NCBI GenBank assembly: GCA_003599755.1
Contig: QZJO01000001.1
Coordinates: forward strand, 5,222-69,221
Origin: Candidatus Parcubacteria bacterium
GTDB taxonomy: Bacteria > Patescibacteriota > Minisyncoccia > Sungbacterales > SURF-37
Direction: 5' to 3'
DNA: 64,000 nt
Shown: one piece after another, positions 1-64,000 of the stretch
Layout of the letters: every line of letters starts with the position of its first letter
Numbering within the stretch: the first letter of the stretch is position 1
The notes under the pieces: generated by a model
What the model was told of the DNA's origin: nothing
The model's database searches: none
The model's input: the letters and a program-made list of their open reading frames with translations, nothing else
Position numbers and translations under genes: made by a program

Positions 1-1730
1 GTCGGGAAGCGCTCTGGGGCCAATTGCGCCTGATCGCCGTCGGCGTCGTAGCGCTTTTCGCGCTGTTATTTACGTTCCAAAGCTTTTCGCTGCCTTCCGA
101 GCCCGGCGGATTCTTCGCGCGTCCGGTGGAGATAACGCCGAGCTGGGCCTCTACGTTTGCCATCGCGCGCGAGACCATCATGGCCAAACCCTTTGGCTAT
201 GGGCCGGACCAGTTTATGGCCGCGTACAACCAATATCGCGATCCGGTCATCAACAATAGCGTATTTTGGAACCTACGCTTTGATCATGGCGTGGCATGGC
301 TGCCGACGATCGCGGTCACGCTCGGCGTGCCGGGTCTGGTCGCATTTGGCGCCTTGATCATACTCATGCTGGTCCTGCTCGTGCGCGGGATTCGCACTGC
401 GGCCGAAGCGGATCCGCTGCGCGTGGCATTCGCCGGCATGATTGTGGCCGCGTTGGCGCTCTTGTTCGTGGGCGGATCAACGATCACGAGTATGGCGCTG
501 TTATTCCTCGCGCTCGGCTGTTTTACGGCGATTATCCGCGAACCTGCGCCGGCCGAAGGTGTGGCGCGTTCGTGGTGGCGCGTAACCGATCGGACGCTTC
601 TGTGGGACGGTTCGTTCTTGCATATGGTGGCACCTCTGGCAAGCGTGTTCGTCGCTGCCGTGGTGCTCGCGGGCGGATACCTCCTGGCGACGCAGTATGC
701 TGGCGAGATTTATTTCCGGCGTGCGGCATTCGTGCTGCAGCAATTCGGGAATCTCGATAGCGCGAAAATATTTTTGGAACGCGCGGCACGACTCAATCCG
801 CAGGAAGCAACGTATTACCAGGGCCGGGCGCAAGTCGGGCTCGGGGTATTCCGCCAGCTCTTGCTCGCGGTACCGAATCCGCCTACTGATGCGTATCGCG
901 TCGCGCTCCAGACCGAATATCAAAGTGCGATCGAGGCCGGCCGCCGGGCCACAGCCATGGATTCCCATAATGCCCAGAATTGGATGGTGCTCGGGGCGCT
1001 CTACGAAGCGGCAATTCCGTTTTCCGAAGCGGGTGCGGATACGGCGGCCATTGACGCCTACGCCCGGGCGGCGGCCGAGGATCCCACGAATCCGGATCCA
1101 TATTTGGCGCAAGCCCGCGTCTGGGTCGCGACGGCTGATCTTTACTCGCTCGCCATCGGCCAGACGGTCGACGGCGAGATGCGCGGCCGCTTGGAAACGG
1201 CGCGCATGCAAGCGCTTGCCAAGGCCGCCGAAATCCTGGAAACCAAGGCCATTGCGCTCAAACAGAACTACGCGCCCGCGCATTTCCTCGCGGCACAGAC
1301 CGCGCTGCGGGCTGACAACTTGCAGGGCGCGATTCTCGCGAGTGAAAACACGATCCGTTCGCTGCAGCCGGGGAGCACGGATATCGGCCTCCTGTTTCAG
1401 CTCGGGGTTTTGTACTATCGCGCGGACCGCATGGCTGACGCGAAGCTCGTGCTCGCCCAAGCTCTCCTCTTAGACGAGCAATATTCCAACGCGCGCTATT
1501 TCTTAGGTCTTGTTGAGGAGCAATTAGGAGACCGCGACGCGGCCATCTCGCAGTTCGAGAAAATCCAAAAGTTGAACCCTGATAACGCCGAGGTTCAGCA
1601 GATCATCGACAATCTCCGCGCGGGCAGAACGGCGTTGGACGGCATCGTGCCGCCGAATCCCGCTCCTGAAGATCGGACCGATCCGCCCATCAGTGAGAAT
1701 GCGGCACCGGGAGGTCGTTTGCCGCGCTGA
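1..1730 (+). CDS. Polytopic membrane protein with O-antigen-ligase (Wzy_C)-like core and C-terminal TPR repeats. 5'-partial: the reading frame is open to the window edge and the track start at 24 is a TTG.
   Basis: Multiple hydrophobic helices. The 'AKPFGYGPDQF...' segment resembles the Wzy_C ligase signature. The C-terminal half has TPR-like repeats (YYQGRAQVGLG, NAQNWMVLGALYEAA, YFLGLVEEQLGDRDAAISQFEKIQKLNPDNAEV). There is no in-frame stop upstream of 24. Confidence 0.5.
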   Translation, partial: REALWGQLRLIAVGVVALFALLFTFQSFSLPSEPGGFFARPVEITPSWASTFAIARETIMAKPFGYGPDQFMAAYNQYRDPVINNSVFWNLRFDHGVAWLPTIAVTLGVPGLVAFGALIILMLVLLVRGIRTAAEADPLRVAFAGMIVAALALLFVGGSTITSMALLFLALGCFTAIIREPAPAEGVARSWWRVTDRTLLWDGSFLHMVAPLASVFVAAVVLAGGYLLATQYAGEIYFRRAAFVLQQFGNLDSAKIFLERAARLNPQEATYYQGRAQVGLGVFRQLLLAVPNPPTDAYRVALQTEYQSAIEAGRRATAMDSHNAQNWMVLGALYEAAIPFSEAGADTAAIDAYARAAAEDPTNPDPYLAQARVWVATADLYSLAIGQTVDGEMRGRLETARMQALAKAAEILETKAIALKQNYAPAHFLAAQTALRADNLQGAILASENTIRSLQPGSTDIGLLFQLGVLYYRADRMADAKLVLAQALLLDEQYSNARYFLGLVEEQLGDRDAAISQFEKIQKLNPDNAEVQQIIDNLRAGRTALDGIVPPNPAPEDRTDPPISENAAPGGRLPR

Positions 1731-1755
1731 AGTCCGGAGCTCGCGCGCTGGGAGT

Positions 1756-1877
1756 CCCGTTAGAGATAACGTTCATCTTCGCGCTAGACTTACCGAGTAT
1801 GAGAGTGGGCCAAGCGTATGGCGCATCTGGCATAATTTACGGAAGTGCTTGGATCGGCGCTTTCTATCTCTAACGGG
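1756..1877. repeat. Intergenic inverted-repeat element, copy 1 (arms CCCGTTAGAGATA / TATCTCTAACGGG, about 95 bp between them)
   Basis: Perfect 13-nt inverted arms at 1756-1768 and 1865-1877. The right arm is followed by ATGAAT, identical to the murJ start context. Confidence 0.5.
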
Positions 1878-1883
1878 ATGAAT

Positions 1884-1997
1884 CCCGTTAGAGGCCGCGG
1901 TCGCGTGCTTTTTTAGAGCACCTGCGCATACGCCATTAGTACTTATCAGTGATTATCGAACAGGCCGACGGTACGACCGCGACCTGCCTCTAACGGG
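1884..1997. repeat. Intergenic inverted-repeat element, copy 2 (CCCGTTAGAGG / CCTCTAACGGG), 3' arm directly abutting the murJ ATG
   Basis: 11-nt perfect inverted arms at 1884-1894 and 1987-1997. The ATG of murJ starts at 1998 (CTAACGGG-ATG). Confidence 0.5.
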
Positions 1998-3701
1998 ATG
2001 AATATCCCTTTCCTGAACCGGGAAATCGTCTCATTCCATGCCGCAGCCCTGGTGATCGGGGGTGCGGCTTTGGTGTCCAAACTCCTCGGCCTCATGCGCG
2101 ACCGGCTGTTGGCCGCGCGGTTTGGGGCGGGCGATGCGCTCGACGCGTACTATGCGGCGTTCCAGCTGCCCGATTTGCTCTATACGATCCTCCTGCTCGG
2201 CGCGGCCTCGGCCGCGGTGCTGCCCGCATACCTTGGCGCGCGCCGGGTCGATGCGAAAACGGCGGAACGGTTTCTCGGCAATCTTCTGACGCTCTTCGGC
2301 GCGACCGCGATTGCGGGCGCGCTAGTACTGTTTGCGCTCGCGCCCGAATTGCTGCGATTGTTAGTTCCGGGATTTGATCCCGAGAAGTTGGCAATGGCAG
2401 TCGGGCTTACGCGGATCATGGCTCTGAACGTCCTGCCGCTCGGTATCGCCGGAATACTCGCGAGCGTGCTGCAGGCCCATCAGCGGTTTATCGCGTTCGC
2501 GCTGCCGCCCATCGTGTATAACGTCGGCATTATCATCGGTATTTTGCTGTTTACGCCCGCACTCGGCGTCGCGGGGCTCGCCTGGGGCGTGGTGTTCGGC
2601 GGTGCGCTGCAGGTCATCGTCGTGCTGCCGGCGTTTTTCGGCCTCGGCATCCGCTACCGGCCGCGGTTCTCGCTAGCCGATCCGGCGCTTCGCCAGGTGC
2701 TCGCGACGTCCCTGCCGCGGGTGCTTGCGCTTTCGTTCGGGCAATTGACGCTGATCGCGCTCGCGGCGATCGCGTCGTTATTCGCATCGGGTTCCCTAGC
2801 GGCCTTCCGGCTCGGTGCGAATCTCATGTACGTGCCGGTCGGCCTCTTCGGCGTCAGTTACGCGCTTGCCGTATTTCCGAAGCTTTCGGATGCCTCGTTG
2901 GCGCGCGCCGGCGAGGCATTCACGAACCACTTCGTAGCCGGATTCCGGACGATTTTGTTCTGGACCTTACCGGCTGCGGCTCTCGCCATGGTGCTCCGCG
3001 CGCATATCGTGCGCGTCGTGCTCGGTAGCGGCGTATTCGACTGGACTGACACGCGCCTCGTTGCCGCGATTATTGCCGCGATCGCGATCGCCGTGGTGTC
3101 CGAAAGCATCGCGCCGCTGGTTCTGCGCGCGTTTTATGCGCTCGGGCGCACGCGCGAGCCGCTCATATGGAATTTGCTGTCGTCGTCGCTTGCGGTCGTC
3201 GTCGCGCTCCTGCTTTCCGCATGGTTTGTCCGGGCGCCGGAGGTGCTGGAACGTATTGCGGGCGTATTTCGCATCCGGGATATTCCGTCGCCGACCATTC
3301 TTGCGGTAGCGTTCGGGTTCGCGCTCGGCTCGGCAGTCAACGCGCTTATGCTCGTGTTGGTGCTGCGCCGCGCCGTACGACATGAATTCGGCATTCGCCT
3401 TCGGTTCGGCACCACGGATCTGGCCGGCATGCTTGGCGCGGCAGTACTCGCGGCCGTTGTGGCCTGGCTCGTGTTGCAGCCGTTCCCGTCGCTCGTGGCT
3501 ACCGATACGTTCTCCGGCATACTGCTGCAAGGCGTGGTCGCGGGCGTTGCCGGTATGGTCGTCTACGGCCTGATTCTCTTCGGCCAAAAGAATCCGGAAC
3601 TGTTCGGCTTTTGGGAAAGCGTCCGGCGGCGTCTCGTCACGCCGCGGCGCGCGCCGCAGGTATTCGAGACCGAAAAGCTCGACGGCGATCTGTCTCGTTA
3701 G
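1998..3701 (+). CDS. murJ: Lipid II flippase MurJ (MviN family)
   Basis: 567 aa, about 14 TM helices. The N-terminus 'FHAAALVIGGAALVSKLLGLMRDRLLAARFGAGDALDAYYAAFQLPDLLY' is the canonical MurJ signature. Confidence 0.85.
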   Translation: MNIPFLNREIVSFHAAALVIGGAALVSKLLGLMRDRLLAARFGAGDALDAYYAAFQLPDLLYTILLLGAASAAVLPAYLGARRVDAKTAERFLGNLLTLFGATAIAGALVLFALAPELLRLLVPGFDPEKLAMAVGLTRIMALNVLPLGIAGILASVLQAHQRFIAFALPPIVYNVGIIIGILLFTPALGVAGLAWGVVFGGALQVIVVLPAFFGLGIRYRPRFSLADPALRQVLATSLPRVLALSFGQLTLIALAAIASLFASGSLAAFRLGANLMYVPVGLFGVSYALAVFPKLSDASLARAGEAFTNHFVAGFRTILFWTLPAAALAMVLRAHIVRVVLGSGVFDWTDTRLVAAIIAAIAIAVVSESIAPLVLRAFYALGRTREPLIWNLLSSSLAVVVALLLSAWFVRAPEVLERIAGVFRIRDIPSPTILAVAFGFALGSAVNALMLVLVLRRAVRHEFGIRLRFGTTDLAGMLGAAVLAAVVAWLVLQPFPSLVATDTFSGILLQGVVAGVAGMVVYGLILFGQKNPELFGFWESVRRRLVTPRRAPQVFETEKLDGDLSR

Positions 3702-3867
3702 AAGCAGACCCCGGTAGTATACCGCGCAAGCTCGGTAACTACGGGGCGAGACGCGGTGTATAGATAGACCTTTATCATAGAGAGTCCCGCAGCCAAATCC
3801 ATGAGGGTTTGTGGTAACGGGATCGCGATTTCGATCGCCGCGCATAGCGATCGGGGCTTCTAACAAG
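3694..3867. repeat. Weak member of the GTTAGAAG inverted-repeat family (CTCGTTAGAAGC ... GCTTCTAACAAG), overlapping the murJ stop
   Basis: 12-nt inverted arms with 1 mismatch, about 150 bp apart. The interior contains GTAACGGGAT. Confidence 0.25.
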
Positions 3868-4760
3868 ATTTGCATCACTGACGGGCCGGGTCAATATTTT
3901 ATATTCATTGCACATTGATGTTTTACCCGTTACCATAAAAATATGGCTCGGGCTAGGTTTGATTTACCTATTGCTACCGTAAAAAGCCTCTACTGGGAAC
4001 GGGGTTTTTCTCTCGCAAAAATAGGCACCCGTTTTGGGTGCTCATGGAGTACTGTCGCGAATCGTTTGCGGGAGCACCATATTCCTTTGAAGAAAAAGAC
4101 GGAAATGAAAGTACGCTATCAAAAACGGTCATTCATCGGTTCGCTCGAGGAAATGGCGTATTTAGTTGGTTTCCGACTCGGAGATCTGAATGTCTACCGG
4201 CCTTCGATCAATTCAAAAATCGTAGTGGCGCGCTGCCACACTACGGTATCCATGCAAGCAAATCTTATTCGGTCGCTTTTTAAGAAATATGGCGGAGTGC
4301 GAGTTGTCCGTTCCAGTAACGGCATTACCATAAATTGCTTTCTGAATTTATCGTTCGGATTTTTGTTACCAAAAATTTATCCGCAATGGATTCAGCCGCA
4401 ATCAAAACCAATGGCTGCATTCACTGCCGGATATACCGATGCTGAGGGGTCGTTTGGTGTATATCAAGGAAGAGGGCGTTTCAAGCTCGATTCGTATGAT
4501 TATCAGATATTGCGAAATATATATCGTTTCTTGATTATCCAAGGAATTCATGCAAAGTTTTGGTGTATTGCGAAGCGAAATACAGCAAATATCAATGGCG
4601 GACGATGGCGCCACGATCTTTGGCGAATCAACGTCAATGAGGCGAAATCCTTGGTTAAATTTATTCGAATATTGTTGCCCCATTTAAGACATCATAACCG
4701 TATTCAACAAGCGCATGCAGTACTGAAAAATATCCAATCCAGATCCTCATTCACATGAAT
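3868..4760 (+). mobile_element. Low-GC (about 40%) insertion carrying a free-standing homing-endonuclease gene
   Basis: Abrupt GC drop relative to flanking genes (murJ, lepA about 63%). The segment ends exactly at the lepA start codon. Confidence 0.45.
3943..4758 (+). CDS. LAGLIDADG-family homing endonuclease-like protein (double-motif) with N-terminal HTH
   Basis: Two LAGLIDADG-like motifs: 'LVGFRLGDLNV' (about aa 64-74) and 'FTAGYTDAEGSF' (about aa 160-171, with the acidic catalytic residue). N-terminal HTH 'FSLAKIGTRFGCSWSTVANRLRE'. 271 aa. AT-rich codon usage unlike the host. Confidence 0.5.
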   Translation: MARARFDLPIATVKSLYWERGFSLAKIGTRFGCSWSTVANRLREHHIPLKKKTEMKVRYQKRSFIGSLEEMAYLVGFRLGDLNVYRPSINSKIVVARCHTTVSMQANLIRSLFKKYGGVRVVRSSNGITINCFLNLSFGFLLPKIYPQWIQPQSKPMAAFTAGYTDAEGSFGVYQGRGRFKLDSYDYQILRNIYRFLIIQGIHAKFWCIAKRNTANINGGRWRHDLWRINVNEAKSLVKFIRILLPHLRHHNRIQQAHAVLKNIQSRSSFT

Positions 4761-6551
4761 ATTCGGAACTTTGTAATTATCAGCCATGTTGATCACGGCA
4801 AGTCCACGCTTGCCGACCGGCTCTTGGAATTGACCGGCGCGGTGGAACGCCGGCGCATGCGCGAACAGTTTCTCGATCAGATGGAACTCGAGCGTGAGAA
4901 GGGGATCACGATCAAGATGCAGCCCGTTCGGATGCTCTGGCAGCCGCGCGGGGCAGAGCCGCCCTACATGCTGAATCTGATCGATACTCCCGGGCACGTG
5001 GATTTTTCGTACGAGGTATCGCGTGCGCTTGCCGCGGTGGAAGGCGCGATTCTCTTAGTGGACGCGACCCAGGGTATCCAGGCCCAAACCCTTGCGAATC
5101 TGGAGCTCGCGCGGCGCGAGGGGCTTGCCATCGTGCCGGCCGTCAATAAAATCGATCTTCCGGCCGCGCGGCCCGATGAGGTGGCCGAAGAAATCGCGTC
5201 GCTCCTCGAAATGCCGGCTGCCGACGTATTGCGTATATCCGGGAAAACCGGGGCGGGCGTGCCCGAACTCTTGGCCGCCATGGTGCGCGCCGTGCCGCCG
5301 CCGAGCGCCCGCGCCGACAAGCCCGCGCCCATGCCGCGCGCGCTGATCTTTGATTCGCACTTCGATCCCTATCGCGGCGTGATCGCGCATGTGCGCGTTA
5401 CGGACGGCACGTTTCGCCACGGGGCTAAGGTATGGATGGCGGCAACCCGTACGACCGTGGAGCTGATGGAGATCGGCACCTTCGCGCCCGAACTCAAGGC
5501 CGGGACGGAACTGGGCGCGGGCGAGATCGGCTATTTCGCGACCGGCCTCAAGGAAGCCGATGCGGTGCGCGTCGGAGATACGGTCCTCGGCGAAATGGGT
5601 GCCGACGCATGGCGGTTTCCGGGATACCGCGAGCCCGCCCCCATGGTATTCGCGAGCTTATATCCGGAAGATGCGGATATGTACGAGCGGCTGCTCGATG
5701 CGCTGAAGAAGATCCGCCTCAACGATGCCGCGTTGTCGTTCGAACCTGAATCGTCCGACGCGCTCGGCCGCGGGTTTCGCGCCGGATTTTTGGGCATGCT
5801 GCATATGGAAATCGTGGCCGAGCGGCTGCGGCGCGAATATGGCATCGCGCTCGTCACTACCATTCCTTCGGTGGCCTACCGTGTCATCCGGATCAACGGC
5901 GCGGAGGAATTCATCTACGCGGCAGGCAAGTTCCCGGATTTGCACGCGGTGCGCGAGGTGCGCGAGCCCTGGGTGCGCCTGGAGATCATCACCCCGCAAC
6001 GGTTCATGGGCAGCATTTTGGAATTAGTGCGCAAAGTCCGCGGCACGCCGGGCGACCAGCGGTACCTCGGCGGCGACCGGATGCATATCACGGCCGAAGC
6101 GCCGTTGCGCGACGTGCTCGTTGATTTTTTCGATGCGCTCAAAAGCGCGACCGAGGGATATGCGTCGCTTTCCTACGAGCCGATCGGGGAGCGGCTGGGC
6201 GACCTCGTACGCCTCGACATCGTCATCGCGGACGAGCGCGAGGATGCGCTCGCGCAAGTCGTGCCGTCCGAACGCGCGTATCAGGCGGGCCGCGCGATCG
6301 TGGCCAAGCTCAAGGAGCTCTTGCCCAAGGCCCTCTTCCCGATACCGCTTCAAGCAGCGGCCAATGGCCGCATCATCGCGCGCGAGACGATTCCGGCGCT
6401 GAAAAAAGACGTTACCGGGTATCTGTATGGCGGGGACCGCACGCGCAAGATGAAACTTTGGAAAAAGCAGCAGCGCGGGAAAAAGCGCCTGACCGAACGG
6501 GGGCGCGTAGAAATACCGCCCGACGTGTTTTTGCAAATTTTGAAGCGTTAA
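4755..6551 (+). CDS. lepA: Elongation factor 4 (LepA)
   Basis: 598 aa. 'NIRNFVIISHVDHGKSTLADRLL' G1 motif, 'LIDTPGHVDF', LepA C-terminal domain. Confidence 0.9.
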   Translation: MNIRNFVIISHVDHGKSTLADRLLELTGAVERRRMREQFLDQMELEREKGITIKMQPVRMLWQPRGAEPPYMLNLIDTPGHVDFSYEVSRALAAVEGAILLVDATQGIQAQTLANLELARREGLAIVPAVNKIDLPAARPDEVAEEIASLLEMPAADVLRISGKTGAGVPELLAAMVRAVPPPSARADKPAPMPRALIFDSHFDPYRGVIAHVRVTDGTFRHGAKVWMAATRTTVELMEIGTFAPELKAGTELGAGEIGYFATGLKEADAVRVGDTVLGEMGADAWRFPGYREPAPMVFASLYPEDADMYERLLDALKKIRLNDAALSFEPESSDALGRGFRAGFLGMLHMEIVAERLRREYGIALVTTIPSVAYRVIRINGAEEFIYAAGKFPDLHAVREVREPWVRLEIITPQRFMGSILELVRKVRGTPGDQRYLGGDRMHITAEAPLRDVLVDFFDALKSATEGYASLSYEPIGERLGDLVRLDIVIADEREDALAQVVPSERAYQAGRAIVAKLKELLPKALFPIPLQAAANGRIIARETIPALKKDVTGYLYGGDRTRKMKLWKKQQRGKKRLTERGRVEIPPDVFLQILKR

Positions 6552-6554
6552 TTC

Positions 6555-6600
6555 GAAAACCCGCCTGCTTGAAATGGAGCGGAGCGGGTTTATTTTTATT
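6555..6600 (+). terminator. Rho-independent terminator after lepA
   Basis: AAACCCGC...GCGGGTTT hairpin followed by TATTTTTATT. Confidence 0.5.
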
Positions 6601-6746
6601 GCCGCAAAGCGCCCTTAGCCGTAGAGTAGCGGCATGAGGGTAAGCCCGATCATGCCGAGTACGGCGACGACGCTGATAACGGTCCAGACGATTTTGGTCG
6701 TTTTGCGGGATAGCATCGGCGCCAGTATACCGTATCGCGGCTGCAA

Positions 6747-7163
6747 TTGTCACGCGCCATGAATTCGTCCGATGCATTTACGTTCCGCCGATCGCTGTCG
6801 TCGCCGCTGGCGATGGCCGTATTGGTTATTGCGGCCGCACTGTTGGCAACGAGTGCCGCGCGCATGGTGCTCCGTGAGCGAACGCTCGCGGCCGAACGGC
6901 AGGCCTTGGAGGAACGCATTTCTGCGCTTGAAGCCGAACGGCGATCGCTGGAAGAGCGCTTGCGCACTGCCGCGACTTCCGAATCTGTCGAGCGGCTCGC
7001 GAAAGAGCATTTGAACCAAAAAAATCCCGGCGAGGAAGTCGCGATCGTCGAGCCACTCGAAGTAACGCCTCCGCCGCCGTCCGAGCCGGAGTTGTCATGG
7101 TTCGCGCGCATGTTCGGCAGCGCGGGCTGGATCGGCCACTTGTTTAATTTCTTCGCGCGCTGA
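6747..7163 (+). CDS. Septum formation initiator FtsB/DivIC-like protein
   Basis: Single N-terminal TM, coiled coil (ALEERISALEAERRSLEERL), then 'AKEHLNQKNPGEEVAIV', matching the FtsB/DivIC 'GL.KPGE.V' motif. The start could be the downstream ATG at 6759. Confidence 0.5.
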   Translation: MSRAMNSSDAFTFRRSLSSPLAMAVLVIAAALLATSAARMVLRERTLAAERQALEERISALEAERRSLEERLRTAATSESVERLAKEHLNQKNPGEEVAIVEPLEVTPPPPSEPELSWFARMFGSAGWIGHLFNFFAR

Positions 7164-8076
7164 GTCCGAGCCATTGCGCGACTGCGCGCTCGGCTTCTGT
7201 GTCTGTTCGTATCCAGCGGATTTGTTCGCGCGTTCGAAACCATTGCGATTGGCGGCGCGCGTAGTCCTTGGTGGAGCGCGTAATCGCGTCCGCGAGCGCG
7301 GCGCGGGGAAGCTTGCCCTCAAGGCAATCGAGCGCCAATCGATACTCAAAGCCGAATTCTAAAAGTCGTTTGCGGCCGACGCGCTGCAAGAGTCGGCGCG
7401 TTTCATTCAAAAGGCCGTGGCGTACCATCGCGCGCGCGCGGCGCGCGATGCGTTGTTCGAGCACGGACGGCCCAACGCGAATACCGAGCCAGAGCGCATC
7501 CGAATCGGCGCGCCGTTCAAGCGGCGGCACGCGGCCCAGGGCCGTGGCAATTTCAATAGCGCGGATCAGGCGGCGCGGATTTTGACGATCAATGGTTTTG
7601 GCACGCCGAGGATCAAGTCGTTTGAGCATGCGGAATAATTCGGCGGCAAGTCGCTTTTCGAGCGCGCGGCGTAATTTCGGATTCGGCGGCACGGCGGGGA
7701 GTACGATGCCGGATGCGGCCGCATCGAGCCAAAATCCGCTGCCGCCGACGAGCATCGGTATGCGGCCCCGTGTCCGTATTTCGGCCATGCGCGCGTGCGC
7801 AAGCGCGGCAAATTCGCCCGCGCTGATTGCGCGGCGGGGCGGGAATTCGCCGATGAAGTGATGTCGCACGCCGCGGTACCAAAAACCGCCCCGACGGGCA
7901 TCGGGGCGCACCGGAACGGCCGCGCTGCCGATGGCCAGACCTCGATAAATCTGCCGTGAATCAACGGAAATCACTTCGCCGCCGAACCGGCGCGCGAGGC
8001 GCGCGGCGAGTTCTGATTTTCCCGATGCGGTTGGTCCGACGATGACGACGAACCGAGAATCGTGCGATACGCTCAC
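7144..8076 (-). CDS. miaA: tRNA dimethylallyltransferase MiaA
   Basis: 'VIVGPTASGKSELAARLA', 'ISVDSRQIYRGL', 'LVGGSGFWLDAA'. GTG start overlapping the thrS stop. Confidence 0.85.
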   Translation of the reverse strand: MSVSHDSRFVVIVGPTASGKSELAARLARRFGGEVISVDSRQIYRGLAIGSAAVPVRPDARRGGFWYRGVRHHFIGEFPPRRAISAGEFAALAHARMAEIRTRGRIPMLVGGSGFWLDAAASGIVLPAVPPNPKLRRALEKRLAAELFRMLKRLDPRRAKTIDRQNPRRLIRAIEIATALGRVPPLERRADSDALWLGIRVGPSVLEQRIARRARAMVRHGLLNETRRLLQRVGRKRLLEFGFEYRLALDCLEGKLPRAALADAITRSTKDYARRQSQWFRTREQIRWIRTDTEAERAVAQWLGLSARRN

Positions 8077-9824
8077 GAAAGCTCTGGGGCGATTCGTTCT
8101 TGGAACTCTTTGAGCGATACCGCGCCCTGGTCGCCCTTGCCGCGTTCGCGCACCGCCACGGTCTTTGCTTCTGCTTCGCGCTTGCCGATTACGAGCAAGT
8201 ACGGAATCTTTTGCAATTCGGCTTCGCGGATTTTGCGGCCGATGGTTTCATTCCGTTCGTCGAGCCAGACGCGGATATCTTGTTTGGCGAGCGCGTTCTT
8301 TACCTCGCGCGCGTAGGGCTCTGCGGCTTCATTGACGGTCAGCACGCCGACCTGCACGGGCGCGAGCCAGAAGGGGAATGCGCCGGCGAAATGTTCTATG
8401 GCGATGGCAAAAAAACGATCCAGCGATCCGAGCACGGCCACGTGCAATACGGCCGGGCGTGCTTTTCTGCCTTGTTCATCCGTATACGAAAGGTCAAAGT
8501 TTTCGGGCTGCACGTAATCGAGCTGGATGGTGGTCAGCTGCCATTCGCGGCCGATCGCATCTTCGACGAGCACGTCGATTTTTGGCCCATAAAACGCGGC
8601 CTCTCCCGTACCGATGAAATGCGGCACGCCCCAGCGCTCGACAGCTTCGATAAGCCCGGCCTCCGCTTTTTCCCAGAGGGCGTCGGAGCCGAAATACTTT
8701 TTCTTGTTTTTCGGGTCGCGGATCGAGATGCGTGCGCGGAACTTCTTGAATCCAAAGCGGTCGTATACGTGCTTGACGATGCCGAGGATCATATCGATTT
8801 CGGCCTGGATCTGATCGTAGCGCACGATATGGTGCGTGTCGTCTTGCGTGAGCGAACGGACGCGCAAAAGACCGTTGAGTTCTCCGGATTTTTCATTCCG
8901 ATAATCGGTCGCGTTTTCCGCGATGCGCACCGGCAAGTCGCGATAGCTCCACGTCGACGCCCGGTATACTTCAAAATGGTGGGGGCAGTTCATCGGCTTG
9001 ACCACCCAGCGTTCATCTTCGGCCTGGATTGAAGGCAGCATAGCGTCGTATTTGCCCAGATGTCCGGAGCGCCGGTACAGCGATTCTTTCGCCAGATGCG
9101 GCGTCCACACGAACGAATAGCCGCGTTCGCGTTTGAGATCGCTGATATATCCCAAGATCGCCTCACGTATGGCATTGCCCGCCGGCAGATACAAAGGAAG
9201 GCCGGGGCCGACCTCGGGCGAAAAGGCAAACAACCCGAGTTTTTTCCCGAGAATCTTATGGTCGCGCCGTTCGGCTTCTTCGCGCATGCGCAGGTGATCC
9301 TCGAGTTCCGCTTTGGATCCAAACGCAAGTCCATAGATGCGGGTCAGCTGCGGATTTTTTTCGTTGCCGCGCCAATAGGCGCCCGCGATGTGCGTAAGTT
9401 TGAAACCCTCGAGCGGGATTTCGGCCGTGGACTTCACGTGTCCGCCGCGGCAAAGGTCGTCGAACGACGACTTGCTATCCGGACCCGAGAGCGTATAGAT
9501 GGAAAGCGGTCTTTTTTCTTTGGTGAATTCTTTGATGAGATCGAGCTTGAAGGGCTGGTTTTTGAAAACTTTTTTAGCGACGGCCGGTGCGACCTTGCGC
9601 CCTTTCATCGCCAGCGGCAGGCGGGCAAGTTCCCGCATGCGCGCTTCGAGCGCGGGCAGATCCTCGGGGGTCAACGGCTGGGGTAGTTTGAAATCATAGT
9701 AAAACCCATGCTCGATGACCGGGCCGATGCCCAGTTGCGCCTTGGGAAATTTTTCCAGCACCGCCATCGCCAAGAGATGCGCGAGCGAGTGGCGGATTGC
9801 GTCGGTATCCTTTTCTTGTTGCAT
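8073..9824 (-). CDS. thrS: Threonyl-tRNA synthetase (begins at the N2 editing domain; no TGS domain)
   Basis: 583 aa. 'HSLAHLLA' editing-site motif, class II core, 'RRDHKILGKKLGLFAF'. Confidence 0.9.
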   Translation of the reverse strand: MQQEKDTDAIRHSLAHLLAMAVLEKFPKAQLGIGPVIEHGFYYDFKLPQPLTPEDLPALEARMRELARLPLAMKGRKVAPAVAKKVFKNQPFKLDLIKEFTKEKRPLSIYTLSGPDSKSSFDDLCRGGHVKSTAEIPLEGFKLTHIAGAYWRGNEKNPQLTRIYGLAFGSKAELEDHLRMREEAERRDHKILGKKLGLFAFSPEVGPGLPLYLPAGNAIREAILGYISDLKRERGYSFVWTPHLAKESLYRRSGHLGKYDAMLPSIQAEDERWVVKPMNCPHHFEVYRASTWSYRDLPVRIAENATDYRNEKSGELNGLLRVRSLTQDDTHHIVRYDQIQAEIDMILGIVKHVYDRFGFKKFRARISIRDPKNKKKYFGSDALWEKAEAGLIEAVERWGVPHFIGTGEAAFYGPKIDVLVEDAIGREWQLTTIQLDYVQPENFDLSYTDEQGRKARPAVLHVAVLGSLDRFFAIAIEHFAGAFPFWLAPVQVGVLTVNEAAEPYAREVKNALAKQDIRVWLDERNETIGRKIREAELQKIPYLLVIGKREAEAKTVAVRERGKGDQGAVSLKEFQERIAPELS

Positions 9825-9892
9825 TCGTGATGTATTCCTTGCTTACTCGCCCAACTTTTCGAAAGAAAAATCGGGCGGGTTCGGCATGGCGT

Positions 9893-12800
9893 TCAGGAAA
9901 CTTCAGTCACCGCATCAGCGAGGATTTTGGGCTCATCGCGGTCTCGGGACACCCGGCCGCGAACGAGCAAGACCTTATCAACCTGCCACATTGCCGCGCT
10001 TTTCTCAAGGAGCCGCGGAAAGACCAATACTTCGGTTTTGCCGGTATGGTCTTCGAGCTGCACGAAGAGCATGGCCGCGCCGGCTTTCGTGGTGATGCGT
10101 TTCGCCCCGGATACGAGGCCGCCGACAGTCACGAGCGTATCGCGCGGCTGGCCGCCGAGCGCCGCGCAGGCCGCGGTGACTTTCTTGGCGAGTCGGTCGC
10201 GGTAGTCGTCGAGCGGGTGTTCGGACAAATACAGCCCGAGCAATTCCTTTTCCCACGTGAGGCGGTCGCGTTTGGCCGCGGGTTCGGCCGCATCCAAGGA
10301 AAGCATGGCAGCGGGTCCCGCCTCGGCGCCGCCAAAGAGCGAGCTTTGCCCCATGGCCGCGGCTTTTTGAATCTCGCGCGCGTATTCGAGCACGCGGTCC
10401 AGATTTGCAAGCAGAAGCCCCCGTTCGCCGAGCTCGTCGAGCGCCCCGCACTTGATGAGCGATTCGAGAGATTTTTTGTTGAGATCTTTGGACTGCACGC
10501 GGCCGACGAAATCGTCGATTGACACAAATGGCCCGCCCGCTTCGCGCGCGGCGATGATCGCATCGACGATGTTCGTGCCGACGTTTTTGATCGAACCCAG
10601 GCCAAAGCGGATTTCTTTGTCCGAGACGACGGTGAACGTGGCGCGCGAAGAATTGACCGACGGCGCAAGGATGGAAAGGCCCATGCTCCGCGCTTCGTCC
10701 ACGAGGAACGCGACGCGCTCGACTTCGAACCCTTCGGCGGTCATGAGTGAGGCCATGAAGTCGGCCGGCCAATGCGCTTTCAAATACGCGGTCTGGTAGG
10801 CGATGAGCGCGTAGCAGGTTGCGTGCGACTTATTGAAGCCGTAGCGGGCGAACGGAGGAAAAAGCTCCCAGATATCTTCGGCGGTTTTTCGCGGGATCCC
10901 GTTTTTGACCATACCCTCGATGAGCTTGCCGCGCTGTTCGTCGAGCAGCGATTTGATCTTCTTGCCGATAGCCCGGCGCATGGTATCCGCTTCGGCAAAA
11001 CTAAACCCGGCAAGGTCCCGGGTGATCTGCATCATCTGCTCTTGGTAGACGCCGATGCCGTAGGTCGGCTTGAGGATCGGCTCGAGCTTCGGATGCAGGT
11101 ACGTGATCCGCTCGCGGCCGTGCTTGCGCGCGATGAACGAGGGCAAAAGGTCCATCGGTCCGGGCCGGTACAGCGACACCATGGCAATGAGATCTTCGAA
11201 TTCGGTGGGTTGCAAATCCTTGAGGTATCGCTTCATGCCCTGGCTTTCAAACTGGAAAATGCCCGTGGTCTTTCCTTCGCGGAACAGACGGAAGGTGTCG
11301 CGGTCGTTGAGCGTAAGCGCGTCGAGGTCAAGCGGAATGTTATGGCGCTCGCGGATGAGCTTGGCCGCTTCTTCGATGATGGAAAGGTTGCGCAGGCCGA
11401 GAAAGTCGATTTTCAAAAGCCCGAGGTCTTCGACCGCGTGCATCTCGTATTGCGTGACGACTACTTTTTCCGATTCGCCGTTTCCGTTCCCATTCCCGTT
11501 TCCATTTCCGGATTTGTGCCCCCCGCGGGTCGCAAGCTGCAGCGGCAGATAGTGGGTAAGCGCCTCGGGCGTAATCACCACGCCGCAGGCGTGCGTAGAT
11601 GCGTGGCGGGCCACGCCTTCGAGCTTTCGCGCGGTATCGATCAGGCGTTTGGCATCGTCGCGCGATGCGTATAATTCTTTGAATTCGGGGACCTTCTCGA
11701 GCGCTTCGCCGAGCGTCGTGTGAAAGGGGATCATTTTTGCCGCCGTATCGCAAAAGGTATACGGCATGCCGAGCGCCCGGCCCGTATCGCGAATGGCCGC
11801 GCGCGCTGCCATGGTGCCGAACGTGATGATCTGCGCCACATGATCGCGGCCGTAGGTTTGGGCAGCGTATTCGATGACCTCGTCGCGGCGCCGGTCCGAG
11901 AAATCGAGATCAATATCCGGCATGGTGATGCGGCTCGGGTTCAAAAACCGCTCGAAGACGAGATTATACGCGAGGGGATCGATATTCGTGATACCGAGTG
12001 CATAGGATACGAGCGAGCCGGGGGCCGAGCCGCGGCCGGGACCGACCATGATGCCGTGCTTGCGCGCCCAGCCAACCAGGTCCTGGACGATCAGAAAGTA
12101 GGTCGAGAATCCGGTTTGACGGATGATTTCCAATTCGTATTGGATGCGTTCTTGGACCGCGGCAGCTTCGGCATCGGTGCGCGTGAGTATGTCCGCGCCG
12201 TGCCGTCGTTCGATTCCGGTACGCACGAGCGTTTCCAAATAGCGATCCGGCGTGGTGTCATCGGGGACTTGAAACGGCGGCAAGAGGGGCTTGCCCATCG
12301 GGATTTCGATATGGACGCCATCGGCGATTTCGTGGGTATTGGCGACTGCCTCGGGAATATCGCGGAAAAAATCGAGCATTGCGTCCGTCGACTTCATGGA
12401 AAAATCATCGCCCTTCATGGTCAGGCGGTTCTCGTCATCAATGCGGTTGCCGGTCTGCACCGAGACGAGCACGTCCTGGGCGTCGCGGTCGTCGGACGTG
12501 GTGTAGTGGATGTCGTTGACGCCAACGAGTTTCGCGCCGGTCTTTTTTGAGAGTGCGATGAGCGCGTCGTTGACGATTTTTTGTTCCGGAATGCCCGGAT
12601 GCGCGCCCAGCTCCAGGTAGAAATGTTCTTTGCCGAAGATATCTTGATAGTCGGCGATCAGCCGTTCGGCCGCGTTGATTTTGCGGGCGAGAATCGCTTG
12701 CGAGATTTCGCTATTGAGGCAGCCCGACAGCGCTGAGATACCGGCCGCGTGCTTCTTCAAGAGTTCCTTGTCCGCGCGCGGCTTATAATAGAAGCCCTCG

Positions 12801-13129
12801 AGGTGCGCTTGGGTGACGATTTCAAGAAGATTTTTGTATCCTTCGTAACTTCGAGCAAGCGCGGTGAGATGATAGCGCTTGTGGTCGATCCCCGGGCGCT
12901 TGTCGCGCATGCCTTCGGTCGCGATGTACAGCTCGCAACCGATGATCGGCTTGATACCGGCTTTCGTGGCCTTCTGGTAGAATTCGATCGCGCCATAGAG
13001 AACCCCGTGATCGGTCAGCGCGAGCGAGTCGAAGCCGAGTTGGCCGGCGCGGCGCACGAGCTCGTCGATCTTGGAAAGCCCATCAAGCAAACTATAGTGC
13101 GAATGTACATGCAGGTGGGTAAATTTCAT
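9893..13129 (-). CDS. dnaE: DNA polymerase III alpha subunit
   Basis: 1078 aa. PHP domain 'LHVHSHYSLLDGL', polymerase core, OB fold. Confidence 0.9.
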   Translation of the reverse strand: MKFTHLHVHSHYSLLDGLSKIDELVRRAGQLGFDSLALTDHGVLYGAIEFYQKATKAGIKPIIGCELYIATEGMRDKRPGIDHKRYHLTALARSYEGYKNLLEIVTQAHLEGFYYKPRADKELLKKHAAGISALSGCLNSEISQAILARKINAAERLIADYQDIFGKEHFYLELGAHPGIPEQKIVNDALIALSKKTGAKLVGVNDIHYTTSDDRDAQDVLVSVQTGNRIDDENRLTMKGDDFSMKSTDAMLDFFRDIPEAVANTHEIADGVHIEIPMGKPLLPPFQVPDDTTPDRYLETLVRTGIERRHGADILTRTDAEAAAVQERIQYELEIIRQTGFSTYFLIVQDLVGWARKHGIMVGPGRGSAPGSLVSYALGITNIDPLAYNLVFERFLNPSRITMPDIDLDFSDRRRDEVIEYAAQTYGRDHVAQIITFGTMAARAAIRDTGRALGMPYTFCDTAAKMIPFHTTLGEALEKVPEFKELYASRDDAKRLIDTARKLEGVARHASTHACGVVITPEALTHYLPLQLATRGGHKSGNGNGNGNGNGESEKVVVTQYEMHAVEDLGLLKIDFLGLRNLSIIEEAAKLIRERHNIPLDLDALTLNDRDTFRLFREGKTTGIFQFESQGMKRYLKDLQPTEFEDLIAMVSLYRPGPMDLLPSFIARKHGRERITYLHPKLEPILKPTYGIGVYQEQMMQITRDLAGFSFAEADTMRRAIGKKIKSLLDEQRGKLIEGMVKNGIPRKTAEDIWELFPPFARYGFNKSHATCYALIAYQTAYLKAHWPADFMASLMTAEGFEVERVAFLVDEARSMGLSILAPSVNSSRATFTVVSDKEIRFGLGSIKNVGTNIVDAIIAAREAGGPFVSIDDFVGRVQSKDLNKKSLESLIKCGALDELGERGLLLANLDRVLEYAREIQKAAAMGQSSLFGGAEAGPAAMLSLDAAEPAAKRDRLTWEKELLGLYLSEHPLDDYRDRLAKKVTAACAALGGQPRDTLVTVGGLVSGAKRITTKAGAAMLFVQLEDHTGKTEVLVFPRLLEKSAAMWQVDKVLLVRGRVSRDRDEPKILADAVTEVS
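11478..11510 (-). repeat. In-frame hexanucleotide microsatellite inside dnaE encoding (GN)4-5
   Basis: Minus-strand GGAAATGGAAACGGGAATGGGAACGG, translated as 'GNGNGNGNG' within 'HKSGNGNGNGNGESEK'. Confidence 0.5.
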
Positions 13130-13144
13130 GGATGGTGATGGACG

Positions 13145-13220
13145 TGCACCCCGTTAGAAGTCCGTTCCGCCTGCGGCGGAATGGCAGACGCCTGTGGCGT
13201 CTTACTTCTAACGGGGTGCA
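13145..13220. ncRNA. Structured inverted-repeat element (17-bp outer stem plus two internal hairpins) in the dnaE/rnhB divergent spacer. Member of the CCCGTTAGA family. Candidate small RNA or regulatory site.
   Basis: TGCACCCCGTTAGAAGT ... ACTTCTAACGGGGTGCA perfect 17-nt arms. Inner hairpins TTCCGCC-TGC-GGCGGAA and AGACGCC-TGT-GGCGTCT. Confidence 0.35.
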
Positions 13221-13304
13221 GATGGGTGAATTGCATGCGGTGGCGCCGGCGTTAGTTCTTCTCTACGATAACAGAAGCTTTCTCGCACGGGCAACTTTTC
13301 TTAT

Positions 13305-13910
13305 TTGAATACTATGCGGCGGGTCGTAATCGGCATTGATGAAGTTGGGCGGGGGGCATTGGCCGGCCCCGTGGTGCTCTCGGCCGTACGGACCGAAGCG
13401 CCGGTGCGCTGGGTGCATCCAAAACTTGGCCCGATTCGGGACTCGAAAAAACTCACGGCGCGCGCGCGTCAGTTATGGTTCGACTATTTGACCCGTCATC
13501 CGGCGTTGGTTTGGCGCGTGAGCTGGACGAGTCCCGCGCTGATCGACCGCGTCAATATCGCGCGGGCGGCCGATCGGGCCGCCTGTCGCTTGGCGCGCCG
13601 GCTCATGCCGGCGGGCGCCTGTTTCGTGTGGCTGGACGGCGGTCTTCGACTGCCCGCCGACATTCCGCATGAGGCGGTGATCAAGGGCGATGAGCGGATT
13701 CCCATCGTCGCCGCGGCATCCATTATCGCCAAGGTGTGGCGCGATCGGCTCATGGTACGACATGCCGCGCGCTTTCCGGTCTACGGTTTTGACGAACACA
13801 AGGGCTACGGCACGCGATTCCATCGCGAGCAGCTGCGGCTTCACGGACCGTCGGTATTGCATCGGCGATCGTTTATTACGCGGCTTATCGAGGCGCGCGT
13901 GCGCTCATAG
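13305..13910 (+). CDS. rnhB: Ribonuclease HII
   Basis: 'IGIDEVGRGALAGPVV' active-site motif. The track start is a TTG; ATG at 13314 is the alternative. Confidence 0.85.
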   Translation: MNTMRRVVIGIDEVGRGALAGPVVLSAVRTEAPVRWVHPKLGPIRDSKKLTARARQLWFDYLTRHPALVWRVSWTSPALIDRVNIARAADRAACRLARRLMPAGACFVWLDGGLRLPADIPHEAVIKGDERIPIVAAASIIAKVWRDRLMVRHAARFPVYGFDEHKGYGTRFHREQLRLHGPSVLHRRSFITRLIEARVRS

Positions 13911-13952
13911 CGCATTGTTCTCACCCCAGGGCCCTTTTGTTACCATTGATAT

Positions 13953-14900
13953 ATGGAAATCATCGGTCATGAGCGACCGTTGGCGTATCTGCGCGCGGTC
14001 GCGACGCGGGGCGAATTGGCGCACGCGTATCTGTTTGTCGGTCCTGCTGGCGTAGGCAAGCGAGCCGTGGCCGAGGCGCTCGCGCGCGAGCTCTTGTGCA
14101 GTGCGAAACGCCATGATTTTGGCGGCTGCGGCGCGTGCGCTGATTGCGCTTTGATGGCGAACCGGGCGCACCCTGACGTGGTGACGCTGTCGCCCGCGGA
14201 GCGGCTTTTAACCGATGCCGATAAGAAGGATATCGGTATCGAAGACGTGCATGAACTGACGCGGCGCCTGGCCGCAACCGCGTGGCGCGGCGGCTGGCGC
14301 GTGGCCATTGTGGACGGCGTGGAGCGCATGTCGCGCGATGCCATGACCGCGCTTTTAAAAACTCTCGAGGAGCCGGGCGAGCGGACGGTATTTGTGCTTA
14401 TTGCGCAGACCCTGTCGGGCATTTTGCCGACCATTCGTTCGCGCGCGGTACCGCTCGCATTCACGCCGGTAGCCGATGACGAGCTCGCGCCCATGCTTGC
14501 GTCATTGCCGGCGGGCGAACGCGCACCAGCACTGGCGCTGGCGAATGGCCGGCCGGGCATTGCCGTGCGCCTTGCCAATGATGCCGAATTCCGGGAGCGC
14601 GCGCTTTCTGAACAACGCGAGTATCATACGCTCCTGCGAGCGGCTTTGCCCACGCAGTTTTCGTTTGCCGAAGCCGAGAGTCGGGAGCCGGGGCGCCTGG
14701 AAGGATTTTTAAGCTATGCCGCGGCGGAACTGCGTAAGGATTTAGCTGCTGCGGTCGGCGAACGGCAACAGCGCATTGCCGCCGCACTCGGCATCATGCT
14801 CAAGACCTTAGCCTCGCTTGCCGGCGCGAATGTGAACCGGCGCTTGGCCGCGGATCATCTGTTCTTCCAGCTCGATGGCCTCCGCCGCCAGACGGTATGA
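13953..14900 (+). CDS. holB: DNA polymerase III delta-prime subunit (HolB)
   Basis: 'HAYLFVGPAGVGKRAVAEALAREL' Walker A-like, a Cys cluster 'CGACADC', 'TLEEP', 'SRAVPLAF' (SRC-like). Confidence 0.75.
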   Translation: MEIIGHERPLAYLRAVATRGELAHAYLFVGPAGVGKRAVAEALARELLCSAKRHDFGGCGACADCALMANRAHPDVVTLSPAERLLTDADKKDIGIEDVHELTRRLAATAWRGGWRVAIVDGVERMSRDAMTALLKTLEEPGERTVFVLIAQTLSGILPTIRSRAVPLAFTPVADDELAPMLASLPAGERAPALALANGRPGIAVRLANDAEFRERALSEQREYHTLLRAALPTQFSFAEAESREPGRLEGFLSYAAAELRKDLAAAVGERQQRIAAALGIMLKTLASLAGANVNRRLAADHLFFQLDGLRRQTV

Positions 14901-16036
14901 ATACCATGAATAACCGCACCACGGTTATCGTGTTCCTCGCGATTTTTGCCGTCGGCATCGTGCTTTTCGTCGTGCTGCCGTTCATATTTTTTCGCGGGCC
15001 GAGCGAGCCCGAAGAGCCGGGCGTCCCGCCGCCATCGGGCGAGCCGGCCGACGTTCCGACACAAGGGGTATTCCGCTCCGACAACGGCGGCCGGACATGG
15101 GATCCGGCAGATGCGATCGAGGGCCGGATCGGATCCATTGCCGGGTTCCGGATCCGCCGGCTGATCCCGCACCCGACCGATCCGGACACGCTGTTCGCCG
15201 CGACCGAATCCAACGGGCTTTGGGAATCGCGGAGCCGCGGAGCGCTCTGGGCCCAGATTGCGGATGACGAGAGCATGGACGGCGGCCTGGCGCCCATGGC
15301 CGATGTGTTGTCGGTGGCGATCAATCCCGACGATCCGCGCGAATGGTATGTCGCGGCCTACCAAGACCGGCGCGGCCGCCTGTTCCGATCGCTCGATGAC
15401 GGCAATTCGTTTACCGAAGTGTACCGCACGCCGAGCGAGCGCTTCGGCGTCTTTGACGCGTACTATGATTCCGATACGCGGGCGGTCTGGATTATCACAG
15501 GCCAAGGCGGACTATTAGAGAGCAGGGACCGCGGCGAGACATGGCGCGTGGTGCGCTGGTTCGCCGACGGCCTGATCCGGATGCTCGTGAGTCCGCGCAA
15601 CGAGGCCGTACGGTTTTTGGTAACGCCCGAAGGCCGGGTGTTTCGTACCGAGGACCGTGGGGCAAGCTGGGTGGACATTACGCCGAATTTCCGGCAGTTT
15701 TCTGGCGCGACTGCCCAGCAGGCCTGGTTTATCGACAGCGACGGCAATTTGTATCTGGGTTCAGCTTACGGCCTGCTCCGTTCGCGCGACCACGGCGATA
15801 CGTTTACCGCGCCGCCGCTGATCGTGCCGCCCGAATCGCTGCCCGTGCGCGCCGTTGCCGCGCATCCAGCCGAGCCATTCCGCGTCGCCGCTGCTGCAGC
15901 AAACCAGCTGTACCGCTCCGATGACGACGGACTGAGCTGGTCCATCCTCATATCGCCGCCGGGTTCCAGTATCACGGACCTTCTCTTCCATCCGACCGAT
16001 CGATCCGTTATCTTTGCCATTACTACGAGCCGCTAA
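14897..16036 (+). CDS. Membrane-anchored BNR/Asp-box repeat beta-propeller protein (Ycf48/sialidase-like fold)
   Basis: N-terminal TM, then repeated S/D-x-D-x-G-x-T/S-W Asp-boxes: DNGGRTWD, RDRGETWRV, EDRGASW, RDHGDTF, DDDGLSWS. Confidence 0.55.
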   Translation: MNTMNNRTTVIVFLAIFAVGIVLFVVLPFIFFRGPSEPEEPGVPPPSGEPADVPTQGVFRSDNGGRTWDPADAIEGRIGSIAGFRIRRLIPHPTDPDTLFAATESNGLWESRSRGALWAQIADDESMDGGLAPMADVLSVAINPDDPREWYVAAYQDRRGRLFRSLDDGNSFTEVYRTPSERFGVFDAYYDSDTRAVWIITGQGGLLESRDRGETWRVVRWFADGLIRMLVSPRNEAVRFLVTPEGRVFRTEDRGASWVDITPNFRQFSGATAQQAWFIDSDGNLYLGSAYGLLRSRDHGDTFTAPPLIVPPESLPVRAVAAHPAEPFRVAAAAANQLYRSDDDGLSWSILISPPGSSITDLLFHPTDRSVIFAITTSR

Positions 16037-16045
16037 CGTCCCCGC

Positions 16046-16588
16046 ATGGCAGAATTGAAACAAAAACTCGAATCCGTCATAATCGCGCTCCGGAATGACA
16101 TCGCCGGTTTGCGTACCGGCCGCGCCACGCCGGCACTGGTCGAAGATATCGAGGTGGACGCCTATGGCGCGAAGCAGCCCTTGAAGTCGCTGGCCGCCAT
16201 ATCCACGCCCGAACCGCGCCAGATCACGATCCAGCCGTGGGACCGTTCGCTGATCCAAGCGGTCGAGAAGGCGATCCAGGCATCGCCCCTCGGCCTCGCG
16301 CCCATTGCCGAGAAGGATGTGGTGCGGTTGAATCTGCCGACCCTGACCGAAGAGCGCAAACGCGATTTGGTGCGCCTGTTGAAGGAGAAGCTCGAGACCG
16401 CGCGCATCGCGGTGCGCAGAGTTCGCGATGACGCGATGAAGCAGGTGGAGAGCCGCGAGAAAGCCAAAGAAATTTCCGAGGACCAGAAATTCCGCGAGAA
16501 GCAGGACGTGGAAAAGGCGATCGGTGAAGCGAATCAAAAGATCGAGGATCTGGGCAGAGCCAAGGAGATCGAAATCATGGCGGGCTAG
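16046..16588 (+). CDS. frr: Ribosome recycling factor
   Basis: 180 aa, RRF family ('IRTGRATPALVEDIEVDAYG', 'ITIQPWD'). Confidence 0.9.
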   Translation: MAELKQKLESVIIALRNDIAGLRTGRATPALVEDIEVDAYGAKQPLKSLAAISTPEPRQITIQPWDRSLIQAVEKAIQASPLGLAPIAEKDVVRLNLPTLTEERKRDLVRLLKEKLETARIAVRRVRDDAMKQVESREKAKEISEDQKFREKQDVEKAIGEANQKIEDLGRAKEIEIMAG

Positions 16589-16590
16589 CG

Positions 16591-17322
16591 ATGGCCAAGC
16601 GCCGATTGGACGCGATTCTTATTGGGGAGCACGGCGTTCCGGACGCGAACGCCGCGTTCGTGCTCGTGACCGAAGGCCGTGTGTTTATCAACGGCCAAAA
16701 AGCGGTCTCGCCGGCACAGACGGTAGCCGGGAATGCGACCGTCGAAGTACGCCAGCCCCGCGCATACGTCGGCCGCGCGGCGTATAAGTTGGAGGCGGCA
16801 TTGGAGCACTTTGGCATTTCGGTCGACGGCATGATCGCGGCCGACGTCGGCGCGGCCACGGGCGGATTCGTCGAGGTGCTCGTGAAGCGCGGCGCCAAAA
16901 AGGTCTATGCGATCGATACCGCGCGCGGCAAGCTCGATTTGAAAATTCGGGAGCATCCGCGCGTGTTTGTCATGGAAGGAACCGACGCGCGCGCGATTGA
17001 TCGATTGCCCGACCCCATCGATATCGTTTCCATGGACGTCTCGCTGATCTCGCTCCGGCAGATGCTCGGCCCCGTGCGGCAGTGGCTCGCGCCGGACGCG
17101 AGCGTGATCGTGCTTTTGAAACCGCAGTACGAAGCCGAGCCCGGCGAACTCAAGCACGGCATCGTGCGGCTTGACGCGGCGCGCGAACGGATCGTCCGGG
17201 ATTTTCGCGCGTGGTGTTCGGCGAACGGCTGGCAAGAGCGGGGCATGATCGAATCGCCGATCCGCGGTACGGAAGGCAATATCGAGTATCTTTTTTGGCT
17301 GCAGTTGGGTAGTATCGGATAG
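16591..17322 (+). CDS. tlyA: TlyA-family rRNA 2'-O-methyltransferase (hemolysin A-like)
   Basis: S4-like N-terminus plus FtsJ fold 'DVGAATGGFVEVLVKRGAKKVYAIDTARGKL'. Confidence 0.8.
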   Translation: MAKRRLDAILIGEHGVPDANAAFVLVTEGRVFINGQKAVSPAQTVAGNATVEVRQPRAYVGRAAYKLEAALEHFGISVDGMIAADVGAATGGFVEVLVKRGAKKVYAIDTARGKLDLKIREHPRVFVMEGTDARAIDRLPDPIDIVSMDVSLISLRQMLGPVRQWLAPDASVIVLLKPQYEAEPGELKHGIVRLDAARERIVRDFRAWCSANGWQERGMIESPIRGTEGNIEYLFWLQLGSIG

Positions 17323-17324
17323 AT

Positions 17325-18401
17325 ATGATTTTGGGTATCATCGCGTTTGTCGCCATGCTCGGCGTCCTCGTGCTCGCGCATGAGTGGGGGCATTTTTACG
17401 CTGCCCGCAAATTCGGCGTGCGCGTCGAAGAGTTCGCGTTCGGTTTTCCCCCGCGTCTTGCGAGTATCACGAAAAACGGCGTGCGCTATGCTTGGAATCT
17501 CATTCCAATCGGCGGCTATGTGAAAATTTACGGCGAAAGCGGCGAAGGGCAAGGAAACCGGGAAAGCTTCAGCTCGCGGCCAATCTGGCAGCGCTTTATC
17601 ATCATTGCCGCGGGCGTGTTCATGAACATGGTGCTTGCTTGGGTGTTGTTTTCAGCCGGCCATGCGATCGGCCTGCCCACGGTGCTTGCCGAGGATGATG
17701 CCACGGCCGGAGTCGTGACCATTTTGGACGTCCTCGAGGATTCGCCGGCTGCTCAAGCGGGAATCCAGTTCGGCGACGTGATTCGGCGCCTGGAAGCGGC
17801 GGGCGAGACGATTGCGGTCGCATCCATGCGTGACGTCCAGGAATTCGTAAGCCGGCACGGCGGCGAGTCCATCACCATGGTGGTCGTGCGGGGGTCGGGC
17901 GAGCGCTCGGTGGGCATAGTGCCGCGCGTGAATCCGCCGCCGAGCCAGGGGGCGCTGGGCATCTCTATGGCACGGGTCGGTATTGTAGCTTCGCCCTGGT
18001 GGCGCGCGCCGTGGGATGGCGCCAAAACCACAGCTACGGCGATCGTGGCCATCGCGCGCGGTCTTGGCACGGTGGCGCAGAATCTGTTCGCGCGCGGCGA
18101 GGTCAGCGGCGATGTTTCCGGTCCGGTCGGCATATTCGTGTTCGCGAACGAAAGCCGGAAGCTCGGCATCGTGTATCTTTTGGAGCTTGCCGGAGTGCTT
18201 TCGATCAACCTTGCTATCCTCAATATTCTTCCGGTGCCGGCGTTGGACGGGGGGCGAGTGCTGTTTCTCGCGATCGAGCGGATCCGCGGTGGCGTGCGAG
18301 TGAACGAACGCATTGAGCAGTTCGTGCATACCGTCGGCATGGCGCTGTTGCTGCTCCTGATGGTAGCGATTACCTACCGTGATATTGTCCGCTTTTTCTG
18401 A
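17325..18401 (+). CDS. rseP: RIP site-2 metalloprotease (RseP/YaeL family)
   Basis: 'LAHEWGHFYAARKFG' HExxH, PDZ domain, C-terminal 'LNILPVPALDGG'. Confidence 0.8.
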   Translation: MILGIIAFVAMLGVLVLAHEWGHFYAARKFGVRVEEFAFGFPPRLASITKNGVRYAWNLIPIGGYVKIYGESGEGQGNRESFSSRPIWQRFIIIAAGVFMNMVLAWVLFSAGHAIGLPTVLAEDDATAGVVTILDVLEDSPAAQAGIQFGDVIRRLEAAGETIAVASMRDVQEFVSRHGGESITMVVVRGSGERSVGIVPRVNPPPSQGALGISMARVGIVASPWWRAPWDGAKTTATAIVAIARGLGTVAQNLFARGEVSGDVSGPVGIFVFANESRKLGIVYLLELAGVLSINLAILNILPVPALDGGRVLFLAIERIRGGVRVNERIEQFVHTVGMALLLLLMVAITYRDIVRFF

Positions 18402-18542
18402 TATCATTACGCCTATATACCCGATAATATAACTGCGAAAATTTTTGCGAAGCTATGGTAATTTCAGCATGATCTGCGTCGAAACGGCATTGGTGTAATA
18501 TGGAGATCCCTTATTTTTAACTTTGAAGTTGCACTACCGGGT

Positions 18543-18992
18543 ATGGCCAAGCGCAAAGAAGGGATGACGGGCCAATCGGAACGGTCGCATGGGAAAGATG
18601 CGGAACGCGCGATTCTGGTGGTCGAGGATGATTCACTGCTTGCCGATCTCCTCGAGCGGAAGCTCAAGCAGGAAGGATTCGTGTGCCATGTCGCCGTAAA
18701 TACTCGCGAGGCGGCGCAAATCCTCGGCACCGAGCGCATCGATTTGATTCTTCTGGATCTCGTGCTGCCCGGCGTGGACGGCATTTCATACCTGAAGAAA
18801 TTGAAAGCGGATTCGGCGCATCGGGACATTCCGGTCATTATCATTTCGAATCTTTTGCAAGAAGAAGAGATCAGGCGCGGCAAGGCGGCCGGCGCGGTGG
18901 ATTACATCACCAAGGCTTCAACGACGCCGCAGGGAATCGTCCGCCGCGTGCGTTCATTCTTCAAAAAGCAGCATACCCGGCGCGCGGCATAG
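18543..18992 (+). CDS. Stand-alone response-regulator receiver domain (CheY-like); no kinase adjacent
   Basis: 'ILVVEDDSLLADLLERKL...IDLILLDLVLPGVDGISYLKKLK'. Only about 149 aa, no output domain. Confidence 0.7.
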   Translation: MAKRKEGMTGQSERSHGKDAERAILVVEDDSLLADLLERKLKQEGFVCHVAVNTREAAQILGTERIDLILLDLVLPGVDGISYLKKLKADSAHRDIPVIIISNLLQEEEIRRGKAAGAVDYITKASTTPQGIVRRVRSFFKKQHTRRAA

Positions 18993-19112
18993 CCACGGCT
19001 TGCCAAACGCATTCCGGGCGGCTATTATGCCCCTAGCCAGCCGCGTGTTGGCAAAAGGTCTTCTCAAGTTTTGCGAATACGTGCGAGTTTTACGGCCCGG
19101 CCCTTCGAGGGA

Positions 19113-19165
19113 GATGCTACGAATGCGTAGTATTTGATCGTAAAATACAATGTATTCGTAGCATC
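19113..19165. promoter_or_regulatory. 53-nt imperfect palindrome immediately upstream of the small zinc-ribbon ORF; putative operator
   Basis: GATGCTACGAAT...ATTCGTAGCATC 12-nt perfect arms with TATTT/AAATA extension. AT-rich in a GC-rich context. Confidence 0.4.
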
Positions 19166-19168
19166 TCG

Positions 19169-19393
19169 ATGTATCAGCGTGATGGAAACTCCTTCGGAGG
19201 AGGCGGCGGTCCGCGCCAGATGTTTACCCCTCCGGATGGCGTTGCCTGGGCGTGCTCCCAGTGCGGAGCAGAGATCAAAGAGTTGCCGTTCCAGCCGCGA
19301 TCGGACGCGAACGGCGCTCCCACCTCTCCGCTTTACTGCCGTGAGTGCCATCGGTCGCGCATGCAGGACGCAGGTCCGCGCCGCCGGTTCTAG
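19169..19393 (+). CDS. Small zinc-ribbon (CxxC-x26-CxxC) rubredoxin-like protein
   Basis: 'WACSQCGAEI...LYCRECHRS' two CxxC knuckles about 27 aa apart. Followed by a strong terminator. The true start may be the internal ATG (MFTPPDG...). Confidence 0.4.
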   Translation: MYQRDGNSFGGGGGPRQMFTPPDGVAWACSQCGAEIKELPFQPRSDANGAPTSPLYCRECHRSRMQDAGPRRRF

Positions 19394-19403
19394 GCAGTAG
19401 CAC

Positions 19404-19445
19404 AAAAGCCCCCGAGCTCTCTCGAGCCCGGGGCTTTTGTATTTC
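19404..19445 (+). terminator. Rho-independent terminator
   Basis: AAAAGCCCCCGAGCTC-TC-GAGCCCGGGGCTTTTGTATTT. Confidence 0.55.
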
Positions 19446-19474
19446 ATCCGGCAGCGCGTATACAATGAAACCCC

Positions 19475-20719
19475 ATGGAGAAATTTGATTATCTGGTGGC
19501 CGGCGGGGGCGTGGCCGGCGTCTCGGCCGCCGAAGAGATTCGTAAGCAAGATCCCGCCGCTCGCATCGCACTTGTAAGCGGGGAGCAGCAGCCGCTGTAC
19601 TCGCGTGTCCTTTTGCCGCATTACGTCAAAGGTCTCGTGCGGCGCGACGCGGTGTTCTTGCGTACCGTTGAACGGTACGCCGCTGCCGGTATTACGGTTT
19701 TGGCCGGCGACTGGGCCGTTCGCCTCGACGCGGCAGGCCGTACGCTGCATCTCAAATCGGGTGCCGCCCTTGTCTTTGAAAAATTCGTGATCGCGACTGG
19801 CGGCACGCCGCTGCCCCTCATGATCCCCGGCGCCCAAGCCGAGGGGGTATCCCGATTCCAGACGATCCAAGACGCCGATGCGATGGTCGCGCGCCTGCCG
19901 ACGGTCAAGCGAGCGGCAGTAGTCGGGTCCAGCTTCATCGCACTCGAGTATTTGGCCATTCTTTGTAAATTCGGCATTCCCGCGGCGCTTGTGGTTCGCG
20001 GGCCGCATGTGTTCAATGGGTTCCTTGATCCGGACGGCGCGGCATTTCTGGAAGCGCACTTCCGGAAGCAGGGCGTGGGTCCGATCGTCCGCAATGACCG
20101 CCTCGTGGCGATCGAGAGCCACGCTGGTGCGGTGCGCGCCATCCGCACCGAGCGGGGAGAGCGAATCGAAGCCGATTTTGTGGGCGTGGGTATCGGCCTG
20201 GGACGCGATACGGCCTGGCTTTTGGATTCGGGCGTGGCGATCGGCACGGCGGGCGTGCGGGCAGACGCGTATTTGGAAACGAATGTACCGGGCGTATTCG
20301 CTGCCGGTGACGCGGCCGAACTCGTTGATCCGCTGACCGGCCGATCCCGCGCGTTCGGCAATTGGTCCCATGCGACGCTGTCGGGAAAGCTCGCGGGGCA
20401 TAACGCCGCGCGACCGGACCAGAAGTCGGCCTACGACCACATATCCGTCTACTCCATTCAGCACTTCGGCTATTCGATCGCGGTCTTGGGCGATACCGGG
20501 GCACCCGGCGGGGCGGCGATTGCCGCGCTTGATCGGGATACCGAACGCTATGGACGATTTTTCCTCCACGAAGGGCGGCTGGTCGGCGCGGTGCTGATCA
20601 ATCGCAACAAGGATCAGGCAGCGCTCGTGGCGTTGATGAAAAGCCGCCAGCCGATCGCAAACGCCGAGGAATTCTTGGCCCGTCCGAACGCGGACCTGGC
20701 CGCACTCGCCGCCGCGTAA
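19475..20719 (+). CDS. FAD-dependent pyridine-nucleotide oxidoreductase of the ferredoxin/rubredoxin-reductase (NirB/AIF-like) class
   Basis: 'YLVAGGGVAGVSAAEEIRK' FAD GxGxxG, second Rossmann 'AAVVGSSFIALE', 'FAAGDAAE'. No class-I CxxxxC redox disulfide. Confidence 0.75.
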   Translation: MEKFDYLVAGGGVAGVSAAEEIRKQDPAARIALVSGEQQPLYSRVLLPHYVKGLVRRDAVFLRTVERYAAAGITVLAGDWAVRLDAAGRTLHLKSGAALVFEKFVIATGGTPLPLMIPGAQAEGVSRFQTIQDADAMVARLPTVKRAAVVGSSFIALEYLAILCKFGIPAALVVRGPHVFNGFLDPDGAAFLEAHFRKQGVGPIVRNDRLVAIESHAGAVRAIRTERGERIEADFVGVGIGLGRDTAWLLDSGVAIGTAGVRADAYLETNVPGVFAAGDAAELVDPLTGRSRAFGNWSHATLSGKLAGHNAARPDQKSAYDHISVYSIQHFGYSIAVLGDTGAPGGAAIAALDRDTERYGRFFLHEGRLVGAVLINRNKDQAALVALMKSRQPIANAEEFLARPNADLAALAAA

Positions 20720-20758
20720 CAGTTGCCCGCCGGGGTTTTCGGTGCTACACTACGGCTC

Positions 20759-21469
20759 ATGTCTGACACCGATCCCCAGTCGCACGAGGCCGAAGCGAAG
20801 CCGAATCTCCTGATACCCGGAGCCATCGTGGCCGCCGGTCTCGTCGTGGCCGGCGCGATCGTGTATTCGGGCGGACTGCCGACCGGCGGGCTCACCGCGA
20901 CGCCGACGCCGCCAAGCGCACCGCCTGCTGCCGTGGATATGGCAGCGCTCGTGGATGATGATCCGATGCTCGGCGATCCCAATGCGCCGGTGACGATCGT
21001 CGAATTCAGCGATTTCGAGTGCCCCTTTTGCAATCGATTCTGGCTGACCACGCTGCCGCTCTTGCGCGCGACATACATTGAAACGGGCAAGGCGCGTCTC
21101 GTGTACCGCGATTTTCCCTTGTCCAATATCCACGCCAATGCGGCCCCGGCTGCCGAGGCGGCCCAATGCGCGCACGAACAGGGTAAATTCTGGGAATTCC
21201 ATGACCGGCTGTTCGAAAACCAGGCAGCACTTGGCCCGGCAACGTACCGCGAGACCGCGGCAGCCCTGGGGCTCAATACCGCCCAATTCGATCAATGTGT
21301 GAGCTCGGGTAAATATCGGGCTGAAGTTCAGAACGATTTCGAGGCGGGCCGCGCCGCAGGCGTATCGGGTACGCCGACGTTTTACATCAACGGCATCGAA
21401 ATCGTCGGCGCGCTGCCGTATTCGGAGTTTGAACAGGCGATCGAGGCCGCGTTGGCGAACGCGCGCTGA
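20759..21469 (+). CDS. DsbA-like thiol:disulfide oxidoreductase (membrane-anchored thioredoxin fold)
   Basis: N-terminal TM helix, 'FSDFECPFCNRF' CPFC active site. The track start 20723 is a TTG; 20759 is an ATG. Confidence 0.7.
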   Translation: MSDTDPQSHEAEAKPNLLIPGAIVAAGLVVAGAIVYSGGLPTGGLTATPTPPSAPPAAVDMAALVDDDPMLGDPNAPVTIVEFSDFECPFCNRFWLTTLPLLRATYIETGKARLVYRDFPLSNIHANAAPAAEAAQCAHEQGKFWEFHDRLFENQAALGPATYRETAAALGLNTAQFDQCVSSGKYRAEVQNDFEAGRAAGVSGTPTFYINGIEIVGALPYSEFEQAIEAALANAR

Positions 21470-21585
21470 TTACGGCTGCGTACATTTGACAGCTTTGCTA
21501 TACTGAACATGAGGAACATCTCGGGAGCGTTCCTCGAACGATTATTCAACGCTTTCTTACCTTCATTTCATTCCTATTCACTTCT

Positions 21586-21819
21586 ATGTCCGTCAAAATC
21601 TACACCACTCCGTCCTGCGTGTACTGCAAAATGGCCAAGGCCTTTTTTGCCGAACACCAGGTGCAATACGAGGAGCTCGACGTCGCCCGCGACGTCAAAG
21701 CCCGCGAAGAGATGATTCAAAAGAGCGGCCAGTTCGGCGTGCCGGTCATTGAAATCAACGGCGAACTCGTTGTCGGATTCGATCAGGCGCGGTTTCGGCA
21801 GCTATTGGGCATCAAATAG
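21586..21819 (+). CDS. Glutaredoxin-like protein (NrdH/Grx family)
   Basis: 'KIYTTPSCVYCKMAKAFF' CxxC, 77 aa. Confidence 0.75.
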   Translation: MSVKIYTTPSCVYCKMAKAFFAEHQVQYEELDVARDVKAREEMIQKSGQFGVPVIEINGELVVGFDQARFRQLLGIK

Positions 21820-21834
21820 TTTCGGTTTCAGCCC

Positions 21835-22476
21835 ATGGATCCCGTCCCGTCGTCTGCGGCTGTCGAGCAGAGCGAGCGCATTGCCCGTGCCGTGCGCAAA
21901 AAACGCTTGCGGCTATTCGGCACGATCACGCTCGCGCTTGCTCTTTTGGCGTTCGGCGCATGGGCGCTCGTACGCTTCGGTTCGGGGCCGGCGGGCGATC
22001 CGCCGACAGGGACCGAAACGCATGCCGATCAGGGCGGGGACCACGTGCCGTTCAACACGCCGTTTTCGTACAATTCCAACCCGCCGACGTCCGGCCCGCA
22101 CTACCGCGACCCGGCAAACTGGGGCATCTACGACTACGAAGTGCACGACCAGATCTTCATCCATAACATGGAGCACGGCGGCGTATGGTTCAGCTATCGG
22201 CCGAGCGCGGGGATCGGCGTTGTCCAGGATCTGGAAGCGCTCGTGCGGGAACTCGGCGGCGCGAAAATCATCATGTCACCGCGCAGCGCCAATGACGCCG
22301 ACGTCGCCCTTGCCGCGTGGAATCGCACGCTGAAATTTCCTGTCGTGGGCGAGCGCTTGACCGAGGCCGAGAAAGAAGCGGTGCGGGCGTTTTACCGGGC
22401 GCTGAAAAACAGTGGACCGGAAGGACGGCTGATTCCGGATTCTATGCCGGGCATTGATCCCAAATCAGTGCAGTAG
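21835..22476 (+). CDS. DUF3105-family membrane-anchored protein
   Basis: N-terminal TM. 'NSNPPTSGPHY', 'IHNMEHGGVWFSY', typical of DUF3105. Confidence 0.5.
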   Translation: MDPVPSSAAVEQSERIARAVRKKRLRLFGTITLALALLAFGAWALVRFGSGPAGDPPTGTETHADQGGDHVPFNTPFSYNSNPPTSGPHYRDPANWGIYDYEVHDQIFIHNMEHGGVWFSYRPSAGIGVVQDLEALVRELGGAKIIMSPRSANDADVALAAWNRTLKFPVVGERLTEAEKEAVRAFYRALKNSGPEGRLIPDSMPGIDPKSVQ

Positions 22477-22565
22477 TCATCCGTCGCTGAGTCGCGTAGT
22501 CGCTACGGCATTGGGCTGATTGCGCACTGAATGACTCAATGACGTCATGACATAACGACAACCGT

Positions 22566-23543
22566 ATGTATGATCTGATCATCATTGGCGGCGGGCCGGC
22601 GGCCGTTGCGGCCGGCGTCTACGCCGCGCGCAAAAAACTTAAGACCCTCGTGGTCACCGAATCGTTCGGCGGCCAGTCTATGGTTTCGAATTCGATCGAG
22701 AACTGGATCGGCACCAAAACCATCAGCGGCTTTGATTTTGCCGAAGCGCTGGAGGGTCATTTGCGGGCACAGGCGTCTATTGAGATCAAGATGCCCGAGA
22801 AGGTGATCGCGGTGCGCGAAATCCCGTGCGTGGACGGCAAGCATGCGTGCGATTTTGAGATAGAAACCGATCAAGGCAACCGCTATCAGGCCAAGGCAGT
22901 CATCGTGACATCGGGTTCCCGCCGGCGGCGTCTCGGGGTGCCGGGCGAAGATAAATTCGAGGGCAAGGGCGTGGCTTATTGTTCAACCTGCGATGCGCCG
23001 ATTTTTGCGGACAAGCGTGTGGCTGTCGTAGGCGGCGGCAATGCCGGCCTCGAAGCGGTCGTGGACCTGTTTCCATACGCATCGGAGATTTATTTGATCC
23101 ACCGCGGCGATCAGCTCAAAGGCGATGCGGTAACGCAAGAAGAAATCCGAAAAAATCCAAAGGTGAAAATTATCCTGAATGCCCAAACCCAGGAAATTGT
23201 GGGCGACAAATTCGTCACCGGCCTGCGGTATCAGGATGCAAAAACCGAGGAGATCAAGGAACTCGCCGTGGATGGCGTATTCGTGGAGATCGGCGCGGTG
23301 CCGAATTCGGAAATGGTCAAAGGCGTAGTCCAACTCAATCCGTTCGGCGAAGTGATCATTGACCACCGCACCGCAGCCACGTCCAAGCCGGGCATCTTTG
23401 CTGCGGGCGACGTGACCGACGAACTGTACAAGCAAAACAATATCTCGGCAGGTCACGGCATTACGGCAGCGCTTTCGGCCTACAACTACCTGCTCGGCAT
23501 CAAAAAGCAGAGTCCGACCGCCGAAAAGGTTGCAGCGGCATAA
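22566..23543 (+). CDS. trxB: Thioredoxin reductase
   Basis: 'YDLIIIGGGPAAVAAGVYAAR', redox 'CSTCDAPIF', 'VAVVGGGNAGLEAV'. Confidence 0.85.
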   Translation: MYDLIIIGGGPAAVAAGVYAARKKLKTLVVTESFGGQSMVSNSIENWIGTKTISGFDFAEALEGHLRAQASIEIKMPEKVIAVREIPCVDGKHACDFEIETDQGNRYQAKAVIVTSGSRRRRLGVPGEDKFEGKGVAYCSTCDAPIFADKRVAVVGGGNAGLEAVVDLFPYASEIYLIHRGDQLKGDAVTQEEIRKNPKVKIILNAQTQEIVGDKFVTGLRYQDAKTEEIKELAVDGVFVEIGAVPNSEMVKGVVQLNPFGEVIIDHRTAATSKPGIFAAGDVTDELYKQNNISAGHGITAALSAYNYLLGIKKQSPTAEKVAAA

Positions 23544-23569
23544 TTCCAAACCGCAATCCCTAAAGCCGC

Positions 23570-24808
23570 ATGGCGACCTTTTTGGAGAATACCAAGATCA
23601 ACGTCGAACAGGCGGCGTTGGCGTTGGCATTGGGCGCGGACGTACGCGCGTTGCTTGAGAAACCGAAAAACGTTTTGGCATTCGAGTTGCCGCTGCCGCT
23701 TTCGAGCGGCGAGACCCGAATTTTTTCCGCCTGGAGGGTGCAGCACTCGGACGTGCTCGGTCCGGGTAAAGGCGGCATTCGCTATCATCCGGCTTCCAAT
23801 CTCGATGAGGTCTCGGCGCTCGCTTCGCTCATGACCTGGAAAACGTCGCTGGCTGGCCTGCCCTACGGCGGAGCCAAGGGCGCGATCACGGTGGATGCCA
23901 AAGAGCTCGCGCCCAAGGATTTGGAGGCAGTAAGCCGAAGCTATGTCCGGCGCATCACCGAATATATCGGGCCATACCGCGACGTACCCGCACCCGACGT
24001 GGGCACTAATGCCCAGACCATGGCCTGGATGGCAGATGAATACGCGAAGCTGACCGGCGCCTGGGAACCGGCCGCGTTCACGGGCAAACCGGTCGAGATC
24101 GGCGGGTCGCACGGCCGCGAGGAAGCTACGGGCTTCGGCGGCGCGGTACTGTTGCGCGAGGCGCTCGCGGCAATTGGCAAAAAGAGAAAACTACGCATCG
24201 CGATCCAAGGCACGGGTAATGTCGGCGGCATCATTGCCGAGGAGCTGGCAAAGGCCGGACATACGATCATCGGCATGGGGGATTCGAAAGGAGCCATCCT
24301 TGATCCGGACGGACTCGACGTTCAAAAAATTCTTGCAGCAAAGGAAGCAAGCGGAAAGCCGTTGGCGGAATTGCCGGGCGGACACGCGGCGATATCGAGC
24401 GCCGAGTTATTGGAGGCGGATGTCGACGTGCTGATTCCCGCCGCGCTCGAGAGCGTCATTACGGCCGAGAATGCGCCTCACATCAAGGCATCGGTCATTT
24501 TGGAGATGGCTAACGGACCGGTCACGGCCGAAGCCGACGCGCTGCTGAAGGGCCGCGGTATCGAGATCATTCCCGATATCCTCGCCAACAGCGGCGGCGT
24601 GGTGGGCTCGTATTGGGAATGGGTGCAGAATTTACAGCGCATCTCCTGGGAAAAAGAGGAGGTGCTCAAGCGTATCGAGGAAGTGCTCGTCCGGGCGTTT
24701 CGTGCCGTGGCGGCCGAAAAAGCCAACGGCGGCTCGTGGCGCGAGGCGGCCTATCGCCGGGCGGTCGGCCGGGTGACGAGGGCGATGACGCTCCGGGGGT
24801 GGATATAG
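23570..24808 (+). CDS. gdh: Glu/Leu/Phe/Val-family amino-acid dehydrogenase (glutamate dehydrogenase-like)
   Basis: 'GPGKGGIRYHP' catalytic motif, 'IQGTGNVGG' NAD(P) Rossmann. Confidence 0.85.
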   Translation: MATFLENTKINVEQAALALALGADVRALLEKPKNVLAFELPLPLSSGETRIFSAWRVQHSDVLGPGKGGIRYHPASNLDEVSALASLMTWKTSLAGLPYGGAKGAITVDAKELAPKDLEAVSRSYVRRITEYIGPYRDVPAPDVGTNAQTMAWMADEYAKLTGAWEPAAFTGKPVEIGGSHGREEATGFGGAVLLREALAAIGKKRKLRIAIQGTGNVGGIIAEELAKAGHTIIGMGDSKGAILDPDGLDVQKILAAKEASGKPLAELPGGHAAISSAELLEADVDVLIPAALESVITAENAPHIKASVILEMANGPVTAEADALLKGRGIEIIPDILANSGGVVGSYWEWVQNLQRISWEKEEVLKRIEEVLVRAFRAVAAEKANGGSWREAAYRRAVGRVTRAMTLRGWI

Positions 24809-24812
24809 GCGC

Positions 24813-25886
24813 TTGTTTCCGGGTATCCTAGAACTAATGGCTACCAAGATTGCAATCAATGGATTTGGAAGAATCGGACGCTCGTTTTTTCGCGCGGCCT
24901 ATGGCTTGCCTGCCTCGCCCGCAGGCGGGTCCGCCTCGCCGACAGGCGGGCCGGAATTCGATATCGTGGCGGTCAACGATCTGACCGATACCAAAACCCT
25001 TGCCTATCTTTTGAAATACGATTCGGTTTACGGTCGTTATCCGCGCGAGGTCAGCTCAACCGAGCATGCCATAACCGTGGATGGAAATGAGGTGAGGGTG
25101 CTTGCTGAAAAGGATCCGGCAAATCTGCCGTGGAAGGACCTAGGCGTGGATATTGTTGTGGAATCAACGGGATTCTTCACGGATGCCGCAAAGGCCAAGG
25201 CGCATCTGGATGCTGGCGCCCAGCGCGTGGTTATTACCGCGCCGGCCAAGGGTGATGTCATGACCGCACTCGTCGGCGTGAACGATGATCTGTTCGCCAA
25301 TGCGGCTATGATTACGGCCAATGCATCGTGCACCACGAATTCGGTCGCGCCGGTTATGAAAATTCTCCAGGAATCGCTCGGCATCAAGCGCGCCACCATG
25401 AGCACGGTGCACTCGTATACGGCAACGCAGAAGCTCGTGGATGGCCCGGATGCGAAAGATCTGCGCAGAGGCCGCGCGGCCGCAGCCAATATCGTGCCTT
25501 CGACCACGGGCGCGGCCGAAGCCGTGATTCAAGCCATTCCCGAACTTGCTGGCAAATTCGACGCGGTCGCGATCCGCGTGCCGACTATCAGCGGATCGCT
25601 CTCCATTATCTCGGCGCTCGTCGAAAAGCCGACCGACAGGGAATCGGTTAATGCCATATTTGAAAAAGCCGCGGCAGATCCGCGTTGGTCCAAAAGCGTG
25701 AAGGTGACGCGTGACGAAGTGGTGTCGACCGATATCATCGGCGAGCCCTATGGCGCGATCATTGACGCATCGCTCACTAAAGTGATGGGCGGTGACTTGG
25801 TACAGGTGTTTTCGTGGTATGACAACGAGGCCGGTTATACCGCGACGCTCGTGGAGCACGTGCGCCGCGTGGCGCAGTTGGGTTGA
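24813..25886 (+). CDS. gap: Glyceraldehyde-3-phosphate dehydrogenase (with a short Pro/Ser/Gly-rich insertion in the NAD domain)
   Basis: 'KIAINGFGRIGR', 'ASCTTNSVAPV' catalytic Cys, 'WYDNEAGY'. Insert 'PASPAGGSASPTGGPEF'. Confidence 0.9.
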   Translation: MFPGILELMATKIAINGFGRIGRSFFRAAYGLPASPAGGSASPTGGPEFDIVAVNDLTDTKTLAYLLKYDSVYGRYPREVSSTEHAITVDGNEVRVLAEKDPANLPWKDLGVDIVVESTGFFTDAAKAKAHLDAGAQRVVITAPAKGDVMTALVGVNDDLFANAAMITANASCTTNSVAPVMKILQESLGIKRATMSTVHSYTATQKLVDGPDAKDLRRGRAAAANIVPSTTGAAEAVIQAIPELAGKFDAVAIRVPTISGSLSIISALVEKPTDRESVNAIFEKAAADPRWSKSVKVTRDEVVSTDIIGEPYGAIIDASLTKVMGGDLVQVFSWYDNEAGYTATLVEHVRRVAQLG

Positions 25887-26170
25887 CGAGACGGTAAAAT
25901 CCGAATATTCTGTAGAACAACAGCGTCGAACGGGGAACCGTCCCGTTCGCCCTCTCTCTGGGGAGAGGGGCACGCTGCCCGCGATCCCGCATACTGCGGG
26001 CGAAGCGGCGCCGGAGAGCCCTCCGTTATGGGATAATGAGGCGTCCGCACAAGGCGGCCGCAAAGGCAAGGTGGTACCACGAGTGACCTCGTCCTTGCTA
26101 AAAACCGTTTTGGTTTTTGGCAAAGATGAGGTTTCTTTAATTTCTGAATTCATAATTTTGAATTATTCAT
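25887..26170 (+). promoter_or_regulatory. About 280-nt structured leader of proS with a T-box-like conserved sequence; candidate T-box riboswitch
   Basis: Several GC hairpins followed by AAGGCAAGGTGGTACCACGAG at about 26063-26083 (compare T-box consensus AANNNGGGTGGNACCGCG), then an AU-rich hairpin and U-rich tract before the ATG. Confidence 0.3.
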
Positions 26171-27427
26171 ATGCGTCAATCGGAACTCTTCGGCAAAACG
26201 CTTCGGGAAGATCCCAAGGATGAAGTCGCCATCAACGCGCGTCTGTTATTGCGCGGCGGGTTTGTCTATAAAACCATGGCCGGCGCGTACGATTATTTGC
26301 CGCTCGGCCTCCGCGTGCTCGAAAACATCAATCGAGTGATCCGTGAAGAGATGAACGCGATCGGCGGGCAGGAGCTTTTGCTCACCGCGATCCAGCCCAA
26401 AGAGCGCTGGATGAGATCGAACCGCTGGGACACGCTTGCCGAGATCATGTACCAGTTCAAGGATCATTCCGGCCGAGACGTGGGCCTCGCGGCCACGCAC
26501 GAGGAGGCGATAGCCGAGATCGCCACTCAAACGATTCTTTCCTACAAAGATCTGCCGCTTGCCGTATACCAAATCCAGGCCAAGTACCGCGACGAACCGC
26601 GCGCCAAATCCGGCCTCATCCGCGGCCGCGAATTCTTGATGAAGGATTTGTATAGTTTCCACCGCACCGAGGAGGACCTGGACCGGTTTTATACGCAGGC
26701 GGACCAGGCCTACCGAAAAATCTTTACACGCCTAGGACTCGAATTTTTCGTGACCGAAGCATCGGGCGGCACGTTTACGAAACAATTCACCCACGAGTAT
26801 CAGGTGCTGTCGGAGGCGGGCGAGGATCATACGATCCATTGCCCGCAATGCCGCTATGCGCAGAACCAGGAAATCACGACTATGCGCATCGGTACCAAAT
26901 GCCCTCAGTGCGGCAAAGGAACGATCGCTGCGGCCAAATCCATCGAGATCGGAAACATTTTCAAACTCGGCACAAAATTTTCCCAGGCCTTCGGCCTCCG
27001 CTATGCGGATGAACGCGGTGAGCCGCAATTCGTTGTTATGGGTTCATACGGCATCGGGCCGGGCCGGCTCATGGGCACGCTCGTCGAGCTCTCACATGAC
27101 GAGCGGGGCATTATTTGGCCTGAAGCCGCGGCCCCGTTTCGGGTGCACCTCGTCGAGGTCAAAAGCGCTTTGCCGAAGGTCCGTATGGAAGCGGAAAAAC
27201 TGTATAAAACGCTCCTTGCCAAGGGCGTCGCGGTGCTTTACGATGACCGGGACGAACGAGCCGCCGGCGAGAAATTCGCCGATGCCGATCTGATCGGAAT
27301 TCCATGGCGCGTCGTCGTATCCGAACGTTCCTTGGCGAAAAAAGGATTCGAGGTGAAGCGGCGGACCGAAGCCCAAGGAACGGTGATGGGCGCGGATCGC
27401 TTTCTGAAACTACTCAAAGGGAAATAA
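26171..27427 (+). CDS. proS: Prolyl-tRNA synthetase, bacterial type without INS editing domain, with a Cys4 zinc-ribbon insertion
   Basis: Class II motifs, 'FTHEYQVLSEAGED'. 'CPQCRYAQNQEITTMRIGTKCPQCGKG' replaces the INS region. Confidence 0.9.
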   Translation: MRQSELFGKTLREDPKDEVAINARLLLRGGFVYKTMAGAYDYLPLGLRVLENINRVIREEMNAIGGQELLLTAIQPKERWMRSNRWDTLAEIMYQFKDHSGRDVGLAATHEEAIAEIATQTILSYKDLPLAVYQIQAKYRDEPRAKSGLIRGREFLMKDLYSFHRTEEDLDRFYTQADQAYRKIFTRLGLEFFVTEASGGTFTKQFTHEYQVLSEAGEDHTIHCPQCRYAQNQEITTMRIGTKCPQCGKGTIAAAKSIEIGNIFKLGTKFSQAFGLRYADERGEPQFVVMGSYGIGPGRLMGTLVELSHDERGIIWPEAAAPFRVHLVEVKSALPKVRMEAEKLYKTLLAKGVAVLYDDRDERAAGEKFADADLIGIPWRVVVSERSLAKKGFEVKRRTEAQGTVMGADRFLKLLKGK

Positions 27428-27501
27428 CACTGCCGAGCGCTTCTCGATCGCTCGGTTTCATCATCTCGGTGCCGCGCTGCAGGATGCGTGCGCGACTTTG
27501 T

Positions 27502-28575
27502 ATGCTGAACAGATTCTACGGACTTTTTTCTAAGGATATCGGCATCGACCTCGGCACGGCCAATTCATTGGTGTACGTGCGCGGCCGGGGCATTGTGATC
27601 AATGAACCGTCGGTTGTCGCGGTCAATCAAAAGACCGGCCAGATTGTCGCTATCGGCGCGGATGCCAAAAAAATGGTCGGCCGCACGCCGGGCTACATCA
27701 CCGCGATCCGGCCCCTCGTGGAAGGTATCATCTCGGACTTCGAAGTGACCGAGGAGATGCTCCGGTATTTTATTCAGAAGGTGCACGGCGCCAAGTTCAG
27801 CGCGTTTCCGCGGCCGCGCGTAGTCATCGGTATTCCCTCGGAGGTTACTGAAGTGGAGCGCCGCGCCGTGGAAGACGCGGCGAAAAATGCCGGCGCGCGG
27901 GAAGTGTTTTTGGTTGAGGAGCCCATGGCCGCGGCTATCGGCATCCGCCTGCCGATCCAGGACCCCGTCGGTTCGATGATCGTGGATGTCGGCGGCGGCA
28001 CGACCGACATCGCGGTCATCAGCTTGGGCGGCATCGTCGTTTCCAAGAATCTGCGCATCGCCGGCGACCGGCTGAGCGAAGATATCATCCGCTTCGCGCG
28101 CGATGAATACAAGCTTCTGCTCGGGGAGCGCACGGCCGAGGATTTGAAAATCGCAATCGGGTCGGCGATCGAGCTTGAAGATCCGCTCGAGGCCACGATG
28201 CGCGGTCGCGATCTCATTACCGGCTTGCCCAAGGAGGTGGTCGTAGATGACGCCGAAATCCGGCGCGCCATGAGCCATTCCGTGCGCCAGCTCGTTGCCG
28301 CGACCAAGGGCGCGATCGAAGCGACGCCGCCGGAGTTGGTGGCCGACATTATGCACCGCGGTATTGCGCTCGTCGGCGGCGGGGCGCTCTTGCGCGGCTT
28401 GGATCAGCTCTTGGCCGAAGAGACAAGCATTCCCGTCGAGCTTGCCGAGGATCCGCTGACCGCGGTCGTACGGGGGACGGGCATTATTTTGGAAAATATC
28501 GATGGCCTGGCAGACGTGCTGACCTCGTCAGCCATCGTCGGCCGCGTGCCCAACGCCCAGCGGCGTCTGGCATAA
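27502..28575 (+). CDS. mreB: Rod-shape determining actin homolog MreB
   Basis: 'KDIGIDLGTANSLVYV', 'DVGGGTTDIAVISLGG'. The track ORF has a spurious 5' extension from 27304; the start is set at MLNRFYG. Confidence 0.85.
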   Translation: MLNRFYGLFSKDIGIDLGTANSLVYVRGRGIVINEPSVVAVNQKTGQIVAIGADAKKMVGRTPGYITAIRPLVEGIISDFEVTEEMLRYFIQKVHGAKFSAFPRPRVVIGIPSEVTEVERRAVEDAAKNAGAREVFLVEEPMAAAIGIRLPIQDPVGSMIVDVGGGTTDIAVISLGGIVVSKNLRIAGDRLSEDIIRFARDEYKLLLGERTAEDLKIAIGSAIELEDPLEATMRGRDLITGLPKEVVVDDAEIRRAMSHSVRQLVAATKGAIEATPPELVADIMHRGIALVGGGALLRGLDQLLAEETSIPVELAEDPLTAVVRGTGIILENIDGLADVLTSSAIVGRVPNAQRRLA

Positions 28576-28603
28576 TCGCCGGAGAAACATTCCGGCCGCC
28601 TCG

Positions 28604-29446
28604 GTGCATCAGTCAGTTGCCGTCCCGTATCGCAGCTTTCACCAGGCCATTATCCTACCGGGCATGCGCTCACCGCCGCTTGCGTTCAGAATCATCGGAC
28701 TCTCGCTGCTCGTCGCGTTGTTCATATACGCGGCGGCCGGCCGGTTTGCCGAGTCGGGGCGCGCCTGGATGGTTGATGCCGCCGCGCCGGCCATTGCCGG
28801 TCTGGATCGCGCGGCAACCGCACTCGGCGGATGGGTGGGCGGCTCGGCCGCAGAGCGTATTCAAGGATTGGAACGCGAACGTACGGCCCTGCTTGCCGAG
28901 ATCGCGCACCGCGATGCGCTGGCGCAGGAAAACGTCGTGTTGCGGGAAATAATCGCCCTTCGAAGCGAAGGCGAGGAAGGCGCGGTACCGGCGCACGTGA
29001 TCGGGTTTCTTCGCGATGGGCGGGAAGAATTCATTCTGCTGGATCGCGGTACGGCCGATGGCATCGGCATCGGGGATCTGGTCATCGGCGCGAATCGAGC
29101 GCTCGGCGGATCAGTCGAGGCGGTAACGGCGCATACCGCGCGGGTGCTCTTGTTGACCGCAGCGTCCCGCGCGACCGAGGTGCTATTGGGCGGCGACGGA
29201 TTGCCGGCCGTGGCCCGCGGAAATAACAGCCGGGAGCTCACGATTGATCTTGTTCCGCAGGAGGCGCTCGTGCGCGTCGGCGATCTGATAACCGCATCCA
29301 CGCGCGCCACCGGCGGTCGCCCGGGGATTTTGGTCGGCCAAGTACGAGAGGTCCGGCCGTCGGAGCACGAGATTTTCAAGATCGTGCGCGCAGCTCATTT
29401 GTTTGATCCGGCCGGGGAGTATGTCATCGTGCTGTTAGCCCGCTAA
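28604..29446 (+). CDS. mreC: Rod-shape determining protein MreC
   Basis: N-terminal TM, coiled coil, C-terminal beta-domain. Position after mreB. The start may be the internal M at about 28664. Confidence 0.7.
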   Translation: MHQSVAVPYRSFHQAIILPGMRSPPLAFRIIGLSLLVALFIYAAAGRFAESGRAWMVDAAAPAIAGLDRAATALGGWVGGSAAERIQGLERERTALLAEIAHRDALAQENVVLREIIALRSEGEEGAVPAHVIGFLRDGREEFILLDRGTADGIGIGDLVIGANRALGGSVEAVTAHTARVLLLTAASRATEVLLGGDGLPAVARGNNSRELTIDLVPQEALVRVGDLITASTRATGGRPGILVGQVREVRPSEHEIFKIVRAAHLFDPAGEYVIVLLAR

Positions 29447-29450
29447 TACT

Positions 29451-29966
29451 ATGCGCGTCGTATTGTGGCTCTTGGGGTATATCGCCACGCTCGGCATCGA
29501 GATCGCCGTGCTGCCGGCAGAAGGGATCTTGGCCGTGCTGCCGCTCGCCCATCTTCTCCTGGTGACCGCGATCGCCTTCGAGCGTACCGGGCGGGCGTTT
29601 TGGATCGCCGCATGCGCCGGGATTATCCGGGACAGCATTGCGCTCGGGGCGAGCGGTTCGCATGCGATTGTATTTTTAGCGCAGGTTGCCATTATCGCGG
29701 GCGTGCGCGCGCTGGCGGACTGGGATGAGCCGCTGCGCACCATTATGGCCCTCGCCATCGGCCTTGCGGCCACACCGCTTGCGGCTTTGGTATCGTTCGG
29801 GATTACACCGATCGTCAGCGGCGAATCCGTCGTCGGACCGTGGTACGCGTTTCCGGTGGCGCCGAGCGCTTCGGCGTTCGCGAGTGCGGGGGCATGGGTC
29901 GGAGCGCTTGCATTTCTTATGATCCGGGGTTTTTTCCGGCGCACGTCGGATTCATTCATTCGTTGA
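29451..29966 (+). CDS. mreD: Rod-shape determining protein MreD
   Basis: 171-aa polytopic membrane protein directly after mreC. Confidence 0.6.
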   Translation: MRVVLWLLGYIATLGIEIAVLPAEGILAVLPLAHLLLVTAIAFERTGRAFWIAACAGIIRDSIALGASGSHAIVFLAQVAIIAGVRALADWDEPLRTIMALAIGLAATPLAALVSFGITPIVSGESVVGPWYAFPVAPSASAFASAGAWVGALAFLMIRGFFRRTSDSFIR

Positions 29967-29970
29967 AGTT

Positions 29971-31953
29971 ATGGCATTGCCGTTTTTCAAGCGATTATTC
30001 GTGCGGCGGGTTCGGACCGAAATCGATCCGGAAGAGATTTTTTTGGACGCGGCCAATGCCCCGGGATTCCGTCGCGAGCAGCACGAAGGGCGTATCGAAC
30101 GGCCCATCAGCTATAGCGCGTTCACGGCCTTTGCCGCCATCGCGGCGTTGGGCATATTGGTAATCGCGGGCCGACTCGCTCAGCTGCAGCTCTGGGAAGG
30201 GAATCTGTTCGCGGAACAGGCACGGGCCAACAAGACCTACCCCATCACCATTCAGGCCCCGCGCGGCATTTTTTACGACCGTAATTTTGAAAAGCTCGTG
30301 GAGAATCGGCCGAGTTTCGTCATATCACTCACGCCCGGCGAATTGCCCGATGACGCGTCGTTCCGGGAAGTTCTTGGGCGCTTGAGTGGACTTGCCGGAA
30401 AATCGATTCCTGAAATCGCGGCAGCAAATGACATAGACGCGGCGGATGATCTTCTGCGGGCCGGCGAGCGAGCGGCATGGCCGACCGAAGTATTCATCGC
30501 CGCCGATGATCTGCGCGATGCGGTATTGGAAATTCAGACGCGGCCCGAAGAATTTCCGGGCGTGCGCGTTGCCGAGGCGGGCCAGCGCTATTATCCGCTC
30601 GCCGAAGCCGTCGCTCATGTGGTGGGCTATGTCGGCAGGCCGACGCGCGAAGAGCTGGCGGCGTTTCCGCGCGTCGGTCCGGCCGATATTCTCGGGAAAA
30701 TCGGCCTCGAGCGGCAGTACGAAGAAACGCTCCGGGGAACGGCAGGCGAAAAATTGATTGAGATCGATGCCGCGGGCGAGGCGCAGCGCGAACGCTTCAT
30801 CGTCAAACCGAATCCCGGTCGAGACGTGGTATTGGAGCTGGACGCCGGCCTGCAGGAATTCGCGGCGCGCGCACTTTCGCGGCATCTGGCCGCGGTCGGT
30901 AAACAGGCGGGTGCCATTGTGGCGGTGGATCCGCGCGACGGCGCGATTCGGGCGCTCGTCAGTTATCCGGCGTTCGATCCGAATATCTTCGGCCGCTCGC
31001 AGAATCGCGCGCTGATCGCCAAGCTTCTCGCCGATCCGACGTATCCGTTTTATAACCGAGCGATCGCCGGGGAATATCCGTCGGGCTCCACGATTAAGCC
31101 CATCATGGCGCTGGCTGCACTGGAGGAAGGAATCATTGATCCCGAATATTCGATATACGATCCGGGATATCTGTCCGTGCCCAATCCCTATGATCCGTCG
31201 CGACCCTCCATTTTCAAGGATTGGCGGGAACTCGGCTGGGTGGATATGCGCCGGGCGATCGCGATGTCCGCGAACGTGTATTTCTATACCATCGGCGGCG
31301 GCCACGGCGACATCGAAGGCCTTGGCATCGCGCGCATCAAACAGTATCTCGAACGGTTCGGATGGGGCAGTACCCTCGGCATTGATTTGGCCGGCGAGGC
31401 CGCAGGACTGATTCCTGATCCGGAAAAGAAAAAAGCGATCCGGCCGCAGGATCCAATCTGGCGCCTCGGCGATACCTATATCACATCCATCGGCCAGGGC
31501 GATCTTCAGGCAACGCCCTTGCAGCTTGCGGTATCCACGGCGGCGATCGCCAACGGTGGGACGCTCTGGCGGCCGCGCCTCGCGCATGCGGTCGTGGACG
31601 AGGAGCGGCGCGTGCTGCGGGAGTTCGAGGCCGAAGCGATTCGCACGGACTTGGTCAGCCAGCGGTCGCTCGATATCGTGCGCGATGGCATGCGCGAGGC
31701 GGTAACGTCCGGATCGGCCGTCGCGTTGAACGACTTGTTCTTCACGAGCGCGGGCAAGACCGGCACCGCGCAGACGGGCGCGATCGGCAAGAATCATGGC
31801 TGGTTTATCGGCTATGCGCCCTACGAGAGTCCCGAGATCGCGATTGCGGTGCTGGTTGAAGAGGGCTCGGGCGGCTCGACCGACGCGGTACCGATCGCGA
31901 AGGAAATTTTGTACCACTATTTCGTATCGCAGCGGGATGGGGAAAGCCCGTAG
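29971..31953 (+). CDS. mrdA: Penicillin-binding protein 2 (elongasome transpeptidase)
   Basis: PBP dimerisation domain plus transpeptidase 'STIKP', 'SAN/SxN', 'KTGTAQ'. Position in mreBCD-mrdA. Confidence 0.85.
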   Translation: MALPFFKRLFVRRVRTEIDPEEIFLDAANAPGFRREQHEGRIERPISYSAFTAFAAIAALGILVIAGRLAQLQLWEGNLFAEQARANKTYPITIQAPRGIFYDRNFEKLVENRPSFVISLTPGELPDDASFREVLGRLSGLAGKSIPEIAAANDIDAADDLLRAGERAAWPTEVFIAADDLRDAVLEIQTRPEEFPGVRVAEAGQRYYPLAEAVAHVVGYVGRPTREELAAFPRVGPADILGKIGLERQYEETLRGTAGEKLIEIDAAGEAQRERFIVKPNPGRDVVLELDAGLQEFAARALSRHLAAVGKQAGAIVAVDPRDGAIRALVSYPAFDPNIFGRSQNRALIAKLLADPTYPFYNRAIAGEYPSGSTIKPIMALAALEEGIIDPEYSIYDPGYLSVPNPYDPSRPSIFKDWRELGWVDMRRAIAMSANVYFYTIGGGHGDIEGLGIARIKQYLERFGWGSTLGIDLAGEAAGLIPDPEKKKAIRPQDPIWRLGDTYITSIGQGDLQATPLQLAVSTAAIANGGTLWRPRLAHAVVDEERRVLREFEAEAIRTDLVSQRSLDIVRDGMREAVTSGSAVALNDLFFTSAGKTGTAQTGAIGKNHGWFIGYAPYESPEIAIAVLVEEGSGGSTDAVPIAKEILYHYFVSQRDGESP

Positions 31954-32132
31954 CGGAAAGCACGGTGAGCGGTCCGCTTTCGAAGGCGAGCGGGCGGGGT
32001 CTTGGCTGCAGCAGGAATGGGGTTTCTCAACATGTTCGGTTTGACAGCAGCGGATTGGCCGCTATAATCCCAGGCAGAGCGCTGCGGCCGGGAGCCGCAG
32101 CACATAATTTCTCCAGATCGATATTACGAACC

Positions 32133-32588
32133 ATGGCTGAATACATCAGCGCCGAAGGCCTCGAAAAACTGAAGCGGGAGCTTGAGCAATTGAAGACGGT
32201 CGAGCGCCGGGCGATTGCCGAGCGGCTGGAGGCCGCCAAGGCCCTGGGCGATCTTTCCGAGAACGCGGAGTATCAGGAAGCAAAAGAAGCGCAGTCGCTG
32301 GTCGAGGGAAAGATCCAGGAGCTCGAAGAAATGCTCCGGGACATTGTGGTCATCCAGAAACCGACCAATGCCACGAACGTCCAAATCGGATCGACGATTG
32401 AGGTTGAATCGCGCCACGGTAAGGAAACATTTACCATTGTCGGGTCCGAAGAAGCTGACCCGCTGCAAGGACGGATTTCGAACGAATCGCCGATGGGCCA
32501 GGCGTTTTTGGGCAAAAATGTCGGCGACCAGCAGCAAATCAAAACGCCCGGCGGCCTCGAAACCTATACTATTCTCAAGATCATGTAA
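32133..32588 (+). CDS. greA: Transcription elongation factor GreA
   Basis: 'LSENAEYQEAKEAQ', C-terminal FKBP-like domain. The track ORF is extended 5' from 31965 (GTG); the real ATG is at 32133. Confidence 0.85.
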   Translation: MAEYISAEGLEKLKRELEQLKTVERRAIAERLEAAKALGDLSENAEYQEAKEAQSLVEGKIQELEEMLRDIVVIQKPTNATNVQIGSTIEVESRHGKETFTIVGSEEADPLQGRISNESPMGQAFLGKNVGDQQQIKTPGGLETYTILKIM

Positions 32589-32654
32589 CGGCGGTCCGAT
32601 GGCTATCGGACCGTTTTCGGCTGAATGCACGGAATTGTATAATCGCGGCATATG

Positions 32655-32731
32655 CCCCGTTAGAACTTTCCGCTGACAGGGCGAATAAGACCGCGTTTTA
32701 TCCGTATTTGTCCAGGGGGATTTTTAACGGG
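32655..32731. repeat. Weak copy of the CCCGTTAGA / TAACGGG inverted-repeat element, 3' arm abutting the lysS ATG
   Basis: CCCCGTTAGAAC ... TTTTTAACGGG-T-ATG (lysS start 32733). Confidence 0.3.
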
Positions 32732-32732
32732 T

Positions 32733-34202
32733 ATGGCTCTCGAAGATATTCGCCGCGAACGGCTAGAAAAGCTTTCTCGGTACGAAGCAGGCGGCAATGA
32801 CGCCTACCCGGCAACGGTGCGGCGGACGATTTCCATTGGCGATCTTCGGAAAAAATTCGCCGCGCTCGCCAAATCCAAGAAGCGCGTGGCGGTAGTCGGT
32901 CGCATCCGGGCGCTGCGATCCCACGGCGGGGCGACATTCGGCGATCTGGAGGACGGTTCCGGCAAAATCCAATTGTATTGGAGCAAGGATGAGCTCGGCG
33001 GTGCCTACGAAAAATTTCTCGATGTCTTAGACATCGGCGATTTTGTCGAGGCGACCGGCGCGCCGTTCGCGACCAAGCGCGGCGAGCAGTCGGTGCGCGT
33101 GAGCGCGGCGCGCATTGTTGCGAAGTCCCTGTTGCCTCTGCCGGAAAAATGGCACGGCTTGAAAGACGTGGAAGAGCGGTTCCGCACGCGGGAGTTGGAT
33201 TTGGTAATGAACGAGGAAATTCGAGAGCGATTTCGCATGCGCTCGCGCATCATTCGAGCGTTGCGCGCGTTTTTAGACAAAGAAGGATTCCTCGAAGTGG
33301 AGACGCCGCTTTTGCAGCCGATCGCCGGCGGCGCGATCGCGCGTCCATTCGTAACGCATCACAACGCGCTGGACAGCGATTTGTATTTGCGCGTCGCGCC
33401 GGAGCTTTATTTGAAGCGGCTCTTGGTCGGCGGATACGAGCGCGTGTATGAGCTGGGGAAGAGCTTTCGGAACGAGGGGATTGATGCGACGCACAACCCC
33501 GAATTTACGAGTTTGGAGTGGTATGCCGCGTATTGGGATGAAGAACAGATGATGGATTCGGTCGAACACTTGATGCACGAACTTCTGAAGGCGCTTGATA
33601 AAAAGGGCCGCATCGTATTCGACGGCAAAGAGATCGAATTTGAAACGGAATTCCCGCGGATTGAATTCCGCGAACTCCTGAAGCGGCACGCCCTCATCAT
33701 GGATTACGACGCCGAGACGCGCGACTCGCTTGCCCAGCGCGCACGGCAGTTCGGCATCGATCCGGGGCCGTATGAATCGAAAGGAAAGATCGCTGATGAA
33801 ATTTACAAGAAGGTTTGCCGGCCCAAGGTGCAGAATGCCACGTTCATCACGCATCACCCCCTCGATATTTCGCCTCTTGCGAAGAAAGCGCCGGACCAGG
33901 CCGACGCCGTCCGCCGTTTTCAGCTCATTGCCGGCGGCCTGGAAATCGTCAATGCGTTTGCCGAGCTTAACGATCCGCGCGACCAGCGGGAACGGTTCGA
34001 GGCGCAAGCGGACCATCGCGGCCGGGGGGACGACGAAGCGCATCCCTTTGACGCAGCCTTCGTGGAAGCGCTTGAATACGGGATGCCGCCGGCTGCCGGG
34101 GCGGGCATCGGCGTGGACCGCCTCGTTATGCTATTTGCGGATGTCCGGAATATTCGGGAAGTGGTCCTATTCCCGACGCTCCGGCCCCGCGAATCCCGTT
34201 AG
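32733..34202 (+). CDS. lysS: Lysyl-tRNA synthetase, class II
   Basis: OB anticodon domain plus class II core ('FLEVETPLLQ', 'ELGKSFRNEG', 'GIGVDRLVML'). Confidence 0.9.
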   Translation: MALEDIRRERLEKLSRYEAGGNDAYPATVRRTISIGDLRKKFAALAKSKKRVAVVGRIRALRSHGGATFGDLEDGSGKIQLYWSKDELGGAYEKFLDVLDIGDFVEATGAPFATKRGEQSVRVSAARIVAKSLLPLPEKWHGLKDVEERFRTRELDLVMNEEIRERFRMRSRIIRALRAFLDKEGFLEVETPLLQPIAGGAIARPFVTHHNALDSDLYLRVAPELYLKRLLVGGYERVYELGKSFRNEGIDATHNPEFTSLEWYAAYWDEEQMMDSVEHLMHELLKALDKKGRIVFDGKEIEFETEFPRIEFRELLKRHALIMDYDAETRDSLAQRARQFGIDPGPYESKGKIADEIYKKVCRPKVQNATFITHHPLDISPLAKKAPDQADAVRRFQLIAGGLEIVNAFAELNDPRDQRERFEAQADHRGRGDDEAHPFDAAFVEALEYGMPPAAGAGIGVDRLVMLFADVRNIREVVLFPTLRPRESR

Positions 34203-34207
34203 CCCAT

Positions 34208-35536
34208 ATGCTTGATCCGAAATTCATCCGCGAACATCCCGATCGCGTGCGCGCCGGCCTCAAGGCCAAAGGCGTCGAGTTCGACGTAGACGCGTTTCTG
34301 AAACTCGACGAACGCCGCCGCGCGAAAATCGGGGAGGTGGATCAATTGCGCGCGAAACAGAATACGGCGTCGGACGCCATCGCTACACTCGCGCCCGCTG
34401 AGCGCGAGACAACACTCGGCCAAATGCGCGATCTCAAAACCAACCTCACCAAACTAGAAGACGAACTCAAAACGATCGAAGCCGAATACGATGAGCGCAT
34501 CCGCCAGATTCCGAATCTGCCGCTCGATGACGTGCCGCACGGCAAGGATGACCGCGATAACGTGGTGCTTCGAGAAGTAGGCGAGCGGCCGGTGTTCTCG
34601 TTTCCGGTGCGCGATAATATCGAGCTCGGGGAAGAGCTCGATATTATCGATACCGCTCGCGCGGCAAAGATTTCGGGCTCGCGTTTCGGCTATCTCAAGC
34701 GCGAGGCCGCGCTCTTGGAATTCGCGCTCGTGCAGTATGCGTTCTCCGTACTAACGAACCGCGCCGCGATCGCAGATATTCTCAAGGAGGAAGGGCTGGA
34801 TCTTTCCGATGAACCCTTTGTGCCCGTCGTGCCGCCGGTTATGGTACGGCCTGAGGTCATGCGCGCCATGGGGTACATGGAACGGGGCGGCGATGAAATT
34901 TACCGGGTTGCCGATGATGATCTTTTGCTTGTCGGCACGTCGGAACAATCTATCGGGCCGATGCATATGAACGAAATGCTTGCCGAAGAGTCCCTGCCGC
35001 GCCGCTACGTCGGCTTCTCGACCTGCTTTCGCCGCGAGGCCGGATCGTACGGTAAAGATACGCGGGGGATTTTGCGCGTGCACCAGTTCGATAAAGTCGA
35101 GATGTTTTCGTTCACGCTGCCGGAATCATCCCGCGCGGAACACCGACTGTTCCTCGCCCTGGAAGAGCGGTTTTTCCGCGGGCTTGGCATTCCGTACCGC
35201 GTACTCAACATCTGCGCCGGGGACCTCGGGGACTCGGCTGCGGCAAAATTCGACATCGAAGCGTGGCTGCCCGGCGAAAACGCCAAGCAAGGCCAGTACC
35301 GCGAGGTAACTTCAACGTCGAACACGACCGATTTCCAGTCGCGCCGGCTCAACGTCAAAGTTCGGCGCGCCAACAATCAGGCCGAGCATCCGCATCTCGT
35401 CAACGGCACGGCATTTGCCATCGGCCGGACGCTGATCGCGATTCTCGAAAACTATCAGCGGGAAGACGGCTCAGTGGAGATCCCTGAAGTACTGCAGTCG
35501 TTTTTGCCGGGCATCACTGAAATCCGGCGGACATGA
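34208..35536 (+). CDS. serS: Seryl-tRNA synthetase
   Basis: N-terminal coiled coil, class II motifs 'FRREAGSYGKDTRGILRVHQF', 'GTAFAIGRTLIAILEN'. Confidence 0.9.
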   Translation: MLDPKFIREHPDRVRAGLKAKGVEFDVDAFLKLDERRRAKIGEVDQLRAKQNTASDAIATLAPAERETTLGQMRDLKTNLTKLEDELKTIEAEYDERIRQIPNLPLDDVPHGKDDRDNVVLREVGERPVFSFPVRDNIELGEELDIIDTARAAKISGSRFGYLKREAALLEFALVQYAFSVLTNRAAIADILKEEGLDLSDEPFVPVVPPVMVRPEVMRAMGYMERGGDEIYRVADDDLLLVGTSEQSIGPMHMNEMLAEESLPRRYVGFSTCFRREAGSYGKDTRGILRVHQFDKVEMFSFTLPESSRAEHRLFLALEERFFRGLGIPYRVLNICAGDLGDSAAAKFDIEAWLPGENAKQGQYREVTSTSNTTDFQSRRLNVKVRRANNQAEHPHLVNGTAFAIGRTLIAILENYQREDGSVEIPEVLQSFLPGITEIRRT

Positions 35537-36642
35537 CCAAATCGTTCGATGAGCTGGACGTGCGTACCTGGATCCAGATCGATCGCCGGTCTCTCTTTTT
35601 CAACCTGCGGCAATTCACAAAACGGGCGCGGCCGGCCACGATCATGGCCGTGATCAAATCCAACGCCTACGGCCACGGGCTTTCGCTGGTGGCGGGTCTC
35701 TTGGCCAAAGAAAATCCGAAGCGATGGCTCGGCGTGGATTCGATCACCGAAGCGCTGCGGTTGCGGCGTGACGGGATCAAAAATCCGATTCTCGTGCTCG
35801 GCTATACGCTGCCCGGACGATATGCCGAGGCCGCGCGCCGCGACATTACGCTGGCGGTCTCGCACTTCGAGGCCTTGCGGGCGCTTGCGCGCGCGCGTCC
35901 GCGGCCGGCATTCCATCTGAAAATCGATACCGGGATGCACCGCCACGGCTTTTCCGAGGATCAACTGCCCGGGCTCATCGCCCGGTTGAAGCGGGCGGAG
36001 CTGAAACCAAGCGGCGTTTTTTCGCATTTAGCCGCAGCGGGGAACCGCGCTTATTCAAAACGGCAGATGCGCGCGTTCGATCATGCGGTCGCGGCATTGC
36101 ACAGAGCCGGCATCAGACCGGGGCTCGTGCATTTTAATAAGACCGAAGGAATCCTGAACTATCCGCGGCCGCATGACGGGCTTGCACGCCTCGGCCTCGG
36201 CCTGTACGGCTATCTTCCCGAAGGAAACCAGAGGCGCGTGCCGCTCCGTCCGGCGTTGTCCTGGAAGACCATTGTCGCTGAGGTGAAGCGCGTCCAGGCC
36301 GGCGAATCGGTCGGCTATGACCTGACATACCGGTTTTCGCGAGACGCCACGATTGCGGTGCTGCCTGTCGGCTATTGGCACGGGTATGACCGCGGGCTTT
36401 CTAACAAAAGTTCGGTCCTGATCCGCGGCCGAAAAGCGCCGGTGCGCGGCCGCGTGTGCATGGATATCATGATGGTGGATATAACCGGCATTCCGAGCGT
36501 GCGCGTGGGCGACGAGGCGGTGTTGATTGGCGCACAGGGAAAGCGCCGCATCGGCGCGGATGAGTTGGCCACGCGCATCGGAACGAGCGTGCACGAGATC
36601 TTGCCGCGCATCAATCCGCTGATGCGCCGGGTAGCCATCTGA
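35533..36642 (+). CDS. alr: Alanine racemase
   Basis: 'AVIKSNAYGHG' PLP-Lys motif. Overlaps the serS stop. Confidence 0.85.
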   Translation: MTKSFDELDVRTWIQIDRRSLFFNLRQFTKRARPATIMAVIKSNAYGHGLSLVAGLLAKENPKRWLGVDSITEALRLRRDGIKNPILVLGYTLPGRYAEAARRDITLAVSHFEALRALARARPRPAFHLKIDTGMHRHGFSEDQLPGLIARLKRAELKPSGVFSHLAAAGNRAYSKRQMRAFDHAVAALHRAGIRPGLVHFNKTEGILNYPRPHDGLARLGLGLYGYLPEGNQRRVPLRPALSWKTIVAEVKRVQAGESVGYDLTYRFSRDATIAVLPVGYWHGYDRGLSNKSSVLIRGRKAPVRGRVCMDIMMVDITGIPSVRVGDEAVLIGAQGKRRIGADELATRIGTSVHEILPRINPLMRRVAI

Positions 36643-36718
36643 CGGGATTGCCGCGCCAGGAGCGCCGCGTGGTGCCAAGCCAGTACCATCCATTCGGTGC
36701 GCCCGGTACAATGGAGCC

Positions 36719-37543
36719 ATGACTTCTCCGAGCCGGGTCGTATATCTCCGGTCCGAACTGCCCAGGCGGCGCAAGCGCATGCATGTTCCGTGGCGCGCCT
36801 TGGGCGTTATCGTGTTGATTGCGGTGGTACTCGGCGGCGCGACCGCACTTACCTATGCGCCGTGGTTGCGCCTTGGCGAAATTGCGGTTGCGGGCGTGGA
36901 TGAGGCGCATCGGGAGGCGGTGGCAGCCGCGGTGCGCGAGGAATTTTCGGGTTCGTGGATGTTTTTGCCGCGCGACAGCATCGTGGTGGTTTCGAAAGAC
37001 GAAATAGCCGCGGTTGTGGCCCGGGAATTTCCAAGCATGAAAAATATCCGCGTGGCCCGCGTATTCCCCAACGGCATCCGCATCGCAGCGGACGAACGAG
37101 AACTCTGGGGGATGTATTGCACGCGGACTGGTGCGGCCGGGGACCGCGGCCAATGCGCGTATTTGGATCGCGACGGCACGGCATTCGAAGAAGTCGCCGG
37201 CGTGAGCGGGTGGCTTCTGCCGGTGATTTATGGTTCGTCGCATCCGCGCGCCGGCGAGCGCCTCATAGCGAACGAAACCGTGCAGCTGTTTGAGGCGGCG
37301 GCCGTGGCGATCGGCAGAACCGGCGGCGGGTTGCTGACGCTCGAGCTTGCGACCGCGACGCCGGGCGATCTGGTGCTCGGGCTTGCCGATGGCTGGGAGC
37401 TGTGGGTCGCCGAAACCGCCGAGCCCGCGCACTGGATGGGGATACTTACCGTGCTTTTGGAAAATGAAATTAAGAATCGCGCCACATCGCTCGAGTACGT
37501 GGATCTTCGCTTCGGCAACAAAGTGTTTTACAAATATCGTTGA
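36719..37543 (+). CDS. FtsQ/DivIB-like cell-division protein (POTRA domain)
   Basis: Basic N-terminus, single TM 'ALGVIVLIAVVLGGA', periplasmic POTRA-like domain. The real start may be MHVPWRAL at about 36779. Confidence 0.5.
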   Translation: MTSPSRVVYLRSELPRRRKRMHVPWRALGVIVLIAVVLGGATALTYAPWLRLGEIAVAGVDEAHREAVAAAVREEFSGSWMFLPRDSIVVVSKDEIAAVVAREFPSMKNIRVARVFPNGIRIAADERELWGMYCTRTGAAGDRGQCAYLDRDGTAFEEVAGVSGWLLPVIYGSSHPRAGERLIANETVQLFEAAAVAIGRTGGGLLTLELATATPGDLVLGLADGWELWVAETAEPAHWMGILTVLLENEIKNRATSLEYVDLRFGNKVFYKYR

Positions 37544-37608
37544 TACGTTTCACCAACAAATAAGCTCCGATAGTCCTCGGAGCTTATTTGTTGGTGCCAT
37601 AATCGCGG

Positions 37609-39555
37609 CTACGGCATCTGGGGCGGCACGGGTGGGAGTTCATAGATGAAGATCGAGGTGCCGGCCCGGGCCACGGGGCGGAAGGGTTTGAGCCAGGGAT
37701 AGCGGTCTTCCGGCCGCTGGTGGAATCCCGGGGCAGGCACGCCGTATGCCTGCATAAGGAACGTGCCGGATATCGCGAACCAGCCGCCTTCGGGCGGCCG
37801 GCCGCGCGCCGACCACCAGGGCTCGAACGCGGGTCCGAGTTCGTGGCGCGGGCTGCCGCCGCCGAAGTAGTCGAGGCGCACGGTTTGGATATTGCGCTCG
37901 CGCACGAAATCGCCAAGACGTAACAAATCCTGACCCCAGTCGTAATTGGAATCCGTGGCGATTTTATAGCCGTCGGTCACGCCGCCGCCGAGTTCATTGT
38001 AGTACGACAGATAGTACGGGTACGCTGCGACAACGCTCGCCAGCTGCCAGATGACGAGCGCGCCGACGACCATGTAGCGCGGCAGGGACGTGACATAGAT
38101 CGCGATTGCACGGCGGATCCATTCGCCCCAGCTTTTCACGTCGGTCTGCTTCCACGAGCGGAGCCAAGCGACGATTTCTTTCGAAACGAGCATGAATATG
38201 AACGGGAACGTGGGTAACACGTGGCGCACGCCGATGTTCAGGGGCGAGGTGATGCTCGAAGTCCAGTAGATGCCGATGAACACGAGTGCCGAGAATTGGA
38301 TGAAGTGGTCGCGCGTCCAGGTAAGCAGGGCTTCGAGATTCCATCGCGGGGATCGGTACACCCGCCGCACCGCGAAGATGAGCGCCAAAAGTGTCAGGAT
38401 ATGGAGCGCAAGCGGCTCTTTGAGCAGATACAGGATCGGGAAATACGTGCGCGTGCCGGCGGCCGATACCTCGCCGAGGAAGTATTGCGTATTGCCGCCC
38501 GCTGCCCGCTGCAGCACCATGAACAGGCCCGTGAGGTATTGCGCGAGCGGCCGGGTGAACGGCGTTTCGATGAGCGCGGTGTTGAAATTCACCCACGAGC
38601 GGAAACGGAATGAATTGAGGTTGATGACCGCGTCGCGCATCTGGGAAAGCGGTATCGCGCGGATCGCGGCATCGCGTTCGGCCCCGCCCGGCATGTTGGC
38701 CACCGCGCGGATCTCTTCGGCCGAGTATGCCGTGCCGTCGGGCCTCAGCGAGAGCGCGGGATAATCCCACACGTGCCATATATAGACCACCCAAATCAGA
38801 ATGATGCTGACGCCAATAGCGGCGCCCGCCTTCAGCGAGTTTTTGACGAATAGCGCGAACCGGTCGGGCCACGAGAGCTGTACTTTCGCCAGAGCCCACG
38901 CGACGAGCAATATGCCCCAGACGGGGATAAGGAGGATGAGAGAGAATTTCAGAAGCTGCGCGGTGCCGAACGCAAGGCCGGCGATCAAGATATTTTTGGG
39001 CGATGGTTCCTGGAGGAATTTGAGAAACGCGGCAATGCCGATGAAAAACGCGATCGCCGCGCCCAAATCCGTGGTGACGAAGCGCGAGTGCGTGATGAAC
39101 GTGGGCGACGCGGCGTAGAGAAATACCGTCAGGAGCGCGACGCGCTCGCCGAAATGGCTTTTGGTGAAGCGCCACAGCATCCAGCCGAACACGCCGGCCA
39201 AAAGAATGAGCGGCAGGCGCATGAGCCAAAGAATTCGAGCAGGATCGTTACCCGCTTCATAGAGGAAGATCGCGCCTTGCGTCCATTGGCCGTTGATGTC
39301 TTCGCGCCAGGACTGCGTGTCGGTAGGGAAGCGGACGTCGGCGAATACGAGCGGCAGCGCGGCCAGGTCCTTGATGAGCGGCGGATGCTCCGGATTCAGG
39401 CGATAGTCCTTTTCGAATACGTAGGCGTAGCCCGCCGGCACGTGCGCGAGCTCATCCATGATGGCAGCGTCGTTCCGTACCGACGCGGCCATGACGATGA
39501 CCATCGCGGCAAGGATCAGAATCGGCGTGGCCTGGCTGCGGAGCGCTGCGATCAT
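37609..39555 (-). CDS. GT-C fold glycosyltransferase, family 39-like (ArnT/PMT-type, lipid-linked sugar donor)
   Basis: About 13 TM helices, N-terminal loop 'MDELAHVPAGYAY' (DE motif), large C-terminal periplasmic domain. Confidence 0.7.
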   Translation of the reverse strand: MIAALRSQATPILILAAMVIVMAASVRNDAAIMDELAHVPAGYAYVFEKDYRLNPEHPPLIKDLAALPLVFADVRFPTDTQSWREDINGQWTQGAIFLYEAGNDPARILWLMRLPLILLAGVFGWMLWRFTKSHFGERVALLTVFLYAASPTFITHSRFVTTDLGAAIAFFIGIAAFLKFLQEPSPKNILIAGLAFGTAQLLKFSLILLIPVWGILLVAWALAKVQLSWPDRFALFVKNSLKAGAAIGVSIILIWVVYIWHVWDYPALSLRPDGTAYSAEEIRAVANMPGGAERDAAIRAIPLSQMRDAVINLNSFRFRSWVNFNTALIETPFTRPLAQYLTGLFMVLQRAAGGNTQYFLGEVSAAGTRTYFPILYLLKEPLALHILTLLALIFAVRRVYRSPRWNLEALLTWTRDHFIQFSALVFIGIYWTSSITSPLNIGVRHVLPTFPFIFMLVSKEIVAWLRSWKQTDVKSWGEWIRRAIAIYVTSLPRYMVVGALVIWQLASVVAAYPYYLSYYNELGGGVTDGYKIATDSNYDWGQDLLRLGDFVRERNIQTVRLDYFGGGSPRHELGPAFEPWWSARGRPPEGGWFAISGTFLMQAYGVPAPGFHQRPEDRYPWLKPFRPVARAGTSIFIYELPPVPPQMP

Positions 39556-39596
39556 GATGTCAGTATACCAAACTATCCCCGTATCAGGCGCCGCAG

Positions 39597-41282
39597 TTAT
39601 TCATACCATTCGGCAGCCAACGACGGGGGGATAAAAATGCTGAAATCCGCGGGCGCCTTGCCGACCAGGTGCCCGAACCGTTCGCGGATGCGGCCGGCGA
39701 TACCCGGTTCCAATCCGTTGAGAGGCAAGATCAGCATGTTGTCCGGGTTCTGGGGTCGGATATCTTCGAGGCGCGTCACGTAATGGATGTTCCGCTCCGC
39801 GCGCGGCCCTTCTTCAAAGGAATTGGTCGCGAACATGACGGTCTGGGCCGGCGCGGGAATGCCGCGGATCGGATCGCCCGAGAGATTGACGAGCACGAAT
39901 TTTTCGATATCCGGCGGCAATTTGTCGAGGAATTTTCCGGCGTTCCAAAGATCCGCGGCAAACGCGCCTTGCGTCGGCACGGCGTTCGGGAAGCGGATGA
40001 AGTAGGTGCGGTATGCCACGAGCGGTACCCAGAGCACGACAATGAGCGCGAGCAGGGCAAGCTCCACGTTGAGGCGCCGCAGTCGGGCGCGGAAGCGCGA
40101 TGAAATGCCGGTGCGGCGGGCGAGCGCATCGAGCTTCGTACCCCCGGCGACCAAGAGTCCGATAAACCCCCAGGCGGCCAGAAGCATCGTCGGCACGATC
40201 ATGCCGATGGCGCGCAGCGCGTGGGGCAGGCCTTCGCGCGTTAGCGTGGCGGGCAGCATCATGACCAGAAACCACCAGATGAGCAATGCGGCGGGCAACT
40301 TTTGGATGCCGGGTTTTTTCCAAAGCGAGCGTACCGCAAAATACGCGCCAAAGAGGAAGAATGCTCCCACGATCGGATCCAGCTCCGGTCGGCAGGCGAA
40401 ATTATGCCGCGGGTTGCAGTCGCCCCAGATGTGGAGCATGCCGAGCGTAAGGATGTTGGATTTTACAAACTCCTGCAGCGGGCGTTCGGCCGAAAAGATG
40501 GATACCTGATGGCCGCGGCCGGTAAAGTCGGCCGGGTGTCCGGCGAAGTATAGGATGAGCGGCGCGACCGCAATGAGTGCGGCGAATGCGACGAGTGCGA
40601 GCACGCAGGGCACGCAGGGCTGGGCTTTGCGCCCGCGCCACCAGAGCCAGAGCGCCCAGATCGCGGGTACGGCCGCGATAAACGGCATGAAGCGAAAAGC
40701 GATATACGTATGGAGTCCGAGGCCGAGCACGAAGCCGGCGAGTGCTGCGGCGATGATGCTGCCGGTTCGCAGCGACCGCAACAAAAGCGCCATGCCGAGC
40801 GCGGACAACAGCGGCACCAGTATCGCGCGAAAGCCGATGCGGGAGAAATTGATATGCCAGAAACTCGTCGCGACGAAGAACGCGGCGGCAAGGCCGATCC
40901 AGTCATGCTCCGGAATGCCGAACCACCGGCGTTCGGGAACGCCCACGGCCGGGCGGAAGAGCTCTCGCCCGAGGAAAAAGACCGCCGCAACGGTGAGGAT
41001 GCCGACCAGAGCCGATACGAGGCGCAGCGCCCAAGGATCGGGCCCGAAGACCGCGATCGACAGCGCCTGGACATTGATGAAGAATGCCTCGCGGCCGTTG
41101 TTCTCCGGATAAAAAACGCCGAAGTCGCCGGTGTGGAGCGCTTCGACTGCGTTGTTGCCATTTGCCGCCTCGTCCGGATACAGGCCCGGCGGGATAGTGG
41201 GAAGCTGCCAAAGCCGGAAAAACGCCGCGAGCGCCAGGACGGCAATCAGCAGGACGACAGTTTTCCGGGAAAGCGGCGTCAT
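39597..41282 (-). CDS. Second GT-C fold glycosyltransferase, family 39-like
   Basis: 'LPTIPPGLYPDEAANGNNAVEA' DE motif after TM1, polytopic. The start is set at MTPLSRK; the track ORF extends spuriously to 41513. Confidence 0.7.
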   Translation of the reverse strand: MTPLSRKTVVLLIAVLALAAFFRLWQLPTIPPGLYPDEAANGNNAVEALHTGDFGVFYPENNGREAFFINVQALSIAVFGPDPWALRLVSALVGILTVAAVFFLGRELFRPAVGVPERRWFGIPEHDWIGLAAAFFVATSFWHINFSRIGFRAILVPLLSALGMALLLRSLRTGSIIAAALAGFVLGLGLHTYIAFRFMPFIAAVPAIWALWLWWRGRKAQPCVPCVLALVAFAALIAVAPLILYFAGHPADFTGRGHQVSIFSAERPLQEFVKSNILTLGMLHIWGDCNPRHNFACRPELDPIVGAFFLFGAYFAVRSLWKKPGIQKLPAALLIWWFLVMMLPATLTREGLPHALRAIGMIVPTMLLAAWGFIGLLVAGGTKLDALARRTGISSRFRARLRRLNVELALLALIVVLWVPLVAYRTYFIRFPNAVPTQGAFAADLWNAGKFLDKLPPDIEKFVLVNLSGDPIRGIPAPAQTVMFATNSFEEGPRAERNIHYVTRLEDIRPQNPDNMLILPLNGLEPGIAGRIRERFGHLVGKAPADFSIFIPPSLAAEWYE

Positions 41283-41345
41283 TCTTTTTAGTATACTCGA
41301 AGCGTTGAGAATGCGGAGGGAAAGATACTGACAGGTCGGTCTGAG

Positions 41346-41374
41346 TTGACTTGTCGATGTAAATCGGTTACAAT
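41346..41374 (+). promoter_or_regulatory. Canonical sigma70-type promoter (TTGACT-17-TACAAT) for the lytic transglycosylase gene
   Basis: TTGACTtgtcgatgtaaatcggtTACAAT. Downstream SD AAGGAGG 7 nt before the GTG. Confidence 0.45.
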
Positions 41375-41421
41375 ATACGCGGCTTTCAGATCCTTCAGAC
41401 AGGGGCAAGGAGGTTTCTATC

Positions 41422-42153
41422 GTGCGTTGGGTCTTCGCAGCGACGCTCGCGACGGCAGTACTGTCTATTCCGGCTCTGCCGGTAGCTGCGCAGTGCTCGT
41501 ATCTCGAGGGCAATGAAGTGGTCTACACCAACGGGCGGTGCCCGCGCCGCGCGGCGCGGCCCGTGAAGCCCGTCGCCCATCCGGCCAAGCCGATGAGGGT
41601 GACGATCAGCGAGCCCGCGCGCCGGGGCGAGGTTCCCGACATACCATTGGACCTTCTGGTCAATGAGGCCGGCCGGCAGCACGGCGTGTCACCCACGCTC
41701 ATCCGCGCGGTCATCGACGTGGAATCCGGCGGCAATCCCCGTGCGGTATCGTCGAAGGGCGCACAGGGTCTCATGCAGCTGATGCCGGGCACGGCCAACA
41801 TCCTCGGCGTGCGAAACCCCTTTGACCCGTGGCAGAACGTGGATGGCGGAGCTCGTCATCTCCGGGATCTGCTGGAACGGTTCGGCGGCAACGTGGCGCT
41901 CGCACTCGCGGGCTACAACGCCGGCGCCGGCGCGGTCGCAAAGTATGGCGGCATCCCGCCGTACGATGAGACCAAGGCCTACGTGCGAACCGTCATGTCA
42001 CTCTGGCGGGGAGAAGAGAAACCCCGTATCTGGCAGGTAAGGAACCCGCCGCAGTCGGCGCGCGTCGCGTCAATGCGACCCATCTACCGATGGCGAGAGG
42101 GGGCCGTCGTCGTGTACAGTAACGTCCCGCGCCAGAACAACGCAGCGGACTGA
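41422..42153 (+). CDS. Secreted soluble lytic transglycosylase (SLT domain)
   Basis: Signal peptide 'MRWVFAATLATAVLSIPALPVAAQ', 'LIRAVIDVESGGNPRAVSSKGAQGLMQLMPGTA' SLT catalytic motif. GTG start with SD. Confidence 0.75.
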   Translation: MRWVFAATLATAVLSIPALPVAAQCSYLEGNEVVYTNGRCPRRAARPVKPVAHPAKPMRVTISEPARRGEVPDIPLDLLVNEAGRQHGVSPTLIRAVIDVESGGNPRAVSSKGAQGLMQLMPGTANILGVRNPFDPWQNVDGGARHLRDLLERFGGNVALALAGYNAGAGAVAKYGGIPPYDETKAYVRTVMSLWRGEEKPRIWQVRNPPQSARVASMRPIYRWREGAVVVYSNVPRQNNAAD

Positions 42154-42240
42154 AGAAGTAGGCATTACCGCCGGGCGCGAGTCGCGCCCGGCGTGCTTCT
42201 TTAAAACAAACGACGGTCTTGATCGAATTCCGCGTATCTA

Positions 42241-42269
42241 TTGACTTTTTGTTACTTTTGGTGTAATAT
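42241..42269 (+). promoter_or_regulatory. Strong sigma70 promoter with extended -10 (TTGACT-17-TGnTAATAT) and about 130-nt structured leader
   Basis: TTGACTttttgttacttttggTGTAATAT. The leader contains a GCGCGC-TTTT-GCGCG hairpin and the SD GAGGAGG. Confidence 0.5.
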
Positions 42270-42405
42270 GAATATATCCTGAAACGCTGGTAAAAGGCCG
42301 ATTTCCAGAGGCCTTTGAAAACCGCATAGATAGGTAAACAGGAGGTATCGAAACCCCCAACGCAGCACCAACCTGCGCGCTTTTGCGCGTACGAGGAGGA
42401 TGAAA

Positions 42406-43416
42406 ATGGCCGATCGAGGCATCGGATTCTTAAAGGAACCGGAGCTTACCCGGAAGTGGAAGGTGCGCATTAATGCCGCTCCGCCCCGGTGGGGCGACCA
42501 TGGCCCCGAGTCCATGGTGTCCGTCGTTCTCATGAACGAGGCCGGCGAAGGCGTGGAGGGGGAGCTCATCCTTCGGATCAACGGCGATGAGTCGGAGATC
42601 AAGACGAAGGACAACGGCACGACGAAGAAACTGGCGACCGGTCTGCGCATCGGCACGAACGCGTTTGCGGCCCATCTCAAGGGCCGGCCGTCCGTGCACG
42701 ATACGGTAGAGCTGGATGTCGAGCCGGAAGTCGGTCTTGCGGTTGCAGGTCCGACTTCAACCGAAACCGATGTGGAAGCTACGGCGACCGCAACGGTGTC
42801 GCTGGCCAGCAGGCCGATCAAGAACGGCGAGGTTCAGTTTTACCTGGACGGCGCCAAGAGCGGTGCCCCGCAGCCGATCGATACCGACGGCAGCGCGAGC
42901 TACACGTTCACCGGTCTGAAGAAGGGAACGCACGGCATCTGGGCGGTGCTGAACGGCACGACGCTGCGTTCCAAGACCGTGAACGTTGAGGTTAAGGAGC
43001 AGAAAGCGAAGAAGCTCGCCGAGCCGTTTCCGCAGGCGGAAGGGGATGATGGTGTCTATATCATCTCATTCGTCCTGACTCACGAAGATGGTACGGCGGC
43101 GGTCAACGAGCCGGTTCGGTTGCTGCTTAATCGCTACGGCCGCAAAGCCGACGAGGGCAGCGACATCGTCGATAGGAATACCGACGATCACGGCCGCTTC
43201 CGGTATCTGCTGACGTTCACCGAGCGAGAGTGCGATGTCATGGTGCAGGTACGCGGCTGGCAGAAGGACAGCATCAAAAATCTGCACGGCCCTATGGGGC
43301 GCAGGCCCGTGGAGCTGGTCGAGCCGCGCGAAGAGGACGTGAATCGAGGAATCATTCACGCTGCGCTCGCTGCGTTGCGTCGACAGCGTGAAAAGAACCG
43401 CGAAATGAGGTCCTAA
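42406..43416 (+). CDS. Hypothetical protein with bacterial Ig-like (Big) beta-sandwich domains, no signal peptide
   Basis: 'VQFYLDGAKSGAPQPIDTDGSASYTFTGLKKGTHGIWAVLNGTTLRSKTVNVEV' is a typical Big-domain pattern. Strong SD. The track start 42400 is too close to the SD, so 42406 is preferred. Confidence 0.5.
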   Translation: MADRGIGFLKEPELTRKWKVRINAAPPRWGDHGPESMVSVVLMNEAGEGVEGELILRINGDESEIKTKDNGTTKKLATGLRIGTNAFAAHLKGRPSVHDTVELDVEPEVGLAVAGPTSTETDVEATATATVSLASRPIKNGEVQFYLDGAKSGAPQPIDTDGSASYTFTGLKKGTHGIWAVLNGTTLRSKTVNVEVKEQKAKKLAEPFPQAEGDDGVYIISFVLTHEDGTAAVNEPVRLLLNRYGRKADEGSDIVDRNTDDHGRFRYLLTFTERECDVMVQVRGWQKDSIKNLHGPMGRRPVELVEPREEDVNRGIIHAALAALRRQREKNREMRS

Positions 43417-43436
43417 TACTTCAGCGAGGAGGAGAT

Positions 43437-44207
43437 ATGTTCGAGCGGGGGGATCTGCTTGTTCTTGCCGGGATTGCAGCGCTTGGCTGCGTCCTTGGCG
43501 TCATCTGGTCGTTGGTCCGACGGGGGCATCTCGCCGGACTGATGCGCTCGGTACGTAACCGAACCGGGCGGATCGTGGCACGAGTGTCGCAATCAGTTCG
43601 CTGGCTGGCTGCGCGCGCGCGAGGCGCTGTACAAATCCTGTGGTTTCGCGCGAGGCCGTGGACGATACGGCATGCGCGTCGCCGAAGAGATCGCATGGCG
43701 CTTCGCGCGTTCTATCTCGTTCGCTGGCTCTGCGCCACGAACAACAACCGCCTCAAGGCCATGTGGATCGTTACGGTCGTGTGGTTCCTCTGGAACTGCC
43801 TGATCATCGGCGTCGGGCCGTCCGCGTCTGAAGCGCCGACGCAAAGCTTCCACTACCCGCACTATCGGACGCCCTCTCCGGCACCAACCCACGTCCTACA
43901 GTCCCTGTGGGACATCTACGGCTTCTGGTCATGGGCGCTCTGGTTTCCATGGCTTCTCGCGACCCTCGTCTACACGCCCATCGCGTTCCGCGATGAGGTG
44001 CAGAACGCATTTCGTCGCGCGACGCAGAAGTTCCGCGAACGGCGCGGCGAGGCGCAGCAGGTGCGGGTGGTGCCTCAGCCAGGTGCTCGGCATCCTGTTC
44101 CCCAGCCGGCTGGCGGAGGCGGGTTAACGCTCGCGCAGTACCTGACCTTCGAGTTCATCACGGACTTCATCCAGGAGATAATCGCACACCGCGTTTTCAC
44201 GCGGTAG
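43437..44207 (+). CDS. Hypothetical 3-TM membrane protein with Arg-rich cytoplasmic loop
   Basis: TM helices at about aa 6-25, 109-130 and 160-185. SD GAGGAGG 4 nt upstream. Confidence 0.5.
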   Translation: MFERGDLLVLAGIAALGCVLGVIWSLVRRGHLAGLMRSVRNRTGRIVARVSQSVRWLAARARGAVQILWFRARPWTIRHARRRRDRMALRAFYLVRWLCATNNNRLKAMWIVTVVWFLWNCLIIGVGPSASEAPTQSFHYPHYRTPSPAPTHVLQSLWDIYGFWSWALWFPWLLATLVYTPIAFRDEVQNAFRRATQKFRERRGEAQQVRVVPQPGARHPVPQPAGGGGLTLAQYLTFEFITDFIQEIIAHRVFTR

Positions 44208-44220
44208 GAGGCAGCTGCGC

Positions 44221-45807
44221 ATGAATCTTCCGACGTTCACCTGGCGGCAGATCTGGGTCACCGGACTGCTGGCCATCATCGCGAGCTTCACGATGTGGAA
44301 GGGCGGCCTGACGACCGCCTTCTGGACGACACTCGGCATCTTCGGCCTGGCCGTTCTCATGGGTCTGGCGGGGATGGTGGGTGGCGTTGGTGGTCGGATA
44401 GCGGCCATCGCGCTCATGATCTGGGCGATCATGTCGGTGGTGTATCCCGCGGTCGGCGCCGCGTTCAGGGCGGAATGGCCGATGCTTTCCTGGGCTCTCC
44501 ACAACAGTAAGGCCATCAAGGACATGGAGCTGGCCGACTGGGTCAATCCAAGCGCGTCTCGCGCGCGGCTCGGTCTCGCTGATCACTGCAACAAGATGGA
44601 GGATCTGCGGGGGGAATACGTCGAGAACGTACTTCTCGAGCGGTATAACGAGACGCGACGGCGCGCCATTCCGGAGAAACCCGGCTACTGGGCGAGCTGG
44701 GCGATCTGGCTTGGTTGGCGGGAAGCGCCAAAGCCGGTCTTCCCCATGCCGCAGCGCTTCGCGGACATGAAGCTTGGCTTCAAGCTCGAGCGCGTGAAGA
44801 AGCCCGAGGTTCGAGACGGCAAGGGCAACCTCGTGTCGGCAGTAGTGACGGAACAGTACGAGGCCTCGATCGCGGATGTGGTCATGATCATCGAGAACGA
44901 GCGCGAGGAGTGCCGCGCGCTGTATGCGCGCGCCGGCAAGCCTGAGCTGCCCGACCGGGACAAGAACGGGAAGTCGTTGGAGTCGCTGACCAAGCACTTC
45001 TCCGATGACCCGCGCCAGTGGCTCCGCGATGTGTTCGTGGGGCCGTGGGCCGTCTGGTCGTTCGCGTTGCTCATCATTGCGGGGCTGCTCCTCGGCCTCG
45101 TGACCAGGCGCGTCTCGTTCAGCATCGCGTTCGGATACATCATCATCACGCTGATCATGGCGGCTGCCATCGACTGGGCTGCCAGTGAGGAGCGCGAGTG
45201 GTTCAAGGGCAAGGCCTACGGAGCAGTCACGACGCGGCACGAGCTTCCTCAGAAGCGCGGCGGCCGTCCGGATGTACCCGGTTCGTATTCGTACGAACGG
45301 TCGGTCCCGCCCACGCTCATCACCCGCGAGGATGATGCGCTCATCGTACGCATCGACGGTTCGCTGCGGCACGGGCACGTCGTTGCAAAGCTCGAGCCGG
45401 GCCAGACCGCGGTGGTCACGTACCTGGGCGGCATGATCGCATACAACTCGCACGGCGACCGGTTCCTGCCATGCGGCCGAGACCATCGCCGGCTCCAGCA
45501 GTGGGAGGTGTTTCCGTACTCTCCAGAACTGCGGCCGTTCGCGATCGGGGTATACCTCGATCCGCCCGGCCTGGGGTCGATGAGCGATCCCACGCAGTTG
45601 CCGTGCGGCAAGGAGCCGCTGAGGATCAAGAACGCCGGTACCGTGCCGGCCAAGCTCGTCTTCATCTATAACACCGCCATGCAGTATCGAGAGGTGCTGG
45701 ACGGCAAGGTGCGGACGGACGGCTACACGTACGCCGGCTGGGACTGCGCAGTGGACCCGGAGAAGAACTGCGCGCGGTTCAAGATCGTCGTGAAGGAGTC
45801 GTCGTAA
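44221..45807 (+). CDS. Hypothetical 5-TM membrane protein with two large extramembrane domains (C-terminal domain Cys-containing)
   Basis: 3 N-terminal TM, about 200-aa soluble domain, 2 TM, then about 220-aa C-terminal domain with 5 Cys. SD TAGGAGG 9 nt upstream. Confidence 0.5.
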   Translation: MNLPTFTWRQIWVTGLLAIIASFTMWKGGLTTAFWTTLGIFGLAVLMGLAGMVGGVGGRIAAIALMIWAIMSVVYPAVGAAFRAEWPMLSWALHNSKAIKDMELADWVNPSASRARLGLADHCNKMEDLRGEYVENVLLERYNETRRRAIPEKPGYWASWAIWLGWREAPKPVFPMPQRFADMKLGFKLERVKKPEVRDGKGNLVSAVVTEQYEASIADVVMIIENEREECRALYARAGKPELPDRDKNGKSLESLTKHFSDDPRQWLRDVFVGPWAVWSFALLIIAGLLLGLVTRRVSFSIAFGYIIITLIMAAAIDWAASEEREWFKGKAYGAVTTRHELPQKRGGRPDVPGSYSYERSVPPTLITREDDALIVRIDGSLRHGHVVAKLEPGQTAVVTYLGGMIAYNSHGDRFLPCGRDHRRLQQWEVFPYSPELRPFAIGVYLDPPGLGSMSDPTQLPCGKEPLRIKNAGTVPAKLVFIYNTAMQYREVLDGKVRTDGYTYAGWDCAVDPEKNCARFKIVVKESS

Positions 45808-45924
45808 CAGTTCTTTCCGGCTGGAATAAGCTCCTCGCGCGTGGGGTTCACGCGCAGTTGCTGGTTCGGTGCAGATCTTTTCTGTTCTTTCGTTCGGCGC
45901 ATGCGCGCCAAGAGAGGAGGTATA

Positions 45925-45985
45925 GCCCCGGATTCAGCAACCCTGAAGTATAGGGTTCCTGAATTCCGGGGCTTTGTGATTTAAA
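45925..45985 (+). terminator. Nested hairpin terminator candidate downstream of the 44221-45807 gene
   Basis: AGCCCCGGATTCAG...CTGAATTCCGGGGCT followed by TTGTGATTT. Confidence 0.4.
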
Positions 45986-46037
45986 GCAGGATGCTGCGTA
46001 CCCATTTCTATTCGATCTGGAGTTCAATCCGGAGATT

Positions 46038-46073
46038 CTACATTCCAACATTCTTGAGAATGTTGGAATGTTA
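46038..46073. promoter_or_regulatory. Perfect 14-2-14 AT-rich palindrome P1 (CATTCCAACATTCT-TG-AGAATGTTGGAATG) upstream of the gtrA-like gene; putative operator
   Basis: Read directly. Shares the core CATTCT-TG-AGAATG with P4 at 55308. Confidence 0.45.
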
Positions 46074-46185
46074 GCGGTGGCGTGTTGGGGCGCAGGGGAT
46101 AGCGCGGCATGCGCCGCGCGCCGCGGCCGTGGTATCCTAAAAGCAGGATAAGCCGCCGCTAACGTCCGTAATCGGCCGAGATTCT

Positions 46186-46791
46186 ATGCAAAAGCGCGAT
46201 GTGTTCGGGAGTATCGTCATCGGCATTGTTGCCGGTTTTTTGATGTATCTGATCGGCACGAATCTGCCCGATCTGGCCCCCGCGGTTCGGGATTGGCTCT
46301 GGGTGCTACCCATCGGCTTTCCGGTTGCCACGCTTGTTGCCATGGTCGTGGGCTCGTTCATCGGCCGGCGCATCCCGGTTGTCTATCAGCTCACCAAGTT
46401 CTTGCTCGTCGGCGGGCAGAACTTCCTTATTGATCTTGGCGTCCTCAATCTCCTGATCGCCTCGACCGGCATCGAGCAGGGCACCGAGATCGTCGTTTTC
46501 AAGGCGGTATCGTTCGTCGTCGCGGTGATCGCGAGTTTCTTTTGGAACAAATTCTGGACGTTCCGGTCGCTGTCCGTGGAGCGCGCCGGGTTCCAATTTT
46601 TTGAATTCTTCATCGTTTCGGCCATCGGCCTTGGCATCAACACCGGCTCGTTTGCCCTGGCCAACAACGTCGTCGGCGCGCAGTACGGCCTGAGCCCGGA
46701 GGCATGGGCCAACGTGAGCGCGGGCATTGCCGCGATCATCGGCCTGATGTGGAACTTCATCGGCTACAAATTCATCGTCTTCCGCCGCTAA
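46186..46791 (+). CDS. GtrA-family membrane protein (lipid-linked sugar translocation/polysaccharide synthesis)
   Basis: C-terminal 130 aa match the GtrA fold ('KFLLVGGQNFLIDLGVLNLLI', 'FFWNKFWTFR'). Extra N-terminal TM helices. Confidence 0.65.
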   Translation: MQKRDVFGSIVIGIVAGFLMYLIGTNLPDLAPAVRDWLWVLPIGFPVATLVAMVVGSFIGRRIPVVYQLTKFLLVGGQNFLIDLGVLNLLIASTGIEQGTEIVVFKAVSFVVAVIASFFWNKFWTFRSLSVERAGFQFFEFFIVSAIGLGINTGSFALANNVVGAQYGLSPEAWANVSAGIAAIIGLMWNFIGYKFIVFRR

Positions 46792-46816
46792 CGGAGGGCT
46801 CGTGCGAGTAGATTAC

Positions 46817-46848
46817 TTATTCTAATGTTCTTAAGAACATTAGAATAA
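46817..46848. promoter_or_regulatory. Perfect 32-nt palindrome P2 (TTATTCTAATGTTCTTAAGAACATTAGAATAA) 14 nt upstream of arsR; putative ArsR operator
   Basis: Read directly. AT-rich 16-0-16 palindrome typical of ArsR/SmtB operators. Confidence 0.5.
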
Positions 46849-46861
46849 AACAAAATGGAAT

Positions 46862-47146
46862 ATGGCAGAGCGCGGGGGAAAGTCGTTTCGAGAGTTAGAG
46901 CGCATCGTGCGGGGGTTTTCAAACCATCGCCGCATCGAAATCATGGGATTGCTCGATCGGATGCCGGAGCTTTCCTTGCTGGATGTCGCCAAATCGCTGC
47001 ATATCAATTTCAAAACTGCATCTGAGCATATCCGCCGGCTTGCCATTGCCGGCCTTGTTCTTAAAAGAAATGACGGCCATTCGGTGCGCCACGCTCTTGC
47101 GCCCCGTGGCAAACTTATTCTTAAGTTCTTAAGAACATTAGAATAA
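46862..47146 (+). CDS. ArsR/SmtB-family winged-HTH transcriptional regulator (no metal-binding Cys motifs evident)
   Basis: 94 aa. 'RRIEIMGLLDRMPELSLLDVAKSLHINFKTASEHIRRLAIAGLV' HTH. The stop overlaps the downstream ATG (TAATG). Confidence 0.7.
   Translation: MAERGGKSFRELERIVRGFSNHRRIEIMGLLDRMPELSLLDVAKSLHINFKTASEHIRRLAIAGLVLKRNDGHSVRHALAPRGKLILKFLRTLE
47115..47146. promoter_or_regulatory. Near-perfect copy of palindrome P3 (TTATTCTTAAGTTCTTAAGAACATTAGAATAA) overlapping the arsR 3' end and the start of the large secreted-protein gene
   Basis: Read directly. Differs from P2 at 2-3 positions in the left arm. Confidence 0.5.
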
Positions 47147-50100
47147 TGGCGCGCGGAAAACGACCGTGGATTCGCATCGTAGTGGGCGCCGGTCTTCCGC
47201 TGGTCGGGATCTGTATTGCCGTGCGAGCCGAGGCGGCGCAGTGCATTACCGAGCCGTTTGCGCAGGGATACTTTTTTAGTGACTACGAAGCGGTTGCATA
47301 TCAAGACGGGTTTCTGGCGCTTCATTATCGGATCGGCACCGAGCAGTTTAATGATGGCAGGACATTTCGCCTCGGATTTTCGGTATTCTCTGATACCTGC
47401 GACACGGCAATGCTTGATGTTTTCAATCAATTTGTCGTTGCGTTTCCGCCGGCTACGCAGGGATTTAGTATTCGTTTTACTTCCTCTTCGACATATGAGG
47501 TATGGAACGACGATATGAATACCCGTGCGGAATGCGCGGGCTGTCAGGGCGTTCTTCCTGTCTTTCCCTCCTACTACCAGATGCGCGTGAATGGCTTTAT
47601 TGATGGAGGCGCAAGCGTACTTCACGGAACATCGCATACGATTATCGAACATGCGGCCGGGCCGCCCATTCGAGGCGCGGCGCCTAACCCTCCCGATGCT
47701 TGCCCCGAGCAGGGTCTGAATGCCACGGGATACTACTTTGATGCGTTCGAACGCATCGAGCGATTGAACGGCGAGCTAGTGTACCAATTTCGACTCAAGA
47801 CGCCCTTTAATGACGGGAGAGGCGGTATCCTCTTCTTTGAGCTTTTCGATGCGGCATGCAATTCGCAGGGAATAATTCCATTTTACGATCGATTGGCGAT
47901 GACACCGCGTTCCCGGTATTTCAGCCTCCGATTTACCGATCGAACGAAATATGAGTTTTGGGACGATGACCACGAAATGCCTATTGATTGTCCTGCTTGT
48001 TCCGGCGAGTTACCGCCAGTGCTGTCGAATGGCGAGCCCTATGCATACGTGAGAGTGCGCGGCCGGATAGATGGAGCTGCTTCAACGCTTTCGTCCACGC
48101 TATTCCCTCTTGAAGGCGATGTCCCGTGTTGCTCGAACGTGCTATTTCTGCCGGGGCTCCAAGGGAGCCGGCTGTATCGTCCTGGCGAGGATCAACTTTG
48201 GGAGCCGACGCGGAATCAAGATATTGAAGAACTATATCTCGCAAACAACGGGCAGAGTTTGAATGCCGAGATTTATACCCGGGATATCATCGATGAGGCG
48301 CCGCGGATCATCAACGGCTATAACGTATATAAAAAATTCATCCAGTTCATGGATGAAGAATTAGTGGGGCAGGGAATCATCGATGAATGGAAAGCGATTC
48401 CCTATGACTGGCGACTCGACCTACCGTATATCATGCACGACGGTAAGAAAGTCGGCGAGACGGAGGGCGAAGACAATATCTCGTACATTGGCTCCACATC
48501 CACGCCGTATCTTATTCAAGAACTCGAGCGACTCGCGAATACATCGCGATCGGGTCGCGTGACGATCATCGCGCACTCCAACGGCGGGTTACTGGCCAAA
48601 TATTTGTTATCACAGATCGCCCCTCCTCATAGCCAGTACCATCATCTTTTCGCGAAGATCGATAAAGTAATACTCGTGGCGGTACCGCAGATCGGAACGC
48701 CTGCGGCAATCGAAGGCCTTCTCCACGGCGATGAACCTCAGCTGGGGGCAAATGTCGGTGTTACGGATTGGGGTTTTCTCGTAGACGAAGAGCGAGCGCG
48801 CGAACTTGCTGAGAATATGCAAAGCGCTTACAACCTTTTGCCGTCGCAGACGTATTTCGAGTTGGTGCAAAGTCCTATGGTGGAATTCGAATCGTCGACG
48901 GCGCGCGCCTACGATTTTCGCTCTTTTTACGACGGCACTATCGACTCGACCGAAGAGCTCAAGAGTTTTCTTGCGGGCGAACCGCATATACAGGGTCGTA
49001 GCGAACCGTTTGCCGACGACGAAGAATCGCCGAATGTACTGGATGCAAATATGCTCGCGTCGGCTATGCAGATGCATGCCGTGCTCGATAATTGGGCCCC
49101 TCCGGGCGGTATTGAAGTGGTCCAGATTGCCGGCTGGGGCATCAAGACCGTTCGCGGGATAAAGTATTCGTGCGGATTCTTCACATGCTCATCATTGAGT
49201 ACGCTTGACCGGGAGATTCTAAAAACGCACGAGGGAGACGGGACGGTTGTGCTGCCAAGTGCGGTAGCGATGGAGGAAGCGGAGAATGTTGAGAAATATT
49301 ATGTAAATCTGAGTAATTATAACGGAGAGCTTAGAAACCTCCGGAGAAACCGCGATCACGCGAGTATTTTAGAAGCCGATCCTACAAGGGCGTTTCTTAA
49401 AGAGATTATTAAAAATGATAAAAATTTAATAAAGCACGTAACATCCTCCATCCCGTCGGGCGAAGATCTCCTTACTCTTGATTATGCTATTCATTCACCT
49501 GTTGATATCCATCTGTATGATGCAGACAGTAATCATACCGGTCCTATTTCTAACCCATTACAGAACTCTGATTTCTTGGCATATGAAGCAACTATTCCAA
49601 ATTCCTATTATTGGGAATATGGTGAGACAAAATATGCTGGCTCAGATGCCATGACTGGAACGCTGGTGCAGTTGGTTGGTACGGCTACCGGCACATTTAC
49701 ATTCGATATTATCGAGAATCGGGGAGATGAAATTTTGGCAACAACAACCTTTAGAGATATTCCTGTTGGGATAGGATCCGTGCTTACCATGCGGATTGAT
49801 ACGATTGCGAGTTCAACATCGTTGCGAATGGATTTTGATGGAGATGGAATCATCGAAACGGATATTCTTCCGGGCGAAGGCATTACAACGAATGAGCTCA
49901 TTGGAATTATGAAAGGTCTCGTTAAAACGTTCAGCCTAACCGAGGAAGAGGAGAAAGGGCTTATTAAAGCGCTTGATAAATTCGAGAAAAATCTTGGCAA
50001 GGATTTCAAAGACGAAGAAAAAAGAAAAAAGAAGCTCGGACAGGCACTAGATTCAGTTGCGGGAAAGATCGAAAAATATGGGCAGAAAGAAGTTCTTTCG

Positions 50101-50163
50101 CCGGATGAGTTATTGCAGTTGATAAATTTTATAGATGAAATTAGGACTAAAGTGTTAGATTGA
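47146..50163 (+). CDS. Large secreted multidomain protein: signal peptide, two tandem paralogous Cys-containing domains, LCAT/PGAP1-like alpha/beta-hydrolase (phospholipase/acyltransferase-like) domain, low-GC beta-rich and coiled-coil C-terminal module
   Basis: Signal peptide 'MARGKRPWIRIVVGAGLPLVGICIAVRAEA'. Internal duplication (ECAGCQGVLP / DCPACSGELP). 'AIPYDWRLDLPYIM' resembles the LCAT 'APYDWRL' motif. Nucleophile elbow 'VTIIAHSNGGLLAKY'. GC drops from about 52% to about 38% at about 49290. Confidence 0.6.
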   Translation: MARGKRPWIRIVVGAGLPLVGICIAVRAEAAQCITEPFAQGYFFSDYEAVAYQDGFLALHYRIGTEQFNDGRTFRLGFSVFSDTCDTAMLDVFNQFVVAFPPATQGFSIRFTSSSTYEVWNDDMNTRAECAGCQGVLPVFPSYYQMRVNGFIDGGASVLHGTSHTIIEHAAGPPIRGAAPNPPDACPEQGLNATGYYFDAFERIERLNGELVYQFRLKTPFNDGRGGILFFELFDAACNSQGIIPFYDRLAMTPRSRYFSLRFTDRTKYEFWDDDHEMPIDCPACSGELPPVLSNGEPYAYVRVRGRIDGAASTLSSTLFPLEGDVPCCSNVLFLPGLQGSRLYRPGEDQLWEPTRNQDIEELYLANNGQSLNAEIYTRDIIDEAPRIINGYNVYKKFIQFMDEELVGQGIIDEWKAIPYDWRLDLPYIMHDGKKVGETEGEDNISYIGSTSTPYLIQELERLANTSRSGRVTIIAHSNGGLLAKYLLSQIAPPHSQYHHLFAKIDKVILVAVPQIGTPAAIEGLLHGDEPQLGANVGVTDWGFLVDEERARELAENMQSAYNLLPSQTYFELVQSPMVEFESSTARAYDFRSFYDGTIDSTEELKSFLAGEPHIQGRSEPFADDEESPNVLDANMLASAMQMHAVLDNWAPPGGIEVVQIAGWGIKTVRGIKYSCGFFTCSSLSTLDREILKTHEGDGTVVLPSAVAMEEAENVEKYYVNLSNYNGELRNLRRNRDHASILEADPTRAFLKEIIKNDKNLIKHVTSSIPSGEDLLTLDYAIHSPVDIHLYDADSNHTGPISNPLQNSDFLAYEATIPNSYYWEYGETKYAGSDAMTGTLVQLVGTATGTFTFDIIENRGDEILATTTFRDIPVGIGSVLTMRIDTIASSTSLRMDFDGDGIIETDILPGEGITTNELIGIMKGLVKTFSLTEEEEKGLIKALDKFEKNLGKDFKDEEKRKKKLGQALDSVAGKIEKYGQKEVLSPDELLQLINFIDEIRTKVLD

Positions 50164-50166
50164 AAT

Positions 50167-50592
50167 ATGTCTCATAGACAGAAAATAGCTGTAATAGTTA
50201 CTATCTCCGTATTAATTTTCGGTTCTGTATGGTTTGTTTGTGCAGAAGAATGTCCTAATATAAGTCGCTTCCTAGATCCTGAATCTGAAGAGGCAATAGT
50301 GCTTTCTGCAGTTTTATTCCTTCCATCGATTTTCTTAATTTCACTTATGCTCTTCTTTTTTGGAGAAGAGACATTCCGCCTTTGGTTTAATTTTGCCAAA
50401 TTTTACTTACCAATTACGATCGCGTTTATTATTTGGTCTGCGTATGTTTCAAGCAGCACGAGCTGGGGAATAAGTACCGGATCGGATGCTGAATCTTTCG
50501 CTTGGTTTTTTGCGATTCTATTCCTCATTATTTCTGTATCTCTAATCTCCTGGAAATCTTGGCGACTACGGAAAGGATCAGCAGGGAGATAA
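50167..50592 (+). CDS. Small 4-TM membrane protein (low-GC; immunity-protein-like placement)
   Basis: 141 aa with four hydrophobic helices, AT-rich codons. Starts 4 nt after the stop of the large secreted-protein gene. Confidence 0.5.
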   Translation: MSHRQKIAVIVTISVLIFGSVWFVCAEECPNISRFLDPESEEAIVLSAVLFLPSIFLISLMLFFFGEETFRLWFNFAKFYLPITIAFIIWSAYVSSSTSWGISTGSDAESFAWFFAILFLIISVSLISWKSWRLRKGSAGR

Positions 50593-50655
50593 CGGAGTGA
50601 CATCGGATGTCGGTACCGCTATTTAACTCCTGGCCCGTTTCAGTTTTATTCTAAT

Positions 50656-50877
50656 ATGCTCGTTGCCGAAGGCAAACTTGATGCGCGCATTGCGTTTGAT
50701 CCTTGGGGTTATGACTATGATTTCGCCTCCGGCGTATTGCTCATTGCCGAAGCCGGCGGCCGCGTGACAAACATTGGCAGCACGACCTACGACTACCGTA
50801 ATACGAATTTCATTGCCGCAAATCCGGTAATTTTTGAAGAACTCACGAAAGGTCCGGACGCCATATTCCCATTGTGA
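50656..50877 (+). pseudogene. C-terminal remnant (about 73 aa) of an inositol-monophosphatase-family (SuhB/CysQ-like) gene; the 5' part is missing
   Basis: 'LVAEGKLDARIAFDPWGYDYDFASGVLLIAEAGGRVTN' matches the IMPase C-terminal 'WDxAAGxLIxxEAGGxVTD' region. No N-terminal metal-binding motifs occur upstream, where the low-GC insert lies. Confidence 0.55.
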
Positions 50878-51407
50878 AAAAGCAAACGAATTGGATTGTT
50901 TTTACTGGCGCTCCAAACTCGGGGAAGTCCAGTGCGCTCGAGCGAATGTCATTCCTCGGATATAAAACCGTGCCCGAGAACGCCCGCCTTTTCATTGATC
51001 AAGAAGTGAGCCAAGGAAGAGCGGTCAGTGATATCCGCGCAGATGAGCAAGAGTTTCAAAGAAAGATTCTCGCTCTTAACAAGGAAGTAGCTGAACGGTT
51101 CCCTTCCGAAGAACTTACGTTTTTTGATAGAGGTCTGGGGGACAGCATTGCGTATTTCACCGTGCACCGGATGGATCCTGCGCCTGCCATTCAAGCAGCG
51201 CGAGATATTCAATACCGAAAAGTATTTCTGTTTGATCGTTTGGCATCACAACGAAATCAATTTGGCGATGAACAGATAGCCAGCGAAATTGAAGCGGCGA
51301 TCGAGCGAGCCTATACGGACTTGGGATATGAGATCACTCGGGTTCCGGCGGTTTCCATACCGGAACGAGTCACATTAATTTTGGATACTCTTGAGTTAGA
51401 GGGGTAA
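50874..51407 (+). CDS. P-loop NTPase (AAA_28/predicted kinase-ATPase family)
   Basis: 'IVFTGAPNSGKSSALE' Walker A, 'FFDRGLGDSIAY' Walker B-like. About 50% GC. Confidence 0.6.
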   Translation: MKKQTNWIVFTGAPNSGKSSALERMSFLGYKTVPENARLFIDQEVSQGRAVSDIRADEQEFQRKILALNKEVAERFPSEELTFFDRGLGDSIAYFTVHRMDPAPAIQAARDIQYRKVFLFDRLASQRNQFGDEQIASEIEAAIERAYTDLGYEITRVPAVSIPERVTLILDTLELEG

Positions 51408-51517
51408 GGGTTGTCCGATACTATTCATAATTTGCCCTGTGAAATACCGCAATGGCCTCTCTTGAGGCGATAGGGTATCTTCAAGGAGCTTAGAATCATA
51501 AGCCCGCACGGATATTT

Positions 51518-52558
51518 ATGCCCAAGGAAGAAAAAGCCGAGAAACTGCGCGCATTGGAAGATACGGTCAAAGAGCTCCAGGACAAGTTCGGGGAAGGGGC
51601 GCTGATGATGCTTGGCGAGGCCCGGAAGGTCAACGTGGATGTCATCCCGACCGGCTCGCTTGCCCTGGATATGGCCCTTGGCGTGGGCGGGATGCCCAGA
51701 GGCCGGGTGGTGGAGATATTCGGCCCCGAATCTTCGGGCAAGACCACGCTCGCGCTCCATATCGTTGCCCAAGCCCAAAAGAAGGGCGGGCTTGCGGCAT
51801 TCGTGGATGCCGAGCATGCCCTGGACCCGGACTATGCCAAGCGCCTCGGCGTGAAGGTCAACGAGCTTTTGATATCCCAGCCCGACACCGGCGAGCAGGC
51901 CTTGGAGATCGTGGATTCGCTCGTGCGCTCGGGTTCCATGGACGTGGTGGTGATCGACTCGGTGGCCGCGCTCACACCCCGGGCCGAGATCGAGGGCGAC
52001 ATGGGCCAGCAGCACGTCGGCCTGCAGGCGCGCTTGATGTCGCATGCGCTCCGGAAATTGACGGGGTCGGTGTCGCGCACCAAGACCGTGGTGATTTTCA
52101 TCAACCAGATACGGATGCAGATCGGCATCATGTTCGGCAACCCCGAGACCACGCCCGGGGGCAAGGCCCTGAAATTCTATTCGTCCGTGCGCGTGGAGGT
52201 GCGCCGTGCGGCGCAAATCAAGAAAGGGGACGAGATCATCGGCAACCGGGTGAACGCCAAGGTAGTGAAGAACAAGGTTGCCGCGCCGTTTCGTCGCGCG
52301 GAGTTCGACATCTTCTACAACGAAGGCATTTCGCATGAGGCCGAATTGCTGATCCTTGGCGAAAAGTACGGGGTACTCAAGAAATCGGGTGCTTCGTACC
52401 TGTTCGGCGGCACGCGCCTCGGCCAGGGCTTTGATAACGCCCGCAATTTCCTGAAGGAAAATGGGAAGATCGCCGATGAGATAGCCAAAAAAATCAAAGA
52501 CGCCGCGGCTTCCGGCGTGGTCCCGGAACCAAAGGGCAAAGGAAAAGAGGAGGATTAG
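51518..52558 (+). CDS. recA: Recombinase RecA
   Basis: '[19 protein letters not shown]' Walker A, 'VVIDSVAAL', L2 loop. 346 aa. Confidence 0.95.
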
Positions 52559-52576
52559 ATTTGTCGAGGAAACGAC

Positions 52577-52615
52577 AAACCGCCGGCCACTCAGGGCCGG
52601 CGGTTTGCATATGAA
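52577..52615 (+). terminator. Rho-independent terminator after recA
   Basis: AAACCGCCGGCC-ACTCAG-GGCCGGCGGTTTGCATAT. Confidence 0.55.
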
Positions 52616-53212
52616 GTTAAAAAAATGGGCCGCCAGAGTGGTGGAAGCCCGAGACGAGAGACGTTTCCAGTGCGAGGCCTGGACCCTTGTTGCCCGTTTT
52701 ACGGGGCTTGAGAGCCATTCCTGGCCAAAGACCTTGCGGTCACCTTTGAGACGTATCCCGCCCGAACACCACCACACTGGCGGCATGCCGCTGACGATGG
52801 CCAGCCCTTTGTTGACGACCGAAGCCGTCACCACTGAGCTTGACGCCCGATCGCTCCCAGGGAGCATATGCTGACGCGCGGCCAGCCACGCTTTGAGAAC
52901 GCTCGTGCGTCCAATCATCGTCCTTACGGCATCTGATGGGCATGCGCCCGAAGAACTTTGCCGCGAACGGCACCCTACGATCTGCAGGTGAGGGGGAAAA
53001 CCCACAGCTGTTTGACCGAAGCGCCGATCCGCGACTTTTTTCGGCAGGCACCCGCCCGCCAGCTTGCCAACAGATGCACTCGTCACCCGTCAGCCCATGC
53101 ATCTTCGCGCGTTCGGGGTTTTGAGTCAAGCGTTTTTCAGGCTGTTTTACCCTCTGGTCATCAACAAGTAATGCACAGCGCTGTCAGACAATGAAGAAGA
53201 ATTGAAGGCAAG

Positions 53213-53250
53213 AAAATCCGTCCGCCGGGCGCGGACGGATTTTCTTCACG
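53213..53250 (-). terminator. Hairpin terminator downstream of the rpsF-ssb-rpsR operon (minus strand)
   Basis: AAAATCCGTCCGC-CGGG-CGCGGACGGATTTTCTT. T-rich on the minus strand after the hairpin. Confidence 0.5.
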
Positions 53251-53267
53251 AAGCGAAAGCCTAATCC

Positions 53268-53546
53268 TTAGTAGAGATTGTAGGCGAGCAAGCCGAGTTC
53301 GCGCGCGCGCTTGATGGCGTTCGCGAGCGCGCGCTGGTGGAGCGCGCAGAGGCCCGTGCGGCGCCGCGGCATGATCTTCATCTGGAAATTCATGAAGCGC
53401 CGCAGCGTCTCGGCATCCTTGTGGTCGATGAATTTATGGCTCGAGGTGCAAAAGAAACACTGCCGTTCGGGCTGCGGGGCAACCGAACGGATCATGCGCG
53501 CGGTGCGCGCGGCTTCGCGAGGCGATTGGGTTCGAGGAGACGGCAT
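53268..53546 (-). CDS. rpsR: 30S ribosomal protein S18
   Basis: 'CFFCTSSHKFIDHKDAETLRRFMNFQMKIMPRRRTGLCALHQRALANAIKRARELGLLAY'. The start may be the internal ATG at 53495. Confidence 0.8.
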   Translation of the reverse strand: MPSPRTQSPREAARTARMIRSVAPQPERQCFFCTSSHKFIDHKDAETLRRFMNFQMKIMPRRRTGLCALHQRALANAIKRARELGLLAYNLY

Positions 53547-53572
53547 GATGGATTGCGATTATGCGATCGGTG

Positions 53573-54046
53573 CTAAAACGGAATATCTTCGGGTTTGATT
53601 TCGTCTTCGTCGCCGGGGTATTGCACGGTCTCGACGGGCTCAGGGGCCGGTTGCTCGGCCTGTTCGCCGCTTGCCGCGGCTTTGCCGTTGGGCGCGCCGC
53701 TGGCCGCGTGGCCGCCGCCCGTGCGCGGGCCCAGCTGCATGGTCTCGGCCACGATTTCGGTGCGGTATTTTTTTTCGCCGTTTTTGTCCTGCCAGGAGCG
53801 CGTTTGGATACGGCCTTCGATGAACACGAGCGAGCCCCTTTTCAAATATTGGTTGCAGATCTCGGCCAGACGGCCCCAGGCGACGATATTGTGGAATTCG
53901 GCCGCTTGTTGGCGTTCGCCGCGCGCGTCTTTGAATACGCGGTTGGTCGCGATGCTGAAGGAGCAGACGTTTTGGCCGCTCGGCGTGGTGCGCAGTTCCG
54001 GATCGCGCGTCACATTGCCGAGGACGAATGCTTTGTTGAAGTTCAT
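53573..54046 (-). CDS. ssb: Single-stranded DNA-binding protein
   Basis: OB fold 'FVLGNVTRDPELRTTPSGQNVCSFSIATN', acidic tail ending 'DIPF'. Confidence 0.9.
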   Translation of the reverse strand: MNFNKAFVLGNVTRDPELRTTPSGQNVCSFSIATNRVFKDARGERQQAAEFHNIVAWGRLAEICNQYLKRGSLVFIEGRIQTRSWQDKNGEKKYRTEIVAETMQLGPRTGGGHAASGAPNGKAAASGEQAEQPAPEPVETVQYPGDEDEIKPEDIPF

Positions 54047-54564
54047 GCGCGTTCCTCCTCAGTTGATGCGGGAGCAGCGTTTGATTCGGCCGCGGCGGGG
54101 GTTTCCTCGCCGCCGAGGATTTCATCGAGTTTTTTGTCGAGCTCCGCGAATTTCTGGACGTCCTCTTCTTTCGGCGCTTGGGGTGTGAATGCCTGGGCAG
54201 GACCGCCGCCCGCGCCGCTCGGGCGCCGGCCGCGTTCGCCGCGAGGGCGGAATTCCTGGACCGGGCGCTTCACCTCTTCGGTGATCATATGGCGGACTAT
54301 GGATTTCTCGCCTTTGAGCTTGGCGTTGATTTCTCCAAGGCGCTCGGGCGCGACGGTAAAGACCGTGTAGCCGAAGTAGGCGTTTTGCAATTCATCGATG
54401 GGGTAGGCGAGGCGGCGCTTTTTCGGCTCTTCGATCCGCCCGACAACACCATGCGCATCCTGGATGAAGCCGGTGATTTTTCCGGCCTCGCCGAACACGG
54501 CATCCTCGGCGATGTCGGGCTGGAAGAGGTAGGACACTTCGTAGGTTTTGGTATCCGCGTTCAT
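54043..54564 (-). CDS. rpsF: 30S ribosomal protein S6 (with extended C-terminal tail)
   Basis: 'YEVSYLFQPDIAED', 'RRLAYPID'. The start is set at MNADTKTYEV; the track ORF begins at 54588. Confidence 0.85.
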   Translation of the reverse strand: MNADTKTYEVSYLFQPDIAEDAVFGEAGKITGFIQDAHGVVGRIEEPKKRRLAYPIDELQNAYFGYTVFTVAPERLGEINAKLKGEKSIVRHMITEEVKRPVQEFRPRGERGRRPSGAGGGPAQAFTPQAPKEEDVQKFAELDKKLDEILGGEETPAAAESNAAPASTEEERA

Positions 54565-54761
54565 GGCGATGTGCTCAAACTCTAGCAAACGAGCCGTGGT
54601 TTTCCAATTGACTTTTCATATCACGAATGGTACCTTGGCGCAAGATAGACGACCTTTTGAGCGTGTTCGAGCGGGAGAAAGGCCCCGTGGCTTTCGCAGG
54701 CGCGCGGCATGCGCGTCTGGCATGTTCGGGTACGAGAATGTTCGTTTCCCGGGAGGCCATC

Positions 54762-55217
54762 ATGGCAACGGCGGAGAAGCGGTCGCAGTCGCAAACCAAC
54801 GCATTACCGGCAGCGCCGGACGTCGGCGCCCTCGTGACTCGGCTGGAGGCACGCGCGCTGCACTTCTGGTTCACCCTCGCATACCGCGATCGGCCGGACG
54901 ATCCCTGGCACCTCGTGAAGATCGCCGAGCTCAGCGATGAGATGGTGGCGCATGCCACCATCGGCGAGTTCGCCGTCAATCCGACCGGCTGCCAGCCCGT
55001 CTGCAGCGGCCAGGCGCGGGTCGAATGGCATCCAACGACCGATTCCGAGCTGCGGATGTTCATCGCATTCTGGCGCGACGGCGTCAACGGCTTTCGCCGG
55101 TGGTTCATCCGCCTCATGCAGGAGCACCCGCGCCTCAGGGAAGAGGACCGCGTACGGATCACCGACGCGCTCGCCGCCATGTTGCGCACCCGGCGCGTCG
55201 GGCACGACAGCAACTGA
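54762..55217 (+). CDS. Hypothetical protein (no recognisable domain)
   Basis: 152-aa ORF from MATAEKRS. High-GC codon bias consistent with the host. The track ORF is extended to 54627. Confidence 0.35.
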   Translation: MATAEKRSQSQTNALPAAPDVGALVTRLEARALHFWFTLAYRDRPDDPWHLVKIAELSDEMVAHATIGEFAVNPTGCQPVCSGQARVEWHPTTDSELRMFIAFWRDGVNGFRRWFIRLMQEHPRLREEDRVRITDALAAMLRTRRVGHDSN

Positions 55218-55307
55218 ACCTGCGGCATCGCGCCGCACCTCGCCCCAGAAGGACCCATCCAGAGCCGGATGGGTCCTTTCGCTTTTGCGGCGGGGCTTCG
55301 ATCGCAG

Positions 55308-55339
55308 ACATTCTCACATTCTTGAGAATGTGAGAATGT
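55308..55339. promoter_or_regulatory. Perfect 15-2-15 AT-rich palindrome P4 (ACATTCTCACATTCT-TG-AGAATGTGAGAATGT) between convergent genes
   Basis: Read directly. Same core and TG spacer as P1. Confidence 0.45.
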
Positions 55340-55366
55340 AGATCATCCCGGAAGACGGGAAGGTAG

Positions 55367-56458
55367 TTAGATTTTGAATTCGATCACGTCGCCGTCCTGG
55401 ACCACGTATTCCTTGCCTTCGGTGCGGACCCAGCCGAGTTCGCGCGCCCGCGCGAACGAGCCGGCCTCAATGAGTTTCGCATACGCCGCGACTTCGGCGC
55501 GGATGAATTTTTGTTCGAAATCGGAATGGATCGCCCGGCCGGCGCGGGGCGCGGTCGATCTGAGGGGAATGGTCCAGGCGCGGGTCTCATCCTCGCCCGT
55601 GGTCAGAAACGTCATGAGGCCGAGCGTCTGGTAGCCGAGTTTGATGAGGCGGTCGAGGCCGGATTCCGAAAGCCCGAGGGATGCCAAATATTCTCTGCGT
55701 TCTTCGGGCGCGAGAGAATTTGCCTCATCCTCCATTTTTGCCGAAAGCACGATCCACGGATCGCCGGCCATGGCCGCCAAGAGCTCGGGTGACGGCTGCC
55801 AGTTTTTCTGAATTTGTTCTTCGGATGCATTGCAGATAAAAATACGCTGCTTCGCGGTCAAAAGGCCGAGCTCGCCGAGCAGGTGTTGGACTTCTTCGCG
55901 ATCGTCCTTGCCGAGGACGGCGCTTGCGCGCTTGCCGTCTTTCAGCCCTTGTTGGAGTTTTCCAAGCACTTCCTTTTGAATGACTGCGGTTTTGTCGCCG
56001 CCGCGCGCCAGGCGGATCGTGGATTCGAGCCGGCGTTCGACTGAATCCAGGTCCTTGAAGATCAGTTCCAAATCAATGATGCCGATGTCAGCCGCGGGAT
56101 CCACGCGGTTTTCGACGTGGATAATGTTCGGATCCTCGAACACGCGCACGACCTGGGCGATGGCATCCACGTCGCGGATGTGCGAGAGGAATTTGTTGCC
56201 CAGACCCTGGCCTTCGGCGGCACCCTTTACGAGGCCGGCGATGTCCACGAATTCGACGATCGCGTGGATGATTTTTTTGGAATGCGAAAGCTCGGCCAGG
56301 CGCTCGACGCGCTCGTCCGGCACTTCCACCACGCCGACGTTGGGCTCGATGGTGACGAAGGGATAATTTTCCGCCGGCACCTGCTTTTTAGTCAGGGCAC
56401 GGAACAGGGTCGATTTGCCGACGTTGGGTAGACCGACGATGCCGATCTTCAAACTCAT
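55367..56458 (-). CDS. ychF: Ribosome-binding ATPase YchF (Obg-family GTPase/ATPase)
   Basis: 'IGIVGLPNVGKSTLFRALT', 'NYPFVTIEPNVG', TGS C-terminal domain. Confidence 0.9.
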   Translation of the reverse strand: MSLKIGIVGLPNVGKSTLFRALTKKQVPAENYPFVTIEPNVGVVEVPDERVERLAELSHSKKIIHAIVEFVDIAGLVKGAAEGQGLGNKFLSHIRDVDAIAQVVRVFEDPNIIHVENRVDPAADIGIIDLELIFKDLDSVERRLESTIRLARGGDKTAVIQKEVLGKLQQGLKDGKRASAVLGKDDREEVQHLLGELGLLTAKQRIFICNASEEQIQKNWQPSPELLAAMAGDPWIVLSAKMEDEANSLAPEERREYLASLGLSESGLDRLIKLGYQTLGLMTFLTTGEDETRAWTIPLRSTAPRAGRAIHSDFEQKFIRAEVAAYAKLIEAGSFARARELGWVRTEGKEYVVQDGDVIEFKI

Positions 56459-56574
56459 CCCGTTTAGAGATAGGACGCGGACGATAAGGATACCGCGCCG
56501 TATTGATTATGGGAAAAACTATCCGAAATATGGTCCTGCATAGATTTATTATCGCGTCCGCGATCTCTAACGGG
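56459..56574 (-). repeat. Copy of the CCCGTTAGAG / CTCTAA(A)CGGG inverted-repeat element. On the minus strand its 3' arm abuts the ychF ATG.
   Basis: Plus strand CCCGTTTAGAGATAGGACGCGGACG ... CGTCCGCGATCTCTAACGGG. The ychF start codon complement is at 56456-56458. Confidence 0.5.
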
Positions 56575-56599
56575 ACTCATCCCGATTATCCTAGCCGAA

Positions 56600-56646
56600 C
56601 GCTTCATTAAATGAAAATACCCGGGAGGATCGGCTGTGATCCTCCC
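56600..56646 (-). terminator. Rho-independent terminator for purD (minus strand)
   Basis: CCCGGGAGGATC-GGCTGT-GATCCTCCCGGG 12-bp stem, followed on the minus strand by TATTTTCATTT. Confidence 0.5.
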
Positions 56647-56718
56647 GGGATGCGGCATCGAGGACGCCTCAAGTCCTCGACTGCTCGCTATGCGGACCGA
56701 AAGAACCGGGTGATGCGT

Positions 56719-58011
56719 CTAGCGGTCGGAGCGCAGCGGAATGCCGATGTCGTAGCGCCACTCGCGGCCGCGGAACTGCACCTCGTTGGCGGCGTTGTGG
56801 GCCACGATGTTCGCCTCGTGCGCGGTCCTGCGCTTGGCGACCAGGTTCAGGACGCGGCCGCGGGCCGTGACGAGGCGTCCCCGCTGGCGCGCGGTGCCCG
56901 CATGGAACACCTTGAAGTCTGGAATGTCCCGTAGCCGCTCCAGACCGAAGATCGGATTGCCGAGGGGCAGTCGCTCGGTCTCGGCGTAGCCCTTGACCAC
57001 CAGGGTAATGCAGACCGCAGGGCGCGGATCCCAGAGGAGAGCCGGCGGCTCCTCGTCGCGGAGGATTGCCGCCATGAACGGTACGATGTCGCTCCGGAGC
57101 CGCATGAGCATGGCTTGCGTCTCGGAGTCGCCGGTGCGGCAGTTGATTTCGAGCACGAAGACCTTGCCGTCGCTCTTCCGGCGGGTGAGACCGAAGAACA
57201 TCGTGCCCGTGTAGGCGATCTTCTCCTCGGCCAGCGCCGCGACCGTCGGCTTGGCGATGGTCTCGAAGATCTCGCGCTCCAGGCGCGCATCGAGAAACTG
57301 GGCGGGCGAGTCCGAACCCATGCTGCCGGTGTTGGGCCCGATGTCGCCGCTGTAGCGGCGCTTGTAGTCCCGGGCGTTGCCGAACGGCCACAGGCGGCCG
57401 TTCCGTACCGCATAGAACATGGAAAGTTCATGGCCGTCGATGAACTCGACATCGAGCATCGGCCCCTGGGGAAGCCAGCGCTCGGCGTGCGCGAGCGCAT
57501 CCGCGGGCGCGGTGACGATCCCCACGCCCTTGCCGGCTGCCGGACCGTCGGCCGCGAGAACCATGGGCGCGGGCCAGTCATGGCGCATGATGCGCCGGCG
57601 GACGGACTCCATGTCCCCGCAGGGAGCGTAGCGCGGCGTCGGGATGTTGTGGCGGATGAGGAGGTCCTTGCAAAAGGACTTGCTCTTCTCGATCACTGTG
57701 CCCTCGATGCGGGGGCCGAAGACCGGGATGCCGCGCGATTCGAGCTCATCGGCAAGACCGGCGTACAGCGGCGCCTCGGGTCCCACGACCGCGAAGTGCA
57801 CGCGATTGGTCTGGCACCAGTCGCCGATGGCCGTCGGTTTCTGGTTCGGGAGCTCGACGTTGCGGACTTTGGGCTCTTCGGCCGTGCCGGGATTGCCGGG
57901 AAAGACCGCGACGTCGGCCACGAGCGGCGACTGCGCGATCTTCCAGACGAGCGCATGCGTGCGGCCGTCGTTCCCGATGACCGCGATGCGGAGATCCTTG
58001 TCCGGGATCAT
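56719..58011 (-). CDS. purD: Phosphoribosylamine-glycine ligase (GAR synthetase)
   Basis: 'RIAVIGNDGRTHALVWKIAQSPLV', 'VVGPEAPL', 'GPNTGSMG', ATP-grasp. The start is set at MIPDKDLR; the track ORF is over-extended to 58296. Confidence 0.85.
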   Translation of the reverse strand: MIPDKDLRIAVIGNDGRTHALVWKIAQSPLVADVAVFPGNPGTAEEPKVRNVELPNQKPTAIGDWCQTNRVHFAVVGPEAPLYAGLADELESRGIPVFGPRIEGTVIEKSKSFCKDLLIRHNIPTPRYAPCGDMESVRRRIMRHDWPAPMVLAADGPAAGKGVGIVTAPADALAHAERWLPQGPMLDVEFIDGHELSMFYAVRNGRLWPFGNARDYKRRYSGDIGPNTGSMGSDSPAQFLDARLEREIFETIAKPTVAALAEEKIAYTGTMFFGLTRRKSDGKVFVLEINCRTGDSETQAMLMRLRSDIVPFMAAILRDEEPPALLWDPRPAVCITLVVKGYAETERLPLGNPIFGLERLRDIPDFKVFHAGTARQRGRLVTARGRVLNLVAKRRTAHEANIVAHNAANEVQFRGREWRYDIGIPLRSDR

Positions 58012-58123
58012 GTGTGATGCTCCTCCTTCGTGTGAGTGTGCTGCCGCTCCGAGCGTAGCAAGGCGTATACGATATGAAAAGGGAAGCGCGTGCCATTTAT
58101 TGCCGGGCGTAGGTACTATCGGT

Positions 58124-58927
58124 ATGCTGAATGCACGCAATCGCTTTATGCATATGAAATTGAAGCCGGCGTTCAAGGACAAAAAACTTGTTGTGTTTGA
58201 TCTCGACGGGACGCTGACGCCCTCAAAAGCGCCGATTCGGCGGGATATGGTCCAGGCGCTGGGGCGTCTGCTGCAAGAAAAGAAGGTCGCCGTCATCGGC
58301 GGCGGAAAGTATGATCAGTTTTTGCGTCAATTCGTCGGGAAGGCGAAATTCTCCAACGATCTTTTGCCGCAACTGCACTTGTTCCCGACGTCCGCCTCCG
58401 CCTACTATCGTTGGCGAAAGGGGTGGGAAAGGATCTATGCGCACGAGTTACCAGTTGCCACCAAAAAGGCGATTATGTCGGCGTTCGCGGAGGTCTTTAA
58501 AGGGCAGCGGTATAAACATCCGAAAAAGATATATGGTCCTCTGATCGAAGACCGAGGAACGCAGATTTCATTCTCGGCTGTCGGGCAGAAGGCGCCGCTT
58601 CCCGTAAAAACGCGCTGGAATAAAAACAATAACCGTCTGCGGGCGCGGTTTACCAAAATCCTCGAGAAGAAGCTGCCGGGCCTGAGCGTACGCATGGGCG
58701 GGTTGACCACGATCGATATCACCCGAAAGGGCATCGACAAGGCCTACGGCATCCGTCAGATTACGAAGGCCCTCGGCATTAGCCGGCGCGACATGCTGTT
58801 CGTGGGCGACGCCATTTACCCGGGCGGTAATGATTACGCGGTCGTTCGCGCGGGCGTCGATTACGTAAAAGTAGCCGGGCCGGATGATACAAAAAAAGTC
58901 ATTCGGTTCTTGCTGGGAAAGAGCTGA
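58124..58927 (+). CDS. HAD-superfamily hydrolase, phosphomannomutase/Cof-like (HAD-IIB)
   Basis: 'LVVFDLDGTLT' motif I, 'FVGDAIYPGGNDY' motif IV. The start is ambiguous (58124, 58148 or 58154). The track ORF from 57644 is an antisense-extension artefact. Confidence 0.7.
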   Translation: MLNARNRFMHMKLKPAFKDKKLVVFDLDGTLTPSKAPIRRDMVQALGRLLQEKKVAVIGGGKYDQFLRQFVGKAKFSNDLLPQLHLFPTSASAYYRWRKGWERIYAHELPVATKKAIMSAFAEVFKGQRYKHPKKIYGPLIEDRGTQISFSAVGQKAPLPVKTRWNKNNNRLRARFTKILEKKLPGLSVRMGGLTTIDITRKGIDKAYGIRQITKALGISRRDMLFVGDAIYPGGNDYAVVRAGVDYVKVAGPDDTKKVIRFLLGKS

Positions 58928-58949
58928 CAGCCGTCGTACGATAATTTTT

Positions 58950-59993
58950 ATGAGCACAGAACTGGTCGCCATACTGATAATCATGATCGCGGGCTTTATC
59001 GGCCTTTTTTTCACGTTGCGCCGCCGAGGATCCAATGAAGGCGGGCAGTCGCTTTTGATGCTCCAAAACCAGCTCGATGAAATGCGGCGCACTATGGACG
59101 CCAAACTCGGCGAATCCACGCGCCTTCTGCAGACGCAATTTGGCGAAAGCGCCCGGATCGTGCGCGACGTGACCGAACGGCTGACGAAATTGGACGAGAC
59201 GAACCGCCAGGTCGTCGGCTTTGCCGACCAGCTCAAGAACCTCCAGGATATTCTCAAAAATCCGAAGCAGCGCGGCGTTCTCGGCGAGTATTATCTCGAA
59301 ACGCTTCTGAAGAACGTGCTGCCTCCGGGAAGCTACCAGATGCAGTATCCATTTGGAAACGGGGAGATCGTTGATGCGGCCGTGTTCGTGAAAGACAAAG
59401 TCATCCCGGTCGATTCGAAGTTCTCGCTCGAGAACTACAATCGCCTCGCCGAGGCGCGCGACCCTTCGGAACGAGACCGCTTGGAAAAGCTCTTCGTGAA
59501 TGACCTAAAGCTTCGCATCATCGAAACTGCAAAGTACATCCGTCCGGCGGAAAACACCACCGATTTCGCGTTCATGTTCATTCCGCACGAGGCGATCTAC
59601 TACGATCTCTTGGTCAATAAAGTAGGCGCCGTGACCGAGGATACGGAAAACCTCATCCAGCGCGCGGCGGGCAAGTATAAAGTCATCATCGTTTCGCCCA
59701 CGTCGTTTCTAGCGTATCTGCAGACCGTGCTCCAGGGCTTGAAGGCCTTGCAGATCGAAGAACAGGCGCAAGAGATCATCAAGCGCGTAGAAGACCTTGG
59801 CAAACACGTCGGTAAGTACGAAGAATTCATGCGTAAGCTCGGCGTCCAGATGGGTACGGCGGTGAATACGTATAACATTGCCTACAAAGAGCTCGGTAAG
59901 GTGGACAAGGACGTGCTGCGCATTACGGGAAAGTCGGCCGAGATCGAGCCGATGCTCGTTACGAAGCCCGATAGCGGCGATAGCTCCGAATAA
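58950..59993 (+). CDS. rmuC: DNA recombination protein RmuC
   Basis: N-terminal TM, long coiled coil, RmuC C-terminal nuclease-like domain ('FAFMFIPHEAIYYDL'). Confidence 0.8.
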   Translation: MSTELVAILIIMIAGFIGLFFTLRRRGSNEGGQSLLMLQNQLDEMRRTMDAKLGESTRLLQTQFGESARIVRDVTERLTKLDETNRQVVGFADQLKNLQDILKNPKQRGVLGEYYLETLLKNVLPPGSYQMQYPFGNGEIVDAAVFVKDKVIPVDSKFSLENYNRLAEARDPSERDRLEKLFVNDLKLRIIETAKYIRPAENTTDFAFMFIPHEAIYYDLLVNKVGAVTEDTENLIQRAAGKYKVIIVSPTSFLAYLQTVLQGLKALQIEEQAQEIIKRVEDLGKHVGKYEEFMRKLGVQMGTAVNTYNIAYKELGKVDKDVLRITGKSAEIEPMLVTKPDSGDSSE

Positions 59994-60066
59994 ATTGACA
60001 TATATTGAACTCTGTTGTACGAGTAGTAAACGCGTACCAGAGCAGCACCAAAAAAAGGAGGCCGTG

Positions 60067-60681
60067 ATGGCCAAAAAACGAGTGACCGCCCAGCGGCGTG
60101 CGGGGCAGACGGTGATCTTCACGCGCAATGGCCACGAGCGGTCGGGGTCGTACGCCCGGATCGCGGCCGTGCAGCCGCGCAAGATCTGGAAGCGCTCCAC
60201 GCAGCCGGAGTACGCGATCGTCGTCGGCGGCGAGCAGTTCGTCGCGGTCGAATCCGAGCTCGCGCCGATGACGGATACCGCGCGCGGCGATATGGCGGTG
60301 GATCTTTCGGCCGAGCGACTCATGCGCAACGCCGCGGTCCAGGCCGCCGTGGCGGCTGCCAAGAGGCCGGGAGCCGTTGAGGTCGCGCCGGACGTGATCG
60401 TGCTGCGGGATCTTCCCGGGCGTGAAGAGCGTGACCTGGGGCTCGTGGCCGAGGTGCTCCGCGCGGAGCAGCCAACCCTGCCGATCATGATCCCGATCTT
60501 GCCGATGGCATCTCCGGCCGACGGTGAGATGGGTGAACCGAGGCCGGCGCTGCACAGCGCCAAGATCCTGGACTTTGACGCGGCGCGCAAGAAGGCCGCG
60601 GAGCAGCAGGACAAGCCCTGGCCGTCCGGCCCGATCTCGGCCTACATCTACAGCTTGCCGCTCCGGCCGCGTCCGAAGTAG
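60067..60681 (+). CDS. Hypothetical protein (Ala/Arg-rich, no recognisable domain) with strong Shine-Dalgarno
   Basis: 204-aa ORF. AAAGGAGG 5 nt upstream of the ATG. TTGACA hexamer at about 59995. Confidence 0.4.
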   Translation: MAKKRVTAQRRAGQTVIFTRNGHERSGSYARIAAVQPRKIWKRSTQPEYAIVVGGEQFVAVESELAPMTDTARGDMAVDLSAERLMRNAAVQAAVAAAKRPGAVEVAPDVIVLRDLPGREERDLGLVAEVLRAEQPTLPIMIPILPMASPADGEMGEPRPALHSAKILDFDAARKKAAEQQDKPWPSGPISAYIYSLPLRPRPK

Positions 60682-60781
60682 CGCGAAGAAGAGCGGGGTC
60701 CCGGCGTCGGGACCCCGTACTCATTTAAATGGCCGGAACGCTTGCCGGGAAATAGGTTTTCTGGTAGATTCGCAAGGTATG

Positions 60782-60877
60782 TCCTGTTAGAGATTTGCCG
60801 TGTTAGCGCAAATAGCTGGCGGAGACAGCGGGTATATCGAACGAGTTATCATTCTTCTAGATTGGATTTCTAACGGG
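60782..60877. repeat. Copy of the CCTGTTAGAGAT / ATTTCTAACGGG inverted-repeat element, 3' arm abutting the rplU ATG
   Basis: Arms at 60782-60793 and 60866-60877. ATG at 60880. Confidence 0.5.
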
Positions 60878-60879
60878 AT

Positions 60880-61194
60880 ATGTTTGCAGTTATCGAGACC
60901 GGGGGCAAGCAATATAGGGTTCAGCCCGGACAACGGCTCAGAATCGAAAAACTCGAGGCGGACCCGAACACGGCGGTGAAATTCGACCGCGTATTGCTCG
61001 TGGCTGACGGCGATGAGATCAATGTCGGCGCGCCGTTGGTACAAAATGCGGTAGTGGAGGCAAACGTCCTCGGCCAGGGTCGCGACAAGAAGAAAATTGT
61101 TTTCAAATATCATCGCAAGACCCGTTATCGGAAATTCAAAGGCCATCGCCAACCGTTTACCGAAGTCGAGATCAGATCTATCTCCCTGAAATAA
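60880..61194 (+). CDS. rplU: 50S ribosomal protein L21
   Basis: 'MFAVIETGGKQYRVQPGQ', 104 aa. Confidence 0.9.
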   Translation: MFAVIETGGKQYRVQPGQRLRIEKLEADPNTAVKFDRVLLVADGDEINVGAPLVQNAVVEANVLGQGRDKKKIVFKYHRKTRYRKFKGHRQPFTEVEIRSISLK

Positions 61195-61198
61195 GATG

Positions 61199-61232
61199 AC
61201 GGCGTCTGCCCTGGGCAGGCGCCGTTTTCGAT
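61199..61232 (+). terminator. Rho-independent terminator after rplU
   Basis: GGCGTCTGCC-CTGG-GCAGGCGCCGTTTTCG. Confidence 0.5.
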
Positions 61233-61591
61233 GCGGCTCAGCACTCGGCCGACGGATGGTGGCCGTTGACCGCTCCCAGGGATGCCGCCTCCTGATCCAG
61301 GCGATCTGCGGTTCGCCGAAGCTCCGCGGCTACTTCCCGAAGGAATGCGACCGGATTCTGATCTCCGATCCGGATGGCGGCATGGACTCGGCTGATGGCA
61401 CTGCCGTGAGAGCGCATGAAATCCCCGTATGCGCCGCTGCGCTGCACGTTGTTGGCATCGCCCGCCATACGTCCCCCTTGCCGCGTGTGGCGCGGCCGTC
61501 GTCGAAACCAAGACCGGCGTCACCATGACGCCGTCTACTCTGAAAAGCTTGCTGCTTCCATCGTCGCCGAGTTGCGTTCAAGAATCAAGCG

Positions 61592-62230
61592 CTACTTCCG
61601 ATTCTTCAATGCGTTGGCGATAGTCATGTCGTCCGCGTATTCCAATTCCGCGCCCGTGCCGAGGCCGCGGCCGAGGCGCGACAGCGTGAAGGCGGGAAAT
61701 TGATTTTTGAGCGGCAAAAATACGCGATCCATATAGAGCGCGGTCGCATCGCCCTCGGTCGTGGGATTGGTGCCGAGGATCAGTTCCACCCCCGGTCCAT
61801 TCTCCGCTTGTTTCAAGAGTTCTTGCACGCGGGCAAACAGCTCTCGGAGATGCAGTCGCGCGGGCGCGGTCGAATCGAGCGGGTTAATGGTGCCGCCAAG
61901 CACATGGTACAGCCCCGAAAAGTTGCCGGTGCGCTCGATATTTTCCATATCCACTTCTTTTTCCACGACCAGGATCTGGCGCGCGTTGCGGCTCGGATTG
62001 CGGCAAATTTCACAGCGCGATTCGGTTCCCGCGGGCGGCGCGAACGTGCGGTAGCAGACGCTGCAGAGCTTGATCGCCGCGTGCAGGCCGGCGATCGAGC
62101 GCGCGAGCGCCGCGGCCGACGCCGGCTCCTCGCGCAACAGATAAAACGCGAACCGCGCGGCTTGGCGCGGCCCTACGCCCGGGAATTTCCGGAAGTGCTC
62201 GATGAGGTCCTGGATGGGTTTGGGGAACAT
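61592..62230 (-). CDS. recR: Recombination protein RecR
   Basis: HhH N-terminus, C4 zinc finger 'CSVCYRTF...CEICRN', Toprim domain. Confidence 0.9.
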   Translation of the reverse strand: MFPKPIQDLIEHFRKFPGVGPRQAARFAFYLLREEPASAAALARSIAGLHAAIKLCSVCYRTFAPPAGTESRCEICRNPSRNARQILVVEKEVDMENIERTGNFSGLYHVLGGTINPLDSTAPARLHLRELFARVQELLKQAENGPGVELILGTNPTTEGDATALYMDRVFLPLKNQFPAFTLSRLGRGLGTGAELEYADDMTIANALKNRK

Positions 62231-62231
62231 G

Positions 62232-62915
62232 TCAGGATTTCCTGAAAATAGCCGTGATCATCTCGATGCTGGCTGTCTTGGATCCGAAGCGGTCTTTCTT
62301 TTCGCGAATCGCCAAGAAATAGGGCTGCAGCGGCTGCCAGAATGACACAAGCTCGGGAATATTCCAAATCCGTTCGACCAATCCGTTTTGCATGGAGACA
62401 AACCGTTTACCGCGCCGGAAGGATTGCGCGTCCCGGTAATAGGGTTTTTGCTTGAGATACGCGTTGCGGTCGGATACATGGTAGCCGATAAGCCACCCGC
62501 CGGGTTTGAGTACCCGGATGATTTCCCGTTTCGTTTTGTTCAGCTCGGCGTCGCTGAGCGAAATAGTAGTCGTGATATCGAGCGCTGCGCCGAAGGCGCG
62601 ATCCTTGAACGGCAGACGATGGGGTAGCGCATGCTCGAATACATGAATGCGCTGATCGCTGCGGGCCGCGATTTTGAGCGATGCGAGAATGCCGGGAATA
62701 AAATCAAATCCCCAGATGACATGGCCTTTCTCGGCAAAATGGAACAAATGGCGGCCATTGCCGCAGCCCATATCCAGCAAAGGACCCGGGACGCGGAACC
62801 CGTTTTCCGCGATGTATCGTTCGAATGTCTCTACTGCGCTTGATGGACGGGTCCGTTTAACGGTCGGAATGAGGACGCCGCGTTCGTATTCTCGTTGCCA
62901 TGCGTCGCGCTGCAT
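62232..62915 (-). CDS. Class I SAM-dependent methyltransferase
   Basis: 'LLDMGCGNGRHLFHFAEKGHVIWGFDF' motif I, 'VLKPGGWLI'. The start is set at MQRDAWQ; the track ORF is extended into dnaB. Confidence 0.65.
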   Translation of the reverse strand: MQRDAWQREYERGVLIPTVKRTRPSSAVETFERYIAENGFRVPGPLLDMGCGNGRHLFHFAEKGHVIWGFDFIPGILASLKIAARSDQRIHVFEHALPHRLPFKDRAFGAALDITTTISLSDAELNKTKREIIRVLKPGGWLIGYHVSDRNAYLKQKPYYRDAQSFRRGKRFVSMQNGLVERIWNIPELVSFWQPLQPYFLAIREKKDRFGSKTASIEMITAIFRKS

Positions 62916-62919
62916 GACG

Positions 62920-64000
62920 TCAGAAACCGGTGCTGTTATCAAATCCTTTGGCCATCGAATGGAAGCTGGCCGATTCCTCGTCAAAGAAGAGCTCGGCCTT
63001 GCCGGTCGGGCCGTTGCGATGCTTTTCGATAAGAATCTCGGCGATGTTTTTGCGGTCGGAATTTTCTTTTGCCCTATCCTCGCGATAGATGAACATGACC
63101 ACGTCGGCGTCTTGCTCGATAGAGCCGGATTCGCGAAGATCCGAGAGTTTTGGTTTTGAGGAGGGCCCGCGCATTTCCACGGCACGCGAGAGCTGCGAAA
63201 GCGCCATGACCGGCACGTTTAATTCCTTGGCAAGAGCTTTGAGCGAACGCGATATTTCGGATACTTCCTGCACGCGGTTTTCAGCATTGTCGCCGCGGAT
63301 CAGCTGCAAGTAGTCCACGACCACCAGGCCGAGGTCCCCGTGCTCGGCCTGGAGCCGCCGCGCCATGGCGCGGATTTGCATGACCGTAGGCGAGGCGACG
63401 TCATCGATATAGAGCGGGATATTCGACAGCGTTTCCATGGCATTGCGGATGCGGACAAAATCGTTGTCCTCGCCCTGGTCGGAGAGGCGTCCGGTGCGCA
63501 ATTTCCACAAACTGATGCCGGCTTGGCCCGCCACGAGGCGGTCGATAACTTGCTCGCGCGACATTTCAAGCGAGAAATAGCCGACGGGTTTTTGTTCCTT
63601 CAGAGCGACGTTGCGCGCGATGTCGAGCGAGAGCGAGGTTTTACCGAGCGACGGCCGCGCGGCGAGAATGATGAGGTCCGAGCGCTGGAGGCCGGCAAGA
63701 ATGTTGTCGAGGTCCGAAAATCCAGTCGTGACGCCGCGGAGCTTCCCGTCGCCGGCGTGCAATGCTTCAATGCGCTGCCACGCCTCGTCGAGGCCGGTTT
63801 TGACCGGCAGGAATTCCTGAGCGAGCGAACTTTGCGCGACAGCGAAAATCGTTTTCTCGGCATCGTCGAGAATCTGCTCGATGTTTTCGTCTTCCTTGTA
63901 GCCGAGCTCGGCAATGCGGTGCGAGGCCTCGATAAGATCGCGGTGGATGCGTTTTTTGTGCACGACGCGCGCATAGTAGGCGGCATTGGATGCGGTCGGC
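62920..64000 (-). CDS. dnaB: Replicative DNA helicase DnaB, C-terminal RecA-like domain; 5' end lies beyond the window
   Basis: 'ILAARPSLGKTSLSLDIARNVA' Walker A, 'VVVDYLQLI', 'ALAKELNVPVMALSQLSR'. Confidence 0.85.
   Translation of the reverse strand, partial: PTASNAAYYARVVHKKRIHRDLIEASHRIAELGYKEDENIEQILDDAEKTIFAVAQSSLAQEFLPVKTGLDEAWQRIEALHAGDGKLRGVTTGFSDLDNILAGLQRSDLIILAARPSLGKTSLSLDIARNVALKEQKPVGYFSLEMSREQVIDRLVAGQAGISLWKLRTGRLSDQGEDNDFVRIRNAMETLSNIPLYIDDVASPTVMQIRAMARRLQAEHGDLGLVVVDYLQLIRGDNAENRVQEVSEISRSLKALAKELNVPVMALSQLSRAVEMRGPSSKPKLSDLRESGSIEQDADVVMFIYREDRAKENSDRKNIAEILIEKHRNGPTGKAELFFDEESASFHSMAKGFDNSTGF

What the first reader, a model, noticed from the sequence alone, without database searches (positions are those of the whole stretch)
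46800..51450. Lower-GC genomic island: ArsR-controlled secreted LCAT/PGAP1-like phospholipase-like protein with duplicated Cys domains, small membrane protein and P-loop ATPase, inserted beside recA
From the end of the gtrA-like gene to just before recA the GC content falls to about 50%, with an about 38% core at 49290-50640. The island encodes the following. First, an ArsR regulator with palindromic operators on both sides. Second, a 1005-aa secreted protein whose central domain carries the LCAT-family 'PYDWR' motif and an AHSNGG nucleophile elbow (phospholipase/acyltransferase fold), preceded by two paralogous about 200-aa domains, each with a conserved Cys pair. Third, immediately downstream, a 141-aa 4-TM protein in the position an immunity or partner protein would occupy. 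Fourth, a truncated IMPase gene remnant and a small P-loop ATPase. A regulator-gated secreted lipase with a cognate small membrane protein resembles the architecture of lipase toxin-immunity pairs, for example T6SS Tle/Tli effector-immunity pairs, or of host-directed phospholipase effectors. However, no secretion apparatus is encoded nearby, and the ligand of the ArsR (which has no metal-binding Cys motif) is unknown. I do not recognise this combination as a described system.
Basis: partly seen in the sequence, partly recalled or inferred. Interest (0 to 1): 0.75.

Follow-up and report, generated by a model that had tools for sequence, protein, structure and literature searches.

The report
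Secreted lipase–membrane partner pair in Parcubacteria
A horizontally acquired, low-GC segment next to recA in a Parcubacteria (CPR) genome carries a secreted LCAT/phospholipase-A2-like enzyme and a small four-helix membrane protein; the two genes sit side by side in about 90% of 68 related loci checked, which makes the pair an undescribed candidate for how these lipid-dependent bacteria attack or harvest host membranes.

Summary

The 1005-aa protein has these features:
- an N-terminal signal peptide;
- two paralogous Ig-like domains;
- an LCAT-family domain (Pfam above threshold; the model's best PDB matches are lysosomal phospholipase A2 and LCAT; Ser478, Asp698 and His738 are conserved);
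- a beta-sandwich and a helical tail.

The main new result concerns the 141-aa four-helix membrane protein. A homologue lies directly downstream of the hydrolase gene in 62 of 68 related loci, nearly all from Patescibacteria. The functional unit is therefore this two-gene module, not the whole "island".

The ArsR-like gene, the IMPase remnant and the AAA_28 gene are local passengers. Even so, the ArsR-like gene is bracketed by 32-nt palindromes, and a second genome (L046) shows the same arrangement next to its own module.

Composition marks the segment as foreign, and synteny with Sungbacteria relatives breaks exactly at recA. No integrase or clean insertion site was found.

Membership of the T6SS Tle/Tli family is rejected: the enzyme has a Sec signal, there is no T6SS nearby, and the partner is polytopic. 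Host-lipid harvesting or attack is the best mechanism, but it is inferred only. A toxin-immunity reading remains open.

The parts
46817..46848 (.). O1: perfect 32-nt palindrome TTATTCTAATGTTCTT|AAGAACATTAGAATAA, ending 14 nt before the ArsR-like start codon. It contains a TAGAAT -10-like hexamer. Presumed operator; if transcribed it would form an RNA hairpin.
   Evidence: 0.05 half-site hits expected per shuffled window; hairpin -15.5 kcal/mol, z -4.6
46862..47146 (+). 94-aa winged-helix regulator of ArsR/SmtB type with no cysteine. Its TAA stop overlaps the hydrolase ATG by 1 nt.
   Evidence: HTH_5 E 7e-4, below cutoff; HTH_metalloreg E 1.7e-9, below cutoff; best solved relative HlyU, E 7e-4
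47115..47146 (.). O2: second copy of the palindrome (30/32 identical to O1). It lies inside the last 11 codons of the regulator gene and ends at the A of the hydrolase ATG.
47146..47235 (+). Signal peptide of the 1005-aa protein (residues 1-30). It has a basic n-region, a hydrophobic core at residues 7-30 and an A-E-A motif before A31.
   Evidence: pLDDT below 50 for residues 1-30; 96 of 116 homologues have the same feature
47236..48129 (+). Two paralogous Ig/FnIII-like beta-sandwich domains (residues 31-185 and 186-328). Conserved cysteines are C33/C85, C186/C238 and C282/C285.
48130..49425 (+). LCAT/LPLA2-like alpha/beta-hydrolase domain with cap (residues 329-760). PYDWR is at residues 419-423. 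The nucleophile Ser478 is in AHSNGG (48577-48579), Asp698 in GDGTV (49237-49239) and His738 in NRDH (49357-49359).
   Evidence: PF02450, 37.4 bits against cutoff 21; invariant S478 and D698; H738 in at least 90%; LPLA2 4x92 E 8.6e-12, TM 0.67-0.70; LCAT E 1.5e-9
49471..49866 (+). C-terminal beta-sandwich (residues 776-907) with a DxDGDG motif. It is conserved together with the catalytic domain in nearly all homologues.
   Evidence: LCAT domain plus C-terminal sandwich in 79 of 81 proteins
49888..50154 (+). Lys/Glu-rich four-helix tail (residues 915-1003). It is present in only a subset of homologues.
   Evidence: (14 of 81)
50167..50592 (+). p141: a 141-aa membrane protein with four helices and predicted N-in/C-in topology. 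Conserved residues are C29, W73, F76 and S123. It is the cognate partner, encoded 3 nt after the hydrolase stop.
   Evidence: adjacent homologue in 62 of 68 loci, median gap 4 nt; 383 clusters in 1.84e9 representatives; no Pfam or PDB relative
50643..50661 (.). Third, partial copy of the operator motif (GTTTTATTCTAATATGCTC), at the junction between p141 and the truncated IMPase gene. It forms a 16/18 inverted repeat with 46834-46851 and a 13/15 direct repeat with 46817-46831. It may be a cassette boundary or an extra operator half-site.
   Evidence: (I9, D3)
50656..50877 (+). Remnant of an inositol-monophosphatase-family gene. Only the last ~61 of 271 profile positions remain. Passenger gene.
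   Evidence: no homologue next to other modules
50874..51407 (+). 177-aa AAA_28 P-loop protein; its start overlaps the remnant's stop by 4 nt. It has low GC (0.479) but is not linked to the module elsewhere.
   Evidence: (E 6.5e-25)
51518..52558 (+). recA: right border of the low-GC segment and the first gene of the block that is syntenic with Sungbacteria relatives.
46186..46791 (+). GtrA-family membrane protein with host-like composition (GC3 0.80): left border.

Best explanation
The core of the finding is a two-gene module that is conserved across Parcubacteria/Patescibacteria.

(1) The first gene encodes a Sec-exported enzyme. Its constant part is an LCAT/lysosomal-PLA2-type alpha/beta hydrolase with a Ser478-Asp698-His738 triad, followed by a beta-sandwich. 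Its N-terminal part is exchangeable; here it is two Ig-like domains.

(2) The second gene is translationally linked and encodes a ~140-aa four-helix membrane protein of an undescribed family.

In this Sungbacteria-like genome the module sits on a ~4.65-kb segment of foreign, lower-GC DNA that ends at recA. It is co-transcribed with an ArsR-type, cysteine-free repressor. That gene is bracketed by two 32-nt palindromes, one over its own promoter region and one abutting the hydrolase start codon. These palindromes would gate expression.

Proposed mechanism (inferred, not shown):
- After export, the Ig-like modules position the enzyme at the cell surface.
- The enzyme forms an acyl-enzyme intermediate with glycerophospholipids of an attached host or neighbouring cell.
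- It releases or transfers the acyl chain, giving a fatty acid and a lysolipid. LCAT-family enzymes do this outside cells without cofactors.
- The membrane partner either tethers the enzyme and receives its products, or shields the producer's own membrane.

Shown here: the gene pair, its conservation, the fold, the conserved triad residues, the signal peptide, the foreign composition and the palindromes. Inferred: the substrate, the direction of action, the role of p141, and repressor binding.
For: Fold and family:
- Pfam LCAT is above threshold.
- The AF2 model has pLDDT 88.5.
- The best PDB matches are LPLA2 and LCAT (E 1e-11 to 1e-9, TM 0.6-0.7 of the target).
- S478 and D698 are invariant and H738 is present in at least 90% of 53 homologues.

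Export: an N-terminal signal in this protein and in 96 of 116 homologues, with no other TM segment.

Module:
- A p141 homologue lies immediately downstream on the same strand in 62 of 68 loci, with a median 4-nt gap.
- Four of the six exceptions have a divergent small polytopic ORF or a frameshifted hydrolase.
- No third gene recurs.

Breadth: at least 523 species-representative genomes, essentially all Patescibacteria, and several with two copies. There are 383 p141 clusters.

Architecture: constant core with variable N-terminal modules.

Foreign origin:
- Gene-minus-flank GC is -0.108 here. In 72 other loci the mean is -0.003, sd 0.034 and minimum -0.084.
- GC3 is 5 to 11 sd below host genes.
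- Synteny with relatives starts at recA.
- Y1-transposase-like genes flank the module in 9 of 80 loci.

Regulation:
- Stop/start overlap and the O1/O2 palindromes.
- In L046 an orthologous regulator (E 3.6e-16) lies divergent from a hydrolase/p141 pair. It has its own 34-nt palindrome and an exact half-site beyond its 3' end.

Biological context:
- CPR bacteria lack lipid synthesis and are enriched in lysolipids, and phospholipase A has been suggested as the source (PMC7242380).
Against: - No activity, substrate or localisation data exist.
- The LCAT Pfam score is modest, and sequence similarity to solved LCAT/LPLA2 structures is marginal (E 0.011).
- The role of p141 is undetermined. Tandem arrays of divergent p141 paralogues (27-44% identity) are the pattern expected of immunity genes.
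- The ArsR link is rare (2 other loci by phmmer), and its family assignment is sub-threshold.
- O1 and O2 could act as RNA hairpins rather than operators.
- No integrase, tRNA or clean empty site was found, so 'island' rests on composition plus a one-sided synteny break.
- The module's distribution was not compared with the presence or absence of lipid-synthesis genes.
Confidence: 0.55

Rival explanations
1. Antagonistic toxin-immunity pair. The secreted lipase kills competing or host cells by degrading their membranes, and p141 is a dedicated membrane-embedded immunity protein that protects the producer. This would be functionally analogous to Tle/Tli pairs or to the polytopic immunity proteins of pore-forming colicins, but Sec-dependent.
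For: - There is strict cognate adjacency.
- Several loci carry extra tandem, divergent p141 copies (L018 has three; L019, L035 and L043 have two; 27-44% identity).
- Some genomes hold more than one pair.
- The module is mobile, with foreign composition and Y1_Tnp neighbours.
- The fold is distantly related to the T6SS lipase Tle4 (Foldseek E 3.7e-8).
- PF02450 proteins have been reported as T6SS cargo (PMC3942780).
Against: - The polarity is opposite to polymorphic toxins: here the enzyme is constant and the N-terminal modules vary.
- p141 has only ~18-residue loops, so it has little surface to occlude a 430-residue enzyme.
- No secretion or delivery system is present. PADLOC and PHROGs show nothing.
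- The very broad, lineage-wide distribution suggests a physiological role.
- This reading does not exclude harvesting. The two differ mainly in what p141 does.
Confidence: 0.25
2. Self-directed membrane remodelling. The enzyme acts on the producer's own outer leaflet, for example generating lysolipids that relieve curvature stress in ultrasmall cells or re-tailoring scavenged lipids. p141 would serve as its membrane receptor or regulator.
For: - Lysolipids are unusually abundant in CPR-enriched size fractions and have been proposed to relieve curvature stress (PMC7242380).
- The enzyme has a dedicated partner in the producer's membrane.
- LCAT-family enzymes are transacylases as well as hydrolases (established knowledge of LCAT, LPLA2 and PDAT).
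Against: - Variable N-terminal modules (beta-helix, NosD, Ig-like, cohesin-like) look like adaptors for external targets.
- Multi-copy, horizontally mobile genes are unusual for a housekeeping remodelling function.
- The module was not detected in the Sungbacteria recA loci examined, though only 21 kb of each was seen.
Confidence: 0.1
3. The enzyme is not a lipid enzyme. It would be an LCAT-fold serine esterase acting on another ester substrate of the host envelope, such as O-acetylated peptidoglycan, teichoic-acid esters or polyesters. The adjacent membrane protein would be unrelated to lipid handling.
For: - Sequence identity to LPLA2 and LCAT is only 16-17%.
- The neighbours upstream are cell-wall genes: an SLT transglycosylase, a Big_3 surface protein and PMT_2 glycosyltransferases.
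- Some homologues carry carbohydrate-type beta-helix or NosD modules.
Against: - The top structural matches cover the whole LPLA2/LCAT architecture, including the cap and membrane-binding parts (TM 0.67-0.70 of a 377-residue target).
- The next matches are true lipases, Tle4 and the Geobacillus lipases.
- The family-specific PYDWR motif is invariant.
Confidence: 0.1

Closest known systems
LCAT family (Pfam PF02450): human LCAT, lysosomal phospholipase A2 (PLA2G15), plant and yeast PDAT/PSAT
   Same: - The alpha/beta-hydrolase fold with cap (Foldseek E 1e-11 to 1e-9, TM 0.6-0.7).
- The Pfam hit is above the gathering score.
- The PYDWR motif, the xHSxGG nucleophile elbow, and conserved Asp (GDGTV) and His.
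- The enzymes are secreted or luminal and need no cofactor.
   Different: - The protein is bacterial and restricted to Patescibacteria, with 16-17% identity to the solved enzymes.
- It is embedded in a ~1000-aa multidomain surface protein with exchangeable N-terminal modules and a conserved C-terminal beta-sandwich.
- It is always paired with a four-helix membrane protein.
- Its acceptor and substrate are unknown. CPR hosts have no cholesterol or lipoprotein.
T6SS lipase effector-immunity pairs (Tle1-5/Tli; e.g. Tle4-Tli4, PDB 4r1d)
   Same: - A GxSxG-type lipase is encoded next to a small cognate protein.
- There is a distant fold match to Tle4 (E 3.7e-8; elbow match E 0.027).
- The context is mobile and horizontally transferred.
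   Different: - The enzyme has a Sec signal peptide instead of VgrG/PAAR-dependent delivery.
- No T6SS genes are present in the annotated neighbourhood.
- TM to Tle4 is only 0.35.
- The partner is a polytopic membrane protein with no soluble domain, whereas Tli proteins are periplasmic soluble proteins or lipoproteins (established knowledge).
- The enzyme is constant and the targeting modules vary.
ArsR/SmtB-family non-metal regulators (e.g. HlyU) and the SdpR-SdpI autorepressor/membrane-protein circuit of Bacillus subtilis
   Same: - A small winged-helix protein whose best solved relative is HlyU.
- Weak NCBIfam hits to HTH_metalloreg and SdpR.
- Palindromic DNA at its own promoter.
- It is encoded in one operon with a polytopic membrane protein and a secreted product.
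   Different: - Scores are below all curated cutoffs.
- No metal-site residues are present (zero Cys).
- The 32-nt perfect palindromes are longer than classic 12-2-12 ArsR boxes.
- The SdpI resemblance of p141 is noise (1 of 46 members, E 0.036).
- No evidence exists for membrane sequestration.
Phospholipases previously noted in CPR genomes (Vampirococcus Vamp_34_196; COG2267 lysophospholipase transferred to Paceibacteria)
   Same: A secreted lipolytic enzyme proposed to disrupt host membranes and supply lipids (PMC8080830; PMC12455944).
   Different: Those are single genes of other hydrolase families, mentioned in passing. Neither the LCAT-type family nor a conserved membrane partner is described there, and full-text searches found no paper combining CPR/Patescibacteria with LCAT biology.

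Membership tests
LCAT family alpha/beta hydrolases (PF02450) | Match to the family profile above the curated threshold | tested here: met
   PF02450 E 2.3e-9, 37.4 bits against a gathering score of 21, residues 389-742 on profile positions 61-389 of 392. PF02450 is also precomputed for nearly all 120 listed homologues.
LCAT family alpha/beta hydrolases (PF02450) | LCAT/LPLA2 three-dimensional architecture (hydrolase core plus cap and membrane-binding subdomains) | tested here: met
LCAT family alpha/beta hydrolases (PF02450) | Ser-Asp-His triad with Ser in a G/A-H-S-x-G elbow | tested here: met
   S478 (AHSNGG) and D698 (GDGTV) are invariant, and H738 is present in at least 90% of 53 homologues. 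Spatial proximity in the model was not checked because no coordinates were available.
LCAT family alpha/beta hydrolases (PF02450) | Phospholipid-dependent acyl transfer or phospholipase A activity | not testable with these tools
   Needs an enzyme assay.
T6SS Tle/Tli effector-immunity pairs | Genetic linkage to vgrG/hcp/PAAR or a T6SS cluster, with delivery independent of Sec | tested here: not met
   The protein has an N-terminal signal peptide. Annotated neighbours are GtrA, PMT_2, SLT, Big_3, aminoacyl-tRNA synthetases, a PBP and recA. Nothing in 80 related loci resembles T6SS genes.
T6SS Tle/Tli effector-immunity pairs | Immunity protein is a periplasmic soluble protein or lipoprotein that binds the effector | tested here: not met
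   p141 is a four-helix membrane protein with loops of about 18 residues and has no Pfam or PDB relative.
T6SS Tle/Tli effector-immunity pairs | Effector belongs to one of the Tle1-5 sequence or structure families | tested here: inconclusive
   Only a distant similarity to Tle4 was found (Foldseek E 3.7e-8 but TM 0.35; profile E 0.027 limited to the elbow).
ArsR/SmtB transcription regulators | Winged-helix domain matching the family profiles | tested here: inconclusive
   HTH_5 scores 19.8 bits against a cutoff of 22. NF033788 scores 37.3 bits against a cutoff of 55, E 1.7e-9. The best solved relatives are HlyU and CadC, with E 7e-4 to 5e-3.
ArsR/SmtB transcription regulators | Metal-sensing ligand residues (alpha3N cysteines or alpha5 site) | tested here: not met
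The 94-aa sequence has no cysteine.
ArsR/SmtB transcription regulators | Inverted-repeat operator at the regulated promoter | tested here: met
   O1 lies at 46817-46848 and O2 at 47115-47146. An analogous palindrome lies next to the orthologue in L046. Protein binding itself was not tested.
Horizontally acquired genomic island | Composition distinct from the host genome | tested here: met
   GC is 0.479 against 0.601. GC3 is 5 to 11 sd below host genes. The gene-minus-flank GC is more extreme than in all 72 comparison loci.
Horizontally acquired genomic island | Absent from the same site in related genomes, with conserved flanks on both sides | tested here: inconclusive
   Relatives with 84-86% RecA identity have FtsK plus two small ORFs upstream of recA. 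They share synteny with the window only from recA onward. The left flank is not conserved, and no closer relative was obtained.
Horizontally acquired genomic island | Integrase or transposase, tRNA target, or flanking repeats | tested here: not met
   No tRNA is present in the window and no recombinase in the segment. The only repeat is the operator-like motif recurring at 50643-50661, whose meaning is open.

The most novel reading that the evidence does not exclude
The LCAT-like enzyme and p141 together form the missing, cofactor-independent lipid-acquisition device of Parcubacteria. The surface transacylase/phospholipase A would strip acyl chains or lysolipids from the membrane of the attached host. 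The four-helix partner would dock the enzyme and take the products into the symbiont's own membrane. This would explain both how CPR cells build membranes without fatty-acid synthesis and why they are rich in lysolipids.
Probability: 0.25. Interest if true: 0.85.

Novelty: new variant of a known kind. Interest (0 to 1): 0.6.

Why it matters
Patescibacteria/CPR make up a large share of bacterial diversity. Most cannot make their own fatty acids or phospholipids, and how they obtain membrane lipids is an acknowledged gap. [quoted passage not shown] Lysolipid enrichment has been reported, but no enzyme has been named (PMC7242380).

This module is an exported LCAT/PLA2-type enzyme fixed next to a dedicated membrane protein. 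It occurs in hundreds of species, often in several copies with different targeting modules. It gives that question a concrete candidate that can be cloned and tested.

If the pair instead turns out to be a Sec-dependent lipase toxin with a polytopic immunity protein, it would be a new kind of antagonism system in ultrasmall bacteria.

For this particular window, the finding also documents horizontal movement of the module between CPR lineages of very different GC content, and a regulator gene bracketed by palindromes.

Tried and rejected
- **Metagenome scan lost.** A related-loci scan of metagenome contigs with RecA, meant to find close relatives with or without the island, failed with a tool error.
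- **Source contig not on record.** Exact-match look-ups of the window's own hydrolase and RecA found nothing on record, so the source contig could not be retrieved.
- **Word-indexed search for p141.** It returned a single hit. The family had to be recovered from locus ORFs and from the exhaustive representative search.
- **Look-ups anchored on p141.** Look-ups with p141 representatives, meant to test for orphan copies, gave only contigs of 1-3 kb cut at the gene. They were uninformative.
- **Triad geometry.** Model coordinates are not exposed, so the triad geometry could not be measured.
- **Promoter and terminator scan.** Counts were no higher than in shuffled sequence, so no promoter was assigned.
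- **Defence or phage origin.** PADLOC and PHROGs gave only weak wHTH noise, so this origin was rejected.
- **Internal repeat.** A self-BLAST of the whole protein missed the internal repeat. The direct domain-against-domain comparison found it.
- **Separate insertion for the '38% GC core'.** The same decline in GC is seen in the closest homologue's locus, and identity to that homologue is uniform across the break. A second donor is therefore not shown. The abrupt GC3 step remains unexplained.
- **SdpR/SdpI-type circuit.** Considered and not adopted. The SdpR hit scores 19 bits against a cutoff of 100, and the SdpI hit is one member at E 0.036.
- **Read-through fusion of hydrolase and p141.** They share a frame here, separated by the stop plus one codon. 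This was rejected because most homologous loci have gaps that are not multiples of three; 4 nt is the commonest.

Full report
**1. What is in the sequence**

- a GtrA-family gene (46186-46791);
- a 94-aa winged-helix gene (46862-47146);
- a 1005-aa ORF (47146-50163);
- a 141-aa ORF (50167-50592);
- a 73-aa ORF (50656-50877);
- a 177-aa ORF (50874-51407);
- recA (51518-52558).

Pfam assigns GtrA, LCAT (PF02450, 37.4 bits against a gathering score of 21, residues 389-742), the C-terminal end of Inositol_P (profile positions 201-261 of 271), AAA_28 (E 6.5e-25) and RecA. The regulator is only sub-threshold for HTH_5 and for NCBIfam HTH_metalloreg. Its best solved relatives are HlyU and CadC, and it has no cysteine.

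The composition claim holds. Bases 46800-51450 have 0.479 GC and 49290-50640 have 0.398, while 4651-nt stretches elsewhere average 0.601 (sd 0.013, minimum 0.575). Third-codon-position GC separates the genes more cleanly. Seventeen host genes average 0.762 (sd 0.039, minimum 0.698). The island genes have 0.55 (regulator), 0.54-0.57 (first 2100 nt of the hydrolase gene), 0.37 (its last 740 nt), 0.32 (141-aa ORF), 0.54 (IMPase remnant) and 0.46 (AAA_28).

**2. The organism and the 'island' question**

The hydrolase and RecA are identical to proteins NCBI labels Candidatus Parcubacteria bacterium, on a 73-kb contig. The closest other RecA proteins (84-86% identity) are from Candidatus Sungbacteria.

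In three such relatives the genes downstream of recA (rpsR, ssb, rpsF, ychF, purD and onward) are colinear with the window from position 51494. Upstream of recA they carry FtsK and two small ORFs, none of which has a counterpart anywhere in the window. So the low-GC segment ends exactly at a synteny breakpoint.

The left side is not syntenic either. There is no tRNA, no integrase and no defence or phage signal. Horizontal origin therefore rests mainly on composition. The hydrolase gene is 10.8 GC points below the rest of the window. In 72 homologous loci from other genomes the gene-minus-flank difference averages -0.3 points (sd 3.4, most extreme -8.4).

The closest homologue (P0002, 62% identity over the C-terminal 69%) sits in a 41%-GC contig beside a serine recombinase and AbiE and Fic genes. 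In 9 of 80 related loci a Y1 (IS200-like) transposase gene directly flanks the module. The module evidently moves.

**3. The 1005-aa protein**

It starts with a basic n-region, a hydrophobic core (residues 7-30) and A-E-A before A31. Of 116 homologues, 96 have the same kind of N-terminus, and almost none has another hydrophobic helix.

An AlphaFold2 model built on 53 homologues is confident (mean pLDDT 88.5, pTM 0.75). It shows:
- two beta-sandwich domains (about residues 38-160 and 192-316);
- an alpha/beta domain with helical cap (330-755);
- a third beta-sandwich (776-907);
- a four-helix tail (915-1003).

Foldseek against the PDB puts lysosomal phospholipase A2 first (4x92, 4x90, 4x95, 4x97; E about 1e-11; TM 0.67-0.70 of the 377-residue target). 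Human LCAT comes second (E 1.5e-9 to 1e-7). The T6SS lipase Tle4 (E 3.7e-8, TM 0.35) and the Geobacillus lipases follow.

At sequence level the family profile touches LPLA2 (E 0.011) and Tle4 (E 0.027) only around the nucleophile elbow. In the 53-sequence alignment Y420-D421-W422-R423, H477-S478, G480-G481 and D698 are invariant, and H738 is present in at least 90%. This is the pattern expected of an LCAT-type Ser-Asp-His enzyme. I could not measure the triad geometry because coordinates are not exposed.

**4. The decisive comparative result**

Essentially all are from Patescibacteria: Kaiser-, Taylor-, Yonath-, Giovannoni-, Lipton-, Ryan-, Nomura-, Lloyd- and Moranbacteria, Paceibacterota and others. 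Several genomes contribute two loci.

I searched the 80 retained loci with each island protein:
- The IMPase remnant, AAA_28 and GtrA found nothing.
- RecA found one coincidental neighbour.
- The ArsR-like protein found two.
- The 141-aa protein found 56.

With an HMM built from those hits, 62 of the 68 loci that have at least 450 nt of sequence downstream carry a homologue on the same strand directly after the hydrolase gene. The median gap is 4 nt (range -25 to 114). Of the six exceptions, three have a small polytopic ORF in that position that the family HMM does not recognise, and one has a frameshifted hydrolase followed by a normal homologue.

All-against-all clustering of neighbouring ORFs found no third recurrent gene. 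After shadow ORFs are discounted, the next most frequent neighbours occur in nine loci or fewer: rplJ, rplL, Y1_Tnp-like, PaaX-like and HTH_20 regulators, an ABC exporter.

The constant part of the enzyme is the LCAT domain plus the C-terminal sandwich (79 of 81 proteins). The twin Ig-like domains occur in 7 and the helical tail in 14. Elsewhere the N-terminus carries beta-helix, NosD, cohesin-like or other modules.

The functional unit is therefore a two-gene module. The other genes in the low-GC segment are passengers.

**5. The partner protein**

The family profile shows four hydrophobic helices. The N- and C-termini are positively charged, so the predicted topology is N-in/C-in. Two outward loops of about 18 residues remain. 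Conserved positions are C29, W73, F76, F119, S123 and I127.

An exhaustive profile search of 1.84 billion representatives found 383 clusters at E of 1e-3 or better. Nearly all are stand-alone proteins of 120-160 aa, with a few tandem fusions. No Pfam family covers them; 8 of 46 members give sub-threshold DUF4418 hits. No solved structure is related.

Some loci carry two or three tandem, divergent copies (27-44% identity) after one hydrolase gene.

**6. Regulation in this locus**

A perfect 32-nt palindrome, TTATTCTAATGTTCTT|AAGAACATTAGAATAA (O1, 46817-46848), ends 14 nt before the regulator's ATG. A 30/32 copy (O2, 47115-47146) occupies the regulator's last 11 codons and ends on the A of the hydrolase ATG, which overlaps the regulator's TAA. 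Half-site matches with up to 3 mismatches are expected 0.05 times per shuffled window.

A third, partial copy (50643-50661) lies exactly between the end of the 141-aa gene and the truncated IMPase ORF.

The arrangement is not unique. In L046 an orthologous regulator (E 3.6e-16) is transcribed divergently from a hydrolase/partner pair. It has a 34-nt palindrome of related sequence, ATTATTCTCTAATTCTG|CAGAATTAGAGAATAAA, in the intergenic region, and an exact 17-nt half-site just past its own 3' end.

This supports a real regulator-operator pair that sometimes travels with the module. Binding is untested. The palindromes would also fold as RNA hairpins (-15.5 kcal/mol, z -4.6 for O1), and O2 would sequester the hydrolase start. 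The consensus promoter and terminator scan was uninformative.

**7. How it most likely works**

Shown:
- an exported multidomain protein with an LCAT/LPLA2-type catalytic domain and conserved triad residues;
- a cognate four-helix membrane protein encoded immediately downstream across the lineage;
- foreign composition in this genome;
- a palindrome-bracketed ArsR-type gene upstream.

Inferred from established knowledge of the LCAT family (LCAT, LPLA2, PDAT): the enzyme takes an acyl chain from a glycerophospholipid onto its serine and passes it to water or to a hydroxyl acceptor, without cofactors and outside the cytoplasm.

Inferred from CPR biology:
- These bacteria lack lipid synthesis and are enriched in lysolipids, and phospholipase A has been suggested as the source (PMC7242380).
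- Reviewers state that lipid uptake and breakdown mechanisms are unidentified (PMC11665869).
- Secreted phospholipases have been proposed to breach host membranes and supply lipids (PMC8080830).

I therefore favour action on the membrane of an attached host or neighbour. The variable N-terminal modules would serve as target adaptors, and the membrane partner would either dock the otherwise soluble enzyme and receive its products, or protect the producer's membrane. I give this 0.55 overall. The existence of the module is near certain; its function is not.

The main rival is a Sec-dependent lipase toxin with a polytopic immunity protein (0.25). It is favoured by the tandem partner arrays and the mobility, and disfavoured by the constant enzyme with variable adaptors and by the partner's tiny loops. 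Self-directed remodelling (0.1) and a non-lipid esterase (0.1) are less likely.

**8. Comparison with known systems and novelty**

Membership of the LCAT family is met on profile, fold and motifs; activity is untestable here.

Membership of T6SS Tle/Tli pairs is not met. The enzyme has a Sec signal, there are no T6SS genes, and the partner is polytopic. Only a distant fold relation to Tle4 exists, although PF02450 proteins have been noted as T6SS cargo (PMC3942780).

The ArsR assignment is plausible but sub-threshold, and it is of the non-metal type.

Full-text searches found no paper combining CPR/Patescibacteria with LCAT biology. Papers that mention PF02450 do not concern CPR. Source annotations call these proteins 'alpha/beta hydrolase', 'cell surface protein' or 'hypothetical'.

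I rate it a new variant of a known kind: a known enzyme fold in an undescribed, lineage-wide pairing with a new membrane-protein family. Interest is 0.6, because it offers a concrete and testable candidate for an acknowledged gap in CPR biology, but all functional claims remain inference.

Noticed in passing
window 3943-4758 (and 4661-4676): A second low-GC patch (GC 0.43, GC3 0.42) is a 271-aa ORF with a LAGLIDADG_3 domain. Its stop overlaps the start of lepA (4755), so it looks like a free-standing homing-endonuclease-type insertion. A 13/16 match to the operator half-site lies inside it at 4661-4676.
   Followed up: partly
window 46040-46071 and 55308-55339: A different family of 32-nt palindromes occurs twice: ACATTCCAACATTCTT|GAGAATGTTGGAATGT and ACATTCTCACATTCTT|GAGAATGTGAGAATGT. 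One lies upstream of gtrA and one just downstream of ychF, between it and the 54575-55258 ORF. They share 11/16 arm positions with O1. They could be host operators of a related regulator, or bidirectional terminators.
   Followed up: no
window 41422-45807: Directly upstream of gtrA lies an envelope cluster with host composition. It holds an SLT lytic transglycosylase (41422-42153), a Big_3 Ig-like surface protein (42400-43416) and two membrane proteins of 256 and 528 aa with no Pfam match. Two PMT_2 glycosyltransferases (37609-41513, minus strand) precede it.
   Followed up: partly
window 49246-50592: GC3 steps abruptly inside the hydrolase gene, from 0.54-0.61 in the first 2100 nt to 0.36-0.42 in the last 900 nt, then 0.32 in the partner gene. 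Most homologous loci are flat. The closest homologue (L087) shows a noisier decline, yet protein identity to it is uniform across the step. A past recombination is possible but not shown.
   Followed up: partly
L018:8105-9803; L019:8054-9302; L035:4908-6079; L043:2693-4608: Two or three tandem, divergent copies (27-44% identity) of the small membrane protein follow a single hydrolase gene. A few database members are tandem fusions (P0330, P0370, P0390).
   Followed up: partly
L020, L022, L073, L083 (upstream); L018, L034, L039, L060, L080 (downstream): Y1_Tnp (IS200-like) transposase-type genes lie beside the hydrolase/partner module in 9 of 80 loci. They lie 0-178 nt upstream of the hydrolase gene in four loci and 276-2003 nt downstream of it in five. 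PaaX-like winged-helix genes flank the module in 8 loci, and rplJ lies 400-4600 nt downstream of the hydrolase gene in 9.
   Followed up: partly
L087:1-7900: The closest homologue of the hydrolase sits next to smpB and a mobile-looking stretch with a serine recombinase, AbiEi/AbiEii and a Fic/RhuM gene, in a 41%-GC contig.
   Followed up: no
L001:4887 (P0006 locus): In this groundwater contig the hydrolase gene overlaps the stop of a class II aminoacyl-tRNA synthetase gene, so the module can also sit inside a housekeeping operon. A separate HTH_5 regulator with its own 32-nt palindrome (L001:10084-10115) lies 2 kb downstream.
   Followed up: partly

Follow-up and report, generated by a model that had tools for sequence, protein, structure and literature searches.

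A composition step inside a lipase-like gene, within a block foreign to its Parcubacteria host

The source genome, assigned to Candidatus Parcubacteria (60% GC), contains a gene for a 1,005-residue lipase-like protein whose codon usage changes abruptly within a continuous reading frame. Does this break mark the place where a foreign C-terminal module, together with an adjacent membrane-protein gene, was grafted onto the hydrolase gene, as the original prediction proposed by analogy with polymorphic toxin loci, or does it have another origin? We addressed this question in a 64,000-nt stretch of one contig (hereafter the window) and in related loci from other genomes.

The composition break and the foreign block around it

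The drop in GC content within the lipase-like gene is genuine. Both predicted open reading frames, 47146-50163 (1,005 aa) and 50167-50592 (141 aa), are present, and the abrupt break expected near 49290 is recovered at the nucleotide level by a maximum-likelihood (ML) change point at nt 49,285 (log-likelihood ratio, LLR, 22.3). At third codon positions, the change point falls on codon 713, the same nucleotide, with an LLR of 18.0 against a maximum of 7.9 in 300 codon shuffles (2-LL support, codons 699-741, nt 49,243-49,369). GC content is 0.523 from 46,817 to 49,284, 0.398 from 49,285 to 50,645 and 0.481 from 50,646 to 51,450, and GC3 falls from 0.57 in the hydrolase gene 5′ of the break to 0.37 on its 3′ side and 0.32 in the membrane-protein (TM) gene. 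A Mantel-Haenszel test stratified by amino acid (codons before versus after the break; chi2 = 47.3, p = 6e-12) indicates that the drop is independent of amino-acid content, so that the switch, as had been claimed, is one of synonymous codon choice. The part of the protein encoded 3′ of the break (residues 713-1005, segment B) has an observed GC3 of 0.36, as compared with 0.54 expected from the codon usage of the 5′ part and 0.70 from that of the host. The right edge of the low-GC tract is softer (ML 50,561, support 50,403-50,666, LLR 10.6), and its support interval coincides with the end of the TM gene and a truncated palindrome, in line with the expectation that a tract foreign to the genome ends at the TM gene and the inositol monophosphatase-like (IMPase) remnant. 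In each segment, GC content at codon positions 1 and 2 agrees with the GC3 of that same segment. The features of the region are as follows.

46817-46848, no strand: perfect 32-nt palindrome TTATTCTAATGTTCTT/AAGAACATTAGAATAA (16+16), putative operator; left block edge
46862-47146, plus strand: gene for an ArsR/SmtB-like winged-helix (HTH) regulator, 94 aa; GC3 0.55
47115-47146, no strand: second palindrome copy with 2 mismatches, forming the final 32 nt of the HTH gene and abutting the hydrolase start codon
47146-48126, plus strand: hydrolase residues 1-327, putative signal peptide (by eye) and a duplicated ~150-aa domain; GC3 0.54
48127-49284, plus strand: segment A, residues 328-712, most of the LCAT/LPLA2-like alpha/beta-hydrolase domain; GC3 0.59
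49243-49369, plus strand: support interval of the compositional change point (ML 49,285, codon 713), between Asp698 and His738 (49357-49359)
49285-50163, plus strand: segment B, residues 713-1005, covered by AF2 models; its start, to residue ~755, holds the last hydrolase strand, the His loop and a helix; GC 0.40, GC3 0.37
49471-49866, plus strand: beta-sandwich, residues ~776-907
49888-50157, plus strand: four-helix bundle, residues ~915-1004
50167-50592, plus strand: four-TM partner gene, 141 aa, 3 nt past the hydrolase stop; GC 0.38, GC3 0.32
50646-50660, no strand: palindrome half-site TTATTCTAATATGCT plus 4 matching flank nt; right block edge
50656-50877, plus strand: IMPase remnant (73-aa ORF), Pfam Inositol_P E = 5e-10; GC3 0.54
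50874-51407, plus strand: AAA_28 P-loop gene, also non-host-like; GC3 0.46

The low-GC tract is part of a larger anomaly, as the whole ArsR-hydrolase-TM block (46.8-50.66 kb) is foreign to its 60% GC host. GC3 stays between 0.32 and 0.59 throughout 46.86-51.4 kb, versus 0.77 in the flanking genes and 0.65-0.84 in host genes, and host codon usage predicts 0.70-0.74. The 5′ part of the hydrolase gene, which had been described as host- or island-like, is itself non-host in composition, as is the regulator gene. The block sits between the host-like genes GtrA and recA, and host composition resumes on both sides within one contig. The AAA_28 gene is the final one 5′ of recA (51518-52558, GC3 0.79), and the 73-aa ORF preceding it is considered an IMPase remnant (the C-terminal ~60 residues) because its Inositol_P match covers only positions 201-261 of the 271 in the model.

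Copies of the palindrome lie at both block edges, with a truncated gene at the right edge, where the half-site is interrupted at its centre by the IMPase remnant. No tRNA was found in the window, and neither an integrase nor a direct-repeat scar at the block edges; the window contains no paralogues. At up to 3 mismatches, the palindrome has 6 matches in the window (0.16 expected), and exact copies of its central 26 nt are present in over 120 metagenome contigs, beside HTH-gene homologues in 34 of 120. This exact conservation extends across contigs of widely differing GC content. In other loci, the HTH homologues terminate in ...LMFLRTLE*, encoded by the palindrome. The regulator, whose stop codon overlaps the hydrolase start (TAATG), matches the Pfam profiles HTH_5, HTH_24 and MarR at E ~1e-3 (HTH_5 at 19.8 bits, cut-off 22) and the NCBIfam ArsR/SmtB profile NF033788 at E = 1.7e-9 (37 bits, under the cut-off of 55).

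Neither a donor nor a near-identical relative of the block was found, and the search for a lineage that might have supplied the low-GC segment came back empty. The nearest relatives, at 61-64% identity, belong to Patescibacteria with 38-49% GC, and the B and TM segments of the closest ones have GC contents of 0.32-0.48, similar to those in the window.

A lipase-like protein with a collinear 3′ end and a predicted membrane partner

Residues 389-742 match Pfam PF02450 (LCAT; E = 2.3e-9, 37.4 bits versus a cut-off of 21). The AF2 model spanning the junction (pLDDT 85.0, pTM 0.85) retrieves LPLA2 as the best Foldseek PDB match (4x92/4x97/4x90; E = 4e-13 to 1e-12, TMt 0.63-0.66), followed by LCAT; Tle4, a lipase effector of the T6SS, is a further structural match for the catalytic domain (E = 2.9e-9). 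The nucleophile Ser478 (48577-48579, AHSNGG), Asp698 (49237-49239, GDGTV) and His738 are invariant in 26 homologues, and in the profile alignment the Ser and Asp motifs fall on the AHSMG and GDGDGTV motifs of LPLA2. By homology, the protein should be a Ser-Asp-His acyl hydrolase or transferase acting on phospholipids. The break therefore falls inside the catalytic domain, between Asp698 and His738, where it splits the triad, and not at a boundary between modules as originally envisaged.

In this family, the variable module is the N-terminus: residues 1-327 contain an internal duplication, visible as cross-matching HSPs to P0006, and the close relatives P0002/4/5 carry a beta-helix/NosD domain instead. 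Over 100 Parcubacteria homologues are collinear with the hydrolase across residues 328-1005, with end-to-end alignment in the closest ones and dozens more. The same relatives are 69-72% identical before residue 713 and still 58-61% identical after it, with collinearity maintained to the stop codon. The AF2 model of residues 745-1005 (pLDDT 89.7) comprises the beta-sandwich and the four-helix bundle; it has weak DUF4425 and generic helical-bundle matches alone in the PDB, no toxin among these structure matches, and no Pfam family covers this region. Stand-alone C-terminal ORFs (P0124) are frameshift products.

Besides the N-terminal domain, the only genuine swap point in the family lies at residue ~905, affecting the last ~95 residues. 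The tails of two homologues (L021 and L012) are 95% identical, versus 44-48% for the remaining protein, and P0004/P0005 carry a tail of the P0012 type with a matching GC3 change point. In the window, the last 95 residues are unusually divergent (33-41% identity versus 55-71% among relatives at the same segment A distance). The proposal of C-terminal exchange thus survives for the tail at ~905; such swaps do not include the TM gene and none is found at ~713.

The partner gene tells a similar story of conservation. With an HMM built from 6 orthologues, a TM-gene homologue was detected directly 3′ of the hydrolase gene on the same strand in 61 of the 72 related loci searched, usually within ~30 nt, which runs counter to its having been acquired as part of a cassette. 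These homologues accompany all tail types, and some loci carry 2-4 copies in tandem (L037, L034, L047). Co-variation between TM protein and tail was not seen among family members (partial r 0.15-0.19; for L021 and L012, 95% tail identity and 26-42% TM identity). The TM protein has no match in Pfam, NCBIfam or PADLOC, and its four TM helices correspond to hydrophobic stretches of the translation, read by eye and as described in the original prediction. Throughout Parcubacteria, the AT-rich 3′ end of the hydrolase gene and the TM gene belong to an ancient, conserved two-gene unit, so that the locus looks like an ordinary imported block of uneven composition as opposed to a newly grafted cassette of the toxin/immunity style.

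Origin of the step

The direction of the step is typical of the family. Of 83 loci, 86% have a higher GC3 in segment A than in segment B (mean difference 0.065, p = 3.5e-12), and the family meta-profile passes from +0.078 at q688-711 to -0.07/-0.13 at q712-759. Equally large high-to-low GC3 steps (0.20-0.22; change points q709-740) occur in five homologues (L019, L026, L027, L058 and L067) that are scattered on the tree and have sisters without a step, a recurrence at the same aligned codon that is at odds with a one-off graft. No step in the opposite direction was detected among the family homologues, and the five step-bearing ones show no discordance; one of them (L027), from a 54% GC host, has the same trough in B and TM. 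The window's step of 0.22 (z = 5.8) stands at the family extreme (mean z 1.6, SD 1.5), and the average family profile accounts for only about 0.06 of it.

Regressed on the GC3 of flanking genes, family GC3 has a slope of 0.91 in A, 0.80 in B and 0.47 in TM. For a block resident in this host, the predicted values are 0.74, 0.64 and 0.55; the observed 0.59, 0.37 and 0.32 are far lower, with B and TM falling 3.4-3.9 residual SD and A 1.9 SD below the prediction. All three values agree, to within about 1-1.6 residual SD, with a donor whose GC3 is near 0.5, as calculated by hand from the regression fits. Phylogenetically, the two sides of the break agree. In A, as in the beta-sandwich part of B (B1, residues 713-910), the window is closest to L010, L002 and L001; the relatives P0002-P0005/L010, L001, L002, L012 are nearest on both sides, at proportional distances; and the B1 distance is not above the expectation based on A (residual -0.11). 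Comparison of nearest relatives and distances thus reveals no discordance between A and B1, and this approach does pick up the real tail swaps in the hydrolase family.

The explanation that we prefer, and to which we assign about an even chance of being correct, is that a ~3.8-kb operon (46,817-50,660) was imported from a lower-GC Patescibacterium with the composition polarity typical of the family, the step not being a graft junction. The operon would consist of the ArsR-like repressor gene between two 32-nt palindromic operators, the gene for the LCAT/LPLA2-like enzyme and that of the four-TM partner, with the low-GC IMPase remnant and the AAA_28 gene coming after it. Its composition suggests a donor GC3 near 0.5 and, most likely, acquisition as a single piece; the single transfer is deduced from composition only, given that no donor or near-identical relative was found. 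The step at nt 49,285 would then represent a local, unusually strong case of a family-wide polarity in which segment A is richer in G/C-ending codons than the other gene parts and the TM gene, with the sharpest contrast just past the catalytic-Asp motif. The enzyme may be a surface or secreted phospholipase/acyltransferase involved in lipid scavenging or membrane attack, repressed by the ArsR-like protein via the palindromes, and the TM protein could serve as an anchor, product handler or self-protection factor. Several observations sit less comfortably with a single import: the low-GC tract is bounded fairly sharply on either side, as would be expected of a replacement; the match between codon positions 1 and 2 and their own GC3 is equally expected after long evolution of the two halves in different genomes; and the step lies at the family extreme, in a block whose edges are devoid of integrase and tRNA.

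A possible but rather doubtful alternative is homologous, in-frame replacement of the 3′-terminal ~880 nt of the hydrolase gene, together with the TM gene (49,285 to ~50,650), by the matching stretch of a related allele from a low-GC (~40%) Patescibacterium, either in the host genome or in the donor before transfer, which would produce a mosaic of homologous alleles with no new module. This scenario accommodates a sharp, sustained step whose edges lie at 49,285 (support of about -40/+85 nt) and 50,403-50,666, the equality in composition of B and TM with low-GC relatives, their larger shortfall from the host prediction than that of A, the internal equilibration of each half across codon positions, the divergence of the last 95 residues and the recombination documented elsewhere in the family by the exchanged tails. 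However, the two halves share the same nearest relatives at proportional distances, a step in the same direction recurs at the same aligned codon in five scattered homologues, and no donor was found. Moreover, with a 5′ half that is itself non-host, this scenario needs the locus to have taken up foreign DNA twice in succession, and the catalytic-Asp DNA motif is unexceptional as a homology anchor, the longest exact match being 17 nt, with similar ones elsewhere in the gene.

It is less probable, although worth considering, that codon ~713 is a recurrent recombination hotspot delimiting an exchangeable 3′ unit (beta-sandwich, helical tail and four-TM partner). If so, lineages would repeatedly have this unit replaced, chiefly by copies from the low-GC members that make up most of the phylum, giving the same high-to-low step in unrelated genomes while sparse sampling conceals discordance, and a Patescibacteria-wide secreted phospholipase would act in the manner of an effector whose partner in the membrane provides self-protection or anchoring.

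An assembly chimera, in which homologous genes of two populations were joined at a conserved stretch near 49,230-49,250 and the host contig was rejoined near the repeated palindrome, is very unlikely. A DNA-conserved motif does precede the break (17 consecutive nt are shared even with a homologue of 69% identity), the right edge lies at a sequence repeated across many Patescibacteria genomes, and no independent contig with the junction was found. Yet, because the HTH gene, the 5′ gene half and the IMPase and AAA_28 genes are also non-host, the assembly would have to contain two mis-joins at the least and realistically four, and the shared stretches (15-23 nt) are shorter than usual assembler k-mers. 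Neither the reading frame nor the catalytic fold is interrupted at the junction, which the AF2 model spans with confidence; host composition flanks the block within one contig, and similar steps appear in independent assemblies of other genomes.

Finally, the graft of a non-homologous C-terminal module with a cognate membrane gene, exchangeable as in polymorphic toxin/immunity loci, has hardly any plausibility left: the adjacent partner gene, the tandem TM genes reminiscent of immunity-gene arrays, the likeness to Tle4 and the demonstrably exchangeable helical tail are outweighed by a C-terminal 293 residues and TM gene that are conserved and collinear in the family, a junction splitting the catalytic triad, a fold lacking toxin similarity, a TM protein that does not co-vary with the tail and a variable end that is the N-terminus.

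Comparison with known systems

The block resembles genomic islets and mosaic genes in its GC3, far from that of the host, its position between GtrA and recA, its truncated edge gene and its intragenic change point; it differs in that no integrase, tRNA or direct-repeat scar, no donor and no discordance were found. Mosaic genes created by homologous recombination are exemplified by pbp and tbpB of naturally transformable bacteria. Classic one-off mosaics of this kind do not recur, but the window's step reappears at an identical codon position in unrelated members of the family.

With polymorphic toxins (CdiA-CT/CdiI, Rhs-CT) and the T6SS Tle/Tli pairs, the locus shares a predicted secreted lipase-like protein with a small gene immediately 3′, a family that swaps its C-terminal ~95 residues between distant members, tandem partner genes and the structural match to Tle4. 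By contrast, the enzyme domain is here central and conserved, the exchanged tail forms a helical bundle, the partner is a conserved protein that does not co-vary with it, the locus lacks a pre-toxin motif and the window holds no orphan CT/immunity modules.

The small winged-helix protein, with a palindrome 5′ of its own gene and another before the next gene, recalls ArsR/SmtB autorepressors, although its family scores lie under curated cut-offs, the operator is putative, and this candidate operator lies within the 3′ end of the regulator's own coding sequence and is exact in more than 120 contigs. The sdpR-sdpI pair of repressor and membrane immunity protein is a loose analogue of this ArsR-like module with its palindromes. 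Closest of all in the catalytic domain are LCAT and LPLA2 (PLA2G15, PF02450), with which the hydrolase shares the PYDWR, AHSxG and GDGTV motifs and the His, at a score above gathering. The hydrolase differs from these enzymes in being bacterial, probably secreted and ~1,000 residues long, with 16-18% identity to the solved structures, and in adding a variable N-domain, a C-terminal beta-sandwich and four-helix bundle, and a partner gene predicted to encode four TM helices.

A foreign block with a step inside the catalytic fold

The GC-poor stretch sits between the host-like GtrA gene and recA, in a window with a mean GC of 59-60% and long genes with a GC3 of 0.65-0.84.

Features of the GC-poor stretch and its flanks (window positions)
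46186-46791, GtrA gene, host-like (GC3 0.80)
46817-46848, perfect 32-nt palindrome (TTATTCTAATGTTCTT/AAGAACATTAGAATAA), just upstream of the HTH gene
46862-47146, ArsR-like HTH gene (94-aa product)
47115-47146, second palindrome copy, the final 32 nt of the HTH gene, abutting the hydrolase start codon
47146-50163, hydrolase gene (1005 aa)
50167-50592, membrane-protein gene, TM (141 aa; four-TM as originally described)
50646-50660, palindrome half-site with matching flank, its centre cut by the IMPase remnant, at the right edge of the operon
50656-50877, IMPase remnant (73 aa)
50874-51407, AAA_28 gene
51518-52558, recA, host-like (GC3 0.79)

The 1005-aa product is 100% identical to the database entry ‘alpha/beta hydrolase [Candidatus Parcubacteria bacterium]’, and exact look-ups of the protein matched no contig. 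We divided it into segments N (residues 1-327), A (328-712, most of the catalytic domain) and B (713-1005), the last being split into B1 (713-910, mainly a beta-sandwich) and B2 (911-1005, the helical tail).

The abrupt codon-usage switch originally placed near 49290 within this gene is real. Specifically, a likelihood change-point search locates it at nt 49,285 at the nucleotide level (LLR 22.3) and at codon 713 for third codon positions (LLR 18.0), the largest LLR in 300 codon shuffles being 7.9; the 2-LL support covers codons 699-741 (nt 49,243-49,369). GC falls from 0.523 (46,817-49,284) to 0.398 (49,285-50,645) and then stands at 0.481 (50,646-51,450), GC3 drops from 0.57 to 0.37 across the break and is 0.32 in the TM gene, and synonymous codon choice switches at the same point (Mantel-Haenszel test stratified by amino acid, chi2 = 47.3, p = 6e-12). 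Segment B has a GC3 of 0.36; with the codon usage of the 5' part it would be expected to reach 0.54, and with that of the host 0.70. The low-GC tract does run through the TM gene, but its end at the IMPase remnant is a softer edge (50,561, support 50,403-50,666, LLR 10.6).

Pfam LCAT matches residues 389-742 (37.4 bits, cut-off 21). AHSNGG (Ser478), GDGTV (Asp698) and His738 do not vary across 26 aligned homologues, and in profile searches against solved structures the Ser and Asp motifs align to the lysosomal phospholipase A2 motifs AHSMG and GDGDGTV. The AlphaFold2 model of residues 328-1005 (pLDDT 85, pTM 0.85) finds its best PDB matches in LPLA2 and LCAT (E = 4e-13 to 1e-10, target TM 0.6-0.66), followed by the T6SS lipase effector Tle4 (E = 2.9e-9). 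Because this model keeps a core beta-strand (q715-721, in residue numbers of the window hydrolase), the His loop and a helix (q745-755) past codon 713, the break falls inside the catalytic fold, between Asp and His.

The whole block is foreign to the host. The 5' part of the gene, originally read as host- or island-like, is also far from host usage throughout its 713 codons, and so are AAA_28, the HTH gene and the IMPase remnant, all of these with a GC3 in the range 0.46-0.59. When segment GC3 was regressed on flanking-gene GC3 across the family (slopes of 0.91 for A, 0.80 for B and 0.47 for TM), the host flanking value of 0.77 predicted 0.74, 0.64 and 0.55, respectively, whereas 0.59, 0.37 and 0.32 were observed. 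A single donor with a GC3 near 0.5 fits A, B and TM within about 1-1.6 residual SD, as calculated by hand, and also fits the other genes of the stretch (HTH, IMPase remnant and AAA_28); the genomes of the nearest relatives have 38-49% GC. In a low-power test for amelioration disequilibrium (GC3 ahead of the GC of positions 1+2), neither half of the gene showed any.

Upstream, at 43437-45807, lie two host-composition genes of 256 aa and 528 aa, membrane-protein-like in appearance and without a Pfam match, the latter with a very high GC3 (0.84). The 64-kb window contains no tRNA genes and no Rfam families, and promoter and terminator scans gave matches at chance level only.

Recurrence and origin of the step

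A protein search returned 876 significant homologues of the hydrolase, and a scan of species-representative genomes matched at least 600 stretches, at least 565 of them encoding relatives; 80 loci were kept. A GC3 polarity is general within this family, and the window shows it in extreme form. GC3 is higher in A than in B in 86% of 83 other loci (mean difference 0.065, SD 0.061, Wilcoxon p = 3.5e-12). The averaged gene-centred profile reaches its maximum at q688-711 (+0.078), falls to -0.068, -0.129 and -0.073 over q712-783 and stays slightly negative thereafter, its bins correlating with GC at codon positions 1+2 (r = 0.67) and with conservation (r = 0.61); this average accounts for about 0.06 of the window's step of 0.22. 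Steps of 0.20-0.22 (z 5.0-5.7, window z 5.8) occur in five related loci (L019, L026, L027, L058 and L067), with change points at q709-740 and 36-45% identity to the query, and none of the family loci examined steps the other way to a comparable extent. A neighbour-joining tree scatters the five among sisters with little or no step, and none of them shows discordance between A and B1. In L027, from a 54% GC genome, the same trough is limited to B and TM; in low-GC hosts such as that of L019, it is segment A that stands out, as a GC-rich bump. Candidate causes of the recurrent step are selection on codons, biased gene conversion and repeated 3' replacement.

The explanation we favour, with middling confidence, is that the HTH-hydrolase-TM operon was imported by horizontal transfer from a lower-GC Patescibacterium. 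The internal step would then have been inherited with the operon, as an extreme instance of the family-wide polarity, the contrast being sharpest just past the catalytic Asp.

Under the main rival, the 3' 880 nt and the TM gene were replaced through homologous recombination with a related low-GC allele. Such a replacement fits the sharp and sustained low-GC tract, yet we regard it as possible rather than probable in view of the phylogenetic comparisons, which lend it no support: in a comparison of 84 family members, L010, L002 and L001 are closest to the window in A and also in B1, and the B1 distance is no greater than A predicts (residual -0.11). It also leaves the same one-directional step in other loci unexplained. 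The neighbour and distance method is able to detect real exchange, as tail swaps within the family indicate: the B2 tails of loci L021 and L012 are 95% identical versus 48% in A, 44% in B1 and 26-42% in TM, and the homologues P0004 and P0005 carry a tail of the P0012 type with 70-80% identity versus 23-50% upstream. Gene conversion among paralogues was rejected, the window having no paralogue and two-copy genomes showing no trend, as was the DNA motif of the catalytic Asp as a special crossover anchor, its longest exact match of 17 nt being equalled or exceeded elsewhere. An assembly chimera, which would require several mis-joins, is unlikely; a 77-nt exact search across the junction matched nothing among metagenome contigs, the source contig included.

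Family components and module exchange

Least credible of all is the original prediction that a new C-terminal module and a membrane-protein gene were grafted in-frame onto the hydrolase by the logic of toxin/immunity cassettes, a graft contradicted at the residue 713 junction. Both the 3' part and the TM gene belong to the ancestral make-up of the hydrolase family, being collinear and conserved in relatives. The best homologues, P0002-P0005 (61-64% identity), align uninterrupted from about residue 328 to the final residue and rank first in every segment, with identities of 69-72% in A, 58-61% in B1 and 33-41% in B2. Their contigs carry a homologous membrane-protein gene 3-4 nt after the hydrolase gene, and in 61 of the 72 loci checkable by sequence length the TM HMM finds a homologue immediately after the hydrolase gene, on the same strand. 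The separate search of the 3' segment and the TM protein, proposed as a route to the donor, was run and reached nothing closer than 53-55% identity for residues 713-1005 and 48% for the TM protein. In the model, residues 745-1005 (pLDDT 89.7) form a beta-sandwich (about 776-907) weakly resembling DUF4425 and a four-helix bundle (about 915-1004) resembling generic helical bundles, and neither a toxin-like fold nor a Pfam family was found there; NCBIfam and PADLOC matched neither the hydrolase nor the TM protein. Two to four tandem TM-gene copies follow the hydrolase gene in L037, L034 and L047, and look like immunity-gene arrays.

Alternative C-termini, originally proposed as something to look for in related strains, do occur in relatives; the swaps demonstrated are at the helical tail, none at residue 713. 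The piece swapped between distant family members is the four-helix-bundle tail of about 95 aa, aligned to window 49,860-50,160; the rest of the protein is 40-48% identical, and the TM gene stays behind. At q873-893, loci L002 and L012 show a matching GC3 change point. The tail in the window hydrolase diverges unusually far (33-41% identity, versus 55-71% among relatives at similar A distance) and may be another tail type, with no composition change at its boundary. At the other end, a signal-peptide-like N-terminus (judged by eye) precedes an internally duplicated domain: within the N-terminal 327 residues (47146-48126), a Cys-containing domain of about 150 aa, with no Pfam family, is present twice. 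Among the best homologues the N-terminal domain is of beta-helix/NosD type, of other types or of the window's duplicated type, and such differences (beta-helix/NosD) among the core's closest relatives point to N-terminal domain shuffling in the close clade. Taken together, these tests demonstrate module exchange at the helical tail and imply it at the N-terminal domain; for residue 713 they do neither.

In L002 and L213, the TM proteins resemble each other in their N-terminal halves. A joint cassette of tail and TM N-terminal half was rejected as weak (partial r 0.19; L002 and L213 fit, L012 and L021 do not). Also rejected as a natural module boundary was the split hydrolase gene of Giovannonibacteria (L006-L009; ORFs of 840 aa and 268 aa), the split being due to a +1 frameshift that lies in an AGA-AGG stretch (L006 7486-7540), after the catalytic Asp and before the His, and leaves the His codon in the 13-nt gap. 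The upstream ORF is fragmented further in L007-L009, and the 268-aa product is present on dozens of contigs; the gene is either a pseudogene or, less likely, subject to programmed frameshifting.

Putative operator palindromes and predicted function

Palindrome matches number 6 in the window, versus 0.16 expected by chance. Exact copies of the central 26 nt are present in more than 120 metagenome contigs (GC 0.28-0.58), with 2-4 copies in some of them (L158, L207), and the palindrome was not found in viral contigs. Among the matches listed (L093-L212), HTH homologues (56-83% identity) adjoin the palindrome in 34 of 120 loci, where it encodes their C-terminus (..LMFLRTLE*); the remaining sites precede diverse genes, for example RadC-like and metallo-beta-lactamase-like ones. 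This exact conservation across very different genomes suggests a portable module, in which a putative ArsR-type repressor and its operator would control the hydrolase operon. The third, truncated palindrome would be a deletion or rearrangement scar where the imported unit ends on its right side.

A second, related palindrome class (ACATTCCAACATTCT-TG-AGAATGTTGGAATGT; half-site common to both classes, ATTCYAAYRTTCT) lies at 46040-46071, in host-composition DNA upstream of GtrA, and at 55308-55339; both classes, the second as variants, occur together in seven metagenome loci (L145, L155, L169, L184, L187, L198 and L210). On the metagenome contig L152 (4250-7788), an HTH homologue (72% identity) and the palindrome are followed by a distant LCAT-like hydrolase (24% identity), perhaps a separate instance of a lipase under this type of regulator. 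A second low-GC gene amid host-composition DNA (3943-4758; GC 0.43, GC3 0.42) encodes a LAGLIDADG homing-endonuclease-like product with an N-terminal HTH and is probably another mobile insertion; within it, 4661-4676 matches the palindrome half-site with 3 mismatches.

Homology and context predict that the hydrolase is a secreted or surface phospholipase A or acyltransferase. Its conserved 4-TM partner may anchor the enzyme via the tail, handle the product or protect the producer's membrane. CPR bacteria are without lipid synthesis and rich in lysolipids, which may come from phospholipase A acting on the lipids of other cells, and Patescibacteria are thought to take membrane lipids, abundant lysolipids included, from other cells (PMC7242380). 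Given this supply, the lipase/4-TM pair is a candidate for scavenging lipids or attacking host membranes. Horizontal transfer in Patescibacteria has been reported for genes that include phospholipase-type ones (PMC12455944), and our literature search found no paper connecting LCAT-family proteins with Patescibacteria.

The composition feature is in itself ordinary, a compositionally uneven and probably horizontally acquired operon in a Parcubacteria genome. The interest of the locus lies in the pairing of a secreted LCAT/LPLA2-like lipase with a 4-TM protein (at least 565 lipase-relative sites, the pairing in 61 of 72 loci), in a family that combines module exchange at the N-terminus and helical tail with a position-specific GC3 polarity, and in the 32-nt palindrome of the operon, kept exactly across very different genomes. 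It should not be classed as a new system of the toxin/immunity cassette type.
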